Shown: in pieces, positions 1 through 64,000 of the stretch
How the letters are laid out: each line of letters starts with the position of its first letter
Numbering within the stretch: position 1 is the first letter of the stretch
Source of the DNA: Candidatus Shapirobacteria bacterium
Lineage (GTDB): Bacteria; Patescibacteriota; Microgenomatia; UBA12405
DNA: 64,000 nucleotides
Direction of reading: 5' to 3'
Assembly: GCA_022837635.1 (NCBI GenBank)
Contig: JALHFY010000001.1
Location: forward strand, 454,512 to 518,511
Notes under the pieces: generated by a model
What the model saw: the letters and a program-made list of their open reading frames with translations, nothing else
Database searches by the model: none
Told to the model about the DNA's origin: nothing
Translations under genes and position numbers: made by a program

Positions 1-2188
1 TACCGTCGTCGGTTAATTTAGCCAGTTCATTTTCAGAAACATTAGGAATATCTCTAGTTAATTCCTCAGTACCTAATTTAGTTTCAACCACATCAGCTTT
101 GTATTCAAAAATTTGAATATTGGTTAAAACGTCTTGCTTGACTAAACGATCGGAAATTAAGAAAGAATCTTCGTAGCCGAGACCATCAATGGAGGCGTAA
201 GCAACCAGTAAATTTTTACCAAGAGATAATTCACCATGATCAGTGGAGGGACCATCAATAATGACTTGACCTTTTTTGACCTGATCACCAACGTTGACTA
301 AAACCCGTTGATCATAACAGGTACCATAGGGAGAGGTTCTTTCAAATTTATGGACAGGATAGGTAATATCTCCAATAACTACTTTGGTAGCATCGGCAAA
401 AGTGACAGTCCCAGATTTAGTGGCGGTAACACAGCGATTCATAGCAGTAGCCACAGCTTCTTCCATACCAGTACCAACAATTGGAGCTTCAGTAGTAACT
501 AAAGGTACAGCTTGAGTCTGCATGTGAGAACCCATCAGAGCCCGAGTAGCATCATCATGATCAACAAAGGGAATGAGGGAAGCCGAAGCACCAACAATTT
601 CATTGGGAATCATGTCAGTAAATTCAACGGACTCAATAGAAGCTTCCGAGAACTCACCTTGATAACGGACCGGTAACCATTTTTGCTTAATGACATTACC
701 TTCAATCTTAGTACCCAAATGAGTAATATGATAATTAAATTCATCGTCAGCATCCATGTAAACTACCTCATCACTGACCACAAAATCTTTGCCTTTTTTG
801 ACGATTTTTCTGAAAGGAGCTTCGATAAAACCATACTTATTGACATGAGCATAGAGGGCCAAATAGGAGACTAAACCGATATTGGGACCTTCTGGAGATC
901 GAACAGTACAGATACGGCCGTACTGAGAAGAGTGAACGTCACGAATAGAGAAGGCGGCCCGTTCACGGGTCAAACCACCAACACCAACGACAGTCACCCG
1001 ACGAAGTAAATCCAGTTCCGCCAAAGGATTGGTTTGATCCAAAATAGCTGAGAGTTGGTTACTGCGGAAAAAAGTATTAAGGGAAGAAATTAAAGGTTGA
1101 GGGTTGAGCATTTGGCTGGGAGTGGGTTTCTCTTTGGTGGAGACCAAAGACATACGTTCCTTGACCATACGTTCAAAACGGGCCATAGCTGGACGTAAAG
1201 CCACTTGAGAGACAATTTCGCCACAGCGGCGTAAACGACGGTTAGCTAGAGAATCGATATCATCAAATTGCTTGGATTCACCTTTTTGAAGTTTTATCAA
1301 CTGACGGACAGTTTCAATTAAATCTTCATTTCTGATGACCCAATTAGACTTATCATCATCAGCAAAATTAAAGGCAAATTTTTTGTTGATTTTGTAGCGA
1401 CCAACTTGACCTAATTCGTAAGTTTTAAGATCAAAGAAACGATCAGTGAAAAATTTTTGAGCATTCTCTAGAACTACAGGTTCACCAGGGCGGAGTTTAC
1501 GATAGAACTCTAAAATAGCCTCTTCTTGAGTTTTAGTCGGATCGGCAGTGATGGTGGCATTGATAAAATCTCCAAACTCAGCCACTAATTGTTTGTCAGA
1601 AAAGCCACAGGCAGCCCGAAGAACAATAGTGGCAGGAATTTTCTTTTTTCGATCAATTCGGGCAAAAATAACATCTTTTTTACCAACAAAAAATTCCAGC
1701 CAGGAACCGCGAACGGGACGAATCTCCGCATTACAAAGAGTTTTACCGGTAGCAGGGTCAACTTCACCGGTAAAATAAACACCTGGAGAACGAACTAACT
1801 GGTTGATGACTCCCCTTTCGATACCATTGATGATAAAGGTAGCGTCCTCAGTCATGGTGGGTAAATTGAGCATGAAGACATCTTCTTCACGAGTAAGGCC
1901 GGTTCTTTTGTTGGTTAGTTTAACTTTGGCATAAACAGGAATACTATAATTTAAGCCCTTAACTTTAGCTACTTTGGGAGTTAAAACTTGTTTGTCAAAA
2001 AAGAGTTCACCAATTTCTAATAACCAGTTATTACCGGTATAGTCAGAAATAGGTGAAATAGAAGTCAGAGTTTCAGCCAGGTCGTGTTTGAGGAATTTGT
2101 CCCAGGATTCTTTTTGAACTCTTAAAAGATCCAGGTCGGGGATGTTGGGGTATTTTTTGCCCCAGTTGATTCTTTTAGCGGAAGGCAT
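1..2188 (-). CDS. rpoB: DNA-directed RNA polymerase subunit beta, N-terminal and central part (partial, runs off the window start)
   Basis: Reverse-strand translation from the ATG at 2186-2188 gives MPSAKRINWGKKYPNIPDLDLLRVQKESWDKF...ATFIINGIERGVINQLVRSPGVYF. Further in, ...GELSLGKNLLVAYASIDGLGYEDS matches RpoB motifs. No stop in the window, so absent from the ORF track. Confidence 0.9.
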   Translation of the reverse strand, partial: MPSAKRINWGKKYPNIPDLDLLRVQKESWDKFLKHDLAETLTSISPISDYTGNNWLLEIGELFFDKQVLTPKVAKVKGLNYSIPVYAKVKLTNKRTGLTREEDVFMLNLPTMTEDATFIINGIERGVINQLVRSPGVYFTGEVDPATGKTLCNAEIRPVRGSWLEFFVGKKDVIFARIDRKKKIPATIVLRAACGFSDKQLVAEFGDFINATITADPTKTQEEAILEFYRKLRPGEPVVLENAQKFFTDRFFDLKTYELGQVGRYKINKKFAFNFADDDKSNWVIRNEDLIETVRQLIKLQKGESKQFDDIDSLANRRLRRCGEIVSQVALRPAMARFERMVKERMSLVSTKEKPTPSQMLNPQPLISSLNTFFRSNQLSAILDQTNPLAELDLLRRVTVVGVGGLTRERAAFSIRDVHSSQYGRICTVRSPEGPNIGLVSYLALYAHVNKYGFIEAPFRKIVKKGKDFVVSDEVVYMDADDEFNYHITHLGTKIEGNVIKQKWLPVRYQGEFSEASIESVEFTDMIPNEIVGASASLIPFVDHDDATRALMGSHMQTQAVPLVTTEAPIVGTGMEEAVATAMNRCVTATKSGTVTFADATKVVIGDITYPVHKFERTSPYGTCYDQRVLVNVGDQVKKGQVIIDGPSTDHGELSLGKNLLVAYASIDGLGYEDSFLISDRLVKQDVLTNIQIFEYKADVVETKLGTEELTRDIPNVSENELAKLTDDG

Positions 2189-2291
2189 CGATAAATTTGA
2201 ATTAATATAAAAGCGAGTTATGTACCAACCGCTCGCCAAATGTGGAAATTATATACCCAATTTATAGCTAAAACAAGGGGGAAAATCAAAG

Positions 2292-2990
2292 TTAGTTAGC
2301 CGAAGAGGTGGCGACGTCAATTTGATTATTTTGAGCCGAGTCGGTGGCAGAGCAAGTTTGGGTGGTGCAGACTAGTTCACCATTTTCTTCACAAGTACAG
2401 GTATTGCAGCCATCGTCAGCTTGGATGGTCTGACCTAAAGCATAACTTTGTTCACCAAATTTACAGTGAACCGAATTGGCTGGTACCGGAGTAACCGATA
2501 AAGCTGGGATGGCTTCCTCTTCAATCACAAGCTGATCTGCACTCTGTTGGCCTTGTAAGAAGGAACGGATGACAAAAAAGAGAACGGCCAAAAAGATGAT
2601 TAAAGAGAAGAAAAAGAGATATTTGAAAAAATTACTTTCTTTTTGGGGAGGATTATTGGGAATTTCGGCAGAAATTGGAGTTTCAGAAGGAGGTTGAATA
2701 TCGACAGGAGGAGCAGGTTCTGGTTGAGATGCTAATTCAGGAGACAAAGGAGAATCAGTAGTAGTGGTTGGAACTGGTTCGGGTGGTAATTCGGACGTTG
2801 GAGCAGGATTGGTAGTGGGGGTGGTTTTTGCTTCGGGAGTAACTTCAGGTTGAGATTCAGTTGGAGCAATAGTTGCTGACTCAGGTACTACTTTGGATTC
2901 GGAGGTAATTTCTGCTTCAGTTTCTTTTAGATCCTGAGAATATTTATTTAAGATGTCTTGATAATTGGGGTCAGTGTTAGTGTTGGTCAT
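2292..2990 (-). CDS. Hypothetical bitopic membrane protein: Pro/Thr/Glu-rich N-terminal region, one TM helix, C-terminal Cys-rich (VWC/EGF-like) module
   Basis: Low-complexity PT/PE-rich segment. TM helix YLFFFSLIIFLAVLFFVIRSF. C-terminus is HCKFGEQSYALGQTIQADDGCNTCTCEENGELVCTTQTC with 8 Cys. Confidence 0.5.
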   Translation of the reverse strand: MTNTNTDPNYQDILNKYSQDLKETEAEITSESKVVPESATIAPTESQPEVTPEAKTTPTTNPAPTSELPPEPVPTTTTDSPLSPELASQPEPAPPVDIQPPSETPISAEIPNNPPQKESNFFKYLFFFSLIIFLAVLFFVIRSFLQGQQSADQLVIEEEAIPALSVTPVPANSVHCKFGEQSYALGQTIQADDGCNTCTCEENGELVCTTQTCSATDSAQNNQIDVATSSAN

Positions 2991-3071
2991 AAAATAATAT
3001 TCTCATTTTTCCAAAGATGGTGCAACTCTGAATAAGTGGCGATAAATTATTCTGGCTAGAATACATTTATT

Positions 3072-3100
3072 GACATATTTCTACAATGATTTTATATTGT
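3072..3100 (+). promoter_or_regulatory. Candidate sigma70-like promoter (TTGACA-17nt-TATATT) immediately upstream of the 3105 CDS. Implies a very short or leaderless 5' UTR.
   Basis: ttgacatatttctacaatgattttatattgtaatt followed by ATG at 3105. Confidence 0.3.
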
Positions 3101-3104
3101 AATT

Positions 3105-4973
3105 ATGAGTTCTTTTAGTAGAATAGTGCGAAGAATATTTTTAGTAACGTTACTGTTGATGATGATTAGCCCGGTACCGGCTCAAGCGGTTAATGATTTT
3201 AGTAATGATTTCAGTGTCGTTGGCTTATATCGTTTAGAGTCGGGTGCCTTAACTACGAACAATTCTCCTGTCGTGGGATGCGGTGGTGCCAATTCACTAA
3301 TTAATTCATCAAATTCTGTTACCGCCAATACTTCAGCTAAAGAGGGTAATTATTCTGGATCTTTTGTTCGAGCTAATAGTGCTTATTTATACCAAGATGA
3401 TGCTAATTTATGTTCCCAATTTCCCGGTAAGTCGGGCACCAGTAACACCAGCTTCGCCATCTCAATGTGGTTTAAACTTAACTCCCTACCTTATCCAAGC
3501 GTTTACACATTAATATCAAAGGGTAGTCCTGGACAAAGATCATTCCTTTTAAGATATGACGGTGACGGCTTAGTCATGTATATCGGATCTGAGAATCGTA
3601 ATATCGGTTCAGTTGCTCTTTCTACAGATAATTGGTATCACTTGGGTTTGAGTTACAATGCTTCAAACAAATCTTTGATTAGCAAGCTGGTTCAAGAAGA
3701 TGGCACGGTCATAGCGAACGCGTCTATAACATATAATACGACTATGTCTCCACAGACTGGACCCTTTGCCATTGGCTCAGCCTATAATGGTGTTTCATTT
3801 AATGATTTTTTTGATGGTTTGATGGATGAGGTGGTGATTTTCAATACACCCAAAACCATCGCGGATTTTGATAATATCCGCAAGGGAAACTACGTGGCAC
3901 TTAATCCTCCCACACTTTCCAGTCCCATTAATGGGTCTAGCTCTGTGGCTACGGATACCGATTTAAGCTGGACTGACACCAACACCGACCCCAATGAAAC
4001 CGGTTATTCTGTTTGTATTGGCACTTCAAATACCTCTCCTCCGGCCAATTGTACTACCACTGCGGTTGGTACCACTTCAGTGTCAGCAGCTACAGCTTTG
4101 GGTTCCGCATTGAGTGAGGGGGCCACATATTATTGGACTGTTAGAGCATTGGGAGACAATTCGATTATTGCTGACAGTTCTTATGCCGACAATTACAGCT
4201 TTTCTACTACCGCACCACCAACTCCGACTCCGACTCCTACCCCAACCCCGACGCCAACCCCGACTCCCACTCCCACTCCTACACCAACTCCGACACCAAC
4301 TCCAGTTCCACCAACCTCAACTCCCACTCCGACGCCGACACCAACTCCGACTCCTATGCCTACCTCAACTCCGACACCCATGCCAACTTCAACCCCAACT
4401 CCGACTCCGACCCAAGCTCCAGTTCATCAGCCTGTAAGTGTGTCTTCACCGCCAAGTTACAGTAGTTTTACCTGTACTGATGCCAGACCTTTGTTTAAGT
4501 CTGATTTATTTCAAATAAATACTACCTATAATTCAGCCAAACTGTTCTTTACTCCACTGGCTGATACCAATCAATATTTCATTAGTTTTTCCACTAATCC
4601 CGATGCTGAGAAACATGGAGAACAAGTTACTCTTCTTAGAGAGGGAGTTCAAAGTCATAGTATTTATTTCTTAAAACCAAATACCACTTACTATGTTAAA
4701 GTCAGGGGTCAAAATGGCTGTGCCACCGGAGATTGGAGTAATATTATGAAATTTAAGACTAATCATCAGGTTTATTACAAAAATTTCCCCGCAGTCAGTG
4801 TCAATACCTCATTGTCTAATTTAGTGACCAAACAACCAAAAATATCGTCCACGACTAAGACTACTCCAACACCCACTGTAGTTGCTCCAAAAGCTACTGC
4901 TGTTCCCACCGCTCCACCACCAATTAAAGATCAGCCGAAACCCAAGAAGTGTTTCCTTTGGTGGTGTTGGTAG
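3105..4973 (+). CDS. Secreted surface protein: signal peptide, LamG/concanavalin-like jelly-roll domain, FN3-like region, long (PT)n linker, C-terminal domain ending in a Lys/Pro-rich stretch then CFLWWCW
   Basis: N-terminal [28 protein letters not shown]. LamG-like ...[13 protein letters not shown]. About 70 residues of PTPTPT. Terminal [11 protein letters not shown]. Confidence 0.7.
4207..4413 (+). repeat. Hexanucleotide-type tandem repeat (ccNacN)n encoding the (Pro-Thr)n linker
   Basis: actccgactccgactcctaccccaaccccgacgccaacccc... Near-perfect 6-nt periodicity over about 200 nt. Explains spurious ORFs 4114..4437(+) and 4193..4381(-). Confidence 0.85.
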
Positions 4974-5038
4974 ATATTTTGGCTTTATTGCTGACAAATT
5001 CTTGATAATTGGAATTACAGAGATTATGATTTTCTTAT

Positions 5039-5518
5039 ATGCTTAAGAAGATATTATTGGTAGGAGTAGTCGTAAGTTTATTAATGTCACCGAAGGTTTG
5101 GGCAGGTACTTTTAACCTAAAATCAATCAGTGGAGTCGACACTAGTGGTAAACAATTGTCACATTGGTGGTACACAGACAATAGAGCGGTATTTTCAGGA
5201 GAAGCGGTAGCTGGAAGTAGTGTGGAAGTTGAGGTAGATGGTCAAACCAGTAGTACTACTGCCGATGGTGAGGGTAATTGGAGTGCGACAATAGATTTAA
5301 GCGAAGGTGATCATACAGTGAAATTAAGCAGTGGCGGGTCAACGATTAACTTTACCCTAACTACAGGGACAAACAATGTTGATTGGGAAGCAGTGGAAGC
5401 AGGAGAGGGAGAAGCCTTGCCAGCAGCCGGTAATACTTGGCCAGGAATAATTTTGTTGATAGGTGGTTTAGTGGGAATTATGATCGGTGGTAAAATGTGG
5501 CGTGTTTGTAAAGCCTAA
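5039..5518 (+). CDS. Small secreted protein with a C-terminal cell-wall sorting signal. Candidate sortase substrate.
   Basis: Signal peptide MLKKILLVGVVVSLLMSPKVWA. C-terminus ...EALPAAGNTWPGIILLIGGLVGIMIGGKMWRVCKA, i.e. LPxxG-type motif, then hydrophobic helix, then basic tail. Confidence 0.5.
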   Translation: MLKKILLVGVVVSLLMSPKVWAGTFNLKSISGVDTSGKQLSHWWYTDNRAVFSGEAVAGSSVEVEVDGQTSSTTADGEGNWSATIDLSEGDHTVKLSSGGSTINFTLTTGTNNVDWEAVEAGEGEALPAAGNTWPGIILLIGGLVGIMIGGKMWRVCKA

Positions 5519-6575
5519 AAAAATCTATCTCAAAACCTTTGGTTGTGCTCAAAATGAGTCTGATTCGGAGCGGATTAAAGCCTTTTACAGCGATAAAGGC
5601 AGTGTGTTTGTCAATGATTGGAAAGAAGCTGAGACAGTGATTATCAACAGTTGTGTAGTCAGAGAATCGGCGGAGAATCGGGTTTACGGATTGATAAATG
5701 AAATAAGAAAATGGGAGTCTGCTTCCGTTAAAACTACAGCGAAAGGAAGAAAAATAATTTTAACTGGGTGTTTAGTACCGATTTCTAAAAAGAAGATTAA
5801 AGGAGTGGATGAAATGTGTCCGGTTAAAGAAATTGGTTTTGATTGGGAACCAGTCAGAAACAAAAACAAAGCGGCTTTGATTACTATCAGTAGCGGTTGT
5901 AATAACTTTTGCAGTTATTGTATAGTCCCCTACTCTCGAGGCCGGGAAATTTCTCGAAGTATGACCGAAATTTTGGCAGAAATTGATCAAGCGATAGACA
6001 GAGGTTTTGAAGAAGTCATGCTGATTGGACAAAATGTAAATTCATATGGAGCTGAGGGTGAGACGGTGGTAAATATGGGAAAAAAGAGAATTAAAAGCGC
6101 TTTTCCGAAACTTTTAGAAGAGGTAGCCAAAAAACCTCTTAAAAAAATCTCTTTTGTGAGCAGTAATCCGTGGGATTTTTCAGATGAATTGATAGAAGTA
6201 ATTGCCAAATATCCCAATATTGATCGTCTATTACATCTTCCTTTTCAATCAGGTGATGATAAAATTTTGCGAAAAATGAACCGAGGTTATACTCAAAAAA
6301 AATATTTGGAACTGGTGAAGAAAATCAAAAAAAAGGTGGATGGGGTGAGGTTCTCTACCGATATTATTATCGGTTTTCCAGGAGAAGATGAAAAAGCTTT
6401 TGAAAATACAGTCAAAGTTTGTCGAGAAGTGGGTTTTGAAATTGCCTATATTAATAAATACTCACCGCGAAGAGGGACAGTTTCAGCCAAACTTTATCCA
6501 GATGATGTGCCTATGGCTGAGAAAAAAAGACGTTGGAAAATTTTGAATGATTTAGTGAATAAGAAATTATCTTAA
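5487..6575 (+). CDS. Radical-SAM methylthiotransferase, MiaB/RimO family (short form, no obvious TRAM domain)
   Basis: KKIYLKTFGCAQNESDSERI (MTTase N-domain). CNNFCSYCIVPYSRGRE (CxxxCxxC radical-SAM cluster motif). Confidence 0.8.
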   Translation: MVKCGVFVKPKKIYLKTFGCAQNESDSERIKAFYSDKGSVFVNDWKEAETVIINSCVVRESAENRVYGLINEIRKWESASVKTTAKGRKIILTGCLVPISKKKIKGVDEMCPVKEIGFDWEPVRNKNKAALITISSGCNNFCSYCIVPYSRGREISRSMTEILAEIDQAIDRGFEEVMLIGQNVNSYGAEGETVVNMGKKRIKSAFPKLLEEVAKKPLKKISFVSSNPWDFSDELIEVIAKYPNIDRLLHLPFQSGDDKILRKMNRGYTQKKYLELVKKIKKKVDGVRFSTDIIIGFPGEDEKAFENTVKVCREVGFEIAYINKYSPRRGTVSAKLYPDDVPMAEKKRRWKILNDLVNKKLS

Positions 6576-7493
6576 ATACTTTTGGACGTTGGTATTGTGT
6601 TCGTCGAGAGTGGTGGCATAGTAGATTTGTCCAGTTCTGTCGTGAATGTAATAGAGATAATCGGTGTTTTTAGGATGATAAGCAGCTATGAGAGAATCTA
6701 AACCGGGATTGCAGATGGGTCGAGGAGGGAGACCGAGATATTTGTAAGTATTAAAAGGAGAATCAAGTTGGAGATCGGCTTTGGAAATAGGTTGCCAATA
6801 TTTTTCTGGATTAGTTAGGGAATCCTTAGCATACTGAACACTGGCATCAATCTGTAAAAGCATATTTTTATCTAAACGATTGAGTATCACTCCGGCAATA
6901 ATCTTTTTTTCGGACAAAGAGCGGCCTTCGCGCTCCAATAGTGAGGCCAAAATTAAAGTTTCATCAGCACTTAAAGTGGAAGTGGAATCAGTGGAAGCTT
7001 GGGCTAATTTTTTAGTAAAATTTTTACTGATTAAATCCAGGATTTCTTGAGAAGTGAAATAAGTGGGTAAAAGATAACTGTCGGGAAAAAGTTTACCTTC
7101 TGAGGTAAAAGCCAATTGAGTAAATTCGGGACTGGGAGTAAATTCTTCAAGACGTTGACCGGGGATGATTTTGAACCAGTAATCAGTGGAACCGCCGTGG
7201 GCTAAAGTATCGATAATTTCAGGAATTTTTTGGGAAGATTGTAAATAAAAGTTGCCAGCCCTAAGTTGAGTATCAAGCTTCAAATATCGACTATAAAGAC
7301 GAAAAATATAACGGTTTTTAATCAGGCCATTTTTTTCAAGTCGAATAGCGACTGAAGCCACAGTTTCACCTGGGTTGACAGTAAAAGCTTTTTTGTCTTG
7401 ATTAGTGCTAGCAGGTTGAGAAGCGTAAACAAAAAAGGCCAAGGAAAAGGTGACTAAGATAACTAAGAGGAAAAATACCAGTTTTTTCATCAA
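6567..7493 (-). CDS. mltG: Endolytic murein transglycosylase MltG (YceG-like)
   Basis: N-terminal TM anchor. FTVNPGETVASVAIRLEKNGLIKNRYIFRLYSRY...LRAGNFYL...LLEREGR are characteristic of the YceG/MltG family. Confidence 0.8.
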   Translation of the reverse strand: MMKKLVFFLLVILVTFSLAFFVYASQPASTNQDKKAFTVNPGETVASVAIRLEKNGLIKNRYIFRLYSRYLKLDTQLRAGNFYLQSSQKIPEIIDTLAHGGSTDYWFKIIPGQRLEEFTPSPEFTQLAFTSEGKLFPDSYLLPTYFTSQEILDLISKNFTKKLAQASTDSTSTLSADETLILASLLEREGRSLSEKKIIAGVILNRLDKNMLLQIDASVQYAKDSLTNPEKYWQPISKADLQLDSPFNTYKYLGLPPRPICNPGLDSLIAAYHPKNTDYLYYIHDRTGQIYYATTLDEHNTNVQKYLR

Positions 7494-7687
7494 ATTTCAT
7501 CAAAAAGAGCTCGGCGATAAGTATCTTTTTTGGTATCGTGAATAAATATCCGACCACAGCGACAAGTGACAGTAACTTGATTGCGGACTAATTTACGGGA
7601 ACCGCGTTTGAGCTCCTCACCACAACCGCCACAACGGCCTTGTGAAATTAACCAAGCTTGAATGGGAGCAATTAGTGATTTAATCAT
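7490..7687 (-). CDS. Small zinc-ribbon protein (CGGCG...CRCG), function unknown
   Basis: 65 aa. Contains CGGCGEELKRG...VTVTCRCGRIF. Translationally coupled between ruvX and mltG. Confidence 0.4.
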   Translation of the reverse strand: MIKSLIAPIQAWLISQGRCGGCGEELKRGSRKLVRNQVTVTCRCGRIFIHDTKKDTYRRALFDEI

Positions 7688-7696
7688 GTTTTGATA

Positions 7697-8068
7697 TTAA
7701 TTTATAACCCGATTCAGGATGATGGCAGCAGCCATAGAATCGATGTGTCGGGAATGTTTTTTGGCTGAATAGAGATTTTTCTTAAACAGGTCTTCAGCCT
7801 CAAGAGTGCTAACCGCCTCTTCGACACTCTCTACAGGTAATTTTACCATGAGAGCCAGTTGGTCAATAAATTTTTGAGTTAGCTTAGCTATTTTACCTTC
7901 AGAGATACCGATATAAATTTTACCAATATGATGGTCTTTTATTATAGTTAGTAAATTATTAAAGAGGTGTTGATCATTTTGAAGAGGAGGCAGGGTAAAA
8001 ATAATCCCCTGTTGGCTATAAGCTAAACCAATTCTTTTAGTACCAAAATCAATGCCTAGATAATTCAT
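7697..8068 (-). CDS. ruvX: Putative pre-16S rRNA nuclease / Holliday-junction resolvase-like YqgF (RuvX)
   Basis: MNYLGIDFGTKRIGLAYSQ... RNase H-like fold N-terminus typical of YqgF/RuvX. About 123 aa. Confidence 0.85.
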   Translation of the reverse strand: MNYLGIDFGTKRIGLAYSQQGIIFTLPPLQNDQHLFNNLLTIIKDHHIGKIYIGISEGKIAKLTQKFIDQLALMVKLPVESVEEAVSTLEAEDLFKKNLYSAKKHSRHIDSMAAAIILNRVIN

Positions 8069-8799
8069 GGGTTGTCGGCAATTTGCGCTTTAACTACTAG
8101 GCGGCGCAAATAAGTACCCGGAGGAGAACAAGTAATTAAAGTCAGGTAACGACCATCAAAACGCTGTTCTAAAACAGAAAGATCGGTAGGCTGGACTTCA
8201 TACATTTCCGAAACTAAATATTTATAACGAACACGGTCATAGTCGACTATAATTTCATCACCTTGTTTAAGTTTATGAAGAGTCGAAAAGATGGTCACAT
8301 AAGATTTAGGATTAAAAAACTGGGGTAAAACAGAGTGACCGAAGATGACCGGAGAACCAAATTGACCAGGCATGGCAGTTTTAGGATATTGAATCAGACT
8401 TTTTTTAAGATCTTCACTACCTAAAACAACTTCAGCGGAATCTATTTTAAGTTTAGGAATAGAAAGACTATAAGAAGCATAGGAGAATGAAGGATTATTA
8501 ACAGTTTTATTGGGGGAGGAATCAGAAGTAGAGATAAACCAATTGGAGAGATTAGTTAAATCAGGAGAATTATCGACAGCTGCTGCTGGATTGTAAAATT
8601 GAGAAGAAAGAGGATTTAGAAGTTGATTAAACTGAGGAGAGTAACCTAACTGAAAATGAAGAATCGGAAAAAGTACTGATAAAAATAGACCAATACCGCC
8701 AATAAAAAGCAAGCTAGCTAACAACCGGCGTTGTTTTTGGCTAAGTTTCTTTTTCAAAGCTGGAGGCTTTGGAGATGATTTAACGTAAAGATAAGCCAT
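8065..8799 (-). CDS. Sortase family transpeptidase (membrane-anchored)
   Basis: N-terminal TM LLASLLFIGGIGLFLSVLF. Catalytic signature ...VIFGHSV... (His), LTLITCSPPGT (TLxTC Cys), YLRRLVV (Arg). Confidence 0.75.
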   Translation of the reverse strand: MAYLYVKSSPKPPALKKKLSQKQRRLLASLLFIGGIGLFLSVLFPILHFQLGYSPQFNQLLNPLSSQFYNPAAAVDNSPDLTNLSNWFISTSDSSPNKTVNNPSFSYASYSLSIPKLKIDSAEVVLGSEDLKKSLIQYPKTAMPGQFGSPVIFGHSVLPQFFNPKSYVTIFSTLHKLKQGDEIIVDYDRVRYKYLVSEMYEVQPTDLSVLEQRFDGRYLTLITCSPPGTYLRRLVVKAQIADNP

Positions 8800-10848
8800 T
8801 TAGAACTGTTGAATAATGGTTATTTTTTCCGGAGAGAGAGGTAAACGTTTCCAAATATTAAAGATAGAAGGGAGAATTTTAATCTCATAATTATAGACTT
8901 GGGGTTGATTTTCAATAATTTTACCGGCATCGCTAATTTTTTGTTTAGTTAAGCGTTGTCGGAGCGGATCTAGATTTAATTTAGGCAAACTTTTACCAGT
9001 AATAGTTAGCTTACCGGTGGATTTTTGAGAAGTATTTTGAGTCGGAGTAAAGGAGAAAGAAAAATCTTTAACTGAGGTAATGGAATTTAAGAAAGCCTGA
9101 TCGTCTTTAAGCAGAGTGTTGATAATTTCCTCATTTTTACTGGGATCAACTTGAAGTAGAGACAGAGTTAAGGTGGCATCAACTTGAAGTTGGTCAGCTT
9201 CTTCTCCGAGTTCCCGATTAAAATCTAACTGTTTTTTATCAATAAAGAGAGTGCCTGGGAGAATACCTTCGAGAGAGGCTTCGGCTTTGATTTTTTCATC
9301 AATACGCTCATCTAGGGAATCAGTCACTCGCTTATTAAGATTAGCCTTGTCAGTTTCAGAAACTACCCGAACCTGACGTTTACTACCACCGGTGATAGGT
9401 GAAGAAGTTTTGGCGTGAAGATTAGAATTTTCTTTGAATGAAAGACGGGCGTCTTGACTTAAGTCATAATCGGAGCCAATATCGGTAGCAATAATATCGG
9501 CTTTGGCCTGACCCATGGTGATGGTGCCAGTGCCAAAATCGATAGTACTAGGAGGAATTTGGGCTGAAGTTAAAAGTTCGTATTGTTTACCGGATTCATG
9601 AAGCAAAAGACTACCTTTGGGTACATTTTGAATTTTATCGCTTTGGTTTAAGACAGTAACTTGACCTTTAGATTTATCACCAGTTTCTTTTTGACCGGTA
9701 GTATCCAAAGAATCGCTAAAATTTAAATTAAGGGTTTTTTTATGAGCCGGAATAGTCTTGTTGCTAAGAGTGTCAGCGTTAGAATCTAGGGTGATATTAA
9801 CATCACGGTTAATTTCTACCGGATTAAAGTTCATAACCACTTCGGCTCGGGTGAGTAAATAAGGTAGGAGTAAAATCAGAGGAGTCAGAGCTAAAGGTAA
9901 CAAAAAAAGCGGATTAAAGGAAAGTTTGGGTAATTTTATGTTTTTAAGGGAAAATTTAGGGAGACTGATTTTGGGGCTGGCTGGAGCTTCCTCAGTTTGG
10001 GGAACAACAAAGCCCAGATCAGCAGGAGCGACTTCAGTTTCAGAGATAGTTAAATTGCTTTCTTCTTCAACAATAGATGTTGTTTCTTCAGGTAGATTTT
10101 CTTCAACTGTTGGTGGTGGTGAAGGAGTTTCATCTGATTGAGCACTGATACTGCGAGTGTAAAGAGCAAAAAGATTGGGAGTGGGATAGGCTTCAACGTC
10201 AGGCAAGTGGAGAAAGGTTTCAATATTTTTTTTACCTATCCATGGGTAATTTTTTAAGTCTTCGATAATAGCATCAGCTATATTGCCAAAAACTAAAATT
10301 CGGGGAGGTAAAGCAGAATCAGTTTGAATGGTCAAGAGAGTATTCTCTAAATCCTGGGGAGTAAAATCAGTAGTTAAAGTTTGGGTCAAACGTTTTTTAA
10401 CTTCACCTAAATAAACTAGAGAAACTGAATATTCCTTTTTACCTAAATGAAGGAGAATAAAAGAAGGCGGAAAGGAGTCTGTTTTACCTAATGCTTCAAT
10501 AAAAGCCTCGTCGTTGCTGATAAAACCCATAGGTTTGAGCTTGAGAGAACGACAGAGATTTTCTAAAAGTTTGAGATAATCTGCGGCAATTTTGCCATCA
10601 CTACCAATCCAAAGAGGAGGCAAAATAAAAGCGGTATCAGCAGGCTCTGCTTCGGGACTGAGGGTAGCTTTATCAGCGGCGGCAGACAAGGAAACGTCGA
10701 CGGAACGCAGAAAAGAATCGGGATCATCGGTGGACCATTCGGTTTCAGGACCAATAGCGATTGGTAAGGAAGTTTGACCTTTTTTAATTAAGGCGACAGA
10801 GAGGGATTCAGGAGTAATGGATACCAACCAATAATAGGACTCAGTCAT
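8800..10848 (-). CDS. Large hypothetical bitopic membrane protein: cytoplasmic N-terminal domain of about 330 aa (possibly actin/FtsA-PilM-like), one TM helix, extracellular C-terminal domain of about 330 aa. Immediately upstream of the sortase.
   Basis: 682 aa. TM LFLLPLALTPLILLLPYLL. No recognisable catalytic motifs. Its stop abuts the sortase start at 8799/8800. Confidence 0.5.
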   Translation of the reverse strand: MTESYYWLVSITPESLSVALIKKGQTSLPIAIGPETEWSTDDPDSFLRSVDVSLSAAADKATLSPEAEPADTAFILPPLWIGSDGKIAADYLKLLENLCRSLKLKPMGFISNDEAFIEALGKTDSFPPSFILLHLGKKEYSVSLVYLGEVKKRLTQTLTTDFTPQDLENTLLTIQTDSALPPRILVFGNIADAIIEDLKNYPWIGKKNIETFLHLPDVEAYPTPNLFALYTRSISAQSDETPSPPPTVEENLPEETTSIVEEESNLTISETEVAPADLGFVVPQTEEAPASPKISLPKFSLKNIKLPKLSFNPLFLLPLALTPLILLLPYLLTRAEVVMNFNPVEINRDVNITLDSNADTLSNKTIPAHKKTLNLNFSDSLDTTGQKETGDKSKGQVTVLNQSDKIQNVPKGSLLLHESGKQYELLTSAQIPPSTIDFGTGTITMGQAKADIIATDIGSDYDLSQDARLSFKENSNLHAKTSSPITGGSKRQVRVVSETDKANLNKRVTDSLDERIDEKIKAEASLEGILPGTLFIDKKQLDFNRELGEEADQLQVDATLTLSLLQVDPSKNEEIINTLLKDDQAFLNSITSVKDFSFSFTPTQNTSQKSTGKLTITGKSLPKLNLDPLRQRLTKQKISDAGKIIENQPQVYNYEIKILPSIFNIWKRLPLSPEKITIIQQF

Positions 10849-12626
10849 TAGTTAAGAATAGCATAAATCCGCCTCTTACCGGATCCAGCCGATTCTTCGC
10901 GAGTGATCTTGAAATTACCTAAAACACGGGTATTTTCAACATGAGGACCAGTACAAATTTCTTTAGAGTAAAAATTGTGAGGACTGCCGATAATATAAAC
11001 GGTAACCATCTCTGGATAACTGTGACCGGCGAGAAAAAGAGCACCTTGAGATTTGGCGTCATCAAAGGAAATAATTTGATGAGTCACTGGTAAGGCGGCC
11101 TTGATTTGATCATTGACTAAAGATTCAATTTGTTGAATTTGATCGGGAGTAATTTTATTAGGATGAGTAAAATCAAAACGAATTCTGTCAGCAGTAATAT
11201 TTGAACCAGCCTGGTGAACATGGTCACCTAAAACTCGACGAAGAGAAGCATGCATTAAATGAGCGGCAGTATGATATTTAATAATAACAGCGGAATGATC
11301 GGCCAAACCAGATTTGAAAGTTCCAGCGGAAAGAGTTTGAGATTGTTTTTGATGCTCAGCTTTAAGACGATTGAATTCATCTAAATCCAAAGAGAGATTG
11401 TGTTTTTGAAGTTCTTCTTGGATTAACTCTAAAGGGAAACCAAAAGATTGATAGAGATCAAAGGCGTCAGTCCCGGACAAACTTTTTTGACGATTGATAA
11501 GTTGAGTGATTTTATTTAGACCTTTGTCCAAAGTGCGACGGAATTTAATTTCCTCAGCTTCTAAAGCAGTCAAAATAGAAGATTGATGTTGGGATAATTC
11601 CGGATAATCACCGGCAAAATTAGAAGCATTATTGATAATGATTTGACCTAAATGAGCACAAAAATTTTGATTAATACTTAACATTTTCCCTTGACGAACA
11701 CTACAGCGAATGAGACGACGGAGAACATAGCCACGATCTTTGTTACTAACCTCAACTCCATCCGCTAAAAGAAAAACAGCAGCTCGGAGATGGTCGGCAA
11801 TAATTCTGAAAGGAATGGGATTATCGGAATATTTTTGAGAGCTGAGAGCTTCGATAGCTTTAATAATCGGCTGAAAAATAGGAGTCAAATAATTGTCAGA
11901 AAGACCTGAAAGAACAGCAGTAGTTCGTTCAACACCCATGCCGGTATCGACGTTGGGAGCAGTTAAGGGTAATAGTTTAGCCTCGGCGGTTTTATTAAAT
12001 TGCATGAAAACGTTATTCCAAATTTCGATGTAGCGACCAGATTGGCAACCAGTCTTAAAATCAATATCGGGCTGGCCAAATTGAGTATCAAAAAAGATTT
12101 CGGTATCAGGACCACAAGGACCGGTGGTACCGGCGGGACCCCACCAATTATCCTCGACTCCTAAGGGGTGAATGTGTTCGGGCGAAATCCCCTGCTCCAG
12201 CCAAAGTTTTCGGGATTCTTCATCTAGGGGAGTATTGGCATCACCGGCAAAAATAGTGACATGGAGATTTTTGGGATTAAGATTAAGTTTCTGAGTAAGA
12301 AATTCAAAAGACCAAGGAATAGATTCTTGTTTGAAATAATCACCTAAGGACCAATTACCAAGCATTTCAAAAAAAGTATGGTGAAAAGTGTCACCAACAC
12401 TATCAATGTCACCAGTACGAATGCATTTTTGAACATTAACCAAACGTTTACCAGCAGGATGGGGTTGTCCAAGAAGATAGGGAACCAGGGGGTGCATGCC
12501 GGCAGAAATAAAAAGAGTGGTGGGGTCATTTTCAGGAATTAAAGAAGCCGAAGGAATTTCGACGTGATTTTTACCGACAAAAAAAGTGATAAAAAGTTCT
12601 TTTAACTCCCGTGCATTCATAGGCAA
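10848..12626 (-). CDS. alaS: Alanine--tRNA ligase (short form: catalytic, tRNA-binding and editing domains; no C-Ala domain)
   Basis: FFVGKNHVEIPSASLIPENDPTTLFISAGM...FHHTFFEMLGNWSLGDYFK (class II AlaRS core). HTAAHLMHASLRRVLGDHVHQAGS (editing-domain HxxxH). 592 aa. Confidence 0.9.
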   Translation of the reverse strand: MPMNARELKELFITFFVGKNHVEIPSASLIPENDPTTLFISAGMHPLVPYLLGQPHPAGKRLVNVQKCIRTGDIDSVGDTFHHTFFEMLGNWSLGDYFKQESIPWSFEFLTQKLNLNPKNLHVTIFAGDANTPLDEESRKLWLEQGISPEHIHPLGVEDNWWGPAGTTGPCGPDTEIFFDTQFGQPDIDFKTGCQSGRYIEIWNNVFMQFNKTAEAKLLPLTAPNVDTGMGVERTTAVLSGLSDNYLTPIFQPIIKAIEALSSQKYSDNPIPFRIIADHLRAAVFLLADGVEVSNKDRGYVLRRLIRCSVRQGKMLSINQNFCAHLGQIIINNASNFAGDYPELSQHQSSILTALEAEEIKFRRTLDKGLNKITQLINRQKSLSGTDAFDLYQSFGFPLELIQEELQKHNLSLDLDEFNRLKAEHQKQSQTLSAGTFKSGLADHSAVIIKYHTAAHLMHASLRRVLGDHVHQAGSNITADRIRFDFTHPNKITPDQIQQIESLVNDQIKAALPVTHQIISFDDAKSQGALFLAGHSYPEMVTVYIIGSPHNFYSKEICTGPHVENTRVLGNFKITREESAGSGKRRIYAILN

Positions 12627-12635
12627 ATTATAGCA

Positions 12636-12857
12636 TCAGGCCAAGGTCTTTTTGGTATTCTTAAACATTTTTTTGGGGGATTTCTGGCGAGGAGGAGTAG
12701 GTTTAGCAATCAGGCGGCGGGGAATTTTGACTTCTTTTTTAAGTGAACGAGTTTTTTCTTTTTTTGAAGATAAAAGTAGAGTGGTGGTGGTAGCGCCCAA
12801 AATTAAACCTAAAACTAAACCTAAAGAAAAGTGTGAGTTAGACCGACAGTTGGTCAT
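12636..12857 (-). CDS. Small basic hypothetical protein (possibly not a real gene)
   Basis: 73-aa ORF, Lys/Arg-rich, one hydrophobic segment. No homology recognised. Confidence 0.2.
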   Translation of the reverse strand: MTNCRSNSHFSLGLVLGLILGATTTTLLLSSKKEKTRSLKKEVKIPRRLIAKPTPPRQKSPKKMFKNTKKTLA

Positions 12858-12859
12858 AC

Positions 12860-13081
12860 TTATTGCTTGAATTTCTTAAAAAAAGAAAAACCATTACGAA
12901 AACCCATGAGAAAATCAACAAAGGAATTAACAGGGCGGGAGATATTATCAACAACACCTTCAGTTTTGCTAACTAAATTTTGAAGTTGTTTAATCAACAT
13001 GATCAGAAAAAAAGCAATGACCATGATGGTAATGGTAATAAAGACTAGACAGATAGCAATGATGATTTGAGCAATTTCCAT
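12860..13081 (-). CDS. Small membrane protein (DUF948-like: single TM plus amphipathic helix)
   Basis: MEIAQIIIAICLVFITITIMVIAFFLIMLIKQLQNLVSKTEG... Confidence 0.4.
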   Translation of the reverse strand: MEIAQIIIAICLVFITITIMVIAFFLIMLIKQLQNLVSKTEGVVDNISRPVNSFVDFLMGFRNGFSFFKKFKQ

Positions 13082-13094
13082 AATTTAGTATAAC

Positions 13095-13691
13095 CTATTT
13101 GTAAATTTTTTCCTCCTGGGTGACAACTCCAGCTGGAGACTTGGCTTCCACAAAAATCTTGGCCTCAGTGGTGGCTACTTCAACAGTTTTTTTGAAATTG
13201 CCTTGATTGTCGACAATAACTAAAGAATCATTAATTTTAATGGTAGCTTCGGGGTCAGTGGTACCAGAAATATCAACATAACGACCAGTAAGAGTGTCAG
13301 GCCAAGTCACTTTTAATTGAGGAGGACGGTTGAATTTAAGATATTCAAAAAGCAGGTAAAGAGAAAAAAGAATGACCAGTATAATGATAAAAATTTTTAA
13401 GGCTAATTGAGGTGTTAGGGCCAACCAAACACGACGAGGACGAAGATTTTGAGTCCGACGATCATGATCCCGACGAAAAAGAGCCAAGAGATCTTCGCCA
13501 TTTAGGCCTAAAAAATCAGCATAATCCTTGACCATTAGAGAGCAGTAGGGTTCTGAGGGAAATTGAGAAATATCTTCATTTTCAAAAGCAATGAGGTAAT
13601 GCAAAGGAATACGGGTGCGTTTACTGATTTCTTCAAAATTAAGCTGTCGATCAAGACGGGTAGATTCTAAAATAGCAGAGGCACGTTTCAT
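13095..13691 (-). CDS. RodZ-like protein: N-terminal XRE-type helix-turn-helix, one TM, C-terminal beta domain
   Basis: LNFEEISKRTRIPLHYLIAFENEDISQFP (HTH). TM LKIFIIILVILFSLYLLF. C-terminal region of about 80 aa. Confidence 0.55.
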   Translation of the reverse strand: MKRASAILESTRLDRQLNFEEISKRTRIPLHYLIAFENEDISQFPSEPYCSLMVKDYADFLGLNGEDLLALFRRDHDRRTQNLRPRRVWLALTPQLALKIFIIILVILFSLYLLFEYLKFNRPPQLKVTWPDTLTGRYVDISGTTDPEATIKINDSLVIVDNQGNFKKTVEVATTEAKIFVEAKSPAGVVTQEEKIYK

Positions 13692-13693
13692 GG

Positions 13694-15859
13694 TTACTCA
13701 AAATCAGAATCACTCGGATTCCGGTGCTCAATAAGGATTTCCCGAGGTTTGGCACCATTGACCGGACCAATAATACCAGCTCTTTCTAGCTGGTCCAGAA
13801 CGCGGGCAGCTCGGGCATAACCCAACTTAAGACGGCGCTGTAATAATGAGGCAGAAGCCTTACCGGTGTCTTGAATTAATTTAATGGCATCGTCAAACAT
13901 GGCATCTCGTTCTTCACCATCTTCAATCATAATATTCTTACTGGCAGAGCTAGGACTGGCTACTGGTTGGCGGATAATTTCATCGTTATATTCCCCGCTT
14001 CGTTGAGTTTTTAGGAATTCAATCAAGCGAACAACTTCTTTGTCGGAAACAAAACAACCTTGGATACGGATTGGTTTGGCTAAATCAGGAGGGATGTAAA
14101 GCATATCACCTCGACCTAAGAGTTTTTCAGCACCAGGAGTATCTAAAATGACCCGGGAATCAGTCATAGAAGCTACCGCAAAAGCAATTCGGGTAGGGAT
14201 ATTAGCCTTGATTAAACCGGTAATAATGTTAACCGAAGGACGCTGGGTGGCCAAAACTAAATGAATACCGACGGCTCGAGCCATTTGAGCGATACGACAA
14301 ACATTGTCTTCAACCTCAGCCGGAGAGAAGAGCATAATTTCCGCCAATTCATCAATGACAATGAGAATGTAGGGCATTGACTGGAAACCGGACATGTTAT
14401 TGTAAGATTCGATATTTTTGGCACCAACTTCAGTAAAAACTTTATAGCGGCGCTCCATTTCACCAACAGCCCATTTAAGAGCAGAAACAACTTTTTCAGG
14501 TTCAACAATAACTGGAGTCAGGAGATGAGGAATACCATTGTATTGTGACAGCTCAACACGTTTGGGATCGACCATAATAAAACGGACTTCGTCGGGTGAA
14601 GCGTGAAAAAGAATGGAAGAAATCCAAGAATTAATACAAATTGATTTTCCAGAACCAGTCTGACCGGCAATGAGAACGTGAGGCATTTTGGCGATATCGG
14701 CGACTCTAGGCAGACCACCGACATCTAAACCTAAAGGTACAGAAATTTTACTCTTGGCATTTTTCATAGCTTCGGATTCCAACATGGTGCGAATAGGCAC
14801 AACTTCCAGGGATTTGTTGGGCATTTCGATACCGACCAAAGAACGACCTGGAATGGGTGCCTCAACCCTAATTTGACCACCGGGAGCAGCCAAAGCCATA
14901 GCTAAGTCGTTGCTGAGAGAAAGTATTTTGGCCAGTTTGGTACCCAAAGCAACTTCAAGGGCGTATTGAGTGACTGAAGGACTGTTGTTAACCTCGGCTA
15001 CTCGGGCAGTGATACCAAAAGAATCAAGTGTTTTCTCGATAATCTGGGCATTTTTACGTACGTCTCCCCTATCGGCTTTAGCACCAGGAGTATCATCAAA
15101 AATAGAAATCGGTGGATTGACCCAAGTTTGATGAGTAGAAGAGTTGAGGGTACCGACATCCGGCTTTAACACTGGGGTAACACCAGCCACCCCCATATCA
15201 GCTTTGGTAGTAGATTTAATTTCCTCAGTTTTGTCCTTACGACCAAAAAGACCAATTAAGGGACTAGTAGCTTTGGCGGGAGCAGGTTCCGGTGAAGTGT
15301 CAGTTTGAAAAATAGTTTCTTTACTGGAATCCAAAGATTTTTTACTTCTGACTTTTTTACTATCACCGACAGTGTATTTTTTGATAGTTTGAAAAACTTT
15401 GCCCAAACTTTTGAAAATTTGGGCAATGTTGGTATCAAAAAGCACCACAAAACCAACAATCAGACAGAAAAAGAAGATAATCACAGCCATAGTTTCAGGT
15501 AAAACTCCAGTAGCTTGTTCCCAGAGGAAAAGACCGATTTGACCTTGTTTGAAGAGAGCTAAAAAAGAAATAAAGAGAATCAGAAAACCAAAAAAAACAT
15601 TGGCTTCACGAAGAGGAGTTTTAAGTTTGGTAAATAGAAAAGAAATTAAAAGTAAGAGGAAGGGAACCAAAACGGCACCTAGGCCAAAATATCTCTCCAA
15701 AAAAATATTGATATCAGTACCAATCGGTCCCTGGCGGAGAAAAGAAAATACCCCTAAAATAGCCAAAATAATAAAGAAAATGAAAAAAATCGACTTAACT
15801 GTATCCGGTTTAAGCTTTAAGCGGGGTAAAATTTTATTTTTTTTGCGACCTCGGGGCAT
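13694..15859 (-). CDS. ftsK: DNA translocase FtsK/SpoIIIE
   Basis: 4 N-terminal TM helices. Walker A IAGQTGSGKS. C-terminal winged-helix gamma domain LLQRRLKLGYARAARVLDQLERAGIIGP. Confidence 0.9.
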   Translation of the reverse strand: MPRGRKKNKILPRLKLKPDTVKSIFFIFFIILAILGVFSFLRQGPIGTDINIFLERYFGLGAVLVPFLLLLISFLFTKLKTPLREANVFFGFLILFISFLALFKQGQIGLFLWEQATGVLPETMAVIIFFFCLIVGFVVLFDTNIAQIFKSLGKVFQTIKKYTVGDSKKVRSKKSLDSSKETIFQTDTSPEPAPAKATSPLIGLFGRKDKTEEIKSTTKADMGVAGVTPVLKPDVGTLNSSTHQTWVNPPISIFDDTPGAKADRGDVRKNAQIIEKTLDSFGITARVAEVNNSPSVTQYALEVALGTKLAKILSLSNDLAMALAAPGGQIRVEAPIPGRSLVGIEMPNKSLEVVPIRTMLESEAMKNAKSKISVPLGLDVGGLPRVADIAKMPHVLIAGQTGSGKSICINSWISSILFHASPDEVRFIMVDPKRVELSQYNGIPHLLTPVIVEPEKVVSALKWAVGEMERRYKVFTEVGAKNIESYNNMSGFQSMPYILIVIDELAEIMLFSPAEVEDNVCRIAQMARAVGIHLVLATQRPSVNIITGLIKANIPTRIAFAVASMTDSRVILDTPGAEKLLGRGDMLYIPPDLAKPIRIQGCFVSDKEVVRLIEFLKTQRSGEYNDEIIRQPVASPSSASKNIMIEDGEERDAMFDDAIKLIQDTGKASASLLQRRLKLGYARAARVLDQLERAGIIGPVNGAKPREILIEHRNPSDSDFE

Positions 15860-15911
15860 ATGGTTATAATAGAGTGTATCACCTTTAATAGCTAGTAATA
15901 ATCAAAAGGAT

Positions 15912-17330
15912 TTAATAAGAAAGAGCAAAAAGCCAACGATATTTAGCAGGTTGGCCACAATGAACACATCGACCTTTTTCTTCTTTACTATTCAGTGGTA
16001 AACAGCGAGTTGTAGCCTTAGTATCGGCTTTGATTTGAGCTTCGCAATCAGGATTTTCACACCAAAAGGAACTGATAAAACCTCTATTTTCACTCATAAT
16101 TTTTTTAAATTCGTCATAAGTATTAGCGGTATAAGTATGTTTTTGAGTAAATTTTTTATGAGCATCAAAAAGTTTTATTTGAATATCTTTAAGTTGGTTT
16201 TTAATTTCCGATTCTAAATTGTCAAAAGTAACGGTTATTTTTTGATTATTATCGCGACGAGTAAGGATGACAGAATTATTATCAAGATCCCGATCACCTA
16301 TTTCCAGTCTTAGAGGAACTCCTTTTAATTCCCATTTATTAAACTTAAATCCAGCAGTTTCTCCTTCTCGATTATCAATTTCAACCCGATAAGTTTTTTT
16401 AAGTTGCTGATAAATTTCTTTCGCCTTAATTAAAGATTTTTCGTATCCTGGTATAGGAACAATAATCAATTGTATCGGAGCAATGGCTGGAGGTAATTTA
16501 AGACCATTGTCATCACCATGAGCCATAATTAAACCGCCAATAGCTCGGGTAGAAAGGCCCCAGGAATTTTGCCAGGGATAAATTTTATTTTTATTTTGGT
16601 CTTGAACAGTCCAATCAAAGGAATGAGAAAAATTTTGACCTAAATCATGGGATGTGGCAGCTTGGAGAGCCTTACCATTGGGCATGAGACACTCAAAGGT
16701 GTAACTATCTTTAGCACCAGGAAACTTTTCAGATTGGCTCTTTTTACCTTTAATACCATACATTCCTAAAAGTTGATTATATGTTTTTTCATAAGCATTA
16801 AGAGCCCAGAGGGTAGTTTCTAAAGACTCTTCATGAGTTAAATGAGCACAATGTCCCTCTTGCCATAAAAATTCTGAAGTTCTTAAAAAGAGATAGGTTC
16901 TTTTTTCCCAGCGAACAACATTGCACCATTGATTGATTAATATAGGTAAATCACGCCATGAGCTAGTCCATTTTTTATACATGTCATACATTACTGTTTC
17001 GGAGGTAGGGCGAACAGCTAACTTTTCAGTTAATTCTTCACCTCCACCAATAGTAACGACAGCAAGTTGTGGTGAAAAACCCTCAACATGTTCTTTTTCT
17101 TTTTGTAAATAATGCATGGGGATAAAAATCGGAAAATAGGCATTTTTAACTCCATGATCTTTGATTAGCTTATCTAAAAAATTCTGAATACCCTCCCAGA
17201 GAGCATAACCATAAGGACGAATAACCATACAACCTTTGACTGGGGCATAATCGGCTAATTCAGCTTTTAAGATAATATCAGTGAACCAATCAGAGAGTTT
17301 GGAAAAATTTTTTAATTGAGATTTAGCCAT
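15912..17330 (-). CDS. proS: Proline--tRNA ligase, archaeal/eukaryotic-type class II (with C-terminal zinc-binding domain)
   Basis: WFTDIILKAELADYAPVKGCMVIRPYGYALWE...FPIFIP. C-terminal ...CENPDCE...CVHCGQPAKYRWLFALSY. Confidence 0.9.
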   Translation of the reverse strand: MAKSQLKNFSKLSDWFTDIILKAELADYAPVKGCMVIRPYGYALWEGIQNFLDKLIKDHGVKNAYFPIFIPMHYLQKEKEHVEGFSPQLAVVTIGGGEELTEKLAVRPTSETVMYDMYKKWTSSWRDLPILINQWCNVVRWEKRTYLFLRTSEFLWQEGHCAHLTHEESLETTLWALNAYEKTYNQLLGMYGIKGKKSQSEKFPGAKDSYTFECLMPNGKALQAATSHDLGQNFSHSFDWTVQDQNKNKIYPWQNSWGLSTRAIGGLIMAHGDDNGLKLPPAIAPIQLIIVPIPGYEKSLIKAKEIYQQLKKTYRVEIDNREGETAGFKFNKWELKGVPLRLEIGDRDLDNNSVILTRRDNNQKITVTFDNLESEIKNQLKDIQIKLFDAHKKFTQKHTYTANTYDEFKKIMSENRGFISSFWCENPDCEAQIKADTKATTRCLPLNSKEEKGRCVHCGQPAKYRWLFALSY

Positions 17331-17356
17331 GGCTTATTTTAGCAGTAAAGTCAGTC

Positions 17357-19081
17357 TTATACCTCAATAATCAAGGGGAGGACCATGGGTTCGCGGCCGG
17401 TTTTTTCTTTAATGATGGTTTCAATATGGGCCTGAAGCTCGGTACGGATATAATCAAAATTGGCCGGAGCACTGGTTAAAACTTTGAATTTTTCCAGGAT
17501 TTCTTTTTTGAGGTAATTGATTAAATCGGTATTTTCCTTCATAAAAACAAAACCGCGAGAAAGAATGACGGGTTCTTTGAAAAGTGTTCCTTGAGCCTTA
17601 TTAACCATTAAAACAAAACTGAACATGCCGTCTTCGGCTAAAACTTTACGATCTCGAAGCACGGTAGCACCAACATCACCAACACCGAGACCATCAATTA
17701 AAACTTTATGGATAGGAATATGAAAGTTAGTGTCAACTTTTCCATTAGCGTAAAAAGTGACGGCAGAATCAAAATCAGGGGTAATAAACTGCTCTTCTTT
17801 GAAACCGACCATCTTGGCCATAGAGAAATAACTTTTGATATGACGATAATTTCCACCAATAGGCAAGAGATATTGAGGAGTGAGTAAATTCATTAAGAGA
17901 GCATGTTCTTTTTGATAACCATGTCCGGAAACATGAAGTTCTTCCTTGCCACCATAAGCGACATCGGCACCCATTTTGGAAAGAGTATCAATCATGTCAT
18001 TGATATTATTGGTAGTCCCGGGAATATAGTCAGGTGAAGAAAAGATGACTTTATCGCCAGATTTAATCTTAACTTTGTGTTTACCCATGACCATTTTACT
18101 TAAAGCTGAATCGGGTTGACCAGCAAAACCAGCCACTAGAAAGAGAAGTTTATTGTCAGGAAAATTTTTGGCTCTTTCAGGAGTAATAATGTCGTTGTCA
18201 GTTAATTGAATATAACCCAAGTCTTTGGCAATATTAATAGCTTTGTCGACGGAATAACCGACAATACAAATTTTACGACCGATAGATTTTCCATACTCAA
18301 TAGCTTGAGCCCAGCGAATAATGTTGCTGCTAATGGAAGTCACAAAAACTCGACCTTTGGCTTCGATAATTTGATGCTTAAAATTTTCGGCAATGTCACG
18401 CTCAGAGGGTGAATAACCTTCATGATCAGCACCAAGTGAATCAGACATGAGAGCAACGACTTTACGATTGCCAACATTGGCAATTTTTTTAAATTCCGTA
18501 CCTTTACCATCAAGAGGAAAAACGTCGAATTTGAAATCAGAACCATGATAAAAGGTACCCAAAGAAGTGTTGATAGCGAAATGAAAGGTATCAGGAATGG
18601 AATGAGTCACTCGGATAGGTTCAACAGTAAAAGGACCGGGGTGAAAAATATCACCAGGTTGGTAAACATGAACTGAAGCACGAACATTGTTTTCCGCCAA
18701 TCGGGATTCGATAAAAGCCGCGGCTAGTTTGGGAGCATAAACCGGAATTTGATTGCCAAGAATAGGTAAAGCATAACGGACAGCACCAATATGGTCCTCG
18801 TGACCGTGAGTGATAAAAATACCTAAAATTCGGTCTTTTTTATCAAGCAGATAACTGGTGTCAGGAATCTGGAGATCGACACCAAAGGCATCTTCTTCGG
18901 GAAAACCAACACCACAATCAACGATAATAATTTGGGACTTGGAAAAATCCCCTTTGGGAGCAAACTCATAAACAAACATGTTTTGAGTAACATCACCAAA
19001 AGAACCCAGTGAAGCAATGCGCAAGGCATCTTGACCGGGAGTAGATTTAAAATTTTTTTGAGTTTTATAAGTAGAATTCAT
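17357..19081 (-). CDS. rnj: Ribonuclease J (metallo-beta-lactamase / beta-CASP RNase)
   Basis: GIFITHGHEDHIGAVRYALP (HxHxDH motif) plus beta-CASP region. 574 aa. Confidence 0.9.
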   Translation of the reverse strand: MNSTYKTQKNFKSTPGQDALRIASLGSFGDVTQNMFVYEFAPKGDFSKSQIIIVDCGVGFPEEDAFGVDLQIPDTSYLLDKKDRILGIFITHGHEDHIGAVRYALPILGNQIPVYAPKLAAAFIESRLAENNVRASVHVYQPGDIFHPGPFTVEPIRVTHSIPDTFHFAINTSLGTFYHGSDFKFDVFPLDGKGTEFKKIANVGNRKVVALMSDSLGADHEGYSPSERDIAENFKHQIIEAKGRVFVTSISSNIIRWAQAIEYGKSIGRKICIVGYSVDKAINIAKDLGYIQLTDNDIITPERAKNFPDNKLLFLVAGFAGQPDSALSKMVMGKHKVKIKSGDKVIFSSPDYIPGTTNNINDMIDTLSKMGADVAYGGKEELHVSGHGYQKEHALLMNLLTPQYLLPIGGNYRHIKSYFSMAKMVGFKEEQFITPDFDSAVTFYANGKVDTNFHIPIHKVLIDGLGVGDVGATVLRDRKVLAEDGMFSFVLMVNKAQGTLFKEPVILSRGFVFMKENTDLINYLKKEILEKFKVLTSAPANFDYIRTELQAHIETIIKEKTGREPMVLPLIIEV

Positions 19082-19104
19082 AATTTTATTGTAATTGATT
19101 TAAT

Positions 19105-19677
19105 TTAATTTTTGAGAAAGCGGCCAATGGTCAGAAAATCGTTTTGAAGGGCTTTGAGCATGGCACCGTTTCGCAAGCCAGCAGAAGGATGGTAAACAGG
19201 GATAATGGTCAAGGGTAAATCCTGCCACACAATCTCTTTGATTTGCCCGTGAAGTCGACTGATTGATTCGTTGGGGAAAAAATAATCAAGAGCAAAACGA
19301 CCTAAGGTAATCACCACTTTTGGTTTAATAATTTTTAACTGAGCCTTGAGATAGGGCGTGCAGACTTTGATTTCCTCGGGTAAGGGATCACGGTTTTGAG
19401 GCGGACGATGTTTCAGGATGTTACCGATGAAAACTTCAGAGCGAGACACTTGAATCGTATCCAAAAGCTTGTCTAAAAGTTTACCAGAGTTGCCGACAAA
19501 GGGCAAGCCTTGTTGGTCTTCGTAAAAGCCGGGAGCTTCGCCGATAAACATAATTTTGGCTTGAGGATTACCGGTGCCGGGAACTGGGTTGGTGGCACTT
19601 TTATACAAGGGACATTTTTGGCAATTTTTGACCAAATAAGCAATGTATTCTAATTGTTGACCAGGACTGAGAGGCAT
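19105..19677 (-). CDS. Uracil-DNA glycosylase, family 4
   Basis: CQKCPLYKSATNPVPGTGNPQAKIMFIGEAPGFYEDQQGLPFVGNSGKLL and YHPSAGLRN. Confidence 0.85.
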   Translation of the reverse strand: MPLSPGQQLEYIAYLVKNCQKCPLYKSATNPVPGTGNPQAKIMFIGEAPGFYEDQQGLPFVGNSGKLLDKLLDTIQVSRSEVFIGNILKHRPPQNRDPLPEEIKVCTPYLKAQLKIIKPKVVITLGRFALDYFFPNESISRLHGQIKEIVWQDLPLTIIPVYHPSAGLRNGAMLKALQNDFLTIGRFLKN

Positions 19678-19680
19678 AAT

Positions 19681-20124
19681 TTAGAGTTGGACCGGGTTGC
19701 TGTTTTTGTCAACACATTCGGGAACCATACTTTTAGGAAAATTATATTTGGCAACCACATCACAAAGGATGGCACCGTTACCATCGTCGACAATTTGCCA
19801 GTCATTATCTTCTTTGGCAGCTAAGAACCAAGCACCTTCTCCATTTAGTAAAACTGTACCTGAAGCGTACTCGGAGGTAATTTCCTTGATAGTGACCGAG
19901 ACACTGGTGATTGGTAGCTTATGTTTTTGAGCCAGAGCTTCTCTTAATAAGAGTTGATTATCGGGCTTGAGAGTGGGTGATAAATCGGTATCTGGGGTGG
20001 TTGGCATAGAGGTAACAGTGGCGACAGGAGTTGGGACGGGATCGGGTTGTTTTTGGTAAAACATAACTGCAGCAGAGGTGGCTAAAATAGCACCAACAAG
20101 AAAGCCTAAAAGAATATTTCTCAT
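19681..20124 (-). CDS. Hypothetical secreted or membrane-anchored protein with a short PT-rich linker
   Basis: N-terminal hydrophobic anchor MRNILLGFLVGAILATSAAVMF. Then PDPVPTPVATVTSMPTTPDTD. Small C-terminal domain. Confidence 0.4.
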   Translation of the reverse strand: MRNILLGFLVGAILATSAAVMFYQKQPDPVPTPVATVTSMPTTPDTDLSPTLKPDNQLLLREALAQKHKLPITSVSVTIKEITSEYASGTVLLNGEGAWFLAAKEDNDWQIVDDGNGAILCDVVAKYNFPKSMVPECVDKNSNPVQL

Positions 20125-20131
20125 AATTTAT

Positions 20132-21187
20132 TTACCACTGAGGGATAAAATTTTTAATGTTATCTTCGTTGATTATAATCTCTTTTTGACCAGAGAGAAT
20201 CAGAGCAGCGGCTTTACGACATAAAGCTTCAATGTTTCTTTTAAGGGTCCGGACCCCGGCATCAAAACCAAGAGGACGAACAATGTTCATCCAAACAGAA
20301 TCGGCAATTTTCAATTCTTCAGGGGCAACACCGGCATCCTTCAAGGCTTTGGGTAAAATATAATCTTTACCAATAGCAATTTTTTCTTCATCAGAATAAG
20401 AAGGCATTTGAATAGTTTCTAAACGATCCATGACGGCAGTGGCAATGCGACTGGTGTTGTTACAGGTGGCGACAAAAAAGGCTTCGGAGAGATCAAAAGG
20501 ATAATCAATATAATGGTCGGAAAAACGGGCATTTTGTTCAGGGTCTAAGAGCTCGACCAGGACACCCATAATGGTATTAAGAGCATCATCAGCGACACGA
20601 TCAATTTCATCTAAAAGAATAACCGGATTTTTAGTTTGACATTGAGCTAGTGAACGAATAATAATCCCTGGTTCAGCTTCAGGATGAAGACGACTTTGAC
20701 CACGAAGATAAAGAGGATCACCTAGACCACCAAAGGGAATGCGAATAAGTTTGCGACCCATAACCTGGGCGATAGAGGTAGCCATAGTAGTTTTACCGGT
20801 ACCGACCAAACCGGTAAACAAGAGAATGGGGGCACGTAATTTTTCCCCAGGATTACGAGCTTTTTGTAAAGCTAAAACAGAAATATATTCTAAAATTCTT
20901 TGTTTAACTTCATCAAGACCATAATGGTTGCGATTCAGTTCTTCCTGGGCAAAACGAATATCCAAAATATCCTGACTGCGGGTATTCCAAGGAAGAGAGG
21001 TAACCCAATCGAGATATTTAGAGTCAGATTGATAATAGGACCAAAAAGTAGATTCGGAATTGGCATTGACCTCCAGTTGCGCAAAAATATCGTTGATTTT
21101 ATCTTGAAGACCGGCAGGCAGGTCAGCACCAGAAACTTTCTGTTTTAATTTTTCAATTGCCGCCGCAATAGTTAATTTCTCATCCAC
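20132..21187 (-). CDS. Lon-like AAA+ ATPase module (no LonN domain and no S16 protease domain)
   Basis: ...LDWVTSLPWNTRS...HYGLDEVKQRILEYISV...LLFTGLVGTGKTTMATSIAQVMGRKLIRIPFGGLGDPLYLRGQSR...NPVILLDEIDRV...LLDPEQNARFSDHYIDYPFDLSEAFFVATCN...AGVRTLKRNIEALCRKAA aligns motif-for-motif with the Lon AAA+ core. The ORF is only 351 aa, and the flanking genes leave no room for a protease domain. Confidence 0.8.
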   Translation of the reverse strand: MDEKLTIAAAIEKLKQKVSGADLPAGLQDKINDIFAQLEVNANSESTFWSYYQSDSKYLDWVTSLPWNTRSQDILDIRFAQEELNRNHYGLDEVKQRILEYISVLALQKARNPGEKLRAPILLFTGLVGTGKTTMATSIAQVMGRKLIRIPFGGLGDPLYLRGQSRLHPEAEPGIIIRSLAQCQTKNPVILLDEIDRVADDALNTIMGVLVELLDPEQNARFSDHYIDYPFDLSEAFFVATCNNTSRIATAVMDRLETIQMPSYSDEEKIAIGKDYILPKALKDAGVAPEELKIADSVWMNIVRPLGFDAGVRTLKRNIEALCRKAAALILSGQKEIIINEDNIKNFIPQW

Positions 21188-21207
21188 AAAAAGAGTATAC
21201 AGGAAAT

Positions 21208-23394
21208 TTACTTTCTCTTAAAATTAGCGCGGTGGGGATTGGGAGAGAAGTTTTTGAACTCGCGATGGGCTGAGCCTCGGTCAGGATTTTGGCGGGGAGT
21301 CCCCGGATGAGCCGCTTTGAATTCGGGAGAAGACAATTTAATTTGATGATTGTCGTTGAAACCGGCAATTTTAACTTTCAGCTTATCCCCTATTTTGATA
21401 ATGGAACTGGGATCGGAAAGAAAACCACCGCTCATTTCGGAAACATGTAAAAGTGCTTCACGACCGGGCAAAAATTCAATAAAGGCACCATAGTTTTCAA
21501 CTCTGGTGACAACACCTTCGTATTCTTCACCAACCTGAACCTCTTTGATCATAGATTCAATTTCATAGGCGGCAGCTTCAATTTTGTCCTTATCAGGCGA
21601 GGAAATAGAACAACGACCATCATCGTCAATATCGATGTCAACGCTATATTTTTCCATTAAAGCTTTGATAGTTTTACCACCGGAACCGATGACTTCACCG
21701 ATTTTATCTTCAGGTAAATTAACCAATTTAATCTTGGGAGCGTAAACGGATAATTCTTTCCTAGGTTCGGGAAGAACGGAATCGATTTTGTCTAAAATTT
21801 GGAGACGGGCTTTAGTGGAAGCGACAAAGGTATCACGAATCATGTCCATAGATAAACCCATTCTCTTGATATCCAATTGAATGGCAGTAATACCATGACG
21901 GGTACCGGTGATTTTGAAATCCATATCGCCACAATGGTCTTCAATACCAGCAATATCAGTTAACAAGATATATTTTTGACTATCCGAAATCATACCGATA
22001 GAAATACCAGCCACCTTGTCTTTAATAGGGACACCGGCATCCATCAGAGACAGAGTTGAACCACAAGTGGAGGCCATAGAAGAAGAACCATTTTGGGATA
22101 AAACTTCAGAGGTGAGAGTAATGGTGTAAGGGAATTCGTCAATGGAAGGAATAACTGGCACCAGGGCTTTTTCAGCTAAAGCCCCATGACCGACTTCACG
22201 ACGACCGGGACGACCAAAACGGCCGGTTTGACCGGTAGAAAAAGGAGCGGCGGAATAGTAATGAAGATATCTTTTGGTGACCTCGCCATTACTGTCCTGG
22301 AGATATTGTTGCTCAGCCAAAGAGCCTAGAGTGGTCACCGTTAAGGCTTGAGTTAAACCTCTTTCAAAAAGAGCGGAACCATGGGTACAAGGTAGAACTC
22401 CAGCCTCGATATTCAAAGGACGAATCTCGTCAATAGCCCTTTTGTCATAACGATTGCCTTTGAGAGTGGCTTCGCGTAAATATTTACGGACTAAAGTATC
22501 GACAGCTTCCATTAAAAAGTTGAGTTCAACTTCTTCAGATTTAATTTTGGCTTCATAATGATCTTTGATTTTTTCTTTGATGGCTTCTTCGGCGGCCATA
22601 TGGGTACCATCAAGCCCGTCAGTGACAAATTTTTCCAGGTCAGTTTTGATCAATTTTTCAACTTCATCAATTAAGGCTTGAGTCGGAGCCATAGGCTCAT
22701 AATTAATTTTCTTTTTACCGAATTTTTTGGCAAAATCTTCCAATTGAGAGTTAATGTCCTGGCCAGTGGTAAAGGCTAAATCTAAAGCTTTGAGAACAGT
22801 GTCGTTGTCGACAATGTTGGCATCGGCTTCGATCATATTAATCCCCTCTTTATCTTTACAAGCCAAAAGATCGAGAGAAGAATTAAGTTGTTCGGAAATA
22901 CTGGGGAACAGGGTTAATTTTTGGTCATTAAGACCGACTCGGACAATAGAAACCGGACCATTGAAGGGAATGTCGGAAAGCATAAGAGCGGCGGTGGCGG
23001 CGGTAAAGGCGGGAATGACCACGTCATTTTCTTTGTCATTACTTAAAACAGTGGCGACAACCTGGACTTCATACTTAAAATCAGCGGGAAATAGAGGTCG
23101 AATGGAACGGTCGATAATGCGACCAAAAAGAATAGCGGTGTCAGAAGGAGCGCCCTCACGTTTGACCCATTTGCCACCTTTAATCAAACCACCCGCATAG
23201 AGTTTGTCTACAAACTCAACTGAGAGAGGAAAATAATCTTTGGATTTATCGATGGCACCTAAAACTACAGTGGCTAAAACCACCGTCTGACCCATTTGGG
23301 CTAAAACACTAGCGTTGGCTTGGGGAGCTAATTGACCTGTAGTCAGGATAATTTTTTTGCTGCCGAGAGCAATTTCGTGAGTATTTTTGGGCAT
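21208..23394 (-). CDS. pnp: Polyribonucleotide nucleotidyltransferase (PNPase) with C-terminal KH and S1 domains
   Basis: MPKNTHEIALGSKKIILTTGQLAPQANASVLAQMGQTVVLATVV. Two RNase PH-like cores. KH (GKTIKAL) and S1 (GEEYEGVVTRVENYGAFIEF). Confidence 0.9.
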   Translation of the reverse strand: MPKNTHEIALGSKKIILTTGQLAPQANASVLAQMGQTVVLATVVLGAIDKSKDYFPLSVEFVDKLYAGGLIKGGKWVKREGAPSDTAILFGRIIDRSIRPLFPADFKYEVQVVATVLSNDKENDVVIPAFTAATAALMLSDIPFNGPVSIVRVGLNDQKLTLFPSISEQLNSSLDLLACKDKEGINMIEADANIVDNDTVLKALDLAFTTGQDINSQLEDFAKKFGKKKINYEPMAPTQALIDEVEKLIKTDLEKFVTDGLDGTHMAAEEAIKEKIKDHYEAKIKSEEVELNFLMEAVDTLVRKYLREATLKGNRYDKRAIDEIRPLNIEAGVLPCTHGSALFERGLTQALTVTTLGSLAEQQYLQDSNGEVTKRYLHYYSAAPFSTGQTGRFGRPGRREVGHGALAEKALVPVIPSIDEFPYTITLTSEVLSQNGSSSMASTCGSTLSLMDAGVPIKDKVAGISIGMISDSQKYILLTDIAGIEDHCGDMDFKITGTRHGITAIQLDIKRMGLSMDMIRDTFVASTKARLQILDKIDSVLPEPRKELSVYAPKIKLVNLPEDKIGEVIGSGGKTIKALMEKYSVDIDIDDDGRCSISSPDKDKIEAAAYEIESMIKEVQVGEEYEGVVTRVENYGAFIEFLPGREALLHVSEMSGGFLSDPSSIIKIGDKLKVKIAGFNDNHQIKLSSPEFKAAHPGTPRQNPDRGSAHREFKNFSPNPHRANFKRK

Positions 23395-23399
23395 GGGAT

Positions 23400-23669
23400 T
23401 TACTTTTTCAAATTAAGACTCTTGATAACCTTTTGATATCTTTCTTCATTATGAATAGAGAGATAGCGAAGCAAACGACGACGTTTAGCAATTTTGCTTA
23501 ACAAGCCACGTTTGGCCGGAGAATCATGTTTATTTTCACCCAAATGTCCTTGGAGTTTTTCAATTTCTTTGGAAAGAATGGCTACCTGAATTTCAGGAGA
23601 GCCGGTATCACCCTTGGCTTGGGAGAACTTTTCAATAATTTCTTTTTTTTCTTCAGCGGTTAATGCCAT
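23400..23669 (-). CDS. rpsO: 30S ribosomal protein S15
   Basis: MALTAEEKKEIIEKFSQAKGDTGSPEIQVAILSKEIEKLQGHL...HDSPAKRGLLSKIAKRRRLLRYL. Confidence 0.9.
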   Translation of the reverse strand: MALTAEEKKEIIEKFSQAKGDTGSPEIQVAILSKEIEKLQGHLGENKHDSPAKRGLLSKIAKRRRLLRYLSIHNEERYQKVIKSLNLKK

Positions 23670-23745
23670 GAATTAAAAGGCTAAAAACGGTTAAATAATA
23701 AAAGTTTCGGAATGGCTCCCGAAAGACCGTATTTAGTCAGGGAAA

Positions 23746-23778
23746 ATTATAGCACAGTTTAGGAATTAAATCCCTTCA
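23746..23778 (-). promoter_or_regulatory. Candidate rpsO promoter (extended -10 TGcTATAAT) followed by a short leader hairpin
   Basis: Minus strand: ...tttaattcctaaactgTGcTATAATtttccc... The leader downstream contains stem TTTCGG/CCGAAA (plus-strand 23706-23726). Confidence 0.3.
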
Positions 23779-23978
23779 GTATGGGCTGGTTTTTGGATAC
23801 AAGAGCGATTTGGGTTGTTATTGATAAGAGTCACACTATCTTGAGTAAACTGAAAATGACAACCATCACAACGTTGATTGTTGTTAGGAGAAAGTTGATG
23901 ATAAATAGTAATTCGACCTTTATAAGCAATGTTTTTGGTAGAGACAAGATCAACTCCACAAGGTAACTCTTTTTTCAT
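23766..23978 (-). CDS. Small hypothetical Cys-containing protein
   Basis: 70-aa ORF (CGVD...CDGCHF...C). No homology recognised. Confidence 0.3.
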   Translation of the reverse strand: MKKELPCGVDLVSTKNIAYKGRITIYHQLSPNNNQRCDGCHFQFTQDSVTLINNNPNRSCIQKPAHTEGI

Positions 23979-23994
23979 GAAATTGTTTTAATAA

Positions 23995-24789
23995 TTAAGC
24001 CGTTGGGGTGGGATTAGGCTGGTTGGTACCAGGCATTAGATTGCCTGATTTTTCCACATTTTCAATAGGTGTGGCTTCAACCGGAGGAGTAAAGGCAACT
24101 TGGGTGGCTCGCAAACAAAGGGCACCGGCTTCAAAGGTTTCCGGAGAAACGTTGACACTAAAGGATTGAGTGGCTACACGAAGACCAATTAACAGATTCT
24201 TGGCGACTTCAGGATCCATTTCCAAATTAAGTAAAGGTAAAAGGAAGGTTAAAATTTCGGAAAAAGGAGCATCGGGATCAAAAACAGTCGCTTTAGCCCA
24301 AAGTTTTTGGGATTGAGTGGGAGTAATTAAAACCCAGTTACCTTGATTGACAATGGAGGCTTTTTCTCCCAAAACTGACTCATCACCAAAGATAAAAGAT
24401 AAATCGGCACTAGCAGCATTGTTGTTGATTTGGATTTGATTGGTTTCCACTTTGGCAGCACCGGATTTGGTTTTGACCACCAAATTTAGACGACCACCGT
24501 CATCATTGTAAGAAACAGCTTCAATTTGATCGATAGGATAATCCAAAGATAAGACTAAATCGGAATTACTATAAGTGTCAGTCAACATCTCTAAACCACC
24601 AAGTTTTTGATAATTTTGATCAGGTTTTTGAGGACAAAAAACAGTCACCTGTTTACCCGATTTTTTCAGAGATAAGGCCAAAGCTAAGGCCGAGGCCAAA
24701 CCATCAACCGATAAAGTTGGAACCGCCACTAAAATACTTTTGGCGGTGGACAGCAAATTGTTGATTTCAGTAACGTTGTAGTTTTTCAT
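23995..24789 (-). CDS. NrnA-like DHH/DHHA1-fold protein with degenerate catalytic motifs
   Basis: Sits at the infB-(rbfA/nrnA/truB)-rpsO synteny position. ILVAVPTLSVDGLASALALALSL and EVAKNLLIGLRVATQSF parallel NrnA blocks (IILHRHVRPDPDAYGS... and AxxLxxGIxxDTGxF). The DHH/DHHA1 metal-binding His/Asp residues are replaced. Confidence 0.45.
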   Translation of the reverse strand: MKNYNVTEINNLLSTAKSILVAVPTLSVDGLASALALALSLKKSGKQVTVFCPQKPDQNYQKLGGLEMLTDTYSNSDLVLSLDYPIDQIEAVSYNDDGGRLNLVVKTKSGAAKVETNQIQINNNAASADLSFIFGDESVLGEKASIVNQGNWVLITPTQSQKLWAKATVFDPDAPFSEILTFLLPLLNLEMDPEVAKNLLIGLRVATQSFSVNVSPETFEAGALCLRATQVAFTPPVEATPIENVEKSGNLMPGTNQPNPTPTA

Positions 24790-26219
24790 TTCTTATAGGC
24801 TATTATACCATCTCCGACCTTAAAGTCAACATAGGGTTTAAAGGTCATACCGCACTCATTACCAGCCTTGACTTTATCGACCACATCCTTACCTTGGCGA
24901 ATACCTTCAACAATAGTGTTTTTGTGAATTTGATCGTCACGCATCAAATGGACAGTATCGCCTTTGGTGATTTCACCCTTGGTAACTTTAAGTCCGGCAA
25001 TACGAACCTTATTAATCTTAAATTCGGCAATAATAGTCCCCTCGCCTAGGATAGTGTCTTCAATGGTCGGATCAAGCATTTTGAGAACTTGGGCTTGGAT
25101 ATTTTCAATAATTTCGTAAATAATTTTGGATTCAATAATAGTCACCTTTTCGTTGTCGGCAAGATTTCTGATGGTTTTACTGACCGGAACATTAAAGGCA
25201 AAAAGTTGGGCATGACCGGTTTTGGCGGCGATAATATCGTTGTCATTGACTGGACCGACTCCGGAACTGATAATTCTGACATCATCACTAAGACTGCCTT
25301 TGAGAGCCTCCAGAGTACCTTCAACGTCGGCTTTAAGAACAATATGAAGTTGGGGATTGTCAATATCGACGGCAGCATCAGTATTAGTACTAGAAGAACT
25401 TTTTTCTATTTCGTGAGGAGTGGCAGTCAGTACGGAACCAACCATAGGCACAGAGGTAAAACCTAGAATTTCTACGGGAGTGGCAGGACCAGCTTCGGTG
25501 ATATTTTTACCCTCGGAATTAACCAAAGCTTTAACTTTAACCGGAGTGGTATCAATGAAGAATTGGTCACCAACGCGCAGAGTACCTTGTTTGACGATAA
25601 CTGAGGCTAAAGGACCACGTTGATTATCTAGGCGAGATTCAATTACGACAGCTTCTAGGTCTTTATCCGGTTCTGCCTTAAGTTCCATGATATCGGCATT
25701 AAGTAAGATTAATTCCAAAAGTTTGTCAATACCTTCACCAGTTTTACCGGAAACCGGAACCACAGCAATTTGACCACCGTAATCCTCAGGAACCAGATCC
25801 ATTTCTACCAATTGACCTTTGACCATATCAGGATTGCGGGTATCAAGATCGAATTTGGTCAAGGCGACAATGACCGGTAAATTATTATTTTTAATCTCTT
25901 TGATACATTCTTTGGTCTGGGCCATAACACCATCAGTAGCGGAAATGACCAAGACAACAATATCGGTGACATTGGCACCACGGGAACGCATGGCGCAAAA
26001 AGCGGCATGACCGGGCGTATCGATGAAGGTAATCAGACGTGGACCTTCTTTGGTATCAACTTCAGTTTGATAGGAGGAAATATGTTGAGTAATACCACCG
26101 GATTCCTTTTGAGCCACCCTAGCATGACGAATTTTATCCAAAAGAGTGGTTTTACCATGATCGATATGACCCATGACGGTAACAATAGGCGGACGAAATT
26201 TAGTAGTGTTTTGAGTCAT
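24786..26219 (-). CDS. infB: Translation initiation factor IF-2 (short form, G domain to C-terminus)
   Basis: RPPIVTVMGHIDHGKTTLLDKIRHARVAQKESGGITQHI (G1). DTPGHAAF (G3). VALTKFD (G4). 477 aa. Confidence 0.9.
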   Translation of the reverse strand: MTQNTTKFRPPIVTVMGHIDHGKTTLLDKIRHARVAQKESGGITQHISSYQTEVDTKEGPRLITFIDTPGHAAFCAMRSRGANVTDIVVLVISATDGVMAQTKECIKEIKNNNLPVIVALTKFDLDTRNPDMVKGQLVEMDLVPEDYGGQIAVVPVSGKTGEGIDKLLELILLNADIMELKAEPDKDLEAVVIESRLDNQRGPLASVIVKQGTLRVGDQFFIDTTPVKVKALVNSEGKNITEAGPATPVEILGFTSVPMVGSVLTATPHEIEKSSSSTNTDAAVDIDNPQLHIVLKADVEGTLEALKGSLSDDVRIISSGVGPVNDNDIIAAKTGHAQLFAFNVPVSKTIRNLADNEKVTIIESKIIYEIIENIQAQVLKMLDPTIEDTILGEGTIIAEFKINKVRIAGLKVTKGEITKGDTVHLMRDDQIHKNTIVEGIRQGKDVVDKVKAGNECGMTFKPYVDFKVGDGIIAYKK

Positions 26220-26285
26220 ATGTTGTTACGTAAATTTCAATAACCAAATCTACAAGAAACAAACAATATCCAATTTTTCAAATTC

Positions 26286-26324
26286 CAAATTACAAAGAGT
26301 TTGAGATTTGTTATTTGTAATTTG
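26286..26324. promoter_or_regulatory. Perfect 11-bp inverted repeat (CAAATTACAAA ... TTTGTAATTTG) in the nusA-infB spacer, followed by T-rich GGTTATT repeats
   Basis: caaattacaaagagtttgagatttgttatttgtaatttg then tttggaaattgttttttggttattggttatttttatt. Confidence 0.5.
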
Positions 26325-26363
26325 TTTGGAAATTGTTTTTTGGTTATTGGTTATTTTTATTAA

Positions 26364-27350
26364 TTATTTTTTGGCGCTGACTTTGATGTCGATGTCAGTC
26401 AGAATGCCGGCAAGACGAACATTTTCACCACCGGAACCAATGGCGAGAGCCAGTTGATCTTCAGGCACTTGAACCTCAGCCACACCGTCTTTGAGGGAAA
26501 TAATTTCCACATTTTCGGCTGGAGAGAGGGCATTGATGATGAATTGATTTTGGTTTTTAGAATAAGCCACCACATCAACCTTTTCCTCGGTAGGTAGTTC
26601 GTTGAGAACGGATTGGATGCGAGAACCTTTTTGACCAATACAAGAACCAACCGGATCGATGCCTTTTTGAGTCGAAAAAACAGCTACCTTGGTTCGTTGA
26701 CCAGCATCACGAGCCACTTTTTCAATGGTTACGGTGCGATTACCAACTTCCGGTACTTCGCGGATAAAAAGTTGTTTAATAAACTCAGGATCGCGACGAG
26801 ACAGAATAATATCTTTGCGACCAGTGACTTCATCACTTTGAATTTCTTTGATCAGAAAGAGTTTTTTGGAACCAAGGGCAATGATTTCATTTCTAATTTG
26901 TTCGTCTTTGGGACAAATACCTTCGGTTTTAGCAATTCCGACTGTAATTTTATAAGGATCGGAGCGCAAAGCCACACCTAGAACCAAGGAACCGATTTTT
27001 TGTTCATATTCGGAAATAATGGTGTCACGTTCAACTTCATGAATTTTTTGATCAATAACTTGTTTGGCGGTCATGGCGGCAATACGGCCAAAACCGGGAG
27101 GAGTCACCTCAGTTTTTTTATCACCATTAATTTCAAAAATAGCAAAAGAGCCGGTTTCCGGGGATAATTCGACTTCAAAAACAGCCTCTTCAGCGACAAT
27201 AGTGCCACGTTCTTTTTGATCCCGGCGATAAGCTGAAACCAGACCAGCCTCGATGGCATCCAAAATCTCTTGAGGATCGATATTTCTCTCACCCGCAATT
27301 TGAGCCACAGCGGCGGCAAATTCAGTTTTTGGTAGTTTTCTAATGTCCAT
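26364..27350 (-). CDS. nusA: Transcription termination/antitermination factor NusA (NTD + S1 + KH domains; no AR1/AR2)
   Basis: MDIRKLPKTEFAAAVAQIAGERNIDPQEILDAIEAGLVSAYRR. S1 and KH regions present. Confidence 0.9.
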   Translation of the reverse strand: MDIRKLPKTEFAAAVAQIAGERNIDPQEILDAIEAGLVSAYRRDQKERGTIVAEEAVFEVELSPETGSFAIFEINGDKKTEVTPPGFGRIAAMTAKQVIDQKIHEVERDTIISEYEQKIGSLVLGVALRSDPYKITVGIAKTEGICPKDEQIRNEIIALGSKKLFLIKEIQSDEVTGRKDIILSRRDPEFIKQLFIREVPEVGNRTVTIEKVARDAGQRTKVAVFSTQKGIDPVGSCIGQKGSRIQSVLNELPTEEKVDVVAYSKNQNQFIINALSPAENVEIISLKDGVAEVQVPEDQLALAIGSGGENVRLAGILTDIDIKVSAKK

Positions 27351-27440
27351 ATTTATCCTTTTGGTAAATGAAAAATGGGGACACGCCGGCCCCCATTCCG
27401 AATACCACAGATTAACTTGGGTATTATAACAGATTAAAGC

Positions 27441-28301
27441 TTATAAACCTAACTCTTTAACCAGGTCTTTTTGACGGGAGGTGAGGCGGGAAGGAATAGT
27501 AATATTCAGGCGAATGTAAAAATCGCCAACACCATAACCGGTAACATTTTTAATACCTTTACCGCGGAGACGAACCAAGGTACCGGGTTGGGTTCCGGCT
27601 TTAACTCTAACTTTAAGAGTACCGGTCAGAGTGGGGACTTCGATAACATCTCCCAAAATAGCCTGGGTTAAGGTAATAGTTTGATTAACAAAGACATCGT
27701 TGCCATCGCGACGGAAAATTTTGTCAGGTAGAACGTCAATATAGAGATTAAAATTAGTGAATTTAATCCGTTGACCATCATCAACTCCGGCCGGAATTTT
27801 GATTTTTTTAGCTTTACCATCAATTTCAACTTCTTTTTCAACACCTAGGGCGGCTTCTAAAAAAGTTAATTGGAGTTTATAAGTGGGCACTTGGCGTCGA
27901 GCTTGACCGCCAAAGGAGGCACCACCCATACCAAAAAATTGTTCAAAAATATCAAAAGGGTTGGAAAAACCGCCAAATTGGAAATCAGCTCCCTGACCAC
28001 CGCCACTTTGCCAGGTAAAGTGATAAGGACCGCTTTGTTGACTGTAGGTGTTGCCGCCAAAATTACCGCCACCTTGGCTGGGATCGAAAGCGGCATGACC
28101 AAACTGATCGTAGGCGGCACGTTTTTGGTCGTTACTAAGGACTTCGTAAGCTTCGTTGATTTCTTTGAATTTTTCTTCAGCATCAGGCGATTTATTTTTG
28201 TCGGGATGCCAAGCCATAGCCTGTTTACGATAGGCCGATTTGATATCGTCTTTGGTAGCATTCTTAGAAACTCCTAGAGTTTCATAAAAATCTTTTTTCA
28301 T
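27441..28301 (-). CDS. dnaJ: DnaJ-class co-chaperone, type II / CbpA-like (J domain + G/F region + CTDs; no CxxCxGxG zinc finger)
   Basis: [36 protein letters not shown]-rich stretch. No Cys repeats. Confidence 0.85.
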
Positions 28302-28351
28302 GCTCTGCTATTTTAGCGAAATAATTTGAAAATAGTTCTCTTTAATGGATT

Positions 28352-28379
28352 GTAGAGACGCCCCGCAGGGCGTCTCTAC
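28352..28379. promoter_or_regulatory. GC-rich 12-bp perfect stem-loop between dnaK and dnaJ, with no flanking U-tract
   Basis: gtagagacgcccCGCAgggcgtctctac in otherwise AT-rich DNA. No T-run on either strand. Confidence 0.5.
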
Positions 28380-28409
28380 GAATTTCGAGAACTAATTTAT
28401 TAACTTTTA

Positions 28410-30323
28410 TTAAGCGACGACTTCGCCTTCTTCGGCGGTTTCTTTTTTATCGTCAGAGGCTTTGGCTTCTTCCGCTTGAGGAGCTTCCGGTTGGGGACCA
28501 GCGGTCTCGGGACCGGGTTGCTGTTGACTATAGACAGCTTGACCGATGACTTGCATCATCTGATTAAGTTCGTCGATGTACTTGTCATAATCAGCTTTGT
28601 TGCCATCAGCTTTTTCCAAAAGCTCTTTACCTTCTTTGAGCTTATCCTCAATTTTACTTTTGTCTTCGGTTTTAACCTTGTCGCCAAATTCTTTGAGAGA
28701 TTTCTCAGAATTGAAGATGGTAGCATCAAGGCGGTTTTTGGATTCCACCAAATCATGCTTTTCGCTGTCTTCACGAGCGTGGAGCTCGGCATCATTTTTC
28801 ATCTTTTCCACTTCCTCATCAGAGAGGTTGGTGGCATTTTGAATAGTGATTTTTTGCTCTTTGCCGGTACCTTTATCTTGGGCAGAAACAGAGAGAATAC
28901 CGTTACTGTCAATATCAAAGGTAACTTCAATTTGGGGAGTGCCACGGGGAGCCGGAGCAATACCGTCGAGGATAAAACGACCTAAAGACTTGTTGTCGGC
29001 AGCCATGGGCCGTTCACCCTGGAGAACATTGATTTCCACCTGTGGTTGATTGTCACTATAAGTGGTGAAAATCTGAGATTTCTTGGTAGGAACGGTGGTA
29101 TTTCTATCGATTAAAGGAGTGCGAATGGAACCGGCGGTTTCGATACCCAGAGTTAAAGGGGTAACGTCAAGAAGGACAATATCTTTAACTTCACCGGTTA
29201 AGACAGCTCCTTGAACCGCGGCACCGATAGCGACAACTTCATCAGGATTGACAGTCGTGTTGGGCTCTTTGCCAAAAAAATCTTTAACCACTTCGATGAC
29301 TTTGGGCATTCTGGTCATACCACCAACCATGACTACGTCGGTAATGTCATTTTTAGTAATACCAGCATCTTTAAGACATTTTTCTACCGGTCCGATACTT
29401 TTTTGGATCAGATCATCAACCAGTTTTTCCAACTCAGAACGAGTCAGCTTGGCAGTTAAGTGTAGTGCCTCTTTATCTTTTTGAGTGATAAAGGGGAGAT
29501 TGATATCAGTTTCACCGGTACTAGACAGTTCGATTTTGGCTTTTTCGGCGGCCTCACGAATACGTTGAAGGGCTTGAGGATCTTTGCTCAAATCGACACC
29601 GTGTTCTTTTTGGAATTTATCCAATAACCACTCCACAATTTTGTGATCGAAATCATCACCACCTAAAAAGGTATCACCGTTGGTGGCTTTAACTTCAAAG
29701 ACACCGTCACCGATTTCCAAAATGGAAATATCAAAGGTACCACCACCTAAATCATAAACCGCAACTAAACCTTTTTTCTTTTTATCCAGACCATAGGCCA
29801 AAGCGGAGGCAGTTGGTTCGTTGACAATTCTTTTAACAATAAGACCGGCAATTTCTCCAGCCTGTTTGGTGGCTTGACGTTGAGAATCGTCAAAGTAAGC
29901 AGGTACAGTAATTACCGCATCGGTGACTTTTTCACCCAGATATCTTTCAGCATCAGCCTTGGCTTTTTGCAGAATCATGGCAGAAATTTCCTGAGGGGTA
30001 TAAGTTTTACCTTCGACTTCGACAGCGGCAACTTTGTCCTTACCAGCCACAATTTTATAAGGAGCAATTTTTTCAGTCTTTTTGACTTCGGGATCATCAA
30101 TACGACGACCCATTAAACGCTTGATACTAAAAATAGTATTTTGGGGATTGAGAACCATTTGGCGCTTGGCCAAATCCCCGACTAGTTTTTTAACCGGTTC
30201 CACTACAGAGGGAATAGTGTTTCTACCCTCAGCAGTGAGAATAACTTTAGGAGTACCACCTTCCATAACAGCGACACAGGAGTTGGTAGTACCTAAATCA
30301 ATACCAATAATTTTGTTTGCCAT
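28410..30323 (-). CDS. dnaK: Molecular chaperone DnaK (Hsp70)
   Basis: [23 protein letters not shown]...DLGGGTFD... Confidence 0.95.
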
Positions 30324-30354
30324 ATTTTTTATTTTTTTAATTGTTAATTAATAA

Positions 30355-30810
30355 TTAATTTTTGCCCACGGCCACTTGGGCGGGACGTAAACATTGGCCG
30401 TTTAATAAATAACCACGTTTTTTAACTTCCACAACCTTGTTGTCAGGACCTTTGACCACTTCAATACACTCCATGATCTGGGGATCAAAATCGGCATTTT
30501 TAAGGTTGATTTCTTCCAGGCCTTGATTTTTGAGCACATTTTCAAATTTGTCAATTGCAATTTTGAGACCAGGATCAGGTAAATGTTTGTAAGTAAGTAA
30601 AAACTCATCTAAAACTTCTAACATTTGACTGACAAAACCGGTGATAGCTAAAGTAGCAAAAACTTGACGATGATCTTCGTGCCTTTTTTGTAAATTGGCA
30701 TAATCAGCTAAAGATCGGCTAAGTTTTTCCTGTAACTCTTTGATCTGAGTTTCCAGTTTGGCTACAGAAGACGGATTTTTAGACTTGTTTTTATTTTTTG
30801 AATTGTCCAT
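30355..30810 (-). CDS. grpE: Nucleotide exchange factor GrpE. The start is trimmed to Met48 of the track ORF so that it does not overlap hrcA.
   Basis: MDNSKNKNKSKN...LADYANLQKRHEDHRQ...VVEVKKRGYLLNGQCLRPAQVAVGK. Confidence 0.8.
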   Translation of the reverse strand: MDNSKNKNKSKNPSSVAKLETQIKELQEKLSRSLADYANLQKRHEDHRQVFATLAITGFVSQMLEVLDEFLLTYKHLPDPGLKIAIDKFENVLKNQGLEEINLKNADFDPQIMECIEVVKGPDNKVVEVKKRGYLLNGQCLRPAQVAVGKN

Positions 30811-30817
30811 AAAAAAG

Positions 30818-31558
30818 TTAACCTGTAATGGTAGAGATAAGGTCAGCAAAATAATCGACCACCGGAATGATGACCGGATAGCGAACCCGAGCCGGACCGA
30901 CAACTCCCAAAATACCACGATGAGGACCGGCTTGATAAGTCTGATAAACAAAGGAACAAGGTTCCAAATGTTCCATACCTAAATCCTCACCGACCAAGAG
31001 ATGGATCATCTGGGAAGATGGTTCACTGGTATTAACACCAGCTTTATTAATAATGTCAAACCAAAAATCAGGGTCATCTAAAAGTGATAAAACTGTCTTG
31101 GTGACATCAATATTGTAAAATTCCGGTTCTTCCAATAAATTCGAGGAACCAGAACTGTAAATGGAGCCTTGATCAGTGGTGGCGATAGCCAAAGAACGAG
31201 TCTTTTGAGCCAGTTCTTTGGTAGTTTCTTTTAAGAGTTTGTCAAATTCATTACGGTAGTTCCAGACTCTTTCCTTGACACCAATTTCGTCACTGACGGA
31301 CATACTTTTAGGTGTCATTAGGTTTCTGACATAGTATTTCAGACCCATGGAGGTCGGTGACCGACCAGAAGATAGATGGCCTTTTTTCAAAAAGCCGAGT
31401 TGGGTTAAAGCCGCCATTTCATTTCTAATGGTAGCTGAGGAAATACCTAGATTATATTTACGCTCAAGGGTTTCCGAGCCGACAGGCTGAGCCGAGTCGA
31501 TAAATTCTTCGGTAACACACTTGAGAATTTTGATTTGACGCTGAGTTAAATCTGCCAT
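30818..31558 (-). CDS. hrcA: Heat-inducible transcriptional repressor HrcA. The ATG start is at 31558, whereas the track ORF starts at an upstream TTG.
   Basis: MADLTQRQIKILKCVTEEFIDSAQPVGSETLERKYNLGISSATIRNEMAAL. Start abuts the CIRCE element. Confidence 0.85.
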   Translation of the reverse strand: MADLTQRQIKILKCVTEEFIDSAQPVGSETLERKYNLGISSATIRNEMAALTQLGFLKKGHLSSGRSPTSMGLKYYVRNLMTPKSMSVSDEIGVKERVWNYRNEFDKLLKETTKELAQKTRSLAIATTDQGSIYSSGSSNLLEEPEFYNIDVTKTVLSLLDDPDFWFDIINKAGVNTSEPSSQMIHLLVGEDLGMEHLEPCSFVYQTYQAGPHRGILGVVGPARVRYPVIIPVVDYFADLISTITG

Positions 31559-31565
31559 TAGCACT

Positions 31566-31594
31566 ATAATACTATTAGCACTAACTGATGTCAA
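31566..31594 (-). promoter_or_regulatory. Sigma70-like promoter embedded in CIRCE: TTGACA (plus 31589-31594) - 17 nt - TATTAT (plus 31566-31571)
   Basis: Minus-strand read: TTAGCACTTGACAtcagttagtgctaatagTATTATagtgctaATGGCAGAT. The -10 ends about 10 nt before the hrcA ATG. Confidence 0.45.
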
Positions 31595-31601
31595 GTGCTA
31601 A
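31575..31601. promoter_or_regulatory. CIRCE operator (TTAGCACTa-N9-aAGTGCTAA), with an extra upstream TTAGCACT half-site at 31558-31565
   Basis: ttagcactAACTGATGTCaagtgctaa matches consensus TTAGCACTC-N9-GAGTGCTAA. A second direct half-site lies 9 nt away and overlaps the hrcA ATG. Confidence 0.85.
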
Positions 31602-31602
31602 T

Positions 31603-32664
31603 TTAGGCTTTGATTTGAAGTTGATCTGACTCAGAACCAAGCTGAATTTTATCGATAACTTTCTGTAATCTATTGTTTCTAGTTTGAGAAACGACATTAT
31701 ATTGTTTTTGTAAATTCTCGATTTTATCACCAAATTTATTAAACTCGTTGCTGAATTTTTGATATTCAATGGCAAAGACTTTGATTTGGGTGATAATCCC
31801 CTGGATATTTTTTTGGAAACGGAAATTGTCATAAGCCTGGCGCACCATGCGTAAAATGGCGGTAAAAGAAAATGGCCCAGCTAGAACAATTTTTTTATTA
31901 AAAGCCTCATCTAAAAGGTGAGGGAATTTTTCATAGATGAAGGAGAAAATCATTTCGTTGGGGATAAAGACAATGACAAAATCAACAGTATTTTTTTCCG
32001 GGTCAATGTAATCGCGACTGGAAACCTGATTGATTTTATCTTTGATATCTTTTTCAAATTCTTTAAGATATTGTTTTTTTTGCTCAGGATCGTCAGTCTC
32101 GCTCATTTTAACAATGGCGCTATAAGGAAATTTGGAATCAATATTGATTTTGGTTTTGTCGGGAAGATAGAGAGTAAAATCAGGACGACCTGAACCTTCA
32201 GATTCTTGTTTGGTGTAATCAGTACCGATAACAAAACCAGCTTGTTTAAGTAAATCTTCGGCTACCTTTTCCCCAAAGGCACCGCGCATTTGATTATTAG
32301 AGAGGGTTTTTTTGAGACCTTCAGTAGTGACAGAGAGTTGTTCGGTAATTTTACGGTTATTCTCGATGGCTTCACGTAAACCATTAAAAGAACCGACACG
32401 TTCTTTTTCGGCTGACTCTAATTTGCTTTGGTTTTTATCCAGTTCGGTTAAAACTTGGTTGACCATTTTTTCAATAGAATCTTTTTTATTTTTAAGATCG
32501 ACATTAATTTGCTCAGTCTTATCGCCTAATTTTTCATTGGCAATGGTGATAATCGCGTCAATGGTTTTTGGATCCAGAGAGGCGGTGGTGGGTTGACGAG
32601 AGGTAACAATAAAGTAAATGATTCCCAAAAGAATCAGAGCCAGAAGAATATAAACTAGAGTCAT
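31603..32664 (-). CDS. rmuC: DNA recombination protein RmuC
   Basis: N-terminal TM, long coiled coil, C-terminal ...FVIVFIPNEMIFSFIYEKFPHLLDEAFNKKIVLAGPFSFTAILRMVRQAY (RmuC domain). Confidence 0.8.
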   Translation of the reverse strand: MTLVYILLALILLGIIYFIVTSRQPTTASLDPKTIDAIITIANEKLGDKTEQINVDLKNKKDSIEKMVNQVLTELDKNQSKLESAEKERVGSFNGLREAIENNRKITEQLSVTTEGLKKTLSNNQMRGAFGEKVAEDLLKQAGFVIGTDYTKQESEGSGRPDFTLYLPDKTKINIDSKFPYSAIVKMSETDDPEQKKQYLKEFEKDIKDKINQVSSRDYIDPEKNTVDFVIVFIPNEMIFSFIYEKFPHLLDEAFNKKIVLAGPFSFTAILRMVRQAYDNFRFQKNIQGIITQIKVFAIEYQKFSNEFNKFGDKIENLQKQYNVVSQTRNNRLQKVIDKIQLGSESDQLQIKA

Positions 32665-32667
32665 GAT

Positions 32668-33099
32668 TTATTTTACCCCGGTGGTGCCAAAGCCGCCACG
32701 ATTAGGATTGGGCATGGTGTCAACTTCTTCAAAATCAAAATGTTCACATTTGATTAAAATTAGTTGACAAAGACGAGTGCCCTTATCAATTTTAACTGTC
32801 TTATCGGTAAAATTTCTAACGGCAAAATGATACTCATCTTCATTGCCACAATAATCCCGATCCATGATACCGACACCATTGATGCCATGAATACCTAGTT
32901 TGTGAGTGGAACTACGTGGGGCTAAGAGAATAAAATAGCCATCGGGAATTTTGATAGCCACATTCATGGGAATATAGGCAATTTCTTTGGCTTTAATTTC
33001 CATGTCTAACCGACTGTAAAGATCAACAGCAACCGCCCCTGGGGTTTTATGAATTGGTAGCGGCAGACTTTTATCGAAACGTTTGATAGTTAATTTCAT
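32668..33099 (-). CDS. dut: dUTP diphosphatase (dUTPase / dCTP deaminase-dUTPase superfamily)
   Basis: ...TPGAVAVDLYS...GINGVGIMDRDYCGNE...RGGFGTTG. Confidence 0.8.
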   Translation of the reverse strand: MKLTIKRFDKSLPLPIHKTPGAVAVDLYSRLDMEIKAKEIAYIPMNVAIKIPDGYFILLAPRSSTHKLGIHGINGVGIMDRDYCGNEDEYHFAVRNFTDKTVKIDKGTRLCQLILIKCEHFDFEEVDTMPNPNRGGFGTTGVK

Positions 33100-36000
33100 T
33101 TGAAATATTCGTCAAACAAATCATGAAGATGGTCTTTGTCGTCGCAAGAGGGATTGGGGGTGAAGTTAAGGGCGAGGATTTTTTGGAAGACTTCTTTAAT
33201 TTGTTTTTTTAAGTCAGCGGTATCTTGTTTAGTAAGAGGATAATTTTTTCTGACAAAGGTGTCAGCTTTGTTTTTCTCAATAAAATCAATGGTGCCGGAA
33301 ACGACTTGGTAAGGAAAACTTTTAGCCTCATCACAGAGAAGTTTATAGAAAACCAATTGACGAAAGTAGTCCCCTGTCCGACTCAACTGAGGACCTTTGG
33401 AATCAGGTTTGCCGGTTTTATAATCCACCACATTAACCTGATTGCCGGATAAAAATTCAATTTTGTCAATTTTTCCGGTCAAAGGAATGTCGCCGAGATA
33501 AACATTTTTAAGGCGGAAATCATGCTCGGTGAGACAACGACCGTTGAAAGAATCTTGATAGTGATGATAATAATTAGTCAAAACTTGTCGACCGTGATTT
33601 TGTAAATCAATAAAATCTTGATTTGAGAGATTTTCTCTTTTTAAGTTACTTTCAAAAATAGACAAAAATTTATCCACAGAAATAAGTTGATTTTTTTGTT
33701 TATAAATTTGAGTCAGATAAGCCAGAGCGCCATGGACGGCGGTACCAAAAGAAAGAGATTTGGCTTTTGGTGAGGGTAGACGGAGAATGGTTTTGAAAAA
33801 GAAACAAAGAGGGCATTTCAAGTAAGAATTTAGATGAGTAATATTGAAACGATACTGAGTCGATAAATAGTGAGATAGATAAGCGGAGAGATCGACAGAT
33901 TTTAACTGAGGAATATTTTGCGTAAAAGAAAATTCTAAAGATTTTTTTTCAATTTCGGGAGTAGAGGGAATGATTTCAATTCTTTGGGGATCAATTTCTT
34001 TGATAAAACGAGTGGCTAATTGTTCTTTGCCGGTTTCGGAAAAACGGGTGTAAGAGAGGTAAATTTGTTTTTCAGCACGAGTGAGGGCGACATAAAAAAG
34101 ACGACGATCTTCCTCTAAAATGTCATTATCCAAATCGTATTGGAGAATACCTAAAGGTAGGGTAATCAGAGAGCGACTAACTTGAGAATCATCCCATCTA
34201 GAAGAGAGAGTCCTAATAATAAAAACATGTTCGAATTCCAAACCCTTGGCCTTATGAACGGTCATTAGGCGCAATGAATTGTCTATATCTGATTGAAGCA
34301 CTGGAGCATCAAGAGAAAGATTGTTTTCTAAAAGAAGAGCTATTTTTTGGACCCAATCAAAGAGAGAAATTTTGTTGACTAAAAGACTTTGTTTGAGGTG
34401 GGAATAAAGAGTATTAAGTTGTTTGAGAAGAGAGAGATTTTTGGATTTTAAAACATAATCTAAAAAGTGAAAACGGCGAATAATCAGGTTAAACAACTCA
34501 TCAGCAGGTAAGTTATGGGCATCTTTGAGAGTGTCGGCAACTTGCTGATTAAAATTATCAAAAACCGGGTCCTCTAAAATTGCTTCCGATAATTTTAATT
34601 GTTCTTTGGCAACACGGCGGAAAAGTTTATAGAGATGAAGACTGTCAAAACCCAGGAAATTAAAAGACAAGAGTTCACCTAAATAAGAATCATTTTGAGG
34701 GTCGGATAAATATTTGAAGAGAGTCAGTAATTGTTTAATTTCCAGAGTTTCTAAAATATTAATGGCATCAGAGCGGAGATAAAGTAAATTATGTTGAGTT
34801 AAAAAAGGTAACAGATCGTTGACGTCAGTATTCTTTCGATAAAGAACGGCAATATTTTTAGGGGTGACTCCGGAATCAACCAATTGCTTTATCTGGTCAG
34901 CAATCCAATAATTTTCTTCCAGACTGTTATTGGCGGTAAAGAGATTAATGGGATTGGGATCATAATCTTTGGTGGCCGTGAGAGACTTATCGATATTATC
35001 TATGTATTGACTAATTCGGCTGTGATTATGGTTAATCACATCAGTAGAGGAATCTAAAATTAACTGATGAGAACGATAATTGTTTTTTAGAACGATTAAA
35101 GTTAAATCTTTTTTGTATTTTTCATGAAATTTGTAAATATTTTCGATGCTGGCACCTTGGAAACGGAAAATAGATTGATCGTCGTCACCAACCACAAAAA
35201 TATTGGGGCGAGGAGAATCTTGGGTCAGTAAATTTAAAATTTCCATTTGGGAAGAATTAGTATCTTGAAATTCATCGACCAAGAGATAATGGTAAGTTTC
35301 TTGATAAGTAGACAAAAGTTCCGGGTGGGTTTTAAGAGCCGTAATAACCCACAGAATCATATCTTCGTAATCATAAAAACCACGAGTGGACAAAGTTTGT
35401 TGATATTGTTTGTAAATCAGAGATAAATCACGGATTTTGTCTAGAATTCCAGTATATTTTTCAACAAATTTTTTGAAATCTTTTTTTAAATCAGATAAGG
35501 AGAGATGGCCTTGTTTGAAGAGATCAAGAAAATAATTGAGACGGACTTGATAAAGAGGTTGGGAATGGAGAGAGTCAGCCGCCGTTTTGATGGCATTAAC
35601 GATATCATTTTCAGTTTTTTTGGAAGCGCGAAGAGATTGAACTGTTTGTAAAAAAGGCTGAGTGATAGTAGCAAAATCGATGGTATCTTGGAGAAGTTCG
35701 TCTAAACGAGCAGGAGAGATATTTTCTTTTTTAAGAGTGGAGATAGCTCCTAAAATATCCTTTTGATAAAGATAAGGAGCGGCGATATTTTTGAAAGGAC
35801 TGGTGGTAGGTAAAGCATCAATTAGAGCACGGATAATTTCGATTCTAGTGACATCGTCAATAGCTTCGGATTCAGTGGTAGTAGTTAAAAAATATTCAGG
35901 ACGGTCTTTGATAATAGAATTACAAAAAGCGTGGAAGGTGGCGATACGGACGCTATAAGCGGTAGGACCAATCAGAGAAATGAGGCGTTCACGCATGTTG

Positions 36001-36209
36001 AGAGCGGCATTTTCAGTAAAGGTCAAACAGAGAATATTACTGGGATTGACTTGGGTTTCTTTTAAGATTTTACCTATTCTTAGGGCAATAGTTTGGGTCT
36101 TACCAGTACCGGCACCAGCAATAACCATGACTGGACCTTCAATGGTATCCACCGCTTTTTTTTGCTGTGAATTGAGTCGTTGATATTCTTTAGAATATGA
36201 ATCCCCCAT
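33096..36209 (-). CDS. UvrD/AddA-type ATP-dependent helicase fused to a C-terminal PD-(D/E)xK (RecB/Cas4-like, Cys-containing) nuclease domain
   Basis: VMVIAGAGTGKTQTIALRI (Walker A). ...LLVDEFQDTN. C-terminal CPLCFFFKTILRL...VVDYKTGKP...QLVFYKLLC. Confidence 0.8.
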   Translation of the reverse strand: MGDSYSKEYQRLNSQQKKAVDTIEGPVMVIAGAGTGKTQTIALRIGKILKETQVNPSNILCLTFTENAALNMRERLISLIGPTAYSVRIATFHAFCNSIIKDRPEYFLTTTTESEAIDDVTRIEIIRALIDALPTTSPFKNIAAPYLYQKDILGAISTLKKENISPARLDELLQDTIDFATITQPFLQTVQSLRASKKTENDIVNAIKTAADSLHSQPLYQVRLNYFLDLFKQGHLSLSDLKKDFKKFVEKYTGILDKIRDLSLIYKQYQQTLSTRGFYDYEDMILWVITALKTHPELLSTYQETYHYLLVDEFQDTNSSQMEILNLLTQDSPRPNIFVVGDDDQSIFRFQGASIENIYKFHEKYKKDLTLIVLKNNYRSHQLILDSSTDVINHNHSRISQYIDNIDKSLTATKDYDPNPINLFTANNSLEENYWIADQIKQLVDSGVTPKNIAVLYRKNTDVNDLLPFLTQHNLLYLRSDAINILETLEIKQLLTLFKYLSDPQNDSYLGELLSFNFLGFDSLHLYKLFRRVAKEQLKLSEAILEDPVFDNFNQQVADTLKDAHNLPADELFNLIIRRFHFLDYVLKSKNLSLLKQLNTLYSHLKQSLLVNKISLFDWVQKIALLLENNLSLDAPVLQSDIDNSLRLMTVHKAKGLEFEHVFIIRTLSSRWDDSQVSRSLITLPLGILQYDLDNDILEEDRRLFYVALTRAEKQIYLSYTRFSETGKEQLATRFIKEIDPQRIEIIPSTPEIEKKSLEFSFTQNIPQLKSVDLSAYLSHYLSTQYRFNITHLNSYLKCPLCFFFKTILRLPSPKAKSLSFGTAVHGALAYLTQIYKQKNQLISVDKFLSIFESNLKRENLSNQDFIDLQNHGRQVLTNYYHHYQDSFNGRCLTEHDFRLKNVYLGDIPLTGKIDKIEFLSGNQVNVVDYKTGKPDSKGPQLSRTGDYFRQLVFYKLLCDEAKSFPYQVVSGTIDFIEKNKADTFVRKNYPLTKQDTADLKKQIKEVFQKILALNFTPNPSCDDKDHLHDLFDEYFK

Positions 36210-36237
36210 TATTTGTATTTTAGCTTAAAATATAGCC

Positions 36238-36843
36238 ATGGAGAAACCAAATATATATTTTGATTTGGACAGAACTTTATTTGACACGGTTAAGTCAGGA
36301 CAAAATTATAGAGCCGCTTTAGAGAAAATTGGAATTGGCACGGAAAAGTATGAGCAAATTTACAGTAATTATAAATCTACATTAGAATCATCAACAGATT
36401 TTGATCCAAAAAAATTATTGGATTTATTGACAAAAAATTTCAATGTAAGTCCAGAAAAATTGGCTCAAAGCTTTTGGGAGAAAGGTAATTTTGTGTTATT
36501 TCCAGAAACAATGAAAACACTGGAAAAATTAAGTCAGAACAATGATTTAAGATTATTTTCGGAAGGAAATAAGAATTGGCAAAAGGGAAAAATTGAAAAA
36601 ACGGAAATTGGAGAATTTTTTGATTTAGAAGCAAGTTTAATCGAAAAACGAAAATTAAGTCCAGAGGTAATTGCAGAAATTGTCCAAGGTGCTATGGTGA
36701 TTGATGACAAAAAAGAGGTAATAAAACAACTAGCCAGTCAAAGACCAGATTTACATTTAGTTTGGATAAATAGAAACAATGAAGAGGAATTGACAGGTCA
36801 AAATATTAGAACGATTAGAGATTTGAGTGAATTACTTGAGTAA
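36238..36843 (+). CDS. HAD-superfamily hydrolase
   Basis: IYFDLDRTLFDT (DxD motif I). ...MVIDDKKEVI (motif IV-like). Confidence 0.6.
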   Translation: MEKPNIYFDLDRTLFDTVKSGQNYRAALEKIGIGTEKYEQIYSNYKSTLESSTDFDPKKLLDLLTKNFNVSPEKLAQSFWEKGNFVLFPETMKTLEKLSQNNDLRLFSEGNKNWQKGKIEKTEIGEFFDLEASLIEKRKLSPEVIAEIVQGAMVIDDKKEVIKQLASQRPDLHLVWINRNNEEELTGQNIRTIRDLSELLE

Positions 36844-38250
36844 TTTTTCAAAAATTTCTTTAGCGAGTTGGGGGTTGGCGGAGCCTTGAGAAGCTTTCAT
36901 AAGTTGACCCACTAGAAAACCGATGGCGGCGGGATTTTTTTGGTAATCCTCGACCGCTTTGGGGTGGGTGTCGATAATTTCTTTAGCCAGCGTTTCCAGA
37001 GTATTTACATCTGAGACTTGAAAGAGATTTTTGTTTTTGGCATTTTCCAGAGGTTCCAGATTATCGCGATAACTGTCAATGATTAATTCCTTGATGGCGG
37101 TGGAAGAAAGTCGATCTTGGTTTTCAAAAAGATCTTGAAAATGTGTGGGATGAATACTGTTGATATCAATCTCTAATTTGGATTCATTAAGGAAGGTACG
37201 AATGGGACCATTGATTAAATTGGCGACAAACTTAGCAAAATCATTATCAGTTTTATGGTCCAAAGCGGTATCAAAGGCGGCAGCAAAGCTGGGATTACGA
37301 GAAAGCAGTTGAGAGTCAGCATCCGAGAGGCCCAATTTTTGATATTGATCCAGTTTTTGGTCCGGTAGCAGAGGAATAGTGGCTTTAATATTTTGAATTT
37401 TTGCTGCAGAAAAAGATATCGGGGGGATGTCAGGCTCGGGAAAATAACGATAGTCAGCACTACCCTCTTTACTGCGCTGTAAAAAAGTTTGGTTTTTAAC
37501 CGCGTCCCAACCACGGGTAGTTTTGTTACTAGAATTTTTTTCAATTTTGTCTTTAGCAAATTTTTCTACTTGCCTTTTAATCTCAAAATTAATGGCATTC
37601 ATGACACCGGTCAGAGAAGCCACATTTTTGATTTCCACCAGTGGGGTATAAAAGCGGTCATCAATACAAACATTGACTGTAGGCTCACAGCGCATACTTC
37701 CCTTTTCAATATCAGCATCGGAAACACCGATGTAACGGATAATTTGTTGGAGTTTGGTGAGATATTTTTTAGCTTCCTCAGCTGAAGTCAAATCAGGTTC
37801 AGAAACAATTTCCACCAAGGGGACTCCTGAGCGATTGAAATCTAGAAGAGTGGCCCCGTTTTCATGAATTGATTTACCGGTATCTTCTTCCATGTGAGCA
37901 CGATTAATACGGATACGATGACTATCAACATCAAGGTAACCATTGATAGCAAAAGGTTTTTGAAGCTGGGTAATTTGGTAACCCTTGGCCAAATCGGGAT
38001 AAAAGTAATTTTTTCTTTCAAAAAAAGAATCTTGATTGATACTGCAATTTAGAGCTAAACCTAGTTTAATACACCACTCACAGGCAGTTTTATTGGGCAC
38101 AGGCAGGGCGCCGGGGAGACCAAGACAAACAGGACAGGTGTGAGTATTGGCTTTGACATGAAAGTGGTGGGCCGAACAACTGCAAAACATTTTGGATTTG
38201 GTTTTCAATTCGACATGGACCTCCAGACCGATGATGGGAGTGATTTTCAT
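36832..38250 (-). CDS. gatB: Asp-tRNA(Asn)/Glu-tRNA(Gln) amidotransferase subunit B
   Basis: MKITPIIGLEVHVELKTKSKMFCSCS...HTCPVCLGLPGALPV. Confidence 0.9.
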   Translation of the reverse strand: MKITPIIGLEVHVELKTKSKMFCSCSAHHFHVKANTHTCPVCLGLPGALPVPNKTACEWCIKLGLALNCSINQDSFFERKNYFYPDLAKGYQITQLQKPFAINGYLDVDSHRIRINRAHMEEDTGKSIHENGATLLDFNRSGVPLVEIVSEPDLTSAEEAKKYLTKLQQIIRYIGVSDADIEKGSMRCEPTVNVCIDDRFYTPLVEIKNVASLTGVMNAINFEIKRQVEKFAKDKIEKNSSNKTTRGWDAVKNQTFLQRSKEGSADYRYFPEPDIPPISFSAAKIQNIKATIPLLPDQKLDQYQKLGLSDADSQLLSRNPSFAAAFDTALDHKTDNDFAKFVANLINGPIRTFLNESKLEIDINSIHPTHFQDLFENQDRLSSTAIKELIIDSYRDNLEPLENAKNKNLFQVSDVNTLETLAKEIIDTHPKAVEDYQKNPAAIGFLVGQLMKASQGSANPQLAKEIFEKLLK

Positions 38251-39641
38251 AGTGTAGGCTTTTTCAAATGGTAATCAGTGTGGTCTTCAAAGATTTTGGC
38301 AATTTGATAGACAATATCTTCTCTTTTTTGAGGAGCAATAATTTGAAGACCGATAGGAAGGTAATTTTTATCAAAAGCACAAGGGATAGAAATTCCTGGT
38401 AAACCGGCAATACTTGAAGGTTCGACCAACATATCTTGAATCTCACCAAACATCGCCTGGCCTTTGGAGGCGCCAACTTTGAGAGCAGTAGTGGGAGAGA
38501 CTGGACCGATGAAAGCATCAACTTTTTGAAATTGTTTATCAAAGTCTTGACAGATAAGAGTCCGGACTTTTTGAGCCTTGGTGTAATAAGCGTCGTAATA
38601 ACCAGAAGAAAGTGAATAGGTACCTAGCATAATTCTTCTTTTAGCCTCTTCTCCAAAAAAGGAGCGATCGTGACCATAGCGAATACCATCAAAACGGGCT
38701 AAGTTACTGGAAACTTCGGAACGCTGGAGAATGGTATAGACGGCAATAGAATATTTGGGATCTAAAACATCAGAAAGTTCAATAATTTCTGCCCCTAATT
38801 TCTTGAAGATTTCAACTGATCTCAAAATAGCTTCTTTGATCTCGGGTTGAATTTGAGGAGGAAAATAACAGAGGGGTAAACCGAGCTTTAGCCCTTTAAG
38901 ATTACTAAGAGGGGCAGGTTTTTTCCAAGGAGCTTCGTCAATAGAGGTGGCATCATAAGGATCGTGACCAGACATAATTTCTAGCAAATCAGCGGCATCA
39001 TCGACTGTTTTAGCGATAGGACCGGGAGAATCAGTACTGGATTTCATGGCGATAACACCGTAACGAGAAACTCGACCGTAACTGGGTTTGAAGCCGACGA
39101 CACCACACCAAGAAGAGGGTTGACGAATAGAACCAGCAGTTTCGGAACCGGTAGCAATAATAGCTTCATGAGCAGCGATGGCAGCAGCTGAACCACCACT
39201 GGAACCACCGGGGAGATGATTTTGATTCCAAGGATTTTTGGTGGTACCAAAATCAGAGGTTTCGGTGCTGGAACCGTGAGCCCAAGCATCTAGATTAGTT
39301 TTACCGATAATAATGGCCCCGGCAGCTTTAATTTTTTTAATGGTAGTGGCATCATATTGAGGAAGATAGTTGTCTAACAGTTTGGAGGAGGCAGTGGTTA
39401 GCTGATTTTTGGTTAAAAAATTATCTTTGATAGCAATGGGAATTCCACCTAAAGGAAGGGAAATATCGGCTGATTCAGCTGCTTTGAGAGCTTCTTTTTC
39501 AAAGGTGCTGACAAAAGCATTAATATCCTGATCGTGTTTTTTAATTTGAGAAAAACAAGCGGTAACCAAATCTTTAGCAGAAAATTTTTTTTCTCTAAGA
39601 CCTTGACGGGCTTGTTGTAAATTTAACTCGTTTAAGTTCAT
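38247..39641 (-). CDS. gatA: Asp-tRNA(Asn)/Glu-tRNA(Gln) amidotransferase subunit A (amidase signature)
   Basis: GGSSGGSAAAIAAHEAIIATGSETAGSIRQPSSWCGVVGFKPSYGRVSRYG. Confidence 0.9.
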   Translation of the reverse strand: MNLNELNLQQARQGLREKKFSAKDLVTACFSQIKKHDQDINAFVSTFEKEALKAAESADISLPLGGIPIAIKDNFLTKNQLTTASSKLLDNYLPQYDATTIKKIKAAGAIIIGKTNLDAWAHGSSTETSDFGTTKNPWNQNHLPGGSSGGSAAAIAAHEAIIATGSETAGSIRQPSSWCGVVGFKPSYGRVSRYGVIAMKSSTDSPGPIAKTVDDAADLLEIMSGHDPYDATSIDEAPWKKPAPLSNLKGLKLGLPLCYFPPQIQPEIKEAILRSVEIFKKLGAEIIELSDVLDPKYSIAVYTILQRSEVSSNLARFDGIRYGHDRSFFGEEAKRRIMLGTYSLSSGYYDAYYTKAQKVRTLICQDFDKQFQKVDAFIGPVSPTTALKVGASKGQAMFGEIQDMLVEPSSIAGLPGISIPCAFDKNYLPIGLQIIAPQKREDIVYQIAKIFEDHTDYHLKKPTL

Positions 39642-39931
39642 TTTTTAATGGTAGCTTTAGTCTTAAAATAACCTTGATGAGATTGTGGAGCTTGAGATAA
39701 GGCGCTGTCTTGACTTAAAGACTCGCCAACTTCGTCAGAACGAAAAACATTTTTTTTATGATTAACCTGAAAAGTAGGGGTAACATTTTGAGTATCTAAC
39801 TCATTGAGGACCTCAATGTACTCGGCTGTTTGGGAAAGTTGGTCTTTAATAAAATTTTCCTCAGGTTTAATCTCTAGGTTCGAAAGTTGGACAATATGGG
39901 CAAAATCTTGATCACTAATAACTTTAGACAT
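39638..39931 (-). CDS. gatC: Asp-tRNA(Asn)/Glu-tRNA(Gln) amidotransferase subunit C
   Basis: 97 aa, directly upstream of gatA. IVQLSNLEIKPEE...YIEVLNELDT. Confidence 0.8.
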   Translation of the reverse strand: MSKVISDQDFAHIVQLSNLEIKPEENFIKDQLSQTAEYIEVLNELDTQNVTPTFQVNHKKNVFRSDEVGESLSQDSALSQAPQSHQGYFKTKATIKK

Positions 39932-39939
39932 GGCTTATT

Positions 39940-40980
39940 TTATCGTAAAATGCGGGCTTTGAGGCGGAGTAGTTTCCAGCGAACTTTATCAACTAAGTTA
40001 TAAAGTCTATAAAGTTTGTCATTGAGAACATAATCAAAACTACCGACATATTGGACCAGATTACCACCATAACCTTGTTTGAAACGATGAAAACCGAAGC
40101 CGGTTTGTGAGGCGTTAGCATCGGGACCAAGACAACCCCACAAGTCAAACTGTTTAAGACCTAAACTTTTCCCATATTTAGCAGCTTCCCACATTAATAA
40201 GTTGGGAGCCATAACTTCTCGATGGAGATCAAGAGAAGCACCATAAGGGTAATAAAGAGTGTCGTCCCATTTGAAAATCATAAAAGCGGCCAAAACTTGA
40301 TTTTGATATTTGGCTAAGAAAATTTCAGCCATACCCATAGGTTTGAGAATAGACCAGAGGGTGCGATGATAAGCTTGAGAGTGAAGATAAAAACCTTGGC
40401 GTTTAGTAGTATCAAATAAAAGTTTGAGATAAATTTCAAAATCAGCATCTTCGGTGGAGTGAGAAATTTGAACGCCGTGACGATTGGCGAGACGAATATT
40501 GTAGCGGGTTTTCGGTGACATAGCCGCTAAAAGCTCGTCTTCACTTTGGCGTAAATCCAGAAGGAAAGTATGGGGATAAAAAGTGACTTTAGGAGAAGAA
40601 AAAAGATGGGGATAATTGACAATAGAGGCTTTGTTTTTAATCAATTGATAACGATTGTCATAAACTTTTTCAACATCATTGGGTTCAAATTTAACGAAAA
40701 TAGCATTTTCTTTTTGAGCTAGTTTTTTAACATTTTCAATCATGTCTTTGTCGATGGCGGGCCCACGTAAAATAGTACCAATGGAAAAATTACTTTTAGG
40801 AAGACTATGAAAAGTGAGAGTATAGCCGGAAATTAATTTTTGTCGATCAAAAACACTCAAACGATAAACTTTATGACCCTGGCTGATCTGAAAATCACCC
40901 CATTCCCAGGTTTGGACAGGATGATTAACAACTCGATTGTAAGCCTCTTTTTCTTCATCATACAAAATTCGAGTAATCAT
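39940..40980 (-). CDS. FemXAB-family aminoacyl-tRNA-dependent peptidoglycan interpeptide-bridge transferase
   Basis: ...VVNHPVQTWEWGDFQ... and overall length and architecture (346 aa, two GNAT-like halves) typical of the FemX/FemAB family. Confidence 0.65.
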   Translation of the reverse strand: MITRILYDEEKEAYNRVVNHPVQTWEWGDFQISQGHKVYRLSVFDRQKLISGYTLTFHSLPKSNFSIGTILRGPAIDKDMIENVKKLAQKENAIFVKFEPNDVEKVYDNRYQLIKNKASIVNYPHLFSSPKVTFYPHTFLLDLRQSEDELLAAMSPKTRYNIRLANRHGVQISHSTEDADFEIYLKLLFDTTKRQGFYLHSQAYHRTLWSILKPMGMAEIFLAKYQNQVLAAFMIFKWDDTLYYPYGASLDLHREVMAPNLLMWEAAKYGKSLGLKQFDLWGCLGPDANASQTGFGFHRFKQGYGGNLVQYVGSFDYVLNDKLYRLYNLVDKVRWKLLRLKARILR

Positions 40981-40988
40981 AGATTATC

Positions 40989-42860
40989 TTAGTATATATC
41001 AGGGTCGTAGATTAAGTCAGAATTAGGTCGGCGATAATTTTTGGTAATCTCCAGAGGAGAATCGGCTTCAATCAAATCTTGGGGAATATCAAAAATAAAA
41101 CGAGAAGCTTGACCTAGGGAAGAGCGACCAAAAAAGAGACGATGAGAAGCATAGGTAAGATGTAGAATTTCCTTGGCTCGGGTAATACCGACATAACAGA
41201 GACGGCGTTCTTCCTCCAACTCATTCTCTTCAATCATGGAACGAGCATGAGGTAAAATCCCCTCCTCTAAACCAACCAAAAAAACAGCTTCAAATTCCAA
41301 GCCTTTACTACTGTGAAGAGTCATCAGGCGAACACCAGTTTTACTTTCTTTCTTTTTATTTTTTTCCTGCAGAGAATATTCTTGTTGGACTAGAGCAATG
41401 TTTTCTAGAAAACCGGTTAATTCAGGATAAGTGGTGGCGACAGATTTTAATTCTTTAATGTTTTCCAGGCGACGCAAATCGTCTTCGTCTTGGGGGTTAA
41501 ATTTGTCAAGATAATGAGAATTAACGACCAAGGTTTCCATTATTTTTAGAGAGGTCATTTTTTTAAGGTTAAGATTTTCAAGATGTTCATTAAATAAGCG
41601 GTATCGGGTTTTACCCAAAGCTTTTTGGACACGACCAACTGAGAGGAGATCGCCGGGATTGGCGGCGACTCGGAGCATGGCAATAAGATCTTTAATCTCA
41701 GCGCGTTCGTAAAAACGAAGACCACCGATTAAAACATAAGGGATGTTGTAGCGTAAAAAAGATTCTTCAATGGCTCGAGATTGAGCATTCATTCGATAGA
41801 GAACAGCAATATCTTTATATTCAAAATGGTAATTTTGATGAAGGTCTTGAATTTTTTGAGAAATGTAATCGGCTTCGGAAACTTCTGAATCAGCTTCAAA
41901 AAGTTTGATTTTGACGGCTGATTTTTTTTCAGTGAACAATTTCAAAACTGGGTGACTGTGGTTTTGAGAAATGATGGCATTGGCGGCTTCTAAAATAGTT
42001 TGAGTGGAGCGGTAATTTTGTTCCAAATTGATAACAGTGGCCTCAGGAAAATCTTGAGTAAAAGAGTTGAGGTTGCGATAATCAGCACCACGCCAGCCAT
42101 AAATGGATTGAGAGGCATCACCCACCGCGGTGATTTGTCGGTACTTGCCGGCTAACAATTTAGTCAGTAGGTATTGAATTTGATTAGTGTCTTGATATTC
42201 ATCAACTAAAATAAAACGATATTTATCCTGCACCTGGTCTAAAACTTGAGGGAAATTATTCAGTAAATCAATAGATTTAACCAGTAAATCATTGAAATCT
42301 AGAGCCTGATATTCGGCCATTTTCTTTTGGTACTGACGGTAAATTTTAATAGCCATAGATTCCCAAAAAGCACCCATTTGAGTTTCCAGGGCATCGGGAG
42401 AAAGATAGGAATTTTTAGCAGCTTCAATAAAATAAAGGACAGAACTAGGTTTGAATTCCTGGGAACTGAGATTCATATCAGTGAGGACAGTTCGGAGGAG
42501 ATTTTCCTGGTCATCAGTATCATAAATGGTGAAGTTAGGATCAAGGTGGATATGTGAACCATGAAGACGGAGCAAGCGACAAGCAAAAGAATGAAAGGTA
42601 CCCGCCCATAATGTCATGGTGGTAGTAGGTAATAATTTACCCATACGATCTTTCATTTCCTGAGCGGCTTTATTGGTAAAAGTCAGCAATAAAATTTGGT
42701 CGGAAGTGGCAAGTTTTTGATCGACAAAATAGGCGGCACGATGGGTTAAAACTCGGGTCTTACCGGAACCGGCACCAGCCAGAACCAAGAGGGGTGTACC
42801 TTGGTGAGTGACCGCTTTTAATTGAGCCGGATTAAGGCCAGAGAGAATATCGCTGTTCAT
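40989..42860 (-). CDS. uvrD: ATP-dependent DNA helicase, UvrD/PcrA family
   Basis: LNPAQLKAVTHQGTPLLVLAGAGSGKTRVLTHRAAYFV...ILVDEYQDTN... Confidence 0.85.
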   Translation of the reverse strand: MNSDILSGLNPAQLKAVTHQGTPLLVLAGAGSGKTRVLTHRAAYFVDQKLATSDQILLLTFTNKAAQEMKDRMGKLLPTTTMTLWAGTFHSFACRLLRLHGSHIHLDPNFTIYDTDDQENLLRTVLTDMNLSSQEFKPSSVLYFIEAAKNSYLSPDALETQMGAFWESMAIKIYRQYQKKMAEYQALDFNDLLVKSIDLLNNFPQVLDQVQDKYRFILVDEYQDTNQIQYLLTKLLAGKYRQITAVGDASQSIYGWRGADYRNLNSFTQDFPEATVINLEQNYRSTQTILEAANAIISQNHSHPVLKLFTEKKSAVKIKLFEADSEVSEADYISQKIQDLHQNYHFEYKDIAVLYRMNAQSRAIEESFLRYNIPYVLIGGLRFYERAEIKDLIAMLRVAANPGDLLSVGRVQKALGKTRYRLFNEHLENLNLKKMTSLKIMETLVVNSHYLDKFNPQDEDDLRRLENIKELKSVATTYPELTGFLENIALVQQEYSLQEKNKKKESKTGVRLMTLHSSKGLEFEAVFLVGLEEGILPHARSMIEENELEEERRLCYVGITRAKEILHLTYASHRLFFGRSSLGQASRFIFDIPQDLIEADSPLEITKNYRRPNSDLIYDPDIY

Positions 42861-42863
42861 TTT

Positions 42864-44891
42864 TTAAGGTAATTGGTAGATGTAGGTGGAACCAGAATTA
42901 AAGACTAAACTAGCATCCAAGTCTTGTAAATTACTTAAATCAATATCAGGATATTTTTCAAATTCCTTGGCACCAATAAAAATATATTTGACCTGGTATT
43001 TGTGAAGAATATTTTTAACTTGAGTTAAGTCTGAATTAATGTTAGACAGAAAGTTGTAGACCTGATCAACTTCAGCGGCACGGGCGGCGGGGGCTTCATA
43101 ACCACCTCGCCAAAGCCATTCATGAACTAACCAACCCTGAATAGTGGGTAAACCAGTGGCCATAGAAACCTGATTAAAGGTGGTATAACTGTCACCACTG
43201 GCTTCTAAAATATGAGGTTGACCGGTGACATTTTGATTGAGCCAGTTAATCGCGGCCAGATTGTCTGGATAGGAAATTTCCAAAAAATTAACACCCCTTA
43301 AGCCCTGATATTTCTTTAATGAATAATAGGATTTGATGGGAAAATAGGTATAAGACATATGTAGGATGAAAACCAAACAAAAAAGCAATTTATACCATAG
43401 GGAAGCTCGAAGACGAATCAAGATATAACCGGCGGCTAGAGAATATAAAACAAAAGCCTGATAAACGAGTTTGAACATGGTATTGGCACGACGATAATCA
43501 AAAACATAAATATCTTTGATGTAGATAATTTCGGGAATAATGATGAGGAAGGAGGCCAGAGCAATCAGAGCAAAAACAAAAAAATCGGTGGGTAAATAAC
43601 GCTGGCGGTGGCGATTTTTAAGAAGAAAAACAATAAAAGGTAAAGAAATTAGCCAAAAACCGCCATAGAGGATAAATAACTGATAAAAAGGACTGTGAGC
43701 ATCGGAAAACATCAGACCTTCCATCATCGGCTTGAAATTGATAGAAAAAGGTAGAGTAAAGACAAACCAAGAGAAGATGGTTAAAATCCCCTGAATAATA
43801 GTTTTTTTAAGATCCTGACTTAAAAGTAAAAAAGTGAGAGCAAATAAAAGACCATAGACGGCAAAATCCCAAGCATTGGTCATATAAGCTAAAGAGAGAA
43901 TAAAACCCGAGGGAATAAAAACAAAAGGAGAGATTTTTTTACTGAGAGCCAAGGTGGCAAATAAAAAGGCGGTAAAAAACAAAACTAAGGGTAAATCATT
44001 GAGGTGCCCATGAAGATCGGCAACTACAAAACTGTAAATAGGAAACTCATGAATATTTTTGTCGGTGGTGTCAGGGTCAAAACCAATAAAACGAGTGGCA
44101 TCAGGATACCAATAATTTTGACTGGCTTGAGCCAAGGTTTCATGATATTTAAGAACTCCCCTACCCAGACGAAAGGCTAAATGAAAGTTGCCGCCAAAGG
44201 TTAAGAGGAGAGCGGAAAACAGCCCGCCGACGATAAAAAATTTACCAGCTTTTTTCTTGAGACTGTGGAAAATAAGATTGGAGGTGAGAGAAAAGGCGGA
44301 AGTGAAACTTAAGGCACACAAGGTAGCAATGGCGAGATTATAAGTAATTTGTGAAGAAATACCGGAAATTTTAGTAACCAGGGCACAAACAAAATGACCA
44401 AAGTAATAATAATTAATGGGTTCACCGGCATACCACATATCAGTGGGAGGAGAAAAGCGACTTCTCAAAATAGTATTGACAAAACCCCAATCCATAAATT
44501 TTTCCAAACCCTCAATGTCAGGAGCAAAGCCACGAAGATAAGACCAGAGAGTCAGAATAATAAAAAAGATAATCTCTTCAAACAGAAAAATCCGCCAATT
44601 TTTTTTGAGAAAATTTTTGAACTCGTGTAAGTTTTTAACAAAAAAACGATAGTTGATAATGCCAAAGATAGCGGCAACAAGTGAAACGCCACCTACAGTG
44701 AAAGGCAGAATCTTGAAAACTCCTAAAACAAAAATCAAATAAGTAATCAGGAAACAAGAAATAGTCTTGGCAAAAATATAGCCTTTATCCCAAAATTTTT
44801 TAAAAATAGAAAAAGTTAGAGGTAAGGACAAAAGGGACAAAACAAAAATAGTGAACCACCAAAAAAAAATGTAGTGAAAGTCAGCCAGCAT
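42864..44891 (-). CDS. DUF2298 / 'YYY-domain' polytopic membrane protein (putative GT-C-fold glycosyltransferase) with a C-terminal extracytoplasmic domain
   Basis: More than 10 predicted TM helices. Motif ...WYAGEPINYYYFGHF... 675 aa. Confidence 0.55.
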   Translation of the reverse strand: MLADFHYIFFWWFTIFVLSLLSLPLTFSIFKKFWDKGYIFAKTISCFLITYLIFVLGVFKILPFTVGGVSLVAAIFGIINYRFFVKNLHEFKNFLKKNWRIFLFEEIIFFIILTLWSYLRGFAPDIEGLEKFMDWGFVNTILRSRFSPPTDMWYAGEPINYYYFGHFVCALVTKISGISSQITYNLAIATLCALSFTSAFSLTSNLIFHSLKKKAGKFFIVGGLFSALLLTFGGNFHLAFRLGRGVLKYHETLAQASQNYWYPDATRFIGFDPDTTDKNIHEFPIYSFVVADLHGHLNDLPLVLFFTAFLFATLALSKKISPFVFIPSGFILSLAYMTNAWDFAVYGLLFALTFLLLSQDLKKTIIQGILTIFSWFVFTLPFSINFKPMMEGLMFSDAHSPFYQLFILYGGFWLISLPFIVFLLKNRHRQRYLPTDFFVFALIALASFLIIIPEIIYIKDIYVFDYRRANTMFKLVYQAFVLYSLAAGYILIRLRASLWYKLLFCLVFILHMSYTYFPIKSYYSLKKYQGLRGVNFLEISYPDNLAAINWLNQNVTGQPHILEASGDSYTTFNQVSMATGLPTIQGWLVHEWLWRGGYEAPAARAAEVDQVYNFLSNINSDLTQVKNILHKYQVKYIFIGAKEFEKYPDIDLSNLQDLDASLVFNSGSTYIYQLP

Positions 44892-44892
44892 T

Positions 44893-45483
44893 TTAATTTA
44901 ATCTAAAAATAAAATTGAATAACTTAATTAAAAAAGGATCGAGAGGAGTGCAGAGATGAAGTTGAGAAACAGCCAGCCAAATTAAAAAACCCATGATAAA
45001 ACCACCAAGGATGTCAGCAAAATAATGAAAACCCATGAGAATGCGGAAAAGGAGTAAGGACAAAGTAATCAATAAAAATAGTAAGGGTGAAAAAACTCCG
45101 GTTTGTAGGACAAGGAAAAAGAAAAAAGCGGTTTTAAGAGCATGACCGGAAGGAAAAGAACCGGTACGATACCAGGAATCTACCAACCCCACAGGAGTGC
45201 CATCATGACGATTAAACATGGGACGACGCCAGAGAACTTTTTTCTTGAGCCACCTTTCCGCAATTTCTCCTAAAATAGTGGCGAACAGTAATTGCCAAAA
45301 AATATGAAAGTCATGACGAATTAGAAGATAAGAGATATAAAAGAAAAAAATCCAAATAATGTAATTGAGAATGATAATCAAAATTTTTCCCAGACGATGA
45401 TGAGATAATATTCTGAGATAGTCGTGTTGTGGTTGCCAGAAAAAAAGATTATTAGTGCTCAATGGTAAGATTATACATGGCAA
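44893..45483 (-). CDS. PAP2-family (type 2 phosphatidic-acid / polyprenyl-phosphate) phosphatase
   Basis: KKKVLWRRP (KxxxxxxRP). TGSFPSGH (PSGH). MGFHYFADIL (SRxxxxxHxxxD-like). Multi-TM. Confidence 0.7.
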   Translation of the reverse strand: MPCIILPLSTNNLFFWQPQHDYLRILSHHRLGKILIIILNYIIWIFFFYISYLLIRHDFHIFWQLLFATILGEIAERWLKKKVLWRRPMFNRHDGTPVGLVDSWYRTGSFPSGHALKTAFFFFLVLQTGVFSPLLFLLITLSLLLFRILMGFHYFADILGGFIMGFLIWLAVSQLHLCTPLDPFLIKLFNFIFRLN

Positions 45484-46610
45484 TGAGAAAAATATTAATT
45501 ACGACACCCTACTTTTTACCAAATATTAGCGGAATTACCATGTACATTGATATTTTGGCAAAAAAAATGCAGGAAAAAAAATATGAAGTCGTAATTTTAA
45601 CTAGTCAGCATGAGAAGAATTTACCTAAAAAAGAGAACTATCATGGTGTAACAATTATTAGAACCAAACCTTGGCTGAAAATCGGCAAGGGTTTAATTTG
45701 TTCAAGTCTTTTATGGCAAGTGCCAATAGAGTGCGCTAAAGCAACAGTGGTTAATTGTCACTTACCTCAATTCGAGGCCGGATGGGTATCTTTTTGGGCA
45801 AAATTTTTTAGAAAAAAATTATTTTTAACACATCACACTGATTTGAGTTTTTGGAAAGGATGGAAAAATAAAATCATTGATAGTAGTGTCTATATTAGTC
45901 AAATGATAGCTGGGATATTAGCTGATAAAATTATTCCTTATACTGCTGATTATGCTCAGAACTCTTATTATCTGAATAAATTTTCCAAAAAGATATATCC
46001 TATTCTGCCACCCATATATTTTGAGAAGCAAAAAAACGAGAGACTGAATAGAAAATTGAAAGAAATAATTAAGGGTAAAAAAAACATAATTGGTTTTTGT
46101 GGTCGAATTGCAAAACAAAAAGGGTTAGAAGTGTTAATAGAAGCTAGTGATTATTTAGAAGATTACCTAATCTTGTTAGCCGGTCCTACTCAAATTATCG
46201 GAGAAAATTATTTTGAATTTTTGCAAAAAAAATATAAAAAAAAGCTGGAAAAGAATTTTGTATTTTTAGGAAACATAAATAGAAATGAACTAGCAACTTT
46301 CTACAAAAATTTAGATGTGTTGGTTTTACCAAGCGATGATAAATTAGAATCTTTTGGTTGGGTTCAGGTAGAAGCAATGCTTTGTAAGGTTCCTTGTGTG
46401 GCTACCAATATGCCAGGAATGAGAGAGCCCATCAGGCTAACCGGTATGGGTATTTTATTTAGAAAAAATGATGCCCAAGATTTGGCTCGAAAACTAAAAA
46501 CAGTATTGAAACAAAAAAAATTTTATACACAAAAATTTAATCCTGACTTAGAAATTTTCCAACCAGAAAGCAGTATTGATAAATATGAAAAACTGTTCTT
46601 CAAAAATTAG
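45462..46610 (+). CDS. Glycosyltransferase family 4 (GT-B fold, GT1 clan). The real start is probably at MRKILITT, position 45483.
   Basis: ...VQVEAMLCKVPCVATNMPGMREPI... (E-x7-E region). 382 aa. Confidence 0.8.
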   Translation: MVRLYMAMRKILITTPYFLPNISGITMYIDILAKKMQEKKYEVVILTSQHEKNLPKKENYHGVTIIRTKPWLKIGKGLICSSLLWQVPIECAKATVVNCHLPQFEAGWVSFWAKFFRKKLFLTHHTDLSFWKGWKNKIIDSSVYISQMIAGILADKIIPYTADYAQNSYYLNKFSKKIYPILPPIYFEKQKNERLNRKLKEIIKGKKNIIGFCGRIAKQKGLEVLIEASDYLEDYLILLAGPTQIIGENYFEFLQKKYKKKLEKNFVFLGNINRNELATFYKNLDVLVLPSDDKLESFGWVQVEAMLCKVPCVATNMPGMREPIRLTGMGILFRKNDAQDLARKLKTVLKQKKFYTQKFNPDLEIFQPESSIDKYEKLFFKN

Positions 46611-47412
46611 ATGTTTATTAAAAAACGAAATTGATCCTGCTTATATAGATAGGGCGGAAATCATTTTGAGGGAAATTTGTAAAACGAAACGAGGTAAATT
46701 TTTGGAGGTCGGTTGTGGGCGAGGTTTTTACCTTAAAGCAGCAGATTTTCTAAGTCCGAATCTAGAAATAATCGGAATAGATTTGAACTCGAATTATCTT
46801 CAAGTGGCCAGAAAATATGTTGATAATCCAAAAATAAAAATTGAAAAAGGAGATGCTCATAAATTAAGATTTGCTAATGAGAGTGTGGATTTAGTAGTAG
46901 CGAGTGAAATTTTGGAACACGTAGATGATGATTTGAAGGTCTTGAAAGAAATGAGGCGAGTCTTAAAAAAGAATAAAAAGGTGATTGTTAGCGTGCCCAA
47001 TCATAATTATCCTTTTTACTGGGATCCTTTGAATTGGATTTTAGAAAAAACAACTAAAAAACATCTTCCAGCTGATAAGTGGTGGTTAGCTGGAATTTGG
47101 GCTGGACATAAACGACTCTATTATGAAGATGAATTAAAAAATAAAATCAAGGCTAGTGGTTTTAAGATAGAAAAAATCTTTCGAACAACACATTATTGTC
47201 TACCAGCAGCACATTTTTTACTTTATGGAATTGGAAAAAACATTGTGGAAAAAGGTTGGCTTAAAGATTTTAATCGCTTTGAAAAGAACAGACAGTACAA
47301 TCATTTTTTACAATTAATTAAAAAAATATTTAATATTTTTGATAAGAAAAACAAAGAAAATTTTGCAAAGGATAAGACTACAGTTGGTTTGGTAATGATT
47401 TTGAAAAAATGA
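46576..47412 (+). CDS. Class I SAM-dependent methyltransferase (Methyltransf_11-like)
   Basis: GKFLEVGCGRGFYL (motif I). ...VVASEILEHVDDDLKVLKEMRRVLKKN (motif post-II/III). Confidence 0.75.
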   Translation: MINMKNCSSKIRCLLKNEIDPAYIDRAEIILREICKTKRGKFLEVGCGRGFYLKAADFLSPNLEIIGIDLNSNYLQVARKYVDNPKIKIEKGDAHKLRFANESVDLVVASEILEHVDDDLKVLKEMRRVLKKNKKVIVSVPNHNYPFYWDPLNWILEKTTKKHLPADKWWLAGIWAGHKRLYYEDELKNKIKASGFKIEKIFRTTHYCLPAAHFLLYGIGKNIVEKGWLKDFNRFEKNRQYNHFLQLIKKIFNIFDKKNKENFAKDKTTVGLVMILKK

Positions 47413-49138
47413 GTACCTGGGGGTGGTCATAGACAGTAAAAGCTTCCTCGGCGGTATCATCACGAAAATAAATGCCGGGATATGAACAATTATGGTCGAT
47501 ATCTAGCCAACTTGTCCTCTGCCCCGGATAATTGGTAGGGCCAAAATAAATACATTGTTTAAGAAAAGGAAGTGATATGCCCGGATAAGATTGAAATCTA
47601 TTGATCAAAGAAAAATTTTTATGACCGGAAAAGAGGTCTTGGTAAAATTGACTGGAGATAGGATAAAAATCGGGAACACGGGGAATACTGGCCCATAGCC
47701 GATTACTGGAGAGAACTAGATAGTCAATTTCATCTAAACTTGAATTGATTTGTTGCCATTTTTGAGGAGTGTCTTGATCAAAGAAAGGTAGAGAAATTAT
47801 CTGATAAGGAGAAGAACCAAGAGGCAGGGCATCATCCCAAGATTCAGCACTTAGTTTTTTGTCAAAAGGGATATTATCTAAAATCCAACGACTGGCCTGA
47901 ACTCGAGAATGAGGACGGGAATAGATTGATAAAAAAGCACAGACTGATAAAAATTGAAGAACTAGAAACCAGGATAGAAATTTTTTGTTGGGGTAGAAAC
48001 GAGTAAAAAATAGTGTAAAAATGAGACCAAGATAAGGATAGATTAGTAAGTAATAGCGCATAGAATGGGAAAATTGTGTTGACTGAAAAACAAACAAAGC
48101 AACAACCCAGATAGCAATAATTAAGACCGGATTAAAATTTAATCGAAGTTTTTTAAAAGATTTAATTAAGAGGATTAAGAAAAAGACACTAAAAGGTAAA
48201 CCCAGTCCCCAGATAAGTAAATTTTGTAAAGGATGAAGAAATAGATTTCGATTTAACCATTGGATTCCCGGTGGATAAAAAGAATCAGGACGAGAATAAT
48301 ACCGGAGAGAATTAAGACTATTTAAGAAATCAGGACTCAGCTGAAAGGAGAAGGAAAAAGTATAAGGTGAAATAAGTCGAAAAAATAAAATTGAAACTAA
48401 AAAGGCAGACAAGGTGGAAAATAAAATGCTGTTTTTTTGTTTAGCTTTTAAGAAAAGCCAGAGCCAAAGTAAAAAAAGAATCGGTAAGAAATAAAAAGCG
48501 GACACTTTACAACTCAGAGCTAAGGCAAAAGCTAAAGAGGCGGGAATAATTTTTTGATAAAGTAAAAGACAAAAACTGAGTAATAAAAAGAAATTTAAGA
48601 AGGTGTCAACGGCAAAGAAGTGTGACAGTTGAACAGGTAAAATTAATAAAGAATAAGTCAGAGGGGCTAAGAGTAAAAAATGAGAACGAGGCCGGAGTTT
48701 TTTGACAATGAAATAAATGATGAAAATATTTAAGGAATCAAAGAGAGCTGACAAAACACGTCCGATTAAAACGAGATGATGATAATTGTTTAAGTTAAAA
48801 ACAACAGCAATGACTTTAGTTAAAAAAACTGGAAAAGTGCCATAGACATAAAAACGATATTGATCATAGTTATAAGGATTGAGAGGTGAAGTGGAATAAT
48901 CAAAATAGTTTTTTAAGCTACTAGGTAAACTAATATCGGTGGCCAACATAGTTAAAAATCTTTCGTCAGGATGGAGATGAAAACCTTGATCCCAATTGAG
49001 ACCATAAATTCTGAGAACAAAAGCGAAAATAAAAATAAGTCCTAAAATAATTTGATGTTTAGTGATGCGAATCATGTTGATAGAGGCGAATAGTCGGCCG
49101 ATCAAAAACCGTCCAAGTTTCTTCGGCGTTTTCACCAT
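47378..49138 (-). CDS. GT-C-fold glycosyltransferase, PMT/ArnT-like (GT39/GT83-like), paralog 1
   Basis: About 13 TM helices. First loop ...LNWDQGFHLHPDERFLTM... Confidence 0.6.
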   Translation of the reverse strand: MVKTPKKLGRFLIGRLFASINMIRITKHQIILGLIFIFAFVLRIYGLNWDQGFHLHPDERFLTMLATDISLPSSLKNYFDYSTSPLNPYNYDQYRFYVYGTFPVFLTKVIAVVFNLNNYHHLVLIGRVLSALFDSLNIFIIYFIVKKLRPRSHFLLLAPLTYSLLILPVQLSHFFAVDTFLNFFLLLSFCLLLYQKIIPASLAFALALSCKVSAFYFLPILFLLWLWLFLKAKQKNSILFSTLSAFLVSILFFRLISPYTFSFSFQLSPDFLNSLNSLRYYSRPDSFYPPGIQWLNRNLFLHPLQNLLIWGLGLPFSVFFLILLIKSFKKLRLNFNPVLIIAIWVVALFVFQSTQFSHSMRYYLLIYPYLGLIFTLFFTRFYPNKKFLSWFLVLQFLSVCAFLSIYSRPHSRVQASRWILDNIPFDKKLSAESWDDALPLGSSPYQIISLPFFDQDTPQKWQQINSSLDEIDYLVLSSNRLWASIPRVPDFYPISSQFYQDLFSGHKNFSLINRFQSYPGISLPFLKQCIYFGPTNYPGQRTSWLDIDHNCSYPGIYFRDDTAEEAFTVYDHPQVLIFSKSLPNQL

Positions 49139-50477
49139 TTAAGAGAAAATCAGGTAAAGGGGAAAACGTATGCCATAGTTGGAAAGGAAGCTTTCCTGAA
49201 AAAAGATCTCGATGGTAAGGTAAATCATAATTTTTAAAGACACGACGAGAAGGCACCAGAATATATTCAGAATTATTGATAAGTGGTTCTAAGAGAGTAG
49301 GATCATAGTTATAAAAATCATAATTAGTAACTTGAAAATTACCTGACAGGGGTAAATTGACGACATTACCCGACTCAGACAAAATAATTGAATTTTGAGG
49401 AATATTTTTTAAGATAAAATCTGAAGCTTGGACCCGAGTATCGGGTAAAAAATAATTAGCAAAAAATAATATTCCTGGTAAAATGGCCAGAAAAATGAGT
49501 TTGGGAAATTTTTTAAGTAAAGGCAAAGATAAAAGAGGTAAAAGAAAAAATAAGGGTGACATAAAACGGGTCCATTTAACATAAAGTTGGCCAAAGTAAA
49601 GAAAATAAACTAAAGAAGAAAGTGCCACAATAAGATTAAGTTTGTTGGAAAAAATTTTTTTAATATTTTTGAGAGAAAATAAACTAAAAATAATAACGGG
49701 TAAACCATTAGTGTAGGGGAAAATTTTAGTAAGCTGGAAAATGTATGGCCAGGTGTCGGCAAATTGTTGGGTGTAAAAAACTGGTAGTTGACCACTAGCA
49801 ACTCCGGTTTCATATTTCATAGAAGAAAGGAAATCAGGCCAAAGAATGAGACTATAAGGAGAAAAAAGTACTGCCAATAGTAGAGTTAAGATTAAAAAAG
49901 GGAGAATTAAATAAAAATTCTGAAAAAGTAATACCAATAAAATAGGACCGGTAAAAATAATTCCAGAAAGTTTGGTGGCCAAAGCAACAGCACTAACGAC
50001 AGAAGCCCATAAAAAATATTTCAATTTGAGCTTGTTTAACATGAGTTTAGCCAGATAGAGATTGATGGCAAAAGTTAAAATCAGTAAAGATTCGGTAGTA
50101 CCGAAATGGGCCAATTGAATTAATCCGGGGGTAAAAATAAGTAAAATAATAAATTTTAAGTTGGGATAAATTTTGTAGAAAAAATAGAGGGAAAGTAAAG
50201 AAAAAAGAGCGGAATAAAATCTTAAAATAAAAACGGAATTGGCAAAATCATTATCAAGACCTAAAAATTTGAGAGTAAAAAAGCCTAAATATAGAGGAAA
50301 TTGACCGTAAGCAAAAAAACGAGGGTTAAGATCTGATAGCTTGAGTTGAGATAAAGATGAGGCCATATTGTTCTCATCAGGGTGAAAAAAATGGCCATCA
50401 CCCCACTTTAATCCAAAAAAACGAGTAAAGATAGCTAGAAAAACAACAATAGTAAGAAAATATTTTTTAGAGGACAT
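49059..50477 (-). CDS. GT-C-fold glycosyltransferase, PMT/ArnT-like, paralog 2
   Basis: Polytopic. First loop ...LKWGDGHFFHPDENNMAS... Same architecture as the downstream paralog. Overlaps it by 80 nt. Confidence 0.6.
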   Translation of the reverse strand: MSSKKYFLTIVVFLAIFTRFFGLKWGDGHFFHPDENNMASSLSQLKLSDLNPRFFAYGQFPLYLGFFTLKFLGLDNDFANSVFILRFYSALFSLLSLYFFYKIYPNLKFIILLIFTPGLIQLAHFGTTESLLILTFAINLYLAKLMLNKLKLKYFLWASVVSAVALATKLSGIIFTGPILLVLLFQNFYLILPFLILTLLLAVLFSPYSLILWPDFLSSMKYETGVASGQLPVFYTQQFADTWPYIFQLTKIFPYTNGLPVIIFSLFSLKNIKKIFSNKLNLIVALSSLVYFLYFGQLYVKWTRFMSPLFFLLPLLSLPLLKKFPKLIFLAILPGILFFANYFLPDTRVQASDFILKNIPQNSIILSESGNVVNLPLSGNFQVTNYDFYNYDPTLLEPLINNSEYILVPSRRVFKNYDLPYHRDLFSGKLPFQLWHTFSPLPDFLLNGENAEETWTVFDRPTIRLYQHDSHH

Positions 50478-51372
50478 AGATGATAGTAATTATCATCAGA
50501 CCCCAGAGAATAATCGAGGCCAATAGCGGAATGTCGGTAGCAATAACTCTTTCTGGACGCTCCCCTTCCTGCATCTCAAAAATAATTTGACCGTAGCGCA
50601 TAATGCCAAAGATGGTTGGGATTAAAGTAACCATCCACCATTTTCTGTCTAAAGCAGCCGGGTAATTTTCTACTAAAAATTCATGAATAATACCACCGAA
50701 ACTGATAGGTTCAGCCAAAAAGGTAAACATGGCATAACAAATAAGGGTGCAGACAGCAAAAATGGTAGTGTAAAAATTCAAAAGGCTTTTATTATAACCT
50801 TCAAGAGCCTTGCGAGTACTGCGACCACTGCGATAAAGCTCACTACGTCTTTTGCCACTAGCTATAAACAAAGATAGAAAAATAACTGCTAACATAATCC
50901 AAACCGGCAAATGATAGCCACTGGCTATTTCACCAGCATAAGTACGAATAATAAAAAAGAGAGCAATACCCATAATGTCCAAAAGTGCTTTCTTTTTAAT
51001 GAAAAAGGAGTAGCTATATTGGAGAAAAATAAAGATAATCGCCAAGCTAAAGAAAGTAGAATTAACCCGAGAAGCAAAGAAAAGTCCCACTAAAAAAAGT
51101 ATGACAGCAGTAATAATGGCGGTTTTTTGGGTAATCGCACCTCGAGCTAAAGGACGGTTTTTTTTGACTGGGTGTAATCTGTCTTTATCAACATCAACCA
51201 GATCATTAACTAAGTAAGAAGATGAAGATAAAAGACAAAAACTAATAAAGGCTAGAAGGCTGGGAAAAAAAGCACTACTGTTGAATAATTGTCCGGTAAG
51301 AATCACTGCCGCAAAAACACTGAGATTCTTGATCCATTGGTTGGGACGAAGAGATTGAATTAGAGCTGACAC
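50467..51372 (-). CDS. UbiA-family prenyltransferase, decaprenyl-phosphate phosphoribosyltransferase (DPPR synthase)-like
   Basis: ...SYLVNDLVDVDKDRLHPVKKNRPLARGAI (NDxxDxxxD). About 8 TM helices. 301 aa. Confidence 0.7.
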   Translation of the reverse strand: MSALIQSLRPNQWIKNLSVFAAVILTGQLFNSSAFFPSLLAFISFCLLSSSSYLVNDLVDVDKDRLHPVKKNRPLARGAITQKTAIITAVILFLVGLFFASRVNSTFFSLAIIFIFLQYSYSFFIKKKALLDIMGIALFFIIRTYAGEIASGYHLPVWIMLAVIFLSLFIASGKRRSELYRSGRSTRKALEGYNKSLLNFYTTIFAVCTLICYAMFTFLAEPISFGGIIHEFLVENYPAALDRKWWMVTLIPTIFGIMRYGQIIFEMQEGERPERVIATDIPLLASIILWGLMIITIIYVL

Positions 51373-51373
51373 A

Positions 51374-52324
51374 CTACAATAATATCAAAAAGCCAAGGAG
51401 AGTGATGATGCCACCAATGATTCCTAAGAATTGTGATGGGAATTCTACCCCAGATTTAGGCAGAATAATGCGGGTGGGAGTGGGTTCCTCGGCAATAACC
51501 TGAGTGGGTACTGGAGTATTGGTTGGAGGAATTGGGGTATTGGTGGGTTGCGGAGCATTGGTTGGTGGGATAGGTGTGGAAGTTGGTTGAGGTGTATTGG
51601 TTGGAGGCACAGGAGTGGGGGTGGGAGTGTTGGTAGGCACTGGAGTATTGGTGGGTTTGGGGGTAGAAGTTGGTTTAGGAGTAGAAGTTGGGATGGGGGT
51701 ATTGGTAGGTTTGGGAGTAGAAGTTGGGATGGGGGTATTGGTAGGAATAACCGGAGCTGGTTCATAACCAAAAATAATCAACCAGTCATTAAAATCATAA
51801 TCCTGAGTAATATCATCGATGACAGCATCTGCCCAGCATTGGATCTGATGAGGACCATCTGATTCCTGTTGGGCGCGAGTGATTTCATTACTTATAGGGA
51901 TGACTGCATTACCATTTTTGCCACAGGTATTACCTGGGGGATTTGGAGCTACCCAACCATAAGCATCGGCAGGATCTCGACTGGCCCTAACTGATAATTT
52001 GTATGTAGCTGGAACAGAACTAGTGCTGAGTAACTGGGAAAAAACTTTAGTAGAATTGATTAGCATGGGGGAGCTACCAGTATTTACCGAGATGACATCG
52101 TTGGGGTTGGCAGTGTTTTGAAGGCGAATAGTAAAGGAATTATCTGAAATTTTAGCAGTGAAAAACATTTTCACTGATTTATTGGCAGCAAAGGTAACAT
52201 GTGGTGGATCAACTCGACTCCTGTCTATGGCTAAACGACGTCTATCCTGATTTTGTTTAACTAAAAATAAAGCCCCTCCTAGAGAAAATAAAAAGAACAG
52301 AAGACTAAGTATTTTGTATTTCAT
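51374..52324 (-). CDS. Secreted protein with an N-terminal globular domain, a long Pro/Thr-rich repeat linker and a C-terminal hydrophobic anchor
   Basis: Signal peptide MKYKILSLLFFLFSLGGALFLV. ...PTNTPIPTSTPKPTNTPIPTSTPKPTSTPKPT... End ...ILPKSGVEFPSQFLGIIGGIITLLGFLILL. Confidence 0.6.
   Translation of the reverse strand: MKYKILSLLFFLFSLGGALFLVKQNQDRRRLAIDRSRVDPPHVTFAANKSVKMFFTAKISDNSFTIRLQNTANPNDVISVNTGSSPMLINSTKVFSQLLSTSSVPATYKLSVRASRDPADAYGWVAPNPPGNTCGKNGNAVIPISNEITRAQQESDGPHQIQCWADAVIDDITQDYDFNDWLIIFGYEPAPVIPTNTPIPTSTPKPTNTPIPTSTPKPTSTPKPTNTPVPTNTPTPTPVPPTNTPQPTSTPIPPTNAPQPTNTPIPPTNTPVPTQVIAEEPTPTRIILPKSGVEFPSQFLGIIGGIITLLGFLILL
51500..51757 (-). repeat. Degenerate tandem repeats encoding P-T-N-T-P-I/K-P-T-S units, including a perfect 36-nt tandem duplication (about 51681-51752)
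   Basis: gtagaagttgggatgggggtattggtaggtttggga occurs twice in tandem. Explains spurious ORFs 51445..51771(-) and 51548..51862(+). Confidence 0.8.
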
Positions 52325-53583
52325 GGTCGATAGTAATATAAGGATATACCAAATAGGGTCATGGCTGCAACAATTATAATGGCGGTAGGCAAAGAATTAC
52401 CACTTTGGTAAAGAGTAGAGGCGGTGGAAATGTCAGCAGTTTTGACGGTAGGTATCGGTGTAGTTGTTGGACTAGGTGGTGATTGGGTAGGTGTTGGAGT
52501 GAGAGTAGCAATAGGTTGAGTGGGAATTAGAGTGGCTGAAGGTGTAGCTGTAAAAGCAATATTACTATTGTTTTGAGTTTGAGAAGAGACATTAAAATTG
52601 ATACTGATAGTATTTTGGGCATCAGAGATAGAAAGCTGATGATCACCTAAAAACAAATCTGTAGCTGGTGACCAATGCCAGGTGTTATCAGCCGGAACGT
52701 GTACTTGGAAAGCCTGATTATCCAAAACTAAGCGGAGGTTGGTACCAGCGGTGGCTTGACCAAAGATATCCGGCCTGCGAGTAGTGATGGTTTCATTGTT
52801 TTTGGGACTAGTAAGACTAAGTGGTACTGAAATAGTTTGCGAAGAAGGAGTGTTGACAGGTAAAGAAGCTACAGAGCGAGTGGATAAATTTTGTTCAGTT
52901 TGGCCAAAAATAATGTCGGGAACAGGATCATTGTTGTCAGTGGTATTGTTAAGAGAAGTAACTTTGTTTTCTGGAGAATAGACAATAATTTCTTCATCAA
53001 GATTGTTGGGAGGAATAAACCAGTTATTAGTTTTGTCGTTAAAACTGTTGGCAAAGGAAATATTCCATTGACCTTCACGGTTGGTAATGGCTGATAAAGT
53101 TTGGCTACCAGGAATATTCAAGTAAACTATAGCTCCAGGCAAGGGAGTTCGGTCAGGGTTAAGTACCTTACCCCAAGCCAAATTAGAAACAGGCACAGAA
53201 CCAGGTGGTTTGAGACCAGTTTTGAGAGTGTAAGAAGATGAGTTGTAATTTTGTCCGCCTGAAATAATGGTCCATTTGTAAGTAGTGTCAGAGGCTAAAT
53301 TACTAACCTGAAAATAATGTGAAAATTCTGAAGGAGAAATATCAGAAACGATCTGACCATTAACTGAGAGAGTTGACTTACAATTTTTGCCAGTAGTTAG
53401 GAATGAATAATCAAATGATGAGTGAGTTAGATTAGTAAACTGAGGATTGATAGGTTCACAACTAGGGCTAGCATCTGAACGAAGGCTGGTTTTTTTGGTT
53501 GTGAGAAAAACTCCTGCTATCAAAATAATCAGCAGAAAAAAAATTCCTAAAATAGTCGGAAGTGTTTTAACGCCTTTTTTCAA
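52321..53583 (-). CDS. Secreted/anchored surface protein with FN3-like and CarboxypepD_reg/Cna-B-like beta-sandwich domains, a PT-rich segment and a C-terminal TM anchor
   Basis: N-terminal anchor LPTILGIFFLLIILIAGVF. ...WGKVLNPDRTPLPGAIVYLNIPGSQTLSAITNREGQWNISF. C-terminal ...TPTPTQSPPSPTTTPIPT...LPTAIIIVAAMTLFGISLYYYRP. Confidence 0.55.
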   Translation of the reverse strand: MKKGVKTLPTILGIFFLLIILIAGVFLTTKKTSLRSDASPSCEPINPQFTNLTHSSFDYSFLTTGKNCKSTLSVNGQIVSDISPSEFSHYFQVSNLASDTTYKWTIISGGQNYNSSSYTLKTGLKPPGSVPVSNLAWGKVLNPDRTPLPGAIVYLNIPGSQTLSAITNREGQWNISFANSFNDKTNNWFIPPNNLDEEIIVYSPENKVTSLNNTTDNNDPVPDIIFGQTEQNLSTRSVASLPVNTPSSQTISVPLSLTSPKNNETITTRRPDIFGQATAGTNLRLVLDNQAFQVHVPADNTWHWSPATDLFLGDHQLSISDAQNTISINFNVSSQTQNNSNIAFTATPSATLIPTQPIATLTPTPTQSPPSPTTTPIPTVKTADISTASTLYQSGNSLPTAIIIVAAMTLFGISLYYYRP

Positions 53584-53761
53584 TCTGATCTAAAACCTGA
53601 ATATTTAAGTTAGGTGAAACTGTCTTGATAAGACTGTAGTCCTCTTGGTGAGTGGAAGCAGAGATTAAGTTTTCATAACTTTTTTGAACAACGAAGAAAA
53701 AGACAGCAATGCAAGTGAGAAGACTAACAAGAATAAAATAACGAGAAAATTGTTTTTTCAT
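53567..53761 (-). CDS. Small single-TM protein
   Basis: 64 aa. YFILVSLLTCIAVFFFVV. Confidence 0.3.
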   Translation of the reverse strand: MKKQFSRYFILVSLLTCIAVFFFVVQKSYENLISASTHQEDYSLIKTVSPNLNIQVLDQIEKRR

Positions 53762-54342
53762 TTCGGCCAGTAATAAACGTTTAAGGGTAAGGAAAGATTG
53801 ATTTGTTGGCCACTACTACTAGCTTCATCAACAGAAAAACTGAGATTATTTAGATCTAAAAGACGACGGCTTTGAAAGAGCTCAGTTAAAAAAGCCATGG
53901 TAGAAGCAAAAGAACTGTTCTGATTTAAGCTGGCTTTGTAAAAAATTTCCTCTTCAGGTAGGTTATATTGTATTTTATTGAAATAAATTTGGTTTTGGGC
54001 TGCAGCAGAAGTAATCAAGGAATTGAGGTTATAAAAACTGGGGTGACTAGGGAGGCTTTCATCAACCAGAAAATATTTTTCTTGAACTTGAGCAAAAAGA
54101 TCCTGGGCAGCAATAATGTCATCGATTTTTTTACGGAGTTGAACTGTGAGAGTTTTTTTATGGCGAATTTCTCCAACTAATTTGGAAATAGTAAAAAAAG
54201 TTGGTTTGATAGCAAAGAAGATGAAAAAAGTGATTAAAAGAAAGGTACCGCCAATTTCTAAGGATCTAGCAAACTTTTGATCTTCCCGCTTTTTTCGCAG
54301 ATAAGCAAACAAGGGACTAAGGTTAGAAAAACTAGGCTTCAC
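53758..54342 (-). CDS. PilO-like bitopic protein (short N-terminus, TM, coiled coil, C-terminal domain)
   Basis: Architecture only. TM TFLLITFFIFFAIKPTFFTI followed by a coiled-coil. Confidence 0.35.
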   Translation of the reverse strand: MKPSFSNLSPLFAYLRKKREDQKFARSLEIGGTFLLITFFIFFAIKPTFFTISKLVGEIRHKKTLTVQLRKKIDDIIAAQDLFAQVQEKYFLVDESLPSHPSFYNLNSLITSAAAQNQIYFNKIQYNLPEEEIFYKASLNQNSSFASTMAFLTELFQSRRLLDLNNLSFSVDEASSSGQQINLSLPLNVYYWPK

Positions 54343-54898
54343 TTTGCTTAAAACTAATAACTACATCAAGATAATATTTATTATCTCGACTTTTCTTTTC
54401 AATACGGCGAACATCAATACTCTTAATATCAGGATTAAGAGAAGCATTGGTAATAAAATTAATGAGAGAACTTTCTTGATAGGAATAAAGCTGAGCCAGA
54501 CAACTTAAATCTGATTTTTCTGGTTGTTTCTTAAAAGAGAGACTTTGAAAAAAGATATCATTAGGGACGGTATTAACTAGAGAGCGGATATAACGGGTAA
54601 AATCAGGTGTATTTTTGTAAAATTTATCAATGTAATTGAGACGTTCCTGAAGAGAAAGATAATCTTTTTCAAATTCCTTGGTGCTAGTAATAATAGCCTT
54701 TTGTTGTCGTAGAGTCTCTGAAAGATCAGCATTTTCTCTGTCCAGCCAAAAACGAGAGAGGAAAGCAAGAATAACAATTAACTCTGTAAAAACAATGACT
54801 ACCCGACCAACCCCAGTAGCCCAGCGCAAAAAACGCGCTAAGGGGCTCTGGCTATTTTCTTCTTGTGGCAGTAAGGATATCTCCTTTTTGGGAGGCAT
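54332..54898 (-). CDS. PilN-like bitopic protein
   Basis: Architecture only. About 30-aa cytoplasmic N-terminus, TM VVIVFTELIVILAFLSRFW, coiled coil. Confidence 0.35.
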   Translation of the reverse strand: MPPKKEISLLPQEENSQSPLARFLRWATGVGRVVIVFTELIVILAFLSRFWLDRENADLSETLRQQKAIITSTKEFEKDYLSLQERLNYIDKFYKNTPDFTRYIRSLVNTVPNDIFFQSLSFKKQPEKSDLSCLAQLYSYQESSLINFITNASLNPDIKSIDVRRIEKKSRDNKYYLDVVISFKQSEA

Positions 54899-54922
54899 AT
54901 ACTATCAGTATAGACAAAAAAA

Positions 54923-56530
54923 TCAGGAAAAGAAACGTAAGAGACGCTTTAAATAGGACTTAAAATGTTCATATTCAGGAGAGCGTAAAAGCGAGGTAGT
55001 TAAAACAAAGCTACTAAGTCCGAAAATGACGGAAATTGCAAAAATAATGATGACATTGATAGTTCGGCTAGTGTCAAAGACAAAAAGATCTAAAATTCTA
55101 ATAATTATCCAAGCAAAAAAACTACCAACACCGGTAGCTAGAATAATTTTAAGCAAATTAAGATAGCTTCCATGCCAATCATGACCATCAACCCGCTTGA
55201 GAAAAACTATGAAGAGAGTTAAGGATTGAACTAAGTTGGCGCTGGAAGCAGCCACAGCTAAAGCAACGATACCTAAATTGGTAAAACGCAAGAGAAGATA
55301 GCTAAGAATCACGTTGACACTTAATGATAAAGCAGAAATTTTGAAAGGAGTTTTAGTATCGTGAAGGGCATAAAAAGAGCGAATAAGAATCTGAATAACT
55401 ACCTGACAAATAATGGCTGGGGTTAAAAAGGCTAAAGTGCGGGCAGTTAGTAATGTGGCTGACCAAGGGAATTGTTTGCTACCAAAGGCAATACGGACAA
55501 TAGCTAATCGATCAATTAAAGTAATGGCGGCAATAGGTACAGTAATATACAAGCCTTGGAGAATGGCCCTACGGACAGTTTGGCGAAAAAGATTGAGCTG
55601 ATTTTTAGCGACATTTTTGGAAAGAACCGGCAGCGAAGCTTGACCAACAGTAGTCCCAAAGATTCGACTGGGAAGATAAATAAGTTGAAGAGCTAGGTTT
55701 AATAAAGAAAGTGAACCGGCAGTCAAACCTGAAGCAAAAAAGAGGGTAACAGTATTTTCAATTTCAGATAAACCCAAAGAGAGGGTACGAGGAATCATCA
55801 GACGAATAATATCTCTGACACCCTGAAGTTTAAGACTTAAAATTGGACTATAAATAAAACCGGATTTCAAGATGGCGGGAAATTGAATAGCCATGTGAAA
55901 GAAAGCACCAATAACTGCCCCATAAACAACTCCATGAATACCGAAGAGAGGAGCTAAGGTAAAAATACTAATGATAATAGCTAAATTATAAATAATTGGC
56001 GAAAGAGCTGGCAAAATAAAATTTTGTTTAACCTGGAGAATGGCCGTCAAAAAATTACTGATTAAAAAGAAGATTTGAGCTAATAAAAGAATTCTGGTTA
56101 AGTTGGCCATGAGTTTGATCTGTTCAGAACTAAAACCTTTGGCGATAATCTGGGATAAAGGAGTGGCAAAAATAAAGGCAAAAACGGAAATAATGATGAA
56201 AACAACTAAAAGTAAATTAATCACGGCCGAAGCGGTTAAGTAAGCTTCTTTTTTGTTTTTGTGTAAAAGGCCACTAAAAACCGGAATAAAGGAGGCAGAA
56301 AGAGCGCCGGTAACTAAAAGTTTGAAAATGAGATCGGGAATTCTGAAAGCAGCGTTGTAAGCATCCAATTCTAGAACACAACATTTGAAAAAGGCAGAAT
56401 ATAGAAATCGAGTTCTAAGAAAACCTAGTAGGGCAGAAATTAAAAAGGTAATAGCCAAAACCATGGTGGCGGAAAAGATACTTTTTTGGCGCTGAGCCAA
56501 AATGGATTTTAAGTTGAAGTGAAAAGACAT
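54923..56530 (-). CDS. murJ: Lipid II flippase MurJ (MviN, MOP superfamily)
   Basis: ...LGFLRTRFLYSAFF...LDAYNAAFRIPDLIFKLLVTGALSASFIPVFS... 14 TM helices. Confidence 0.85.
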   Translation of the reverse strand: MSFHFNLKSILAQRQKSIFSATMVLAITFLISALLGFLRTRFLYSAFFKCCVLELDAYNAAFRIPDLIFKLLVTGALSASFIPVFSGLLHKNKKEAYLTASAVINLLLVVFIIISVFAFIFATPLSQIIAKGFSSEQIKLMANLTRILLLAQIFFLISNFLTAILQVKQNFILPALSPIIYNLAIIISIFTLAPLFGIHGVVYGAVIGAFFHMAIQFPAILKSGFIYSPILSLKLQGVRDIIRLMIPRTLSLGLSEIENTVTLFFASGLTAGSLSLLNLALQLIYLPSRIFGTTVGQASLPVLSKNVAKNQLNLFRQTVRRAILQGLYITVPIAAITLIDRLAIVRIAFGSKQFPWSATLLTARTLAFLTPAIICQVVIQILIRSFYALHDTKTPFKISALSLSVNVILSYLLLRFTNLGIVALAVAASSANLVQSLTLFIVFLKRVDGHDWHGSYLNLLKIILATGVGSFFAWIIIRILDLFVFDTSRTINVIIIFAISVIFGLSSFVLTTSLLRSPEYEHFKSYLKRLLRFFS

Positions 56531-56589
56531 AGGCTTATTGCTATTGTAGATTATTGTAAATGGAATGGCGATAGGCTAAAATAAAGTCT

Positions 56590-56886
56590 ATGCCAATCGG
56601 AAGATCTGCAAAAAAATCATTGAGAAAATCAATCAAAAACAAAAGAGTTAATAATGCTTTTAAGATTAAAATAAAGGCAAGTATTAAAAAATTTTTAGAA
56701 AAGCCGGATCAAAAATCTCTAAATGAGATTAATTCTTTGCTGGATAAAGCGCTGAAGAAGAATATTTTCAAGAAAAATAAAGTGGCTAGATTAAAATCAA
56801 GATACTCACGAAAAGTTGAAGTCAAAAAAGTAATCCCCAAAAAAGCTACACCAAAGAAGGTCGTCAAAAAGACCAAAAAGATGTAG
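56590..56886 (+). CDS. rpsT: 30S ribosomal protein S20 (with a Lys-rich C-terminal extension)
   Basis: MPIGRSAKKSLRKSIKNKRVNNAFKIKIK...ALKKNIFKKNKVARLKSRYSRKV. Confidence 0.85.
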   Translation: MPIGRSAKKSLRKSIKNKRVNNAFKIKIKASIKKFLEKPDQKSLNEINSLLDKALKKNIFKKNKVARLKSRYSRKVEVKKVIPKKATPKKVVKKTKKM

Positions 56887-56894
56887 GCTTTTTT

Positions 56895-58307
56895 ATGAAG
56901 AGATTTTATATTAGTACACCTATTTATTATATTAATGCGGAACCAAGTGCAGGTTCGGCTTGTACTACTGTAGCCGCAGATGTGGTGGCCAGACTTCATC
57001 GACAATTAGATGATGAAGTTTTTTTTCTGACCGGAACTGATGAACATGGAGAGAAAGTGGCTCAGGAAGCGGCTAAAGCGCAGTTAACCCCGATTCAATT
57101 TTGTGATTCAATAGCCCCGAAATTTATTCAAGCTTGGAAACTGTTAAACATCAGTCATAACTTTTTTATCAGAACAACAGATCCTCAGCACAAGAAAATT
57201 GTGAGTGAGTTTTTGCAAAAAATATTTGATAAAGGTGATATTTACAAAGATAAATATGAGGGTTGGTACTGTAGTGGTTGTGAAGCTTTTAAGACAGAAA
57301 AAGAACTGGTAGATAATCATTGTCCTTTACATCCTCCCGAAAAAACAGTCTGGAAAAGTGAGGATAATTGGTTTTTTAAGTTGTCAAAATACGTTCCAGA
57401 AATCATCAAGCTGTTAGAAAATAATGAGAGTAATTATATTTTTCCGGAAAGTAAAAGAGTGGAAGTATTGGCTAAATTAAAGGCAGGGGTAAATGATATT
57501 TCAGTTTCGCGGGAAAATGTAGCCTGGGGTATCCCCGCTCCTTGGGATAAAAGTCAAACCATTTATGTGTGGATAGACGCCTTGATTAATTATTATAGTG
57601 CGACTCAATTTTTGGAAAATAAAAGAGAATTCTGGCCAGCAGACTTACATCTTTTAGGTAAAGAAATTTTGTGGTTTCATGCAGTTATTTGGCAGGCAAT
57701 GTTGATGTCAGCCGAGCTGCCTTTACCTAAAAAAATTTATGTGCATGATTTTTACACCATTGACGGTCAAAAAATGAGTAAATCTCTGGGAAATACGATT
57801 CCACCCAAGGAAATGGTGGATTTGTTTGGAGTCGATGGGGCTAGATATTTAATTATCACTTCTTTCCCTAATGACGGTGATGTAGATATTGGTATCGAAC
57901 GTTTTAAGGAAAAATACAACGCTGATTTGGCTAATAATTTAGGAAATTTACTGAGTCGGGTGTGCAAATTAGGTGAAGGATTGGTTGTCCCTGAGTCTCC
58001 AGTCGATAAGGAAAACTTTATTCAATTGGTCAACCAATTGAAATTGAGTGAAGCGGTTGATTGGGTGCTGGAAAATTTTATTGACAAATCTAATAATTTA
58101 CTTAATCAAGTTGAACCATGGAAACTGTCTGTAGATGATTCAAAAAGAGTTGAAGTATTAACAGAGTGTGCCAGTAATTTATTAAAGGCAGCTGATTGTT
58201 TGGAACCAGTGATACCGGAAGCTTCTGAAAAGATTAAAGAGCGATTGAGTGGAAAAATAAAGGTTTTAGAAACAGCTTTGTTTCCCAGAATCAAACAAAA
58301 TGATTGA
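56895..58307 (+). CDS. metG: Methionine--tRNA ligase (short MetRS, no C-terminal tRNA-binding extension)
   Basis: FYISTPIYYINAEPSAG...LTGTDEHGEKV. CSGCEAF...CPLH (zinc knuckle). KMSKSLGN. Confidence 0.9.
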   Translation: MKRFYISTPIYYINAEPSAGSACTTVAADVVARLHRQLDDEVFFLTGTDEHGEKVAQEAAKAQLTPIQFCDSIAPKFIQAWKLLNISHNFFIRTTDPQHKKIVSEFLQKIFDKGDIYKDKYEGWYCSGCEAFKTEKELVDNHCPLHPPEKTVWKSEDNWFFKLSKYVPEIIKLLENNESNYIFPESKRVEVLAKLKAGVNDISVSRENVAWGIPAPWDKSQTIYVWIDALINYYSATQFLENKREFWPADLHLLGKEILWFHAVIWQAMLMSAELPLPKKIYVHDFYTIDGQKMSKSLGNTIPPKEMVDLFGVDGARYLIITSFPNDGDVDIGIERFKEKYNADLANNLGNLLSRVCKLGEGLVVPESPVDKENFIQLVNQLKLSEAVDWVLENFIDKSNNLLNQVEPWKLSVDDSKRVEVLTECASNLLKAADCLEPVIPEASEKIKERLSGKIKVLETALFPRIKQND

Positions 58308-59037
58308 TACTCATGCTCATTTAACATCAAGGTTTGGCCGTAAAAATGGTGATATTGATGGACTTGAATATGTGATTTTGGCAGCCAGTAGTGTAGATGA
58401 CTCAAGAGAAAATATCATTTTGGCGAAAAGCGATAAAAGACTATTGCCTAGTGTGGGGATACATCCGCAAGAAATAAATAAAGAGATTGATACGCAAATA
58501 AATAGTTTGGAAGAATTGCTTAAAAAACATAAAGAAATTGTAGCGGTGGGAGAATGTGGTTTAGAACTTGTAGGTGAGGTTGATAAAAATTTGCAAATAA
58601 AATTTTTTGAAAAACAAATTGAACTAAGCCTTAAATATGATAAAGCCATCATAGTCCATTCCCGAAAAGCGGTAGAAGAAACTCTGGAAATTCTAAAAAA
58701 ATATCAAAATTTAAGAGGAGTAATTCACTGTTACAGCGGTGGTAAAAAAAAGATAAAAAACTTTTTAGGGTTGGGAGAAAATTGGTTTTTTGGAATTGAC
58801 GGTAATGTGACTTATGAACAGGGTGTGGTGGAAGTAGTCAAAAATATTCCTAAAGACAGGTTAGTTTTGGAAACAGATTCGCCTTTTTTGGCGCCTATTC
58901 CCCATCGAGGTGAAGAAAATAAACCGGCTTGGATAAAAAATATTTATGAACAAGTGGCGGAAATCTGGGGAGAGGAATTTAAGAAAACTGAAAAAATCAT
59001 CGATGACAACGCCAAGCGCTTATTTAAGATAATCTGA
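58300..59037 (+). CDS. tatD: TatD-family metal-dependent hydrolase / DNase
   Basis: MIDTHAHL...GECGLE...HSR...HCYSG...ETDSPF. Confidence 0.85.
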   Translation: MIDTHAHLTSRFGRKNGDIDGLEYVILAASSVDDSRENIILAKSDKRLLPSVGIHPQEINKEIDTQINSLEELLKKHKEIVAVGECGLELVGEVDKNLQIKFFEKQIELSLKYDKAIIVHSRKAVEETLEILKKYQNLRGVIHCYSGGKKKIKNFLGLGENWFFGIDGNVTYEQGVVEVVKNIPKDRLVLETDSPFLAPIPHRGEENKPAWIKNIYEQVAEIWGEEFKKTEKIIDDNAKRLFKII

Positions 59038-59259
59038 GAGGATGGCTTCCAGTTCTGATTTAGAAGGATACTGATCGATCAAAACAACTTCGTTATCAAT
59101 TAAGAGGATAGTGTTACCCTGTAAACCTCGGGCGTAAACTTTGTTCATATCCCGAATATATTCAGGATCATCAATTTGAAAACGTTGACAAAGAGAATCT
59201 AAATCAGCAAATAATTTTTTCCCAGGAGGTAGACCACGATCAAAAAGCTGTATTTTCAT
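59020..59259 (-). CDS. Small hypothetical protein (79 aa)
   Basis: ORF only. No motif recognised. Confidence 0.3.
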   Translation of the reverse strand: MKIQLFDRGLPPGKKLFADLDSLCQRFQIDDPEYIRDMNKVYARGLQGNTILLIDNEVVLIDQYPSKSELEAILSDYLK

Positions 59260-59268
59260 AATAAGAAA

Positions 59269-60291
59269 TTATAACTCAAGATTAGCATTGACGTCCAAAG
59301 TGTCGGGGTCAGAAAATTGTTGCTTTTGAGCTTTATAAAAAGCCACTAAAGCAATCATGGCAGCATTATCGGTATTGAGTTCTTTTTTGAAGGGCATGTA
59401 GATAGGTAGAGAATATTTTTTAGCTAAAAGTCTCATTTTTCGGCGTAAAGTTAAGTTTGAAGCAACCCCACCAGAGAGTAAAAGTAATTTTGGTTGAGTT
59501 TTTTGAATAGCCAACTCAAATTTACGAAGTAAAGTAGAAAAAACAGCATTTTGGATTGAGGCGGCGAGATCAGGTAAATTTTTAGCAATTTTGCTTTTAG
59601 GCCAGTCTTTAATCTGGTAATAAAAAGCTGTTTTAAGACCGGAAAAGGAATAGTCAAGGATTTTTTTGTCAGGTAAAGGACTGGGTAAAGTTAAAAAATC
59701 GGGGCGACCGGTTTTAGCCAGACGTTCAATCGCCGGACCACCAGGATAACCTAAACCTATAAGTTTGGCAGATTTATCCAAAGCCTCACCAGCGGCATCA
59801 TCCAGAGTTTCACCAATAATTTGATATTGACCAATATGATGGATAAGTACGATTTTAGTATGACCACCAGAAACAGTCAGACTAAGAGCGGGAAAAGATT
59901 GTGAACGTAGAGGTAGACCACGACGATTTTGTAAAAAATTTGATAAGAGATGGCCTTCGACATGGTTAACACCAATAATTTTTTTCTGGTGTTCTAAAGC
60001 CAAAGACTTGGCAAAATTAAGACCAACACTAAGAGCGATAGCTAAACCGGGACCTTGGGTAACAGCGATAATATCAATATCTTGAATATTTAATTTAGCC
60101 CTATTTAGGGCAGTTTTAACCACCGGTTCGATTCTTTGTTGATGAGCTCTTTTGGCAATATCGGGAACAACTCCACCCCATTGGGCATGTAGATTAACTT
60201 GTGAGGAAATAACATTGCTTAAAATTTTTTGATCAGAAAGAACGGCAGCACAAGTGTCGTCACAACTGGTTTCAATACCAAGGAGATACAT
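59269..60291 (-). CDS. tsaD: tRNA N6-adenosine threonylcarbamoyltransferase TsaD (Kae1/Gcp)
   Basis: MYLLGIETSCDDTCAAVL...GVNHVEGHL... Confidence 0.9.
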   Translation of the reverse strand: MYLLGIETSCDDTCAAVLSDQKILSNVISSQVNLHAQWGGVVPDIAKRAHQQRIEPVVKTALNRAKLNIQDIDIIAVTQGPGLAIALSVGLNFAKSLALEHQKKIIGVNHVEGHLLSNFLQNRRGLPLRSQSFPALSLTVSGGHTKIVLIHHIGQYQIIGETLDDAAGEALDKSAKLIGLGYPGGPAIERLAKTGRPDFLTLPSPLPDKKILDYSFSGLKTAFYYQIKDWPKSKIAKNLPDLAASIQNAVFSTLLRKFELAIQKTQPKLLLLSGGVASNLTLRRKMRLLAKKYSLPIYMPFKKELNTDNAAMIALVAFYKAQKQQFSDPDTLDVNANLEL

Positions 60292-60312
60292 GGTGTTGTA
60301 TTATAGAATAAG

Positions 60313-60903
60313 ATGACTTCAAGAACAAAATATCTTTTACTATCAGCAGTTTTATTTTTATTAAGTATTGCAGGAATGGGAATCTTGTATCTAAGACAAA
60401 CATCCCCAAGCAAGGAAATAGCAGTGGTGGAGCCAACTTTTGCCTTTCCTAGTCCAACACCAAAGATGATGGAGAGTATTATCATTCCCACCAATCAACC
60501 TACTGCTACACCAATTAGTCCTTCGCCAACGCCACCAGCTGATAGTCAGGTTTATGAAAATGAGGATTATAAGTTTAGACTTACTTACAGTAATAATCGC
60601 CGAGTTTACGAGGAAAAAGAAGGACAAGGCTTAAGAGTGACTTTCTATAGCTCTCTAGGAAACATAGCTGTACATATGGGTAAAGATTGGTCTTGGAAGC
60701 ATCCAGAGCGAAAATTAAGCGAAGAGTTTTTGGTGGATAATGAAAAGACTTTTATTTTTGAAAATGAAGAACAAAAAATTATAGATTTTGAGAAAGGAGA
60801 GTATAAATATAGCATTCAGTGTATTCACAAAAATCAAAGCAAAATAAAAGAAGAATGTGAGACGATAGTCAACAGTTGGCAGTTTATGGTTGAGGTAGAG
60901 TAA
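60313..60903 (+). CDS. Hypothetical membrane-anchored secreted protein with a short PT/PS-rich linker
   Basis: Anchor YLLLSAVLFLLSIAGMGILYL. PSPTPKMM...PTATPISPSPTPP. About 110-aa C-terminal domain with 2 Cys. Confidence 0.45.
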   Translation: MTSRTKYLLLSAVLFLLSIAGMGILYLRQTSPSKEIAVVEPTFAFPSPTPKMMESIIIPTNQPTATPISPSPTPPADSQVYENEDYKFRLTYSNNRRVYEEKEGQGLRVTFYSSLGNIAVHMGKDWSWKHPERKLSEEFLVDNEKTFIFENEEQKIIDFEKGEYKYSIQCIHKNQSKIKEECETIVNSWQFMVEVE

Positions 60904-61963
60904 AGGAAATTTGTCGTTGAGTGGGACCTAAGTAATGAAAAAGAATCGGGATGGTGGTGGTTATTTTTTTTAACTTATTGAGGTTTTTTTGACCCATATT
61001 TTCAGGCCATTCTAGGGCATAAATAGATGAACAATTAAAGTGTTCAAAAAAGTGTATTTCTTTGAACTCAAAGTCATTTTTCAAACGATATAAATCAAAG
61101 TGATAAAAGGATTTAAGAGTGGGATGAGAGAGAGAGTAATGATTGTAAATTACAAAGGTGGGAGAGAGAATTTTTTGAGTCACCCCCAGGTTTTTGGCCA
61201 GAGCTCGAGCAAAGACAGTTTTACCACAACCCAAGTCACCGGAAAGCAAAAAAACAATCGGTTTAAGAGGAGAATAATTTTTAATTTTATTGAGAAGATG
61301 CTTGGCAACTTGACTGGTTTCAGTTTCTGAATTGGAAATAATTTGATGATCAGGAGAAAGCAAGATTTGACCAGGGCGAAGAATTTTTAGATCACTTTCA
61401 AGAGCATCAATAACAGTAGAAGGCTTATTTCTAGGTAAAACACCAGCATCAACCACTAAAGAAATCAAAGATTGTTTTTTAAGTGAAAGAGTTTTGAGAA
61501 AAGCGGAAATGGAATAATGAGGCGTTCGACCAGAAAGATTGGCAGAGGTGGCAGTGATAGGTTTTTTAAGGATTTTAAGAAGATCTAAGACTGGTGGAGA
61601 GTTGGGAATACGAATACCTAAAGATTGATTTTCAGCCTCAATACCCCGAGCTAATAGGTTTTTTCCAGGAGAGATGATAGTAAAGGGTCCGGGAAATAAA
61701 TTTTGGTAAAGATCTAAAGTATTTTGATTTAAGTAAGCGTATTTCTGAGCCATATTTACATCAAGCACAGCAATAGAAATGGCTTTACCAGGCCAGCGAT
61801 TTTTGAAGGCTAACAATTTGTTAACTGCAGACTGATTACTGGGGTCAACGGCTAAAATATAAACAGTATCAGAGGGAAAAACAACCAGATTGCCAGCCTG
61901 GATTTCGGCGGCAGTTTGGGTAAGTGCTTTTTGATAATTCGGAAAAAGAGGCAAGATTAACAT
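60884..61963 (-). CDS. Bifunctional fusion: TsaC/YrdC (L-threonylcarbamoyladenylate synthase) N-terminal domain plus TsaE/YjeE P-loop ATPase C-terminal domain
   Basis: N-terminal half: VVFPSDTVYILAVDP, FKNRWPGKAISIAV, TATSANLSGRTP (YrdC motifs). C-terminal half: LSGDLGCGKTVFARALAKNLGV, SPTFVIYNHY, HFDLYRL, ALEWPE (TsaE motifs). Confidence 0.8.
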   Translation of the reverse strand: MLILPLFPNYQKALTQTAAEIQAGNLVVFPSDTVYILAVDPSNQSAVNKLLAFKNRWPGKAISIAVLDVNMAQKYAYLNQNTLDLYQNLFPGPFTIISPGKNLLARGIEAENQSLGIRIPNSPPVLDLLKILKKPITATSANLSGRTPHYSISAFLKTLSLKKQSLISLVVDAGVLPRNKPSTVIDALESDLKILRPGQILLSPDHQIISNSETETSQVAKHLLNKIKNYSPLKPIVFLLSGDLGCGKTVFARALAKNLGVTQKILSPTFVIYNHYSLSHPTLKSFYHFDLYRLKNDFEFKEIHFFEHFNCSSIYALEWPENMGQKNLNKLKKITTTIPILFHYLGPTQRQISFTLPQP

Positions 61964-62008
61964 CGGCTTATTTTATCATTGAAGAGACTCAGATGATAAA
62001 ATGAAGAT

Positions 62009-62425
62009 GTGAAACAAATTTGGGTGATGACGATACTGATATGGTTATTGGTAGTGGGAATACTGAGGGTTTATCCCCTATCTCAGGGTGAAAAATATTT
62101 TACTAGATTGCAAAAGTGGTATTTGGCGGTAGAGAATTCTCAGTGGGAAAAAGCTAAGGTAATGGAAAGAGATTTAAGTAAAGAAGACACGATAGCTTTT
62201 GCTCAGAAAAATGAAAATAGTGAATTACAAAGGAGACTGGCTCAAAGTAAAAGTAAGTTAAATAAAACTGCCGATGATTGGGCGGAGATATCGGTAATTC
62301 TGTATAAATTAGGTCAATATCAGGAATCAGCCGAAGCCGCTGCCGCAGCCTATGAGATAGATCCGATTCGGGAAGATGTGAGCCGACTCTATTTTAGTTC
62401 TCGGGCTTTTCTTCAGAAGCCTTAG
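62009..62425 (+). CDS. Hypothetical membrane-anchored protein with a TPR-like helical region
   Basis: TM MTILIWLLVVGILRV. Helical, Ala/Glu-rich C-terminus. Confidence 0.4.
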   Translation: MKQIWVMTILIWLLVVGILRVYPLSQGEKYFTRLQKWYLAVENSQWEKAKVMERDLSKEDTIAFAQKNENSELQRRLAQSKSKLNKTADDWAEISVILYKLGQYQESAEAAAAAYEIDPIREDVSRLYFSSRAFLQKP

Positions 62426-63095
62426 AATCTTTAGACTGATCTTGATCAGTTCCTTCTTCACCTCCCTCCTCAGATTTTTGAGCGGTAGCTGGAACATCTT
62501 CAGGAGCAACTTCTTCTTCCACAGGTTCTTCTTCAACCTTAGGTTCCTCGATGATAGCAATAACTTGCTCCGGATCAGTTTTAATTTCAATGAGATCTTG
62601 ATCAACTTGAAGGTCAGAAACTGATATTTTTTGACCGATTTCTTCCAGAGAAGAAATGTCCACTTCAATCTTTTCAGGCAAATCAGCCGGCAGAGCTTCA
62701 ATCTCAACTTCATCAGTCACCGGAACCAGAATATTACCGTTTTTAACAGCCGGAGATTCACCAATTAATTCCAAAGGAACATTGGCGACAATTTTTTCTT
62801 TTAAGTTGACTTGATAGCAATCAATATGAATTAAATCGCCTAAAACAGGATGAAATTGAGGATTCTTGAAAATAACTGGATAGGTTTCTTTATCAATATT
62901 GATTTCGACTAGGGTAGATTCACCAGCATGTTCGAAAATTTTGTCCAGCTCCAGAGCCGTAAACTGAACAGAAATAGGAGTCATGGCTTGACCATAAATA
63001 GTAGCTGGGATTTGACCGGCTTGTCGGAGTTTTTTAACTTTACGACCGGTAACAGTTCTGAGGGTACCAGAGAGTTTGGGATTTTCTTTTTTCAT
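62394..63095 (-). CDS. rplY: 50S ribosomal protein L25 / general stress protein Ctc form (with an acidic C-terminal tail)
   Basis: LSGTLRTVTGRKVKKLRQAGQIPATIYGQAMTPISVQF...GDLIHIDCYQVNL. C-terminal EEPVEEEVAPED... Confidence 0.85.
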   Translation of the reverse strand: MKKENPKLSGTLRTVTGRKVKKLRQAGQIPATIYGQAMTPISVQFTALELDKIFEHAGESTLVEINIDKETYPVIFKNPQFHPVLGDLIHIDCYQVNLKEKIVANVPLELIGESPAVKNGNILVPVTDEVEIEALPADLPEKIEVDISSLEEIGQKISVSDLQVDQDLIEIKTDPEQVIAIIEEPKVEEEPVEEEVAPEDVPATAQKSEEGGEEGTDQDQSKDSKASEEKPEN

Positions 63096-63390
63096 TTTAT
63101 GACTTTAGTTTGGCGCCTTTGATAATTAACGACTTCGCCACAACTAAGGACAGAGGTAGTATATCATTTCTTCTCAGCCCAGGGGGGATAAGGTTGGTCA
63201 TAATAGGCTCGAGTGGATGAAGTACGACTGTTTCTGAGAATCATTCTGTGTGGATCTGGTTCAACAGAAAATTGAGCGGAAGGAAGAGATGGGAGAGAAG
63301 AAAGTTTTTCTGGTCGACAAAAAAGATTGTTTAAGGTTTTAATTCCATTAAAAATAGGGCGAATGATAGGGAGATGTTCTCGTTTCATTG

Positions 63391-63464
63391 TAGGCATGCA
63401 TGGATTCGAACCATGGACCACCGACTTATAAGATCGGTGCTCTAACCAACTGAGCTACATGCCC
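63391..63464 (-). tRNA. tRNA with anticodon UAU (reads AUA; Ile). No encoded CCA. G1-U72 pair.
   Basis: Minus strand: GGGCATG-TA-GCTC-AGTTGGTTA-GAGC-A-CCGAT-CTTATAA-GTCGG-TGGTC-CATGG-TTCGAAT-CCATG-CATGCCT-A. Cloverleaf folds by hand. Loop CTTATAA puts TAT at positions 34-36. Confidence 0.7.
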
Positions 63465-63491
63465 AAAATTTCGTCTTGGCAGGTTTCGAGG

Positions 63492-63565
63492 TGGTACAGT
63501 AGCAAGGGCGGGACTTGAACCCGCGACCCCGACGTTATGAATGTCGTGCTCTAACCAACTGAGCT
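63492..63565 (-). tRNA. tRNA with anticodon CAU (elongator Met or Ile2-type). No encoded CCA. G1-U72 pair.
   Basis: GGCAAGG-TA-GCTC-AGTTGGTTA-GAGC-A-CGACA-TTCATAA-CGTCG-GGGTC-GCGGG-TTCAAGT-CCCGC-CCTTGCT-A. Confidence 0.7.
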
Positions 63566-63624
63566 ACCTTGCCTTGATTAAAGTTACGGCATAGCAAGCT
63601 GACCATAACTTAGGGAATTATATC

Positions 63625-63653
63625 AACAAAAAAGTCGTCAAGTTAATGACGAC
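63625..63653 (-). terminator. Rho-independent terminator downstream of the first-transcribed tRNA (minus strand)
   Basis: Minus-strand read: GTCGTCAttaactTGACGAC followed by TTTTTTTGTTG. 7-bp GC-containing stem, 6-nt loop, U-tract. Confidence 0.65.
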
Positions 63654-63661
63654 CTCTTTGT

Positions 63662-63734
63662 TGGTTGCGGGGCTGGGAGTTGAACCCAGCCTGTGAGATT
63701 ATGAGCCTCACGTGCAGCCGTACACTACCCCGCA
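63662..63734 (-). tRNA. tRNA with anticodon CAU and genomically encoded 3' CCA (Met, fMet or Ile2-type)
   Basis: TGCGGGG-TA-GTGT-ACGGCT-GCAC-G-TGAGG-CTCATAA-TCTCA-CAGG-CTGGG-TTCAACT-CCCAG-CCCCGCA-A-CCA. Confidence 0.65.
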
Positions 63735-63768
63735 TGTTGCTTTGAAGCCACCAATTGTATCATAAAAA

Positions 63769-63948
63769 TCACAAAGTAAGCGATTTTTGGAGCTTTTCGT
63801 TTCTTATCTCTAAAAATTGAACTTTATTTTCCAAATTATGAATTTGATTTCTGGCATTGATTAAAAGAGAGAGTTGTTTATAAATCCCTGAAAGGGCATA
63901 GATTATAGCAATAAGTAGAATCAGAGTATAAAAATTTTTTTTAAGCAT
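63769..63948 (-). CDS. Unlisted small ORF (59 aa): single TM plus coiled coil, FtsB/DivIC-like architecture
   Basis: Reverse translation: MLKKNFYTLILLIAIIYALSGIYKQLSLLINARNQIHNLENKVQFLEIRNEKLQKSLTL*. Below the 60-aa track cutoff. Confidence 0.25.
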   Translation of the reverse strand: MLKKNFYTLILLIAIIYALSGIYKQLSLLINARNQIHNLENKVQFLEIRNEKLQKSLTL

Positions 63949-64000
63949 TTTGGTTGCGAAGTAGCCTAGTGTATGGTACTATAAGACATATTTATCATAA

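Follow-up and report, generated by a model that had tools for sequence, protein, structure and literature searches.

A sortase and candidate substrates carrying an LPxxG-type sorting signal in a Candidatus Shapirobacteria genome

The locus and its genes

The stretch of DNA analyzed in this study (64,000 nucleotides, called the window below) comes from Candidatus Shapirobacteria (CPR/Microgenomates), as indicated by the names of the homologues of its genes. The genome sequence that we inspected is about 90 kb long and includes the window. The features found are listed in Table 1. An earlier note on this DNA had proposed a sortase and a small secreted protein, together with genes for FemXAB, MurJ and MltG. 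Both open reading frames are present, and all three of the other genes were identified by Pfam. The FemAB-family enzyme probably builds the peptidoglycan side chain or bridge expected to act as nucleophile, and the context of MurJ is peptidoglycan synthesis. The context of the YceG/MltG-family protein is peptidoglycan strand termination.

Table 1. Positions of the features in the window
Feature	Position	Strand	Basis or description
Candidate substrate, 159 aa, secreted, single Ig-like domain	5039..5518	+	ORF; weak Big_13 and Ca_tandemer matches
Sec-type signal peptide, residues 1-22	5039..5104	+	MLKKILLVGVVVSLLMSPKVWA, ...VWA then G; read off sequence
LPAAG pentapeptide, residues 127-131	5417..5431	+	motif conserved in family
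Hydrophobic segment, 16 residues	5444-5491	+	GIILLIGGLVGIMIGG; sequence
Basic tail KMWRVCKA	5492-5515	+	Lys/Arg-rich columns at 151-155 of family alignment
YceG/MltG-family protein	6567..7493	-	Pfam YceG, 229 bits; same conserved block as sortase (synteny)
Sortase, 244 aa, type II membrane topology	8065..8799	-	Pfam PF04203, NCBIfam sortase_fam
Sortase catalytic domain, residues 112-239	8083..8466	-	HMM alignments to 5go6 and 4d70
Catalytic Arg233	8101-8103	-	codon checked
Catalytic Cys224	8128-8130	-	codon checked
Catalytic His155	8335-8337	-	codon checked
Tyr138, class-E beta3/beta4-loop Tyr position	8386-8388	-	alignment and PMC5148588
Sortase N-terminal transmembrane anchor, residues 27-48	8656..8721	-	LASLLFIGGIGLFLSVLFPILH, hydrophobic
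X682, 682-aa membrane protein	8800..10848	-	directly upstream of sortase
FemAB-family peptidyltransferase	39940..40980	-	Pfam FemAB, 128.1 bits
Second candidate substrate, 316 aa	51374..52324	-	LPKSG (51449-51463), VEFPS, hydrophobic end
Possible third substrate, 420-aa Ig-like (Big_13) protein	52321..53583	-	TLYQSG (52399-52413) NSLPTA-hydrophobic-YYYRP
MurJ lipid II flippase	54923..56530	-	Pfam MurJ, 247 bits

The sortase gene lies about 2.5 kb from the gene of the 159-aa Ig-like protein, within a conserved gene block of the order alaS-X682-srt-ruvX-Zn-mltG. Among the related loci, 64 extend far enough to show whether the Ig-like gene adjoins this block; it does so in 38 of them (about 60%) and is missing there in about 40%. 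The closeness of the two genes is accounted for by the general synteny of a conserved housekeeping block. That is, the proposed substrate is indeed near the sortase, but this nearness is weak evidence.

Of 81 loci, 79 have X682 upstream of the sortase. The gap between the two genes is between -4 and +5 nt in 74 of these 79 loci, with a 4-nt overlap in 39, and X682 is translationally coupled to the sortase. No match to X682 was obtained in Pfam or the PDB; its extracellular part shows weak similarity to Baseplate_J and phrog_6.

The sortase and its relation to the known classes

The product of the sortase gene scored 87.4 bits with the Pfam Sortase model (cut-off 26.6) and 54.2 bits with NCBIfam sortase_fam (TIGR01076; cut-off 39.35). 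It has more than 2,000 homologues, which come from Shapirobacteria, Woesebacteria and Patescibacteria, and the closest bears the name "sortase [Candidatus Shapirobacteria]". When the protein was aligned with solved sortases of class E (5go6) and class D (4d70), FGH155S, TLITC224SPPG and LRR233LVV came into register with the active-site His, Cys and Arg of these enzymes, and the three residues are invariant among 119 sortase homologues. A Lys/Arg-rich cytoplasmic segment precedes the anchor helix, which is modeled as a helix by AF2 with pLDDT values of 85-95. The whole model is of moderate confidence, with a mean pLDDT of 70.6 and values mostly of 70-90 in the catalytic domain. In a Foldseek search of the PDB with this model, the best 50 of 135 matches at E<=1e-3 were all sortases, with E values of 1e-11 to 1e-9, and the protein is predicted to fold as an eight-stranded beta-barrel sortase. 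It is a bona fide sortase-family protein (peptidase C60) with a catalytic triad, and the earlier reading of the His/Cys/Arg residues and the N-terminal anchor is borne out.

We then consider the class of the enzyme. The earlier note had called for an HMM classification into classes A to F and had suggested a distinct class or specificity. The NCBIfam models of classes A, B, C, D, E, F and GN have cut-offs of 140-166 bits. The scores of the sortase were 55.6 for class E, 53.8 for class C, 51.2 and 47.9 for class D, 24.9 for class F and 15.9 for class GN, and neither the class A nor the class B model gave a match at E<=0.01. Thus the general sortase models recognize the protein, but no class model reaches its cut-off; all fall short by about 100 bits, and even the best, class E, attains one third of the 160 bits required. 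The sequence and fold matches are likewise spread across classes C, D and E.

Class E comprises actinobacterial housekeeping sortases that handle LAxTG proteins (Streptomyces SrtE1/SrtE2, S. avermitilis SrtE 5go5/5go6 and Thermobifida SrtE). The Shapirobacteria enzyme resembles them in several points. Its best PDB sequence match is 5go6 (42.5 bits), it consists of an N-terminal membrane anchor, a linker and a catalytic domain with a Cys-to-Arg spacing of 9 residues, and it is probably the sole, housekeeping sortase. The beta3/beta4-loop Tyr of class E is Tyr229 in SrtE1 and Y83 in SavSrtE (PMC5148588). In the alignment, the invariant Tyr138, which is 17 residues N-terminal of His155, falls on both of these residues (Y83 in the GHY of 5go6) and on F92 of CpSrtD, and probably represents the class E tyrosine. 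In contrast to class E, the candidate substrates are LPxxG proteins rather than LAxTG proteins: Pro (or Tyr) occupies position 2 in every one of the 81 tails of the family and in the other candidates, and Thr at position 4 is rare. The lineage is CPR, not Actinobacteria, and the gene sits in the alaS-ruvX-mltG block, coupled to X682.

The HMM scores for classes C and D are close to that for class E, and sortases of these two classes are structurally nearest, with an identity of 25-30% and a TM-score, on the target, of about 0.55-0.6; 4d70 is C. perfringens SrtD, and 4d7w, 8gr6, 5k9a and 2xwg are pilus sortases. Unlike class C enzymes, however, the protein ends 11 residues past Arg233 with no C-terminal membrane helix, a search of its sequence for the lid motifs DPF, DPW and DPY found none, and its gene neighbours are alaS, ruvX and mltG, not a pilin cluster. 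Class D differs in its LPxTA-type substrates, which are absent here.

LPxAG and LPxSG are minor staphylococcal variants of the SasD/SasF type. Two S. aureus SrtA-type surface proteins bear LPxAG (PMC3436756). Proteins with LPxAG and with LPxSG have also been detected on S. haemolyticus. The motif by itself therefore demands no new class. We regard the enzyme as belonging to an unclassified clade typical of Shapirobacteria; a separate sortase class, as the earlier note suggested, is plausible but unproven. The enzyme almost certainly belongs to the CPR sortase family fam000526, which was reported from over half of the CPR genomes and as nearly ubiquitous in Microgenomates (Meheust et al. 2019; PMC6744442). 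That study reported presence alone, and no substrate, motif or operon partner of this family is described there or in the other literature found.

The sorting signal and its carriers

The 159-aa protein combines a signal peptide (residues 1-22) with the full tripartite layout in residues 127-159, as the earlier note had described: LPAAG, a hydrophobic helix and the tail KMWRVCKA. The n-region, h-region and AxA-like c-region of the signal peptide are conserved in the family alignment. The Ig-like domain is weak (Big_13, 23.5 bits, under the cut-off). LPAAG is directly followed by NTWP, of which Pro135 is the proline at +4, and this forms the short spacer before the helix. A spacer between motif and helix is typical of sortase signals and not of intramembrane-protease signals (Haft 2023 preprint).

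The protein has 80 database homologues of about 160 aa, each bearing the signal. In these and the window copy (n=81), [L/I]PxxG was present in 81/81. It lies 28-31 residues before the C-terminal end, and after it come a hydrophobic stretch and K/R. The variants were LPAAG (43), LPTVG (25), LPTAG (5), LPAVG (3), LPATG (2), and LPDAG, IPAAG and IPVTG (1 each). The count of LPAAG consists of 42 automatic assignments and P0168, in which the automatic match fell on a downstream LPFLG and LPAAG was read by eye. Pro, Gly and the +4 Pro are invariant in the 81 sequences, and the rest of the tail has a mean identity of 47%. Measured in the protein bodies of 81 related loci, the background frequency of [L/I/M]PxxG is 2.4e-4 per residue, which gives a chance expectation of about 0.004 per 17-residue window and about 0.0004 when the +4 Pro is added. 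The signal of this family is thus commoner than chance.

This signal resembles the LPXTG signal (TIGR01167) in its pentapeptide, short spacer, hydrophobic helix and basic tail, in its length of about 33 residues, in the N-terminal signal peptide, and in the Pro/Thr-rich wall-spanning linker of some carriers. The two differ at position 4, where Ala or Val is the rule here (>90%; of 81, Val 28 and, by the automatic count, Ala 50, or 51 with P0168) and Thr the exception (3/81); in 39 genomic loci this position was Val in 20, Ala in 16, Ser in 2 and Thr in 1. To our knowledge, Thr is the acyl donor in every characterised sortase class. The +4 Pro, invariant in this family, and the lack of basic residues in some tails are further differences. 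The curated LPXTG_anchor model (cut-off 15.9 bits) misses the signal: it gave no match in the 159-aa protein and 3 homologues even at E<=10. No other curated C-terminal sorting-signal model (PEP-CTERM, GlyGly-CTERM and others) gave a match, LPXTG_anchor being the only one seen at all, below threshold. A comparison of sortase residues with motif variants revealed no informative covariation.

A lack of other proteins sharing the LPAAG-type signal had been set beforehand as a refuting test. Such proteins were found. The 316-aa protein begins with a hydrophobic signal at its N-terminus, continues with a globular domain and a Pro/Thr-rich linker of about 100 aa, and ends in an LPKSG-x3-P-TM tail, which has no basic residues at its end, scores 11.7 bits with LPXTG_anchor (below the cut-off) and is kept in 75%-identical relatives. 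At one related locus (L081), two paralogues with different N-domains both end in this type of tail. A profile search of 1.84 billion proteins found, at E<1e-3, the unrelated proteins P0210 (LPSAG, no basic tail) and P0212 (LPDAG), and at another locus (L089) LPEAG and LPSAG proteins are adjacent. The 420-aa protein has a Pro/Thr linker and the same tail pattern with Tyr replacing Pro (LYQSG), and its homologues conserve TLY[Q/E]SGNSLPT. These results indicate that LPxxG-x3-P-TM is a portable module borne by otherwise unrelated proteins. The recurrence of a pentapeptide with a +4 Pro on unrelated proteins is a hallmark of a recognition signal.

Alternative readings and the proposed mechanism

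We consider it rather probable that the window contains the housekeeping sortase of this genome and at least two likely substrates, which are cleaved and attached to the wall. It is unlikely that the tail is instead a permanent anchor, that is, that the substrates are type I membrane proteins in which LPxxG-x3-P is an uncleaved structural hinge at the membrane surface while the sortase acts on other substrates. The hydrophobic segment has sufficient length to form a helix, the 316-aa protein and P0210 do not end in the basic tail that a stop-transfer sorting signal should have, position-4 Thr is nearly absent, and scores with LPXTG_anchor stay under its cut-off. However, the pentapeptide and +4 Pro recur on proteins with no other likeness, Pro and Gly (with Leu or Ile first) are invariant while the helix drifts, and a sortase is near-universal in the lineage. 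It is very improbable that the tails are processed by a non-sortase enzyme encoded elsewhere in the genome, such as an exosortase/archaeosortase, a rhombosortase or another intramembrane protease. Tripartite C-terminal signals are common to several unrelated sorting systems, and the sequence inspected covers about 90 kb; but the tails match no PEP-CTERM, GlyGly-CTERM or other such model, they are LPxTG look-alikes whose spacer before the helix is unlike intramembrane-enzyme signals, and no candidate multi-pass protease is found among the annotated window ORFs.

The sortase might also be a class C-type pilus polymerase, joining Ig-like copies head-to-tail via K28 into a covalent fibre or coat instead of, or before, wall anchoring. 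K28 (in FNLKSI) is the sixth residue of the mature 159-aa protein, lies within the most conserved N-terminal motif and is Lys in 79 of 84 family members; the top Foldseek matches include the class C pilus sortases 5k9a, 4d7w and 2xwg, the substrate is Ig-like as in Gram-positive pilins, and the sortase linker has invariant D80, W87 and F88 and could act as a lid. We think this quite unlikely. K28 is replaced by Thr or Gln in 5 sequences, neither a WxxxVxVYPK-type pilin motif nor a DP[F/W/Y] lid motif is present, the lid region has pLDDT <50 in the model, the C-terminal membrane helix is absent, matches to classes C, D and E score almost equally, and the gene belongs to a housekeeping operon rather than to a pilin island.

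Cleavage by a sortase and attachment to peptidoglycan, for which FemAB, MurJ and MltG provide the wall context, is the best reading, and we infer the enzyme, the cleavage site and the acceptor as follows. After export of the 159-aa protein through Sec and removal of the signal peptide behind VWA22, the C-terminal hydrophobic segment and basic tail would hold the protein in the membrane. The membrane-anchored sortase would then recognize [L/I]-P-x-[A/V/S/T]-G, possibly together with the Pro four residues downstream, and Cys224 would attack the bond that links Ala130, at position 4, to Gly131. The thioacyl intermediate would be resolved by an amine from lipid II or peptidoglycan, probably that of a side chain which the FemAB-family enzyme has made. 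The product would be a single Ig-like domain of 108 residues in covalent linkage with the wall. The LPKSG protein of 316 aa, in which a long Pro/Thr linker spans the wall, would be handled likewise.

What the analysis establishes is the family of the enzyme, its catalytic residues, the layout of the signal, and that the motif is conserved and recurs on unrelated proteins. As for the earlier interpretation as a whole, the sortase, the tripartite signal and the wall genes stand, but the nearness of the two genes carries little weight and LPxAG has a precedent. It was already known that sortases are near-universal in Microgenomates and that LPxAG is a minor variant in S. aureus. What is new is the substrate family, its Thr-poor motif and the tightly coupled 682-aa partner of the sortase. 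Overall, the system is of an ordinary kind; it occurs in a lineage that has been little studied and has an unusual form of the tag.

The sortase and its relation to the known classes

The two ORFs that the earlier note had paired as enzyme and substrate are present exactly as it described them. The putative enzyme is a protein of 244 residues, of which residues 112-239 matched the Pfam Sortase domain with 87.4 bits (cut-off 26.6), and its score against the generic NCBIfam sortase model was 54.2 bits (cut-off 39.35). In phmmer alignments with the solved structures 5go6/5go5 (Streptomyces avermitilis SrtE) and 4d70 (annotated as Clostridium perfringens sortase D), FGH155S corresponded to the catalytic His, TLITC224 to the Cys of TLxTC, and R233 to the catalytic Arg. 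H155, C224 and R233 were invariant in 119 homologues. The catalytic triad proposed from the DNA was thus confirmed, and so was the N-terminal membrane anchor, which is a hydrophobic segment (residues 27-48) preceded by a basic one.

The AlphaFold2 model built from the 119-sequence alignment had a mean pLDDT of 70.6, with values mostly of 70-90 in the catalytic domain; an earlier run with 22 sequences (pLDDT 62) was too poor for use. In a Foldseek search of the PDB, the best 50 of 135 matches at E<=1e-3 were all sortases. These results show that the protein is a sortase. The juxtamembrane linker lies outside the catalytic domain, and its residues 62-106 are conserved, with a pLDDT below 50; this linker could act as a lid or form an interaction surface. 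When sortase residues were compared with motif variants in 39 enzyme-substrate pairs, no informative covariation emerged, as the comparison highlighted only hypervariable linker columns.

HMM classification into classes A to F, which the earlier note had proposed, led to the generic sortase model, but no class cut-off (140-166) was approached. The NCBIfam class models gave 55.6 bits for E, 53.8 for C, 51.2 and 47.9 for D, 24.9 for F and 15.9 for GN, and those of classes A and B gave no match. Sequence matches in the PDB ranked E, D and then C, while the structural matches to C, E, D and A ranked almost equally, that is, the fold search did not discriminate among these classes. Class C identity was rejected, the protein having neither the C-terminal helix nor the DP[F/W/Y] lid. 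The invariant Tyr138 aligns with the tyrosine of the class-E beta3/beta4 loop (SrtE1 Tyr229, the 'GHY' of 5go6); its counterpart in CpSrtD is Phe92. However, class E signals have Ala at position 2, whereas the candidate substrates examined here retain Pro. We therefore treat the enzyme as an unclassified clade in the C/D/E neighborhood.

The closest named homologues and the 80 related loci bear the name Candidatus Shapirobacteria (Microgenomates, CPR). That this group has a sortase is already published: Meheust et al. 2019 (PMC6744442) reported a sortase family near-ubiquitous in Microgenomates, and the present enzyme very probably belongs to it. In the retrievable literature, we found no description of substrates or a recognition motif for a CPR/Microgenomates sortase.

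Positions and properties of the features (window coordinates unless a contig is named)
Feature	Position	Description
Sortase	8065-8799(-)	244 residues
Sortase juxtamembrane linker	8500-8650(-)	Residues 50-100; unusually conserved, P63, L64, D80, W87 and F88 invariant
X682	8800-10848(-)	682 residues
alaS-ruvX-mltG cluster	6567-12626; loci L001-L080	Ancient, conserved in Shapirobacteria; X682 and sortase inserted between alaS and ruvX
Zinc-ribbon ORF	7490-7687	65 aa, CxxC...CxC; flanked by ruvX and mltG in 76 of 81 loci
YceG/MltG	6567-7493(-)	
159-aa Ig-like protein	5039-5518(+)	
Its Sec-type signal peptide		Residues 1-22
Start of its mature chain	5105-5140(+)	Residues 23-34, G-x-F-N-L-K-S-I-G; most conserved stretch besides the sorting motif; an SHWWY motif follows
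Its Ig-like domain		One, weak; Big_13 and Ca_tandemer, both below cut-off
Its sorting signal		LPAAG (127-131), NTWP, 16 hydrophobic residues, KMWRVCKA
316-aa protein	51374-52324(-)	N-terminal hydrophobic signal, globular domain, ~100-residue Pro/Thr-rich linker, RIILPKSGVEFPSQ, hydrophobic stretch
420-aa Ig-like protein	52321-53583(-)	Adjoins 316-aa gene; C-terminus TLYQSGNSLPTA-hydrophobic-YYYRP
Candidate signal stretches		EALPAAGNTWPG, TLPTVGVVFPT, ILPKSGVEFPS, TLYQSGNSLPT
P0210 (database protein)	Contig L089	Pro/Thr linker, tail ETLPSAGVGFPT...
P0212 (database protein)		87 aa, tail ALPDAGISSPT...
LPETG-tailed protein	L085, 7104-8063; L088, 1835-2629	Groundwater contigs; canonical LPETG-ILDFPG-hydrophobic tail
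MurJ	54923-56530(-)	
MurJ region	51374-56530; L089, 3495-12132	MurJ, PilN-like and PilO-like genes, then variable secreted proteins
FemAB	39940-40980(-)	
622-aa LamG/fn3 protein	3105-4973(+)	Long Pro-Thr repeats (repetitive DNA ~4110-4440)
232-aa protein	2292-2990(-)	Pro/Thr/Glu-rich N-terminal half; single TM helix in the middle; Cys-rich pacifastin / VWC-like module at the C-terminus

The C-terminal signal and its carriers

The C-terminus of the 159-aa protein has the claimed tripartite layout of LPAAG, hydrophobic segment and KMWRVCKA. We retrieved 80 homologues, all of about 160 residues and with identity down to 35%, and every one of them carries [L/I]P-x-x-G at a constant distance from the C-terminus. 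Among the 81 sequences, the window copy included, the motif was LPAAG in 43, LPTVG in 25, LPTAG in 5, LPAVG in 3 and LPATG in 2, and LPDAG, IPAAG and IPVTG occurred once each; genomic loci added MPTVG, LPASG, LPSAG and LPVAG. In an alignment of 30 tails, where mean column identity was 47%, Pro, Gly and a proline four residues after the Gly (+4 Pro) were invariant and Leu was nearly so. The pentapeptide pattern occurs in the protein bodies of the related loci at 2.4e-4 per residue. Only about 0.004 occurrences are thus expected in the relevant 17-residue window. The pentapeptide is a selected, recognition-type motif and not a chance match.

The chief oddity of the signal is position 4, which is Val or Ala in more than 90% of cases, and since Thr is nearly absent there, the curated LPXTG model misses these Thr-poor proteins. 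The earlier note took the non-canonical motif as a sign of a distinct sortase class or specificity. The enzyme does lie outside the curated classes, but LPxAG has precedents, having been found on two surface proteins of S. aureus (PMC3436756) and, together with LPxSG, on proteins detected on S. haemolyticus (PMC7137321). In staphylococci such motifs are minor variants, whereas here a Thr-poor position 4 is the rule for the whole lineage.

The earlier note would have been contradicted if no other protein had the signal; in fact, the same signal occurs on other, unrelated proteins. The 316-aa protein scored 11.7 bits against LPXTG_anchor, under the cut-off of 15.9, and its close relatives retain the tail. 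At locus L081, two adjacent paralogues differ in their N-terminal domains and have the linker and tail in common. Pro/Thr-rich linkers of this type span the walls of Gram-positive bacteria. The tail of the 420-aa protein follows the LPxxG pattern with Tyr replacing Pro, and a homologue in the 60% range has TLYESGNSLPTY.

A profile of 30 tails was then searched against 1.84 billion representative proteins. Only 13 matches reached E<=1e-3, mostly from the 159-aa family, and two unrelated proteins, P0210 and P0212, were found at E<1e-3. In a word-indexed set of 5.8 billion, the profile returned just 2 fragments. The gene of P0210 adjoins that of a second small protein with the tail SLPEAG-hydrophobic-K, and its contig is syntenic with the MurJ-PilN-like-PilO-like...DUF2298-UvrD-FemAB region of the window. 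The secreted proteins that follow MurJ and the PilN/PilO-like genes have Pro/Thr-rich linkers and LPxxG-type tails, and in several the N-terminus has a hydrophobic segment with LFLV(K/E)QNQD at its end. An unrelated contig has the same arrangement, which points to a hot spot for surface proteins or to a cluster dedicated to export and assembly. On the groundwater contigs, the LPETG-tailed gene adjoins distant homologues of the globular domain of the 316-aa protein, which shows that other uncultured lineages have versions of the extended signal containing Thr. Across 1.26 Mb of scanned syntenic loci, no candidate substrate other than the Ig-like family itself turned up near the sortase, and one step past each window edge (about 90 kb of genome in all) gave no new carrier in this genome.

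Since the same tail occurs on unrelated proteins in and beyond the window, the signal is a portable C-terminal module. The consensus is [L/I/M]-[P]-x-[A/V/S/T]-G, after which x3-P-[T/G/S] usually comes next. An uncleaved membrane anchor is a less probable reading of the C-terminal segment; it would leave unexplained the pentapeptide and +4 Pro common to these unrelated proteins. Processing by a sorting enzyme other than a sortase is unlikely; the genome inspected amounts to about 90 kb, which gives this idea some room, but the tails match no other curated C-terminal signal model and have a spacer between motif and helix.

Pilus-type polymerization of the 159-aa protein is hinted at by the class C structural neighbors of the sortase and by Lys28, which is conserved near the mature N-terminus in 79 of 84 sequences. 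However, Lys28 is not invariant, the class C hallmarks are missing, and there is no pilin island. Identity with the Pam pilins of CPR was rejected on size, domain number and assembly mode; those are two-domain proteins of 39-55 kDa, assembled by donor-strand exchange, with no sortase linked (bioRxiv 10.64898/2026.03.03.709456).

Gene neighborhood and X682

The sortase and Ig-like genes, which the earlier note called nearby, are 2.5 kb apart, but the surrounding housekeeping genes have a conserved order. In the 80 related loci, alaS, X682, the sortase gene, ruvX, the small zinc-ribbon ORF and mltG follow one another in an essentially invariant order; a MiaB-like radical-SAM gene comes next in 64, and the Ig-like gene adjoins it in 38. 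The proximity thus reflects this conserved order and argues only weakly for a functional link. The association of X682 is tighter: in 79 of 81 loci its gene directly precedes that of the sortase, 74 of these 79 having a gap between -4 and +5 nt and 39 an overlap of 4 nt. The N-terminal half of X682 is cytoplasmic; a single membrane helix follows, and the extracellular half shows weak similarity to Baseplate_J / phrog_6 around residues 390-465. Neither the single sequence nor a 37-sequence profile matched Pfam, NCBIfam or the PDB. X682 may be an accessory factor of the sortase.

Among other features of the window, the 622-aa protein has an odd C-terminus, with a Cys-containing tag and no hydrophobic helix. 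Its gene occurs in this strain only (81 loci) and is truncated in the near-identical strain L092. The pacifastin / VWC-like module of the 232-aa protein is unusual for a bacterium. Nearly every gene is on the minus strand, and GC skew is positive over almost the whole of 1-64000 (up to 0.29 per 2 kb); a similar asymmetry to this strong compositional one between strands was reported for another Microgenomates genome (PMC7143001).

Proposed reaction and its meaning

FemXAB, MurJ and MltG were all confirmed in the window, as claimed, consistent with a peptidoglycan wall with side chains that could serve as acceptor. By analogy with characterized sortases, we infer that this enzyme acts on these tails. 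The pre-protein would be exported and then held by its C-terminal helix and tail, Cys224 would attack the peptide bond that follows position 4 (Ala130-Gly131 in the 159-aa protein), and the acyl-enzyme would be resolved by an amine of lipid II or peptidoglycan.

Taken comprehensively, the system is best described as a standard sortase and sorting-signal system whose signal is lineage-specific, poor in Thr and extended by Pro, whose enzyme falls outside the curated classes, and whose translationally coupled partner, X682, is uncharacterized. We consider it rather improbable that the sortase and X682 form a distinct class with its own signal, [L/I]P-x-[A/V]-G-x3-P, and a non-Thr acyl donor, in which the abundant, tiny Ig-like protein, joined via conserved K28 or to the wall, is perhaps a building block of a covalent surface layer or fiber for episymbiotic attachment.

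The finding is an incremental extension of established sortase biology without a new principle, and it would be no great surprise to a specialist. It marks X682 as a candidate accessory factor and supplies a concrete peptide with which to test a sortase whose acyl donor may be Ala or Val, a point relevant to sortase-mediated ligation; the enzymological question is easily testable. CPR/Patescibacteria account for much of the diversity of bacteria, and they live attached to other cells. To our knowledge, next to nothing is known about the biology of their surface, and 'hypothetical' is the annotation of most proteins that they secrete. With [L/I]P-x-[A/V/S/T]-G-x3-P and a helix, a signal overlooked by the curated LPXTG model, the wall-anchored surface proteome would become predictable from metagenomes, and this is of use in annotating CPR surface proteomes.

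Follow-up and report, generated by a model that had tools for sequence, protein, structure and literature searches.

A protease-less Lon-type AAA+ ATPase of Patescibacteria with rewritten pore loops

We describe a 351-amino-acid protein, encoded in a 64-kb stretch of DNA analysed as a whole (hereafter the window), that corresponds to the AAA+ module of the LonA protease and carries neither the substrate-binding LonN domain nor the S16 Ser-Lys protease domain. To our knowledge, definitions of Lon assume a fusion of ATPase and protease, and work on its AAA+ module has treated it solely as the motor that supplies a protease chamber. Judging from sequence comparison, we hold it somewhat probable that the gene encodes a functional stand-alone ATPase, derived from the LonA AAA+ module and repurposed. 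The window protein would accordingly be a non-proteolytic ATPase of Lon lineage and probably a non-threading one: it belongs to an old and conserved family without LonN, S16 or the tyrosine with which Lon grips its substrate, and so probably does not feed proteins to a protease.

The Lon module and its boundaries

The gene lies in a compact block on the minus strand. The features of the window that the analysis refers to are as follows.

20132..21187, minus strand: stand-alone Lon-type AAA+ ATPase gene (351 aa, GTG start, TAA stop)
21208..23394, minus strand: pnp (polynucleotide phosphorylase, PNPase; two RNase_PH domains, KH and S1), 20 nt upstream of the ATPase gene
19681..20124, minus strand: gene for a 147-aa membrane-anchored protein with an N-terminal hydrophobic anchor and no Pfam match, 7 nt downstream of the ATPase gene
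17357..19081, minus strand: RNase J gene, the conserved downstream neighbour; in the window a UDG gene and the 147-aa gene lie in between
31575-31601: CIRCE-like site fronting hrcA-grpE-dnaK-dnaJ

All motifs on which the original prediction had based its block-by-block alignment with the Lon AAA+ core were found in the protein, namely LDWVTSLPW, HYGLDEVKQRILEY, GLVGTGKTTMATSIAQVMGRKLIRIPFGG, NPVILLDEIDR, LLDPEQNARFSDHYIDYPFDLS and AGVRTLKR. The tight flanks that it had described are likewise present, with pnp ending at 21208 and the small-protein gene starting at 20124 (gaps of 20 and 7 nt). Pfam models for AAA (E=1.8e-15) and Lon_lid (E=3.2e-11) match the protein, and the NCBIfam model TIGR00763 'lon' matches with E=5e-95, covering only model positions 253-568 of 795. 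Scores are below the curated family cut-offs both for TIGR00763 (319.6 versus 608 bits) and for NF008053 (252.6 versus 891). A better profile match to an AAA+ family other than Lon had been named as grounds for abandoning the assignment; none was found, the second-best NCBIfam family being CbbX with E=1.5e-7 only. The top sequence matches in the PDB are exclusively LonA and LONP1 (to E=3e-73), and a Foldseek search with the AF2 model (pLDDT 80.5) retrieves Lon structures only. The Lon assignment of this compact, 39-kDa protein is far above chance. An identical protein is present in public assemblies (P0001).

Both missing domains were searched for directly. No Pfam match to LonN (LON_substr_bdg, PF02190) or S16 (Lon_C, PF05362) was obtained in the 351-aa protein, and when the N and S16 domains of E. 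coli Lon were compared by tblastn with all six frames of the window, the best E value was only 2.6; there are therefore no frameshifted LonN or S16 remnants in the window. The reading frame starts at about Lon position 252, 20 nt past the pnp stop codon. At the other end, the C-terminal NIKNFIPQW (20135..20161, minus strand) aligns with the linker between the LonA lid and protease domains (NLHDYLGVQRF in E. coli), so the protein ends exactly at the domain boundary. We considered the terminal PQW as a docking motif and rejected it, as it is ordinary lid-protease linker and variable in the wider family.

Within these boundaries the following parts were recognised, all on the minus strand.

20858..21187: N-terminal helical region, residues 1-110, homologous to the last helix of the LonA N domain plus the NTD-3H bundle
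20786..20812: Walker A, GLVGTGKTT; Lys132 kept, flanking LonA Pro-Pro replaced by Leu-Val
20597..20620: Walker B, ILLDEIDR; Asp193 and Glu194 kept
20480..20524: pre-sensor-1 beta-hairpin, hallmark of the HCLR clade, FSDHYIDYPFDLSEA; Lon Tyr456 kept, Glu458 replaced by Asp (PMC7239648)
20453..20470: sensor-1, ATCNNT; Asn243 invariant
20417..20434: arginine finger, VMDRLE; Arg255 invariant, equivalent to Lon R484
20183..20341: Lon-type lid (small alpha) subdomain, Pfam Lon_lid
20240-20263: sensor-2 within the lid, DAGVRTLK; Arg313 invariant

The N-terminal region aligns with E. coli Lon 252-350, is all-helical in the AF2 model and holds YLDW, the equivalent of Lon Y294/W297 (for the role of these residues see PMC7239648). 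It also contains a 6-residue insertion (STFWSYYQ) that is lineage-specific, being confined to the Microgenomates sub-family rather than family-wide. The hairpin pattern DHY.D.P.DLS is kept in the short forms, and K132, D193/E194, N243, R255 and R313 are invariant among 23 diverse short-form members. On these alignments the protein retains every residue for ATP binding and hydrolysis in an oligomer, and its motifs are those of a catalytically competent, oligomeric HCLR-clade AAA+ ATPase. Compared with LonA (endopeptidase La, MEROPS S16, TIGR00763; E. coli Lon, B. subtilis LonA PDB 3m6a, human LONP1), identity is about 37-45% over the NTD-3H and AAA+ module including the lid; Walker A and B, sensor-1, the Arg finger, sensor-2 and the HCLR pre-sensor-1 hairpin residues are common to both, whereas the LonN/PUA-like domain and the S16 Ser-Lys protease domain are found in LonA only.

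Distribution, conservation and gene order

The same truncated architecture, which the original prediction had proposed to look for in related genomes, is widespread. AAA-only ORFs of 341-472 aa occur in at least 43 GTDB species loci of Patescibacteria type and in more than 120 protein clusters; the 43 loci are those among the matches listed, and the scan patterns would miss LonA of the Patescibacteria (CPR). The reading as a Lon-derived AAA+ module without LonN and S16 thus holds for the relatives too, with no match to either domain within ±10 kb in 43 of the 43 AAA-only GTDB loci among the matches listed. In a neighbour-joining tree computed with the motif columns removed, the short forms split from all full-length LonA sampled in 194 of 200 bootstraps, and the CPR (Falkowbacteria) LonA included in the tree groups apart from the short-form clade. 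Internal divergence of the short-form family is on the scale of LonA (distance 0.97 inside the family versus 0.91 inside LonA). The ATPase gene is under strong purifying selection (dN/dS 0.09-0.16, synonymous sites saturated). Taken by sequence, the short-Lon family is an old, monophyletic and conserved one of Patescibacteria (CPR) type.

These data bear on the possibility that the gene is what remains of a full-length lon, as a decayed duplicate or a pseudogene fragment. The coverage of only the middle 40% of LonA and a TIGR00763 score of 320 bits, where the cut-off is 608, would fit such a fragment. Against it stand the dN/dS values with saturation at synonymous sites, a length steady at about 351 aa over more than 120 clusters and at least 43 species loci, the invariance of all catalytic ATPase residues, the absence of flanking-domain remnants from every frame of the window, and the monophyly and deep branching of the family. 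We regard the pseudogene reading as refuted, with practically no chance of being correct; the frameshifted remnants that the original prediction had asked after do not exist in the window, and the architecture is conserved.

Full-text literature searches turned up neither a protease-less Lon AAA+ family nor any account of Lon in Patescibacteria, and the paper on the Ch65 Microgenomates genome lists only secreted peptidases. This short-Lon family of ultrasmall bacteria is apparently undescribed. JGI at present labels its members 'ATP-dependent Lon protease', and NCBI uses the generic name 'AAA family ATPase'.

The ATPase gene sits in a tightly packed housekeeping operon, and no terminator was found in the gaps of 20 nt (to pnp) and 7 nt that flank it. 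Among the matches listed, PNPase is encoded upstream on the same strand in 29 of 43 GTDB loci (at a distance of about 1 kb or less in 27) and RNase J downstream on the same strand in 31 of 43 (within 200 nt in 15). The order pnp-ATPase-rnj, with very short gaps, holds across most lineages, to protein identities as low as 43-45%. It is this arrangement that suggests an accessory role in RNA decay, in which the ATPase would be the energy-dependent part of a degradosome-like assembly of Patescibacteria with PNPase and/or RNase J. Such a role is guilt by association only. The block around the gene also holds unrelated housekeeping genes (UDG, proS, ftsK and a RodZ-like HTH gene), the link to pnp and rnj is lost in a sub-clade adjacent to groESL and in P0173, the Pfam scan found no RNA-binding domain in the protein, and acidic pore loops (see below) are unexpected for direct RNA binding. 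We consider an RNA-decay role rather unlikely. The synteny could instead be the inherited order of a conserved super-operon (nusA-infB-rpsO-pnp...ftsK) with no functional link.

Other neighbours are less constant. In one sub-clade the ATPase gene stands head-to-head with groES-groEL (L019, L020, L035, L037 and L041; groEL in L021). The 147-aa protein has a homologue with 41% identity at a Woesebacteria locus, is absent in L004 and L005, and is found in only 1 of 43 GTDB loci among the matches listed (E≤1e-5); as a sporadic neighbour it was rejected as an obligatory partner. In the window, the ATPase gene lies about 10 kb downstream of the CIRCE-headed hrcA-grpE-dnaK-dnaJ cluster. Control by HrcA/CIRCE was rejected, since a search allowing 6 mismatches found no CIRCE around the ATPase gene and none in the divergent groES-AAA regions.

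Rewritten pore loops and polypeptide threading

Two segments of the protein depart from LonA at the predicted axial pore, both on the minus strand.

20666..20704: rewritten pore loop 1, RGQSRLHPEAEPG, by alignment to LonA (RGHRRTYIGSMPG)
20558..20596: rewritten pore loop 2 region, VADDALNTIMGVL (LonA: MSSDMRGDPASAL); conserved Pro436 lost

In Lon, Y398 and I399 form the pore-loop-1 pincer that grips the substrate, and R395/R396 are its brace (PMC7239648). The window protein differs from Lon by Tyr398 to His, Ile399 to Pro, Gly400 to Glu, Met402 to Glu and Arg395 to Ser. It does not match the LonA pore-loop-1 motif RGHR[RK]T-Y-[IVL]-[GA], and it has His-Pro-Glu in place of the aromatic-hydrophobic-Gly of AAA+ translocases. 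The change is family-wide, from RGHRRT-Y-I-G-x-M-PG in LonA to RGxS[RK]x-x-P-[DE]-A-E-PG in the short forms: Tyr-Ile-Gly and the Arg395 brace are lost, and an acidic x-P-[DE]-A-E-P-G is fixed. The window protein, with pore loop 2 rewritten as well, has a profile score half of the cut-off. Tyr398 is invariant in 83 LonA: the 46 entries of the motif table, made up of E. coli Lon and 45 representatives, and a further 37 loci with canonical LonA. In 57 diverse short forms, the residue at 398 is F in 13, S in 9, H in 8, Y in 6, N, Q and E in 4 each, K in 3, R and L in 2 each, and I and D in 1 each; F, Y or W is thus missing in 38 of 57, and 19 of 57 have F or Y. The following positions have Pro at 399 (35/57), D or E at 400 (50/57), E at 402 (52/57) and P at 403 (57/57).

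Across the whole module, 109 of 153 LonA-conserved columns are kept in the short forms and 18 are shifted, 8 of these in the 18-residue pore-loop-1 segment and 1 in pore loop 2. As aligned, the changes relative to LonA are concentrated in what should be the axial pore. Overall acidity was dropped as a family trait, the net charges of 23 short forms and 46 LonA not differing significantly (p=0.076); the pI is 5.2 for the window protein and 9.2 for the AAA region of E. coli Lon.

The original prediction was right about the architecture, which holds generally in a real and conserved gene; on function it fared less well. It had offered either an unfoldase or chaperone-only Lon, or a partner of a protease encoded elsewhere, and both proposals are weakened because both assume a protein-threading motor, against which the sequence argues.

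As an unfoldase or disaggregase free of a protease, the ring would pull polypeptides as an ATP-dependent chaperone beside DnaK/DnaJ/GrpE and GroESL, gripping them with a residual aromatic or His at 398 or with the aromatic NTD-3H insertion STFWSYYQ. The ATPase residues and the scaffold of pre-sensor-1 hairpin and NTD-3H are intact (Y294, W297, Y456 and E458, the last as D), 398 is F or Y in 19 of 57 and His in 8 of 57, and the gene adjoins groES-groEL in one sub-clade and lies about 10 kb from the hrcA-grpE-dnaK-dnaJ cluster in the window. However, 30 of 57 members carry S, N, Q, E, K, R, D, L or I where a conserved aromatic would be expected, the hydrophobic-Gly after 398 is replaced by Pro-Asp/Glu and the bracing Arg395 is lost, and in Lon both Y398 and I399 touch the substrate and I399A is impaired (PMC7239648). 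With the pincer changed to His-Pro, the STFW insertion restricted to the Microgenomates sub-family and no CIRCE before the gene or in the groES-AAA divergent regions, we judge this reading unlikely.

For a split Lon, in which the AAA+ ring serves a peptidase encoded elsewhere (an orphan S16 or another self-compartmentalised one) as in ClpX/ClpP and HslU/HslV, one can cite the truncation exactly at the lid-protease linker, the well-known stand-alone HCLR-clade unfoldases with separate peptidases, and S16-only orphans on large metagenomic contigs (for example P0301, 216 aa, and P0403, 254 aa). Feeding a peptidase needs translocation, though, and the translocating pore-loop residues are those that are lost. 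Partner peptidase genes normally adjoin the ATPase genes; in about 50 loci this one has no cytosolic peptidase gene beside it, be it S16, ClpP-like or of another kind, S16 and LonN are absent both from the flanks of all 43 loci among the matches listed and from the window, and no cytosolic peptidase is found among the window ORFs scanned with Pfam. An S16 search seeded with the Falkowbacteria LonA returned short, partial S16 fragments, mostly of Deltaproteobacteria/Myxococcota and with no CPR names, and missed the seed itself; it counts neither for nor against a partner peptidase. At the C terminus the wider family ends variously in QAW, QMY, PNYY, ILV or long tails, which leaves no conserved docking motif. 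The split-Lon arrangement seems to us quite improbable.

Known systems offer partial parallels. Like the 351-aa protein, ClpX and HslU are single-polypeptide HCLR-clade AAA+ proteins with no protease domain of their own. They have an aromatic-hydrophobic-Gly pore loop (GYVG) and peptidase-docking elements and are usually encoded beside clpP or hslV, whereas none of these three (pore loop, docking elements, adjacent peptidase gene) was found for the 351-aa protein. The FtsHi proteins retain an inactive protease domain; in the 351-aa protein that domain is deleted and the pore loop changed. FtsHi of plant chloroplasts are described as FtsH-related 'pseudo-proteases', a case, like the present one, of a non-proteolytic derivative of an AAA+ protease kept for another ATP-dependent job (PMC8197885). 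LonC of Meiothermus taiwanensis is described as a Lon-like protease with no ATP-powered unfolding (PMC3391209). It is of Lon lineage with one half of the machine disabled, which illustrates that the Lon scaffold can be repurposed, and it would be the mirror image of the 351-aa protein: LonC keeps the protease and lacks ATP-powered unfolding, whereas here the ATPase residues are kept and the protease domain is absent.

Proposed activity and its meaning

For the favoured reading, a repurposed stand-alone ATPase, we propose the following. The protein would still form a ring, since the Arg finger that its active site requires has to come in trans. In LonA, however, it is mainly the protease domain that drives hexamerisation, and AAA+ fragments by themselves are mostly monomers, so that ring formation by the stand-alone module is uncertain. 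The ATPase would work with neither hand-over-hand threading of polypeptides nor feeding of a peptidase; as about one third of the family has Phe or Tyr at 398 and the window protein has His, a weakened form of threading may persist. ATP-driven conformational cycling may then act on a client, which the altered acidic axial loops would bind, hold or remodel. This client would most likely be a housekeeping component of the co-encoded proteostasis or RNA-processing machinery, that is, of pnp and RNase J in most lineages and of groES-groEL in the sub-clade.

In its boldest form, which we advance as a speculation with limited confidence, this would be the first member of an undescribed, ancient class of Lon-lineage machines widespread in Patescibacteria, a ring ATPase that has discarded the protease and the gripping pore, has acquired an acidic axial loop, and remodels by means of ATP a core housekeeping complex (e.g., the RNA decay machinery of PNPase/RNase J, or basic proteins of the ribosome or binding nucleic acids). 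In many reduced genomes no other Lon descendant may be left.

That a Lon motor has long been kept without protease, LonN and pore Tyr, with its ATPase residues invariant, implies that the Lon scaffold has a second activity other than degradation. Reconstructions of Patescibacteria proteostasis from genomes that count the short form as Lon are probably wrong. At 39 kDa and easily expressed, the protein would provide a test case for how an HCLR-clade motor acts when its pore loops are not threading, and its position between PNPase and RNase J is a testable lead on RNA and protein quality control in ultrasmall bacteria.

Extent, domain content and Lon assignment

The ATPase gene and its immediate neighbours are as follows:

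20132..21187, minus strand: 351-aa ORF with a GTG start, encoding the stand-alone Lon-type AAA+ ATPase
stop at 21208: pnp ORF, ending 20 nt upstream of the ATPase gene
19681-20124, minus strand: gene for a 147-aa protein, starting (at 20124) 7 nt downstream of the ATPase gene

The ORF is real as first described, with all six quoted sequence blocks present and both flanking genes confirmed. The only Pfam domains in the window protein are AAA (residues 122-260) and Lon_lid (283-335). The NCBIfam model 'lon' (TIGR00763) hits the protein with E=5e-95 and 320 bits (cut-off 608), and the alignment covers only model positions 253-568 of 795. All strong PDB sequence matches are to LonA or LONP1 (best E=3e-73), and a structure search with the AlphaFold2 model (pLDDT 80.5, pTM 0.79) retrieves Lon structures only. 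These results bear out the original prediction of a stand-alone Lon AAA+ module, and no non-Lon family fits better, since the second-best NCBIfam family is CbbX at E=1.5e-7. When E. coli Lon was searched against the whole window with tblastn, residues 252-579 aligned to the ORF, and the N domain and S16 protease domain gave no match better than E=2.6 in any frame. Given the tight flanks and this null search, there is, as had been claimed, no space for the missing domains, and their remnants are absent as well.

Distribution and conservation of the short forms

The same truncated architecture is found in related genomes. Over 120 clusters share 70-100% identity with the window protein (named sources: Candidatus Shapirobacteria, Woesebacteria and 'Microgenomates group'), and they and the window protein itself all measure 348-374 aa. 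When 1.8 billion cluster representatives were searched exhaustively, without a profile, more short forms, that is, modules without LonN and S16 domains, turned up at 36-57% identity and 348-669 aa. They stop at the same point as the window protein, and several carry Pro/Gln-rich N-terminal extensions in place of the LonN domain. Among distant members, P0128, P0138, P0140, P0142, P0146 and P0150 have Pro/Gln/Thr-rich, apparently disordered N-terminal extensions of 50-320 aa, and P0172 and P0173 have C-terminal tails of 75-196 aa without S16 similarity.

The 80 loci listed from a scan of GTDB species genomes fall into two classes without intermediates. Short forms account for 43 (ORFs of 341-472 aa, pore loop without Tyr), and the ±10 kb around each of them contains neither S16 nor LonN sequence. 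The other 37 encode canonical LonA, about 765-859 aa long apart from some cut at contig ends, and all have RGHR[RK]TY, S16 and LonN. Record titles of the 43 short-form loci name Shapiro-, Ames-, Levy-, Davies-, Roizman-, Pace-, Nomura- or Saccharibacteria or 'Patescibacteria group'. Some are implausible ('uncultured Gammaproteobacteria ... binchicken', 'Candidatus Methanoperedens'), yet the gene order is of Patescibacteria type; placeholder or mis-assigned taxonomy, or bin contamination, is the likely explanation. For example, DATMWB010000003.1 (L009), titled 'Candidatus Methanoperedens sp.', holds a 79% identical copy of the window gene and 13 syntenic Shapirobacteria-type genes, and many MAG contigs titled 'uncultured Gammaproteobacteria/Pseudomonadales ... 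binchicken/SRP...' carry the Patescibacteria pnp-LonAAA-RNase J block. The GTDB/GenBank titles of L009, L011, L012, L017, L020-L023 and others seem to be wrong.

Comparison of the window gene with relatives gave dN/dS of 0.09-0.16 (computable for four of five, with synonymous sites saturated). The 23 short forms in an unrooted neighbour-joining tree built from 72 AAA+ modules split from every LonA sequence in 194 of 200 bootstrap replicates, and the split persists with Walker A and both pore-loop segments taken out. Internal divergence is on a par (0.97 for short forms, 0.91 for LonA), and P0177, a full-length LonA of the CPR organism Candidatus Falkowbacteria, clusters with the canonical Lons. 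A decayed duplicate of lon, the alternative named alongside the original prediction, is refuted by the low dN/dS, the constant length of more than 120 clusters and the deep separate clade, and no domain remnants were found in any frame of the window; a pseudogene is exceedingly improbable. The window protein derives from Lon, belongs to an old AAA+ ATPase family of Patescibacteria type and is under purifying selection.

Retained ATPase residues and a remodelled pore loop

Every residue required to bind and hydrolyse ATP is invariant in the family: K132 of Walker A (GxxGxGKT), D193/E194 of Walker B, N243 of sensor-1, the Arg finger R255 (Lon R484) and R313 of sensor-2. The HCLR-clade pre-sensor-1 hairpin is kept, with Lon Y456 unchanged and E458 replaced by Asp, and its docking partners in NTD-3H (Y294 and W297) are likewise present. 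The residue set for hydrolysis in an oligomer thus appears complete; the protein is presumed to form a ring despite lacking the protease domain.

Among 153 LonA-conserved columns, 109 are kept and 18 are shifted in the short forms. The pore-loop-1 segment (E. coli 388-405, 18 residues) holds eight of the shifted columns; the remainder include one in pore loop 2 (P436), two flanking Walker A and three in the lid. Pore loop 1 reads RGHRRT-Y-I-G-S-M-PG in LonA and RGQSRL-H-P-E-A-E-PG in the window protein.

Pore-loop composition in 57 diverse family members (E. coli Lon numbering)
398: F13 S9 H8 Y6 N4 Q4 E4 K3 R2 L2 I1 D1
399: Pro 35/57
400: Asp or Glu 50/57
402: Glu 52/57
403: Pro 57/57

In a substrate-bound Lon structure, Y398 and I399 grip the polypeptide as a pincer, I399A impairs function, and R395/R396 brace the pore loop against E458 (PMC7239648). 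The retained ATPase residues and the pore-loop shifts together show that motor and inner scaffolding were kept while the substrate-gripping residues were relaxed, with a new acidic loop fixed in their place. We hold with high confidence the descriptive account: N and protease domains are absent, ATPase residues are intact and the axial pore loop is remodelled.

The original prediction offered an unfoldase or chaperone, or a partner of a separate protease. Judged by established knowledge of AAA+ translocases, a ring whose aromatic-hydrophobic pore-loop pair is not conserved (57 members) would be unlikely to thread polypeptides hand-over-hand, and therefore neither a classical unfoldase nor the ATPase partner of a separately encoded peptidase is likely. 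About half of the members carry F, Y or H at position 398, which favours a residual protease-free unfoldase or chaperone, a reading we still consider fairly unlikely. A split Lon with its peptidase encoded at a distance is very unlikely given the same loss; no peptidase gene adjoins the short-form gene at any locus examined, and the sole peptidase among the window ORFs scanned with Pfam is a sortase. The window protein differs in this from ClpX and HslU, in which the pore loops are retained and whose genes usually neighbour those of their peptidases.

Genomic context and candidate clients

Further features of the window are:

31558-31601: overlapping pair of CIRCE-like inverted repeats at the hrcA 5' end, the better being TTAGCACTAACTGATGTCAAGTGCTAA at 31575-31601 (2 mismatches to consensus)
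30818-31594: short HrcA gene, 258 aa, matching the C-terminal HrcA domain only
24786-26219: IF2, 477 aa
23995-24789, minus strand: 264-aa protein between infB and rpsO, no Pfam match
10848-12626: AlaRS, 592 aa, ending in a tRNA_SAD domain
56895-58307: MetRS, 470 aa
60884-61963, minus strand: 359-aa Sua5/YrdC (TsaC)-TsaE fusion
59269-60291, minus strand: TsaD
8800-10848, 47378-49138 and 51374-52324, minus strand: ORFs of 682, 586 and 316 aa without Pfam match

The ATPase gene lies in a co-directional block running from the CIRCE-like site through hrcA-grpE-dnaK-dnaJ, nusA-infB, the 264-aa gene and rpsO-pnp to the ATPase gene, followed by the 147-aa gene, UDG, RNase J, proS-ftsK and a RodZ-like HTH gene. 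The 20- and 7-nt gaps and the lack of a terminator-like site between pnp and the ATPase gene in the window argue for their co-transcription. PNPase lies upstream on the same strand at 29 of the 43 short-form loci listed (within about 1 kb in 27) and RNase J downstream on the same strand at 31 (within 200 nt in 15, the others having a UDG gene and/or a small gene in between). This arrangement is still present at 43-45% protein identity; P0161 (41%) has rpsO-pnp 4.5 kb upstream and ftsK downstream, and in P0173 (38%) synteny is lost. In a sub-clade (L019, L020, L021, L035, L037 and L041), the ATPase gene is instead head-to-head with groES-groEL, at about 9.5-10 kb in each locus. In all six loci, a -35-like TTGTCAA shortly precedes the predicted start of the ATPase gene, and none of them has a CIRCE. 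The 147-aa protein combines a hydrophobic anchor at its N terminus and a Pro/Thr-rich linker with a conserved C-terminal domain whose last residues are ...FPKSMVPECVD. It is 41% identical to a Woesebacteria homologue in the same position and missing from most related loci; this membrane protein is a sporadic neighbour only.

Elsewhere in the block, the CIRCE-like repeats head the hrcA-grpE-dnaK-dnaJ operon. Because the operator and the predicted TTG start of hrcA overlap, translation probably begins further downstream. The conserved nusA-infB-rpsO-pnp block includes the uncharacterised 264-aa gene, which takes the usual place of rbfA/truB and is kept at that position in 19 of the 43 loci listed. 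The TsaC-TsaE fusion and nearby TsaD form a compact tRNA t6A synthesis arrangement, and the short IF2, AlaRS and MetRS would fit Patescibacteria genome reduction. The three large ORFs neighbour cell-envelope genes (sortase, DUF2298, glycosyltransferases, UbiA prenyltransferase, MurJ). Over about 50 kb (6500-56500), the minus strand carries nearly all genes. Cumulative GC skew climbs monotonically across the window, and the two features are consistent with a single replichore with strong gene-strand bias.

Our literature search found no description of a protease-less Lon AAA+ family. The window protein has the LonA scaffold, yet fails four of five defining LonA features (N domain, S16 domain, pore-loop motif, family score), and the 'Lon protease' label used by JGI is unsuitable for it. 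LonC is its mirror image: according to the title and abstract of the LonC paper (PMC3391209), that protein is still a protease and lacks ATP-powered unfolding activity. Conceptually, the window protein is like the FtsHi pseudo-proteases (PMC8197885). On balance, and assuming a ring, we lean towards a repurposed Lon-lineage ATPase, most likely an ATP-dependent binder or remodeller that would act through the acidic axial loop. A dedicated accessory of PNPase/RNase J, compatible with this reading, is improbable as a specific assignment. The client of the repurposed ATPase probably belongs to the co-encoded housekeeping machinery, either that of RNA decay, with PNPase and RNase J, or the chaperone network of GroESL.

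Follow-up and report, generated by a model that had tools for sequence, protein, structure and literature searches.

Genes and control region of the hrcA operon

The window analysed here, i.e. the whole 64,000-nucleotide stretch of DNA, carries on its minus strand a chaperone operon preceded by rmuC. Downstream of rmuC (31603..32664, 353 aa; Pfam RmuC, E 1.5e-66) lie, on the same strand, hrcA (30818..31558, 246 aa; Pfam HrcA, E 3e-18), grpE (30355..30810; Pfam GrpE, with its extent taken from translation and sequence), dnaK (28410..30323; Pfam HSP70, E 1.8e-250) and dnaJ (27441..28301, 286 aa; Pfam DnaJ and DnaJ_C), the last encoding a DnaJ limited to a J domain and a C-terminal domain. No groESL genes were found in the window or in the retrieved flanks of related loci. 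The start of grpE is ATG 30810, which lies 7 nt beyond the hrcA stop and has no Shine-Dalgarno motif upstream; an alternative start at TTG 30951 was rejected, as it would overlap hrcA by 134 nt, whereas ATG 30810 fits.

The N-terminal winged-helix region of the HrcA protein aligns by profile comparison to residues 14-99 of 1STZ (E about 1e-17). It falls about 90 residues short of 1STZ, the Pfam profile goes unmatched over its first ~100 positions, and an AlphaFold2 model of the 246 residues (mean pLDDT 53.7) is confident in the winged-helix part only, its C-terminal part being unreliable. Homologues among the 120 matches listed, which carry the names Shapirobacteria, Woesebacteria or Microgenomates, are 241-257 aa long (nearly all 241-249) and begin with M-x-D/E-L-T-Q-R-Q. 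These lengths and N-termini argue against the hrcA start at TTG 31594 given in the open reading frame list, which was rejected also because this TTG is the beginning of the -35 hexamer described below. The next in-frame methionine of hrcA is residue 48, within the DNA-binding domain.

Read directly on both strands, the hrcA control region (31601-31556, minus strand) has the form TTAGCACT-TGACA-tcag-TTAGTGCTAA-tag-TATTAT-AGTGCTA-ATG. Only 44 nt separate the rmuC stop from the hrcA ATG, and they contain a promoter and three CIRCE half-sites, interleaved. The rmuC stop codon TAA (31605-31603) is followed by a single spacer nucleotide (31602), and not by two as the first-pass annotation had it, and then by arm 1, TTAGCACT (31601-31594). 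The last base of this arm is also the first T of the -35 hexamer TTGACA (31594-31589), which was recognized by promoter scan and by its conservation in relatives; the hexamer, which had been placed in the CIRCE spacer, does not fall wholly within it. Then follows a quasi-palindromic middle element, TTAGTGCTAA (31584-31575), which is shared between two overlapping inverted repeats, being the right arm of the one (O1) and an imperfect left arm of the other (O2). The -10 hexamer TATTAT (31571-31566) begins exactly 17 nt past the -35 hexamer and lies inside the O2 spacer. Arm 3, the third half-site and right arm of O2, AGTGCTAA (31565-31558), ends on the A of the hrcA ATG (31558-31556), leaving 7 nt between the -10 box and the start codon in place of the approximately 10 nt first noted.

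O1 is the inverted repeat that had been recognized from the outset at 31575-31601. Direct reading bears it out as TTAGCACT-N11-AGTGCTAA (31601-31575, no mismatches), in which arm 1 and the last 8 nt of the middle element, AGTGCTAA, form a perfect 8+8 repeat with an 11-nt spacer; in terms of 9-mers it is TTAGCACTT-N9-TAGTGCTAA, with 8 of 9 consensus matches in each arm. Against the CIRCE consensus TTAGCACTC-N9-GAGTGCTAA, O1 scores 16/16 over 8-bp arms with the 11-nt spacer and O2, TTAGTGCT-N11-AGTGCTAA (31584-31558), scores 14/16, its two mismatches falling at core positions of the left arm (TTAGTGCT vs TTAGCACT). On its sequence, O2 may thus be a weak or dead site in the window. If 31559 is taken as +1, O1 spans -42 to -16, with its left arm abutting and overlapping the -35 hexamer, and O2 spans -25 to +2, a segment that takes in the -10 box and the predicted transcription start and runs as far as the A of the ATG.

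Such an arrangement is not readily expected by chance. At up to 3 mismatches, TTAGCACT-N11-AGTGCTAA is matched twice in the 64 kb of the window, both times in the hrcA control region, with 0.18 matches expected and two reached in 1 of 100 shuffles. The window has four TTAGCACT octamers, three of them inside the 44-nt gap, and TTAGCA-N15-TGCTAA, at up to one mismatch, has no window match outside the hrcA control region. The proposed embedded promoter likewise stands: TTGACA-17-TATTAT matches at 11 of 12 positions and is the top match in a scan of 30300-33200, which found no better promoter inside rmuC. An independent metagenome contig (L081), encoding an HrcA 98% identical to that of the window, has the same 75-nt upstream sequence without a single difference, and the arrangement is hence not an assembly artefact. 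No terminator was found between rmuC and hrcA, so read-through transcripts could supply part of hrcA expression; the inverted repeat itself was considered as an rmuC terminator and rejected, for it forms a hairpin but lacks a U-tract and is AT-rich.

Conservation and origin of the operators

We compared the region among some 160 related Candidatus Shapirobacteria loci, of which 159 promoters represent 123 distinct sequences; since these loci are relatives of one another and in part redundant, the counts exceed the number of independent observations. The first-pass annotation had suggested this comparison of the spacer, and the CIRCE-like repeat proves to be conserved: it is kept at the same position across the ~160 loci, which, together with the gene order and the Pfam identification of HrcA, upholds its assignment to the hrcA-grpE-dnaK-dnaJ operon. 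All 159 loci have a TAnnAT -10 box at the 17-nt spacing, which reads exactly TATTAT in 124 of them, and 157 have the -35 hexamer TTGACA. Between the -10 box and the ATG lie 9 nt in 140 loci; the others have 7 nt (8 loci) or 10-12 nt (11 loci). Positions within the motifs are conserved to at least 90%, versus 30-50% for spacer positions. An rmuC homologue lies 5' of hrcA on the same strand in 125/160 loci, and no CIRCE-like repeats away from hrcA were detected within +-3 kb of the gene across the ~160 loci. The design of the control region is, in short, strongly conserved among relatives.

The operator that is conserved, though, is O2 and not the perfect repeat, which had been taken for the main CIRCE. 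Among the 123 distinct sequences, the O2 left arm is TTAGCAGTC in 67 and the canonical TTAGCACTC (as an exact 9-mer) in 33, and the right arm is TATTGCTAA in 94, giving the family-wide CIRCE consensus TTAGCA[G/C]TC-N9-TATTGCTAA. The commonest operator of the family, TTAGCAGT-N11-ATTGCTAA, matches the canonical consensus at 14 of 16 positions, equal to O2 of the window. O1 was found in nine loci only (the window, L081, L001, L003, L082, L084, L085, L009 and L086), which are monophyletic with a bootstrap of 100 on a tree of the rmuC flank. Within this clade the middle element is a perfect palindrome, TTAGCGCTAA, in L001, L084 and L085, and the O2 left arm carries the two core substitutions (TTAGTGCT) in the window, L081, L003, L082 and L009; outside it, the same position is occupied by TTAGCAGTC or TTAGCACTC. 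The core TGCTAA of arm 3 is invariant in all nine members, in which four unconstrained spacer positions all vary.

These alignments indicate that O2 is the positional homologue of the relatives' single CIRCE and occupies the ancestral position, and that O1 is a derived copy moved 17 bp upstream, a lineage-specific novelty of single origin. In almost all relatives, the single CIRCE has its left arm between the two hexamers, contains the -10 box in its spacer and the inner part of its right arm, and reaches with that right arm over the predicted transcription start to end 1 nt before the ATG. The lineage of the window has gained in its upstream flank, 17 bp further up, a second and perfect CIRCE. 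The arm added there, TTAGCAC, runs directly into the -35 hexamer, and the old left arm has turned into the (quasi-)palindrome TTAG[T/C]GCTAA, serving O1 as its right and O2 as its imperfect left arm. The third half-site, correctly seen as overlapping the hrcA ATG, is on this account not an extra addition; it is the retained right arm of O2.

The history of the promoter seems to differ from that of the genes it serves, as O1-type loci are intermixed with standard loci on both an HrcA protein tree and an hrcA-dnaK nucleotide tree. A pair of loci explains this conflict with the rmuC-flank tree by recombination at the promoter. L082, of the O1 type, and L083, of the standard type, share 94% identity in hrcA and 97% downstream, but just 70% in their promoters, and upstream of these they have unrelated flanks. 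Both operator designs are thus served by nearly identical HrcA proteins, and the apparent promoter swap supports the view that both designs are functional.

Predicted repression, probable leaderless transcription and competing readings

We consider it highly probable that 31601-31556 constitutes the entire control region of the hrcA-grpE-dnaK-dnaJ operon in a Candidatus Shapirobacteria (Microgenomates, CPR) genome, a sigma-70-type promoter interleaved with HrcA operators and giving rise to a leader of 0-1 nt. A strong promoter of this type is intertwined with sites for HrcA, the operon's own product, which by homology would bind these repeats. An HrcA dimer in either register would block RNA polymerase, covering the -35 hexamer and spacer when on O1 and the spacer, the -10 box and +1 when on O2, jointly -42 to +2; as O1 and O2 share 10 bp, the two registers are probably mutually exclusive. 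That HrcA would occlude its own promoter in this geometry is suggested by analogy with Campylobacter jejuni and Helicobacter pylori, in which HrcA footprints of 30-40 bp extend across the core promoter and the start site (PMC7464140). Upon HrcA inactivation, transcription would initiate at 31559 or 31558, and the resulting hrcA mRNA, with a leader of 0-1 nt, would be translated without a Shine-Dalgarno sequence, apparently the rule in this genome. In the canonical model, HrcA is inactivated once GroEL is titrated by unfolded proteins.

The predicted transcription start (31558..31559, minus strand) follows from the promoter geometry and from box-to-ATG distances genome-wide. Placing +1 at 31559 would give a 1-nt leader with canonical -12..-7 and -35..-30 hexamers, and placing it at 31558 a truly leaderless mRNA, so the message probably begins with the start codon or with the base preceding it. 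The 44-nt gap 5' of hrcA holds no Shine-Dalgarno-like motif, and the start codon is ATG. Shine-Dalgarno motifs were found upstream of none of the window's genes, apparently including genes internal to operons, and Shine-Dalgarno-like 4-mers precede 2 of 49 genes compared with 19 of 203 internal-ATG controls. A TANNNT box lies 3-9 nt 5' of the ATG in 18 of the 25 window genes with an upstream gap of at least 20 nt. In pooled statistics from which 80 hrcA copies were excluded, the box distances of 416 non-hrcA genes peak at 5-6 nt, with 12-14% per position versus about 1% in controls. In the leaderless bacterial genomes of GeneMarkS-2 group C, the Pribnow box lies 6-8 nt from the start (PMC6028130), and the signature of that group, a -10 box set a short and constant distance ahead of the genes, is found here as well. 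Leaderless transcription would hence fit the genome at large. For hrcA, the box and the ATG are 7 nt apart (9 nt in most relatives), whereas 5-6 nt is the commonest distance across the genome, making a 1-3-nt leader as likely as a true 5'-AUG. The literature searched offered nothing on leaderless or Shine-Dalgarno usage in Microgenomates, and the sole item found on the question in CPR bacteria is the loss of the anti-Shine-Dalgarno motif in some Parcubacteria (PMC9297842).

Going further, we propose a joint reading that we hold only tentatively and rate at somewhat below an even chance. It states that a single HrcA dimer toggles between O1 and O2 via the shared palindromic arm, that strains exchange the promoter-operator cassette as a unit through recombination with the upstream flank, and that in Shapirobacteria, and perhaps in Microgenomates, most operon-first genes are leaderless with essentially no Shine-Dalgarno-led initiation. 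If the operator does work in two registers, higher occupancy would be obtained without lengthening the control region. If the leaderless part is true, hrcA would represent an extreme case in which promoter, operator and start codon form one 44-nt unit, and regulation would, by this fusion, necessarily take place entirely at the DNA level.

The two-register operator has to be weighed against the idea that O1 is the only working operator in this lineage and the third half-site a vestige of the ancestral CIRCE, in which case GCTAATG would be constrained not by HrcA, but as an initiating or early-transcribed region and leaderless start context. Such other constraints are plausible given that arm 3 overlaps both the predicted +1 and the ATG, and the two core substitutions in the O2 left arm in five loci, the window included, next to a perfect O1 point in the same direction. 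However, O2 of the window is as close to the canonical consensus (14/16) as the commonest operator of the family, the symmetric TTAGCGCTAA of three clade members looks like a compromise between two registers, and the TGCTAA core has stayed invariant in nine loci with variable free neighbours, all of which makes a mere vestige rather unlikely in our view. Occupation of all three half-sites simultaneously, by a dimer plus a monomer or by two dimers, would yield cooperative, switch-like repression across the whole promoter. The regular 19-bp distance between half-site centres would accommodate such an assembly, and an HrcA some 90 residues short of 1STZ could differ in oligomerization; yet the shared 10 bp would have to take two recognition helices on overlapping bases, the 17-bp offset places the registers on different helix faces, and the HrcA literature examined offers no precedent, leaving this an improbable solution.

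The premise common to these readings, that transcription starts at the embedded promoter, could be mistaken if the true promoter lay upstream, in rmuC or beyond, with CIRCE in a transcribed leader, like that of the Bacillus subtilis dnaK operon, and acting partly as mRNA structure, and with TTGACA-17-TATTAT being fortuitous. The missing rmuC-hrcA terminator would allow for this, and in a read-through RNA the CIRCE would fold into a hairpin of -18.8 kcal/mol (z -2.57). We give this scenario hardly any credence, as both hexamers and the 17 nt between them show next to no change in their pattern across the 159 loci, including those with no adjacent rmuC or with an unrelated upstream flank; moreover, 30300-33200 offers no better match, and a Shine-Dalgarno motif for an internal start is absent.

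Comparison with known systems

The locus offers a clean textbook case of repressor and operator in CPR/Patescibacteria, a group in which transcriptional regulation is almost undescribed. For an uncultured group, it yields a confident consensus for the promoter (TTGACA-17-TATTAT), a predicted start of transcription, and a family consensus for CIRCE that can be used in regulon searches. The natural operator variants (single, shifted and shared-arm), which come with near-identical repressors, are suited to in vitro binding work, and the leaderless, Shine-Dalgarno-free signature, if genome-wide, bears on gene-start annotation and translation initiation in CPR bacteria.

In B. subtilis, transcription starts before CIRCE and runs through it. 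Here, by contrast, CIRCE is intertwined with both promoter hexamers and would be essentially untranscribed, and hrcA has no Shine-Dalgarno motif and a predicted mRNA with no 5' UTR; this would exclude a role for CIRCE at the RNA level in transcripts from the hrcA promoter. In other respects the hrcA-grpE-dnaK-dnaJ operon of B. subtilis resembles the one described here in gene order, repressor family, CIRCE consensus (TTAGCACTC-N9-GAGTGCTAA) and the encoding of its own repressor (Zuber & Schumann 1994, cited in PMC4245973, PMC7464140). The HrcA operators of C. jejuni and H. pylori share with ours the steric exclusion of RNA polymerase that is predicted here, in their case with a compact 30-40-bp footprint, although the promoters there are co-regulated by HspR, contain a single inverted repeat and produce leadered mRNAs (PMC7464140), whereas the hrcA control region has three half-sites and no HAIR/HspR element was seen in it. 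Chaperone promoters with more than one CIRCE are also known; as far as described, these double CIRCEs are two complete repeats, in contrast to the shared central quasi-palindromic arm here, with three half-sites rather than four.

Outside the HrcA family, the cI repressor of phage lambda expressed from PRM is a leaderless, autoregulated repressor whose operators overlap its own promoter and whose mRNA begins at the AUG. Lambda has three full operators, cooperative binding and activation, and its repressor belongs to a protein family unrelated to HrcA; the likeness would suggest that hrcA control is purely transcriptional. With regard to gene starts, a close counterpart is GeneMarkS-2 group C (Actinobacteria, Deinococcus-Thermus), in which, as here, a Pribnow box lies near many gene starts, in a survey that makes no mention of CPR lineages (PMC6028130); unlike group C as described, Shine-Dalgarno motifs seem to be missing here from internal operon genes too. 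Autoregulation by HrcA and CIRCE, operators over core promoters and double CIRCEs have all been described previously, and the hrcA control region is a well-conserved, essentially ordinary case of this known regulatory system; the lineage-wide leaderless signature is a more notable side observation than the operator itself.

Anatomy of the control region and its operon

On direct reading, minus-strand positions 31605-31556 run TAA a TTAGCACT TGACA tcag TTAGTGCTAA tag TATTAT AGTGCTA ATG. The rmuC stop codon TAA (31605-31603) is followed after 1 nt, rather than the 2 nt of the first-pass annotation, by the left arm TTAGCACT (31601-31594) of a first operator, O1, the last T of which is also the first T of the -35 hexamer TTGACA (31594-31589). 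The right arm of O1, AGTGCTAA (31582-31575), completes a perfect 8+8 inverted repeat with the 11-nt spacer canonical for CIRCE, and lies within a 10-mer quasi-palindrome, the middle element TTAGTGCTAA (31584-31575). Exactly 17 nt after TTGACA stands the -10 hexamer TATTAT (31571-31566), directly followed by a third arm, a second AGTGCTAA (31565-31558), whose final A also opens the hrcA start codon ATG (31558-31556). The first 8 nt of the middle element and the third arm constitute a second operator, O2 (31584-31558), a 14/16 CIRCE match with the same spacing as O1 that was also picked up independently by pattern search. The earlier observation is thereby confirmed: its coordinates were correct, while the distance from the -10 box to the ATG shortens from about 10 to 7 nt.

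Chance does not explain this pattern. The CIRCE pattern search, allowing up to 3 mismatches, returned 2 matches in the window against 0.18 expected, three of the window's four TTAGCACT octamers fall inside these 44 nt, and TTAGCA-N15-TGCTAA with at most 1 mismatch had no further match in the 64 kb. TTGACA-17-TATTAT is the best sigma-70 match (11/12) within 30300-33200, and at the sequence level the system qualifies as HrcA/CIRCE joined to a sigma-70 promoter.

Pfam assignments give, in the direction of transcription, rmuC (31603-32664), hrcA (30818-31558; 246 aa), grpE (true start ATG 30810, 7 nt past the hrcA stop), dnaK (28410-30323) and dnaJ (27441-28301), with nusA and a short infB downstream of the chaperone genes; the window has a G+C content of 38%. 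The N-terminal winged-helix region of HrcA aligns with Thermotoga maritima 1STZ (residues 14-99, E 1e-17), and its closest relatives among the matches listed are 241-257 aa long, nearly all 241-249, and come, where a source is named, from Candidatus Shapirobacteria, Woesebacteria or Microgenomates MAGs. These relatives place the window in a CPR/Patescibacteria genome. The whole family is short compared with the 338 aa of the 1STZ chain. HrcA of the window has the winged-helix domain and matches the last ~115 positions of the Pfam HrcA profile but not its first ~100, and an AlphaFold2 model is confident for residues 1-60 only. DnaJ (286 aa) matches the Pfam J domain and C-terminal domain only, the zinc-finger domain not being matched, and IF2 (24786-26219), only 477 aa long, is missing its usual N-terminal extension, in keeping for both proteins with the protein shortening of CPR bacteria. 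Elsewhere in the window, among tRNAs at 63390-63464, 63499-63573 and 63662-63734, a tRNA-Ile with anticodon TAT adjoins two tRNAs with CAT anticodons; bacteria normally use a lysidine-modified CAU tRNA, and a tRNA-Ile(UAU) that reads AUA is unusual among them.

The family operator and the probable derivation of O1

The 75 nt upstream of hrcA were aligned for 80 species-representative genome loci and 80 metagenome loci, and by this comparison the hrcA control region is strongly conserved for a non-coding stretch. Many of the public MAG records with Shapirobacteria-type loci (L001, L003, L005, L006, L074 and others) are titled 'uncultured Gammaproteobacteria', 'Candidatus Methanoperedens' or 'archaeon', which are probably placeholder or wrong labels. 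The promoter design is kept across relatives, with TTGACA in 157 of 159 loci and a TAnnAT box at exactly 17 nt in all 159 (TATTAT in 124); the distance between the -10 box and the ATG is 9 nt for 140 loci, while 8 loci have 7 nt and 11 have 10-12 nt. The consensus reads tTTcCCtCTTGACAcc..TTAGCAgTC..tcTATTATAtTGCTAATATG. Of the 123 distinct promoter sequences, 67 have TTAGCAGTC as left CIRCE arm and 33 the canonical TTAGCACTC; as right arm, 94 have TATTGCTAA, 15 have TACTGCTAA and 11 have TAGTGCTAA. In all loci, CIRCE-like repeats are confined to the position upstream of hrcA. As aligned, the family operator is one single CIRCE, with its left arm within the -35/-10 spacer, the -10 box held by its spacer and inner right arm, and the right arm over the predicted transcription start. 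A C-rich block (TTcCCtC) at positions -8 to -1 before TTGACA is conserved in most Shapirobacteria hrcA promoters (L002-L160) and, unlike an UP element, is not A/T-rich.

Judged from the alignment, the counterpart of this operator in the window is O2. The half-site that had been described as extra is therefore real but no add-on, and the earlier interpretation, once the repeats are given these new roles, is supported. O1 occurs in nine loci only (the window, L081, L001, L009, L086, L003, L082, L084 and L085), in which TTAGCAC, the new CIRCE arm, stands where the C-rich block (TTACCCC or TTCCCTC) normally precedes the -35 hexamer and the old left arm TTAGCA[G/C]TC has become TTAGTGCTAA, TTAGCGCTAA (a perfect palindrome) or TTACTGCTAA. 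These loci form one clade with bootstrap 100 in a tree of the 900-nt rmuC flank, and our reading is that O1 had a single origin, in an ancestor with one CIRCE.

O1 and standard types are interleaved in trees of hrcA and of hrcA-grpE-dnaK, apparently because of recombination at the promoter. L082 (O1) and L083 (standard) are 94% identical in hrcA and 97% downstream (94-97% over hrcA-dnaK), whereas promoter identity is only 70% and the upstream flanks are unrelated, that of L083 lacking rmuC; L082 and L003, conversely, share 98% of the promoter and 88% of the flank, but only 86% of hrcA. A breakpoint at the hrcA promoter is seen between L082 and L083 (also L003 and L002), the promoter-operator cassette moving together with its upstream flank. 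In this natural experiment, both operator layouts appear to be served by essentially the same repressor. Throughout the O1 clade the third arm keeps its TGCTAA core unchanged, although each of the four free positions that follow the -35 hexamer varies, indicating that this arm is still constrained, either by HrcA or by a role as the initiation region. The 2-nt loss that puts the arm onto the ATG (CTAATATG to CTAATG) is found in at least three separate groups.

Predicted leaderless gene starts

The 7 nt from the -10 box in the window fit a predicted leader of 0-1 nt for hrcA, and the 9 nt of most relatives would give 1-3 nt; describing the mRNA as 'essentially leaderless' is fair, whereas 'exactly leaderless' is unproven. 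Shine-Dalgarno motifs are absent from all of the roughly 50 gene starts in the window, and SD-like 4-mers precede 2 of 49 genes compared with 19 of 203 controls at internal ATGs. The 49 genes gave 32 matches to TANNNT boxes that end 3-8 nt ahead of the ATG, where one gene may score at several distances, against ~4 expected; of the 25 genes with an upstream gap of at least 20 nt, 18 have such a box at 3-9 nt from the ATG. Examples are the starts at 3105+, 10848-, 13694-, 17357-, 33096-, 36238+, 59269- and 60884-, and several of these genes also have TTGACA-like -35 boxes at 16-18 nt. Among 416 genes of relatives, hrcA excluded, the box peaks sharply at 5-6 nt, and complete promoters scoring at least 9/12 concentrate at 5-8 nt. 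This box-to-start signature is that of leaderless 'group C' bacterial genomes, in which the Pribnow box and the gene start are 6-8 nt apart (PMC6028130), and suggests that genes of this Shapirobacteria genome are by default initiated without a leader; no description of this was found in the literature searched.

Within the operon, grpE and dnaK lack Shine-Dalgarno motifs and are preceded by AT-rich or very short gaps. The 28-nt gap (36210-36237) between a divergent AddA-like helicase-nuclease (33096-36209, minus) and a HAD hydrolase (36238-36843, plus) holds back-to-back TAAAAT boxes (36217-36222 minus, 36226-36231 plus), each 6-7 nt from its own ATG, which would place the -35 region of either promoter within the opposite gene. 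A TAAAAT box also precedes the rmuC ATG by 5 nt; it lies within the 3' end of the dUTPase gene (32668-33099), only 3 nt from the stop codon of that gene. Throughout this region, promoters therefore seem to lie within the ends of the genes that precede them.

Proposed repression and comparison with known systems

With +1 at 31559, the hexamers would occupy the canonical -35..-30 and -12..-7, O1 would span -42..-16 and O2 -25..+2, such that HrcA bound in either register should collide with RNA polymerase. Derepression would follow the usual HrcA logic, which is established for the family. The two registers share 10 bp and are therefore expected to be alternatives rather than co-occupied. The CIRCE would be practically untranscribed from the hrcA promoter, and the RNA-level role it has in leadered operons would therefore be inapplicable, except possibly in rmuC read-through transcripts; no terminator was found between rmuC and hrcA, where the junction RNA folds at -18.8 kcal/mol without a U-tract. 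The proposed collision matches Campylobacter jejuni and Helicobacter pylori, in which HrcA footprints of 30-40 bp cover the core promoter and transcription start, and HrcA is thought to work through steric interference (PMC7464140).

For CPR bacteria, the literature searched yielded no paper on either HrcA/CIRCE or leaderless initiation; the nearest report is that the anti-SD motif is missing from some Parcubacteria (PMC9297842). The significance of the system is modest, and would be greater only if a lineage-wide leaderless mode or a two-register operator proves true. Leaderless autoregulated repressor genes are classical, e.g. lambda cI. Operators over core promoters are likewise known (PMC7464140), as are two CIRCEs at one promoter, in the L. 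lactis dnaK operon (PMC1676014) and Streptomyces groES1/groEL2 (PMC13284173). What is particular to this control region is how far its elements are fused, the operator arms being interleaved with both hexamers and touching the ATG, and that the central arm is shared.
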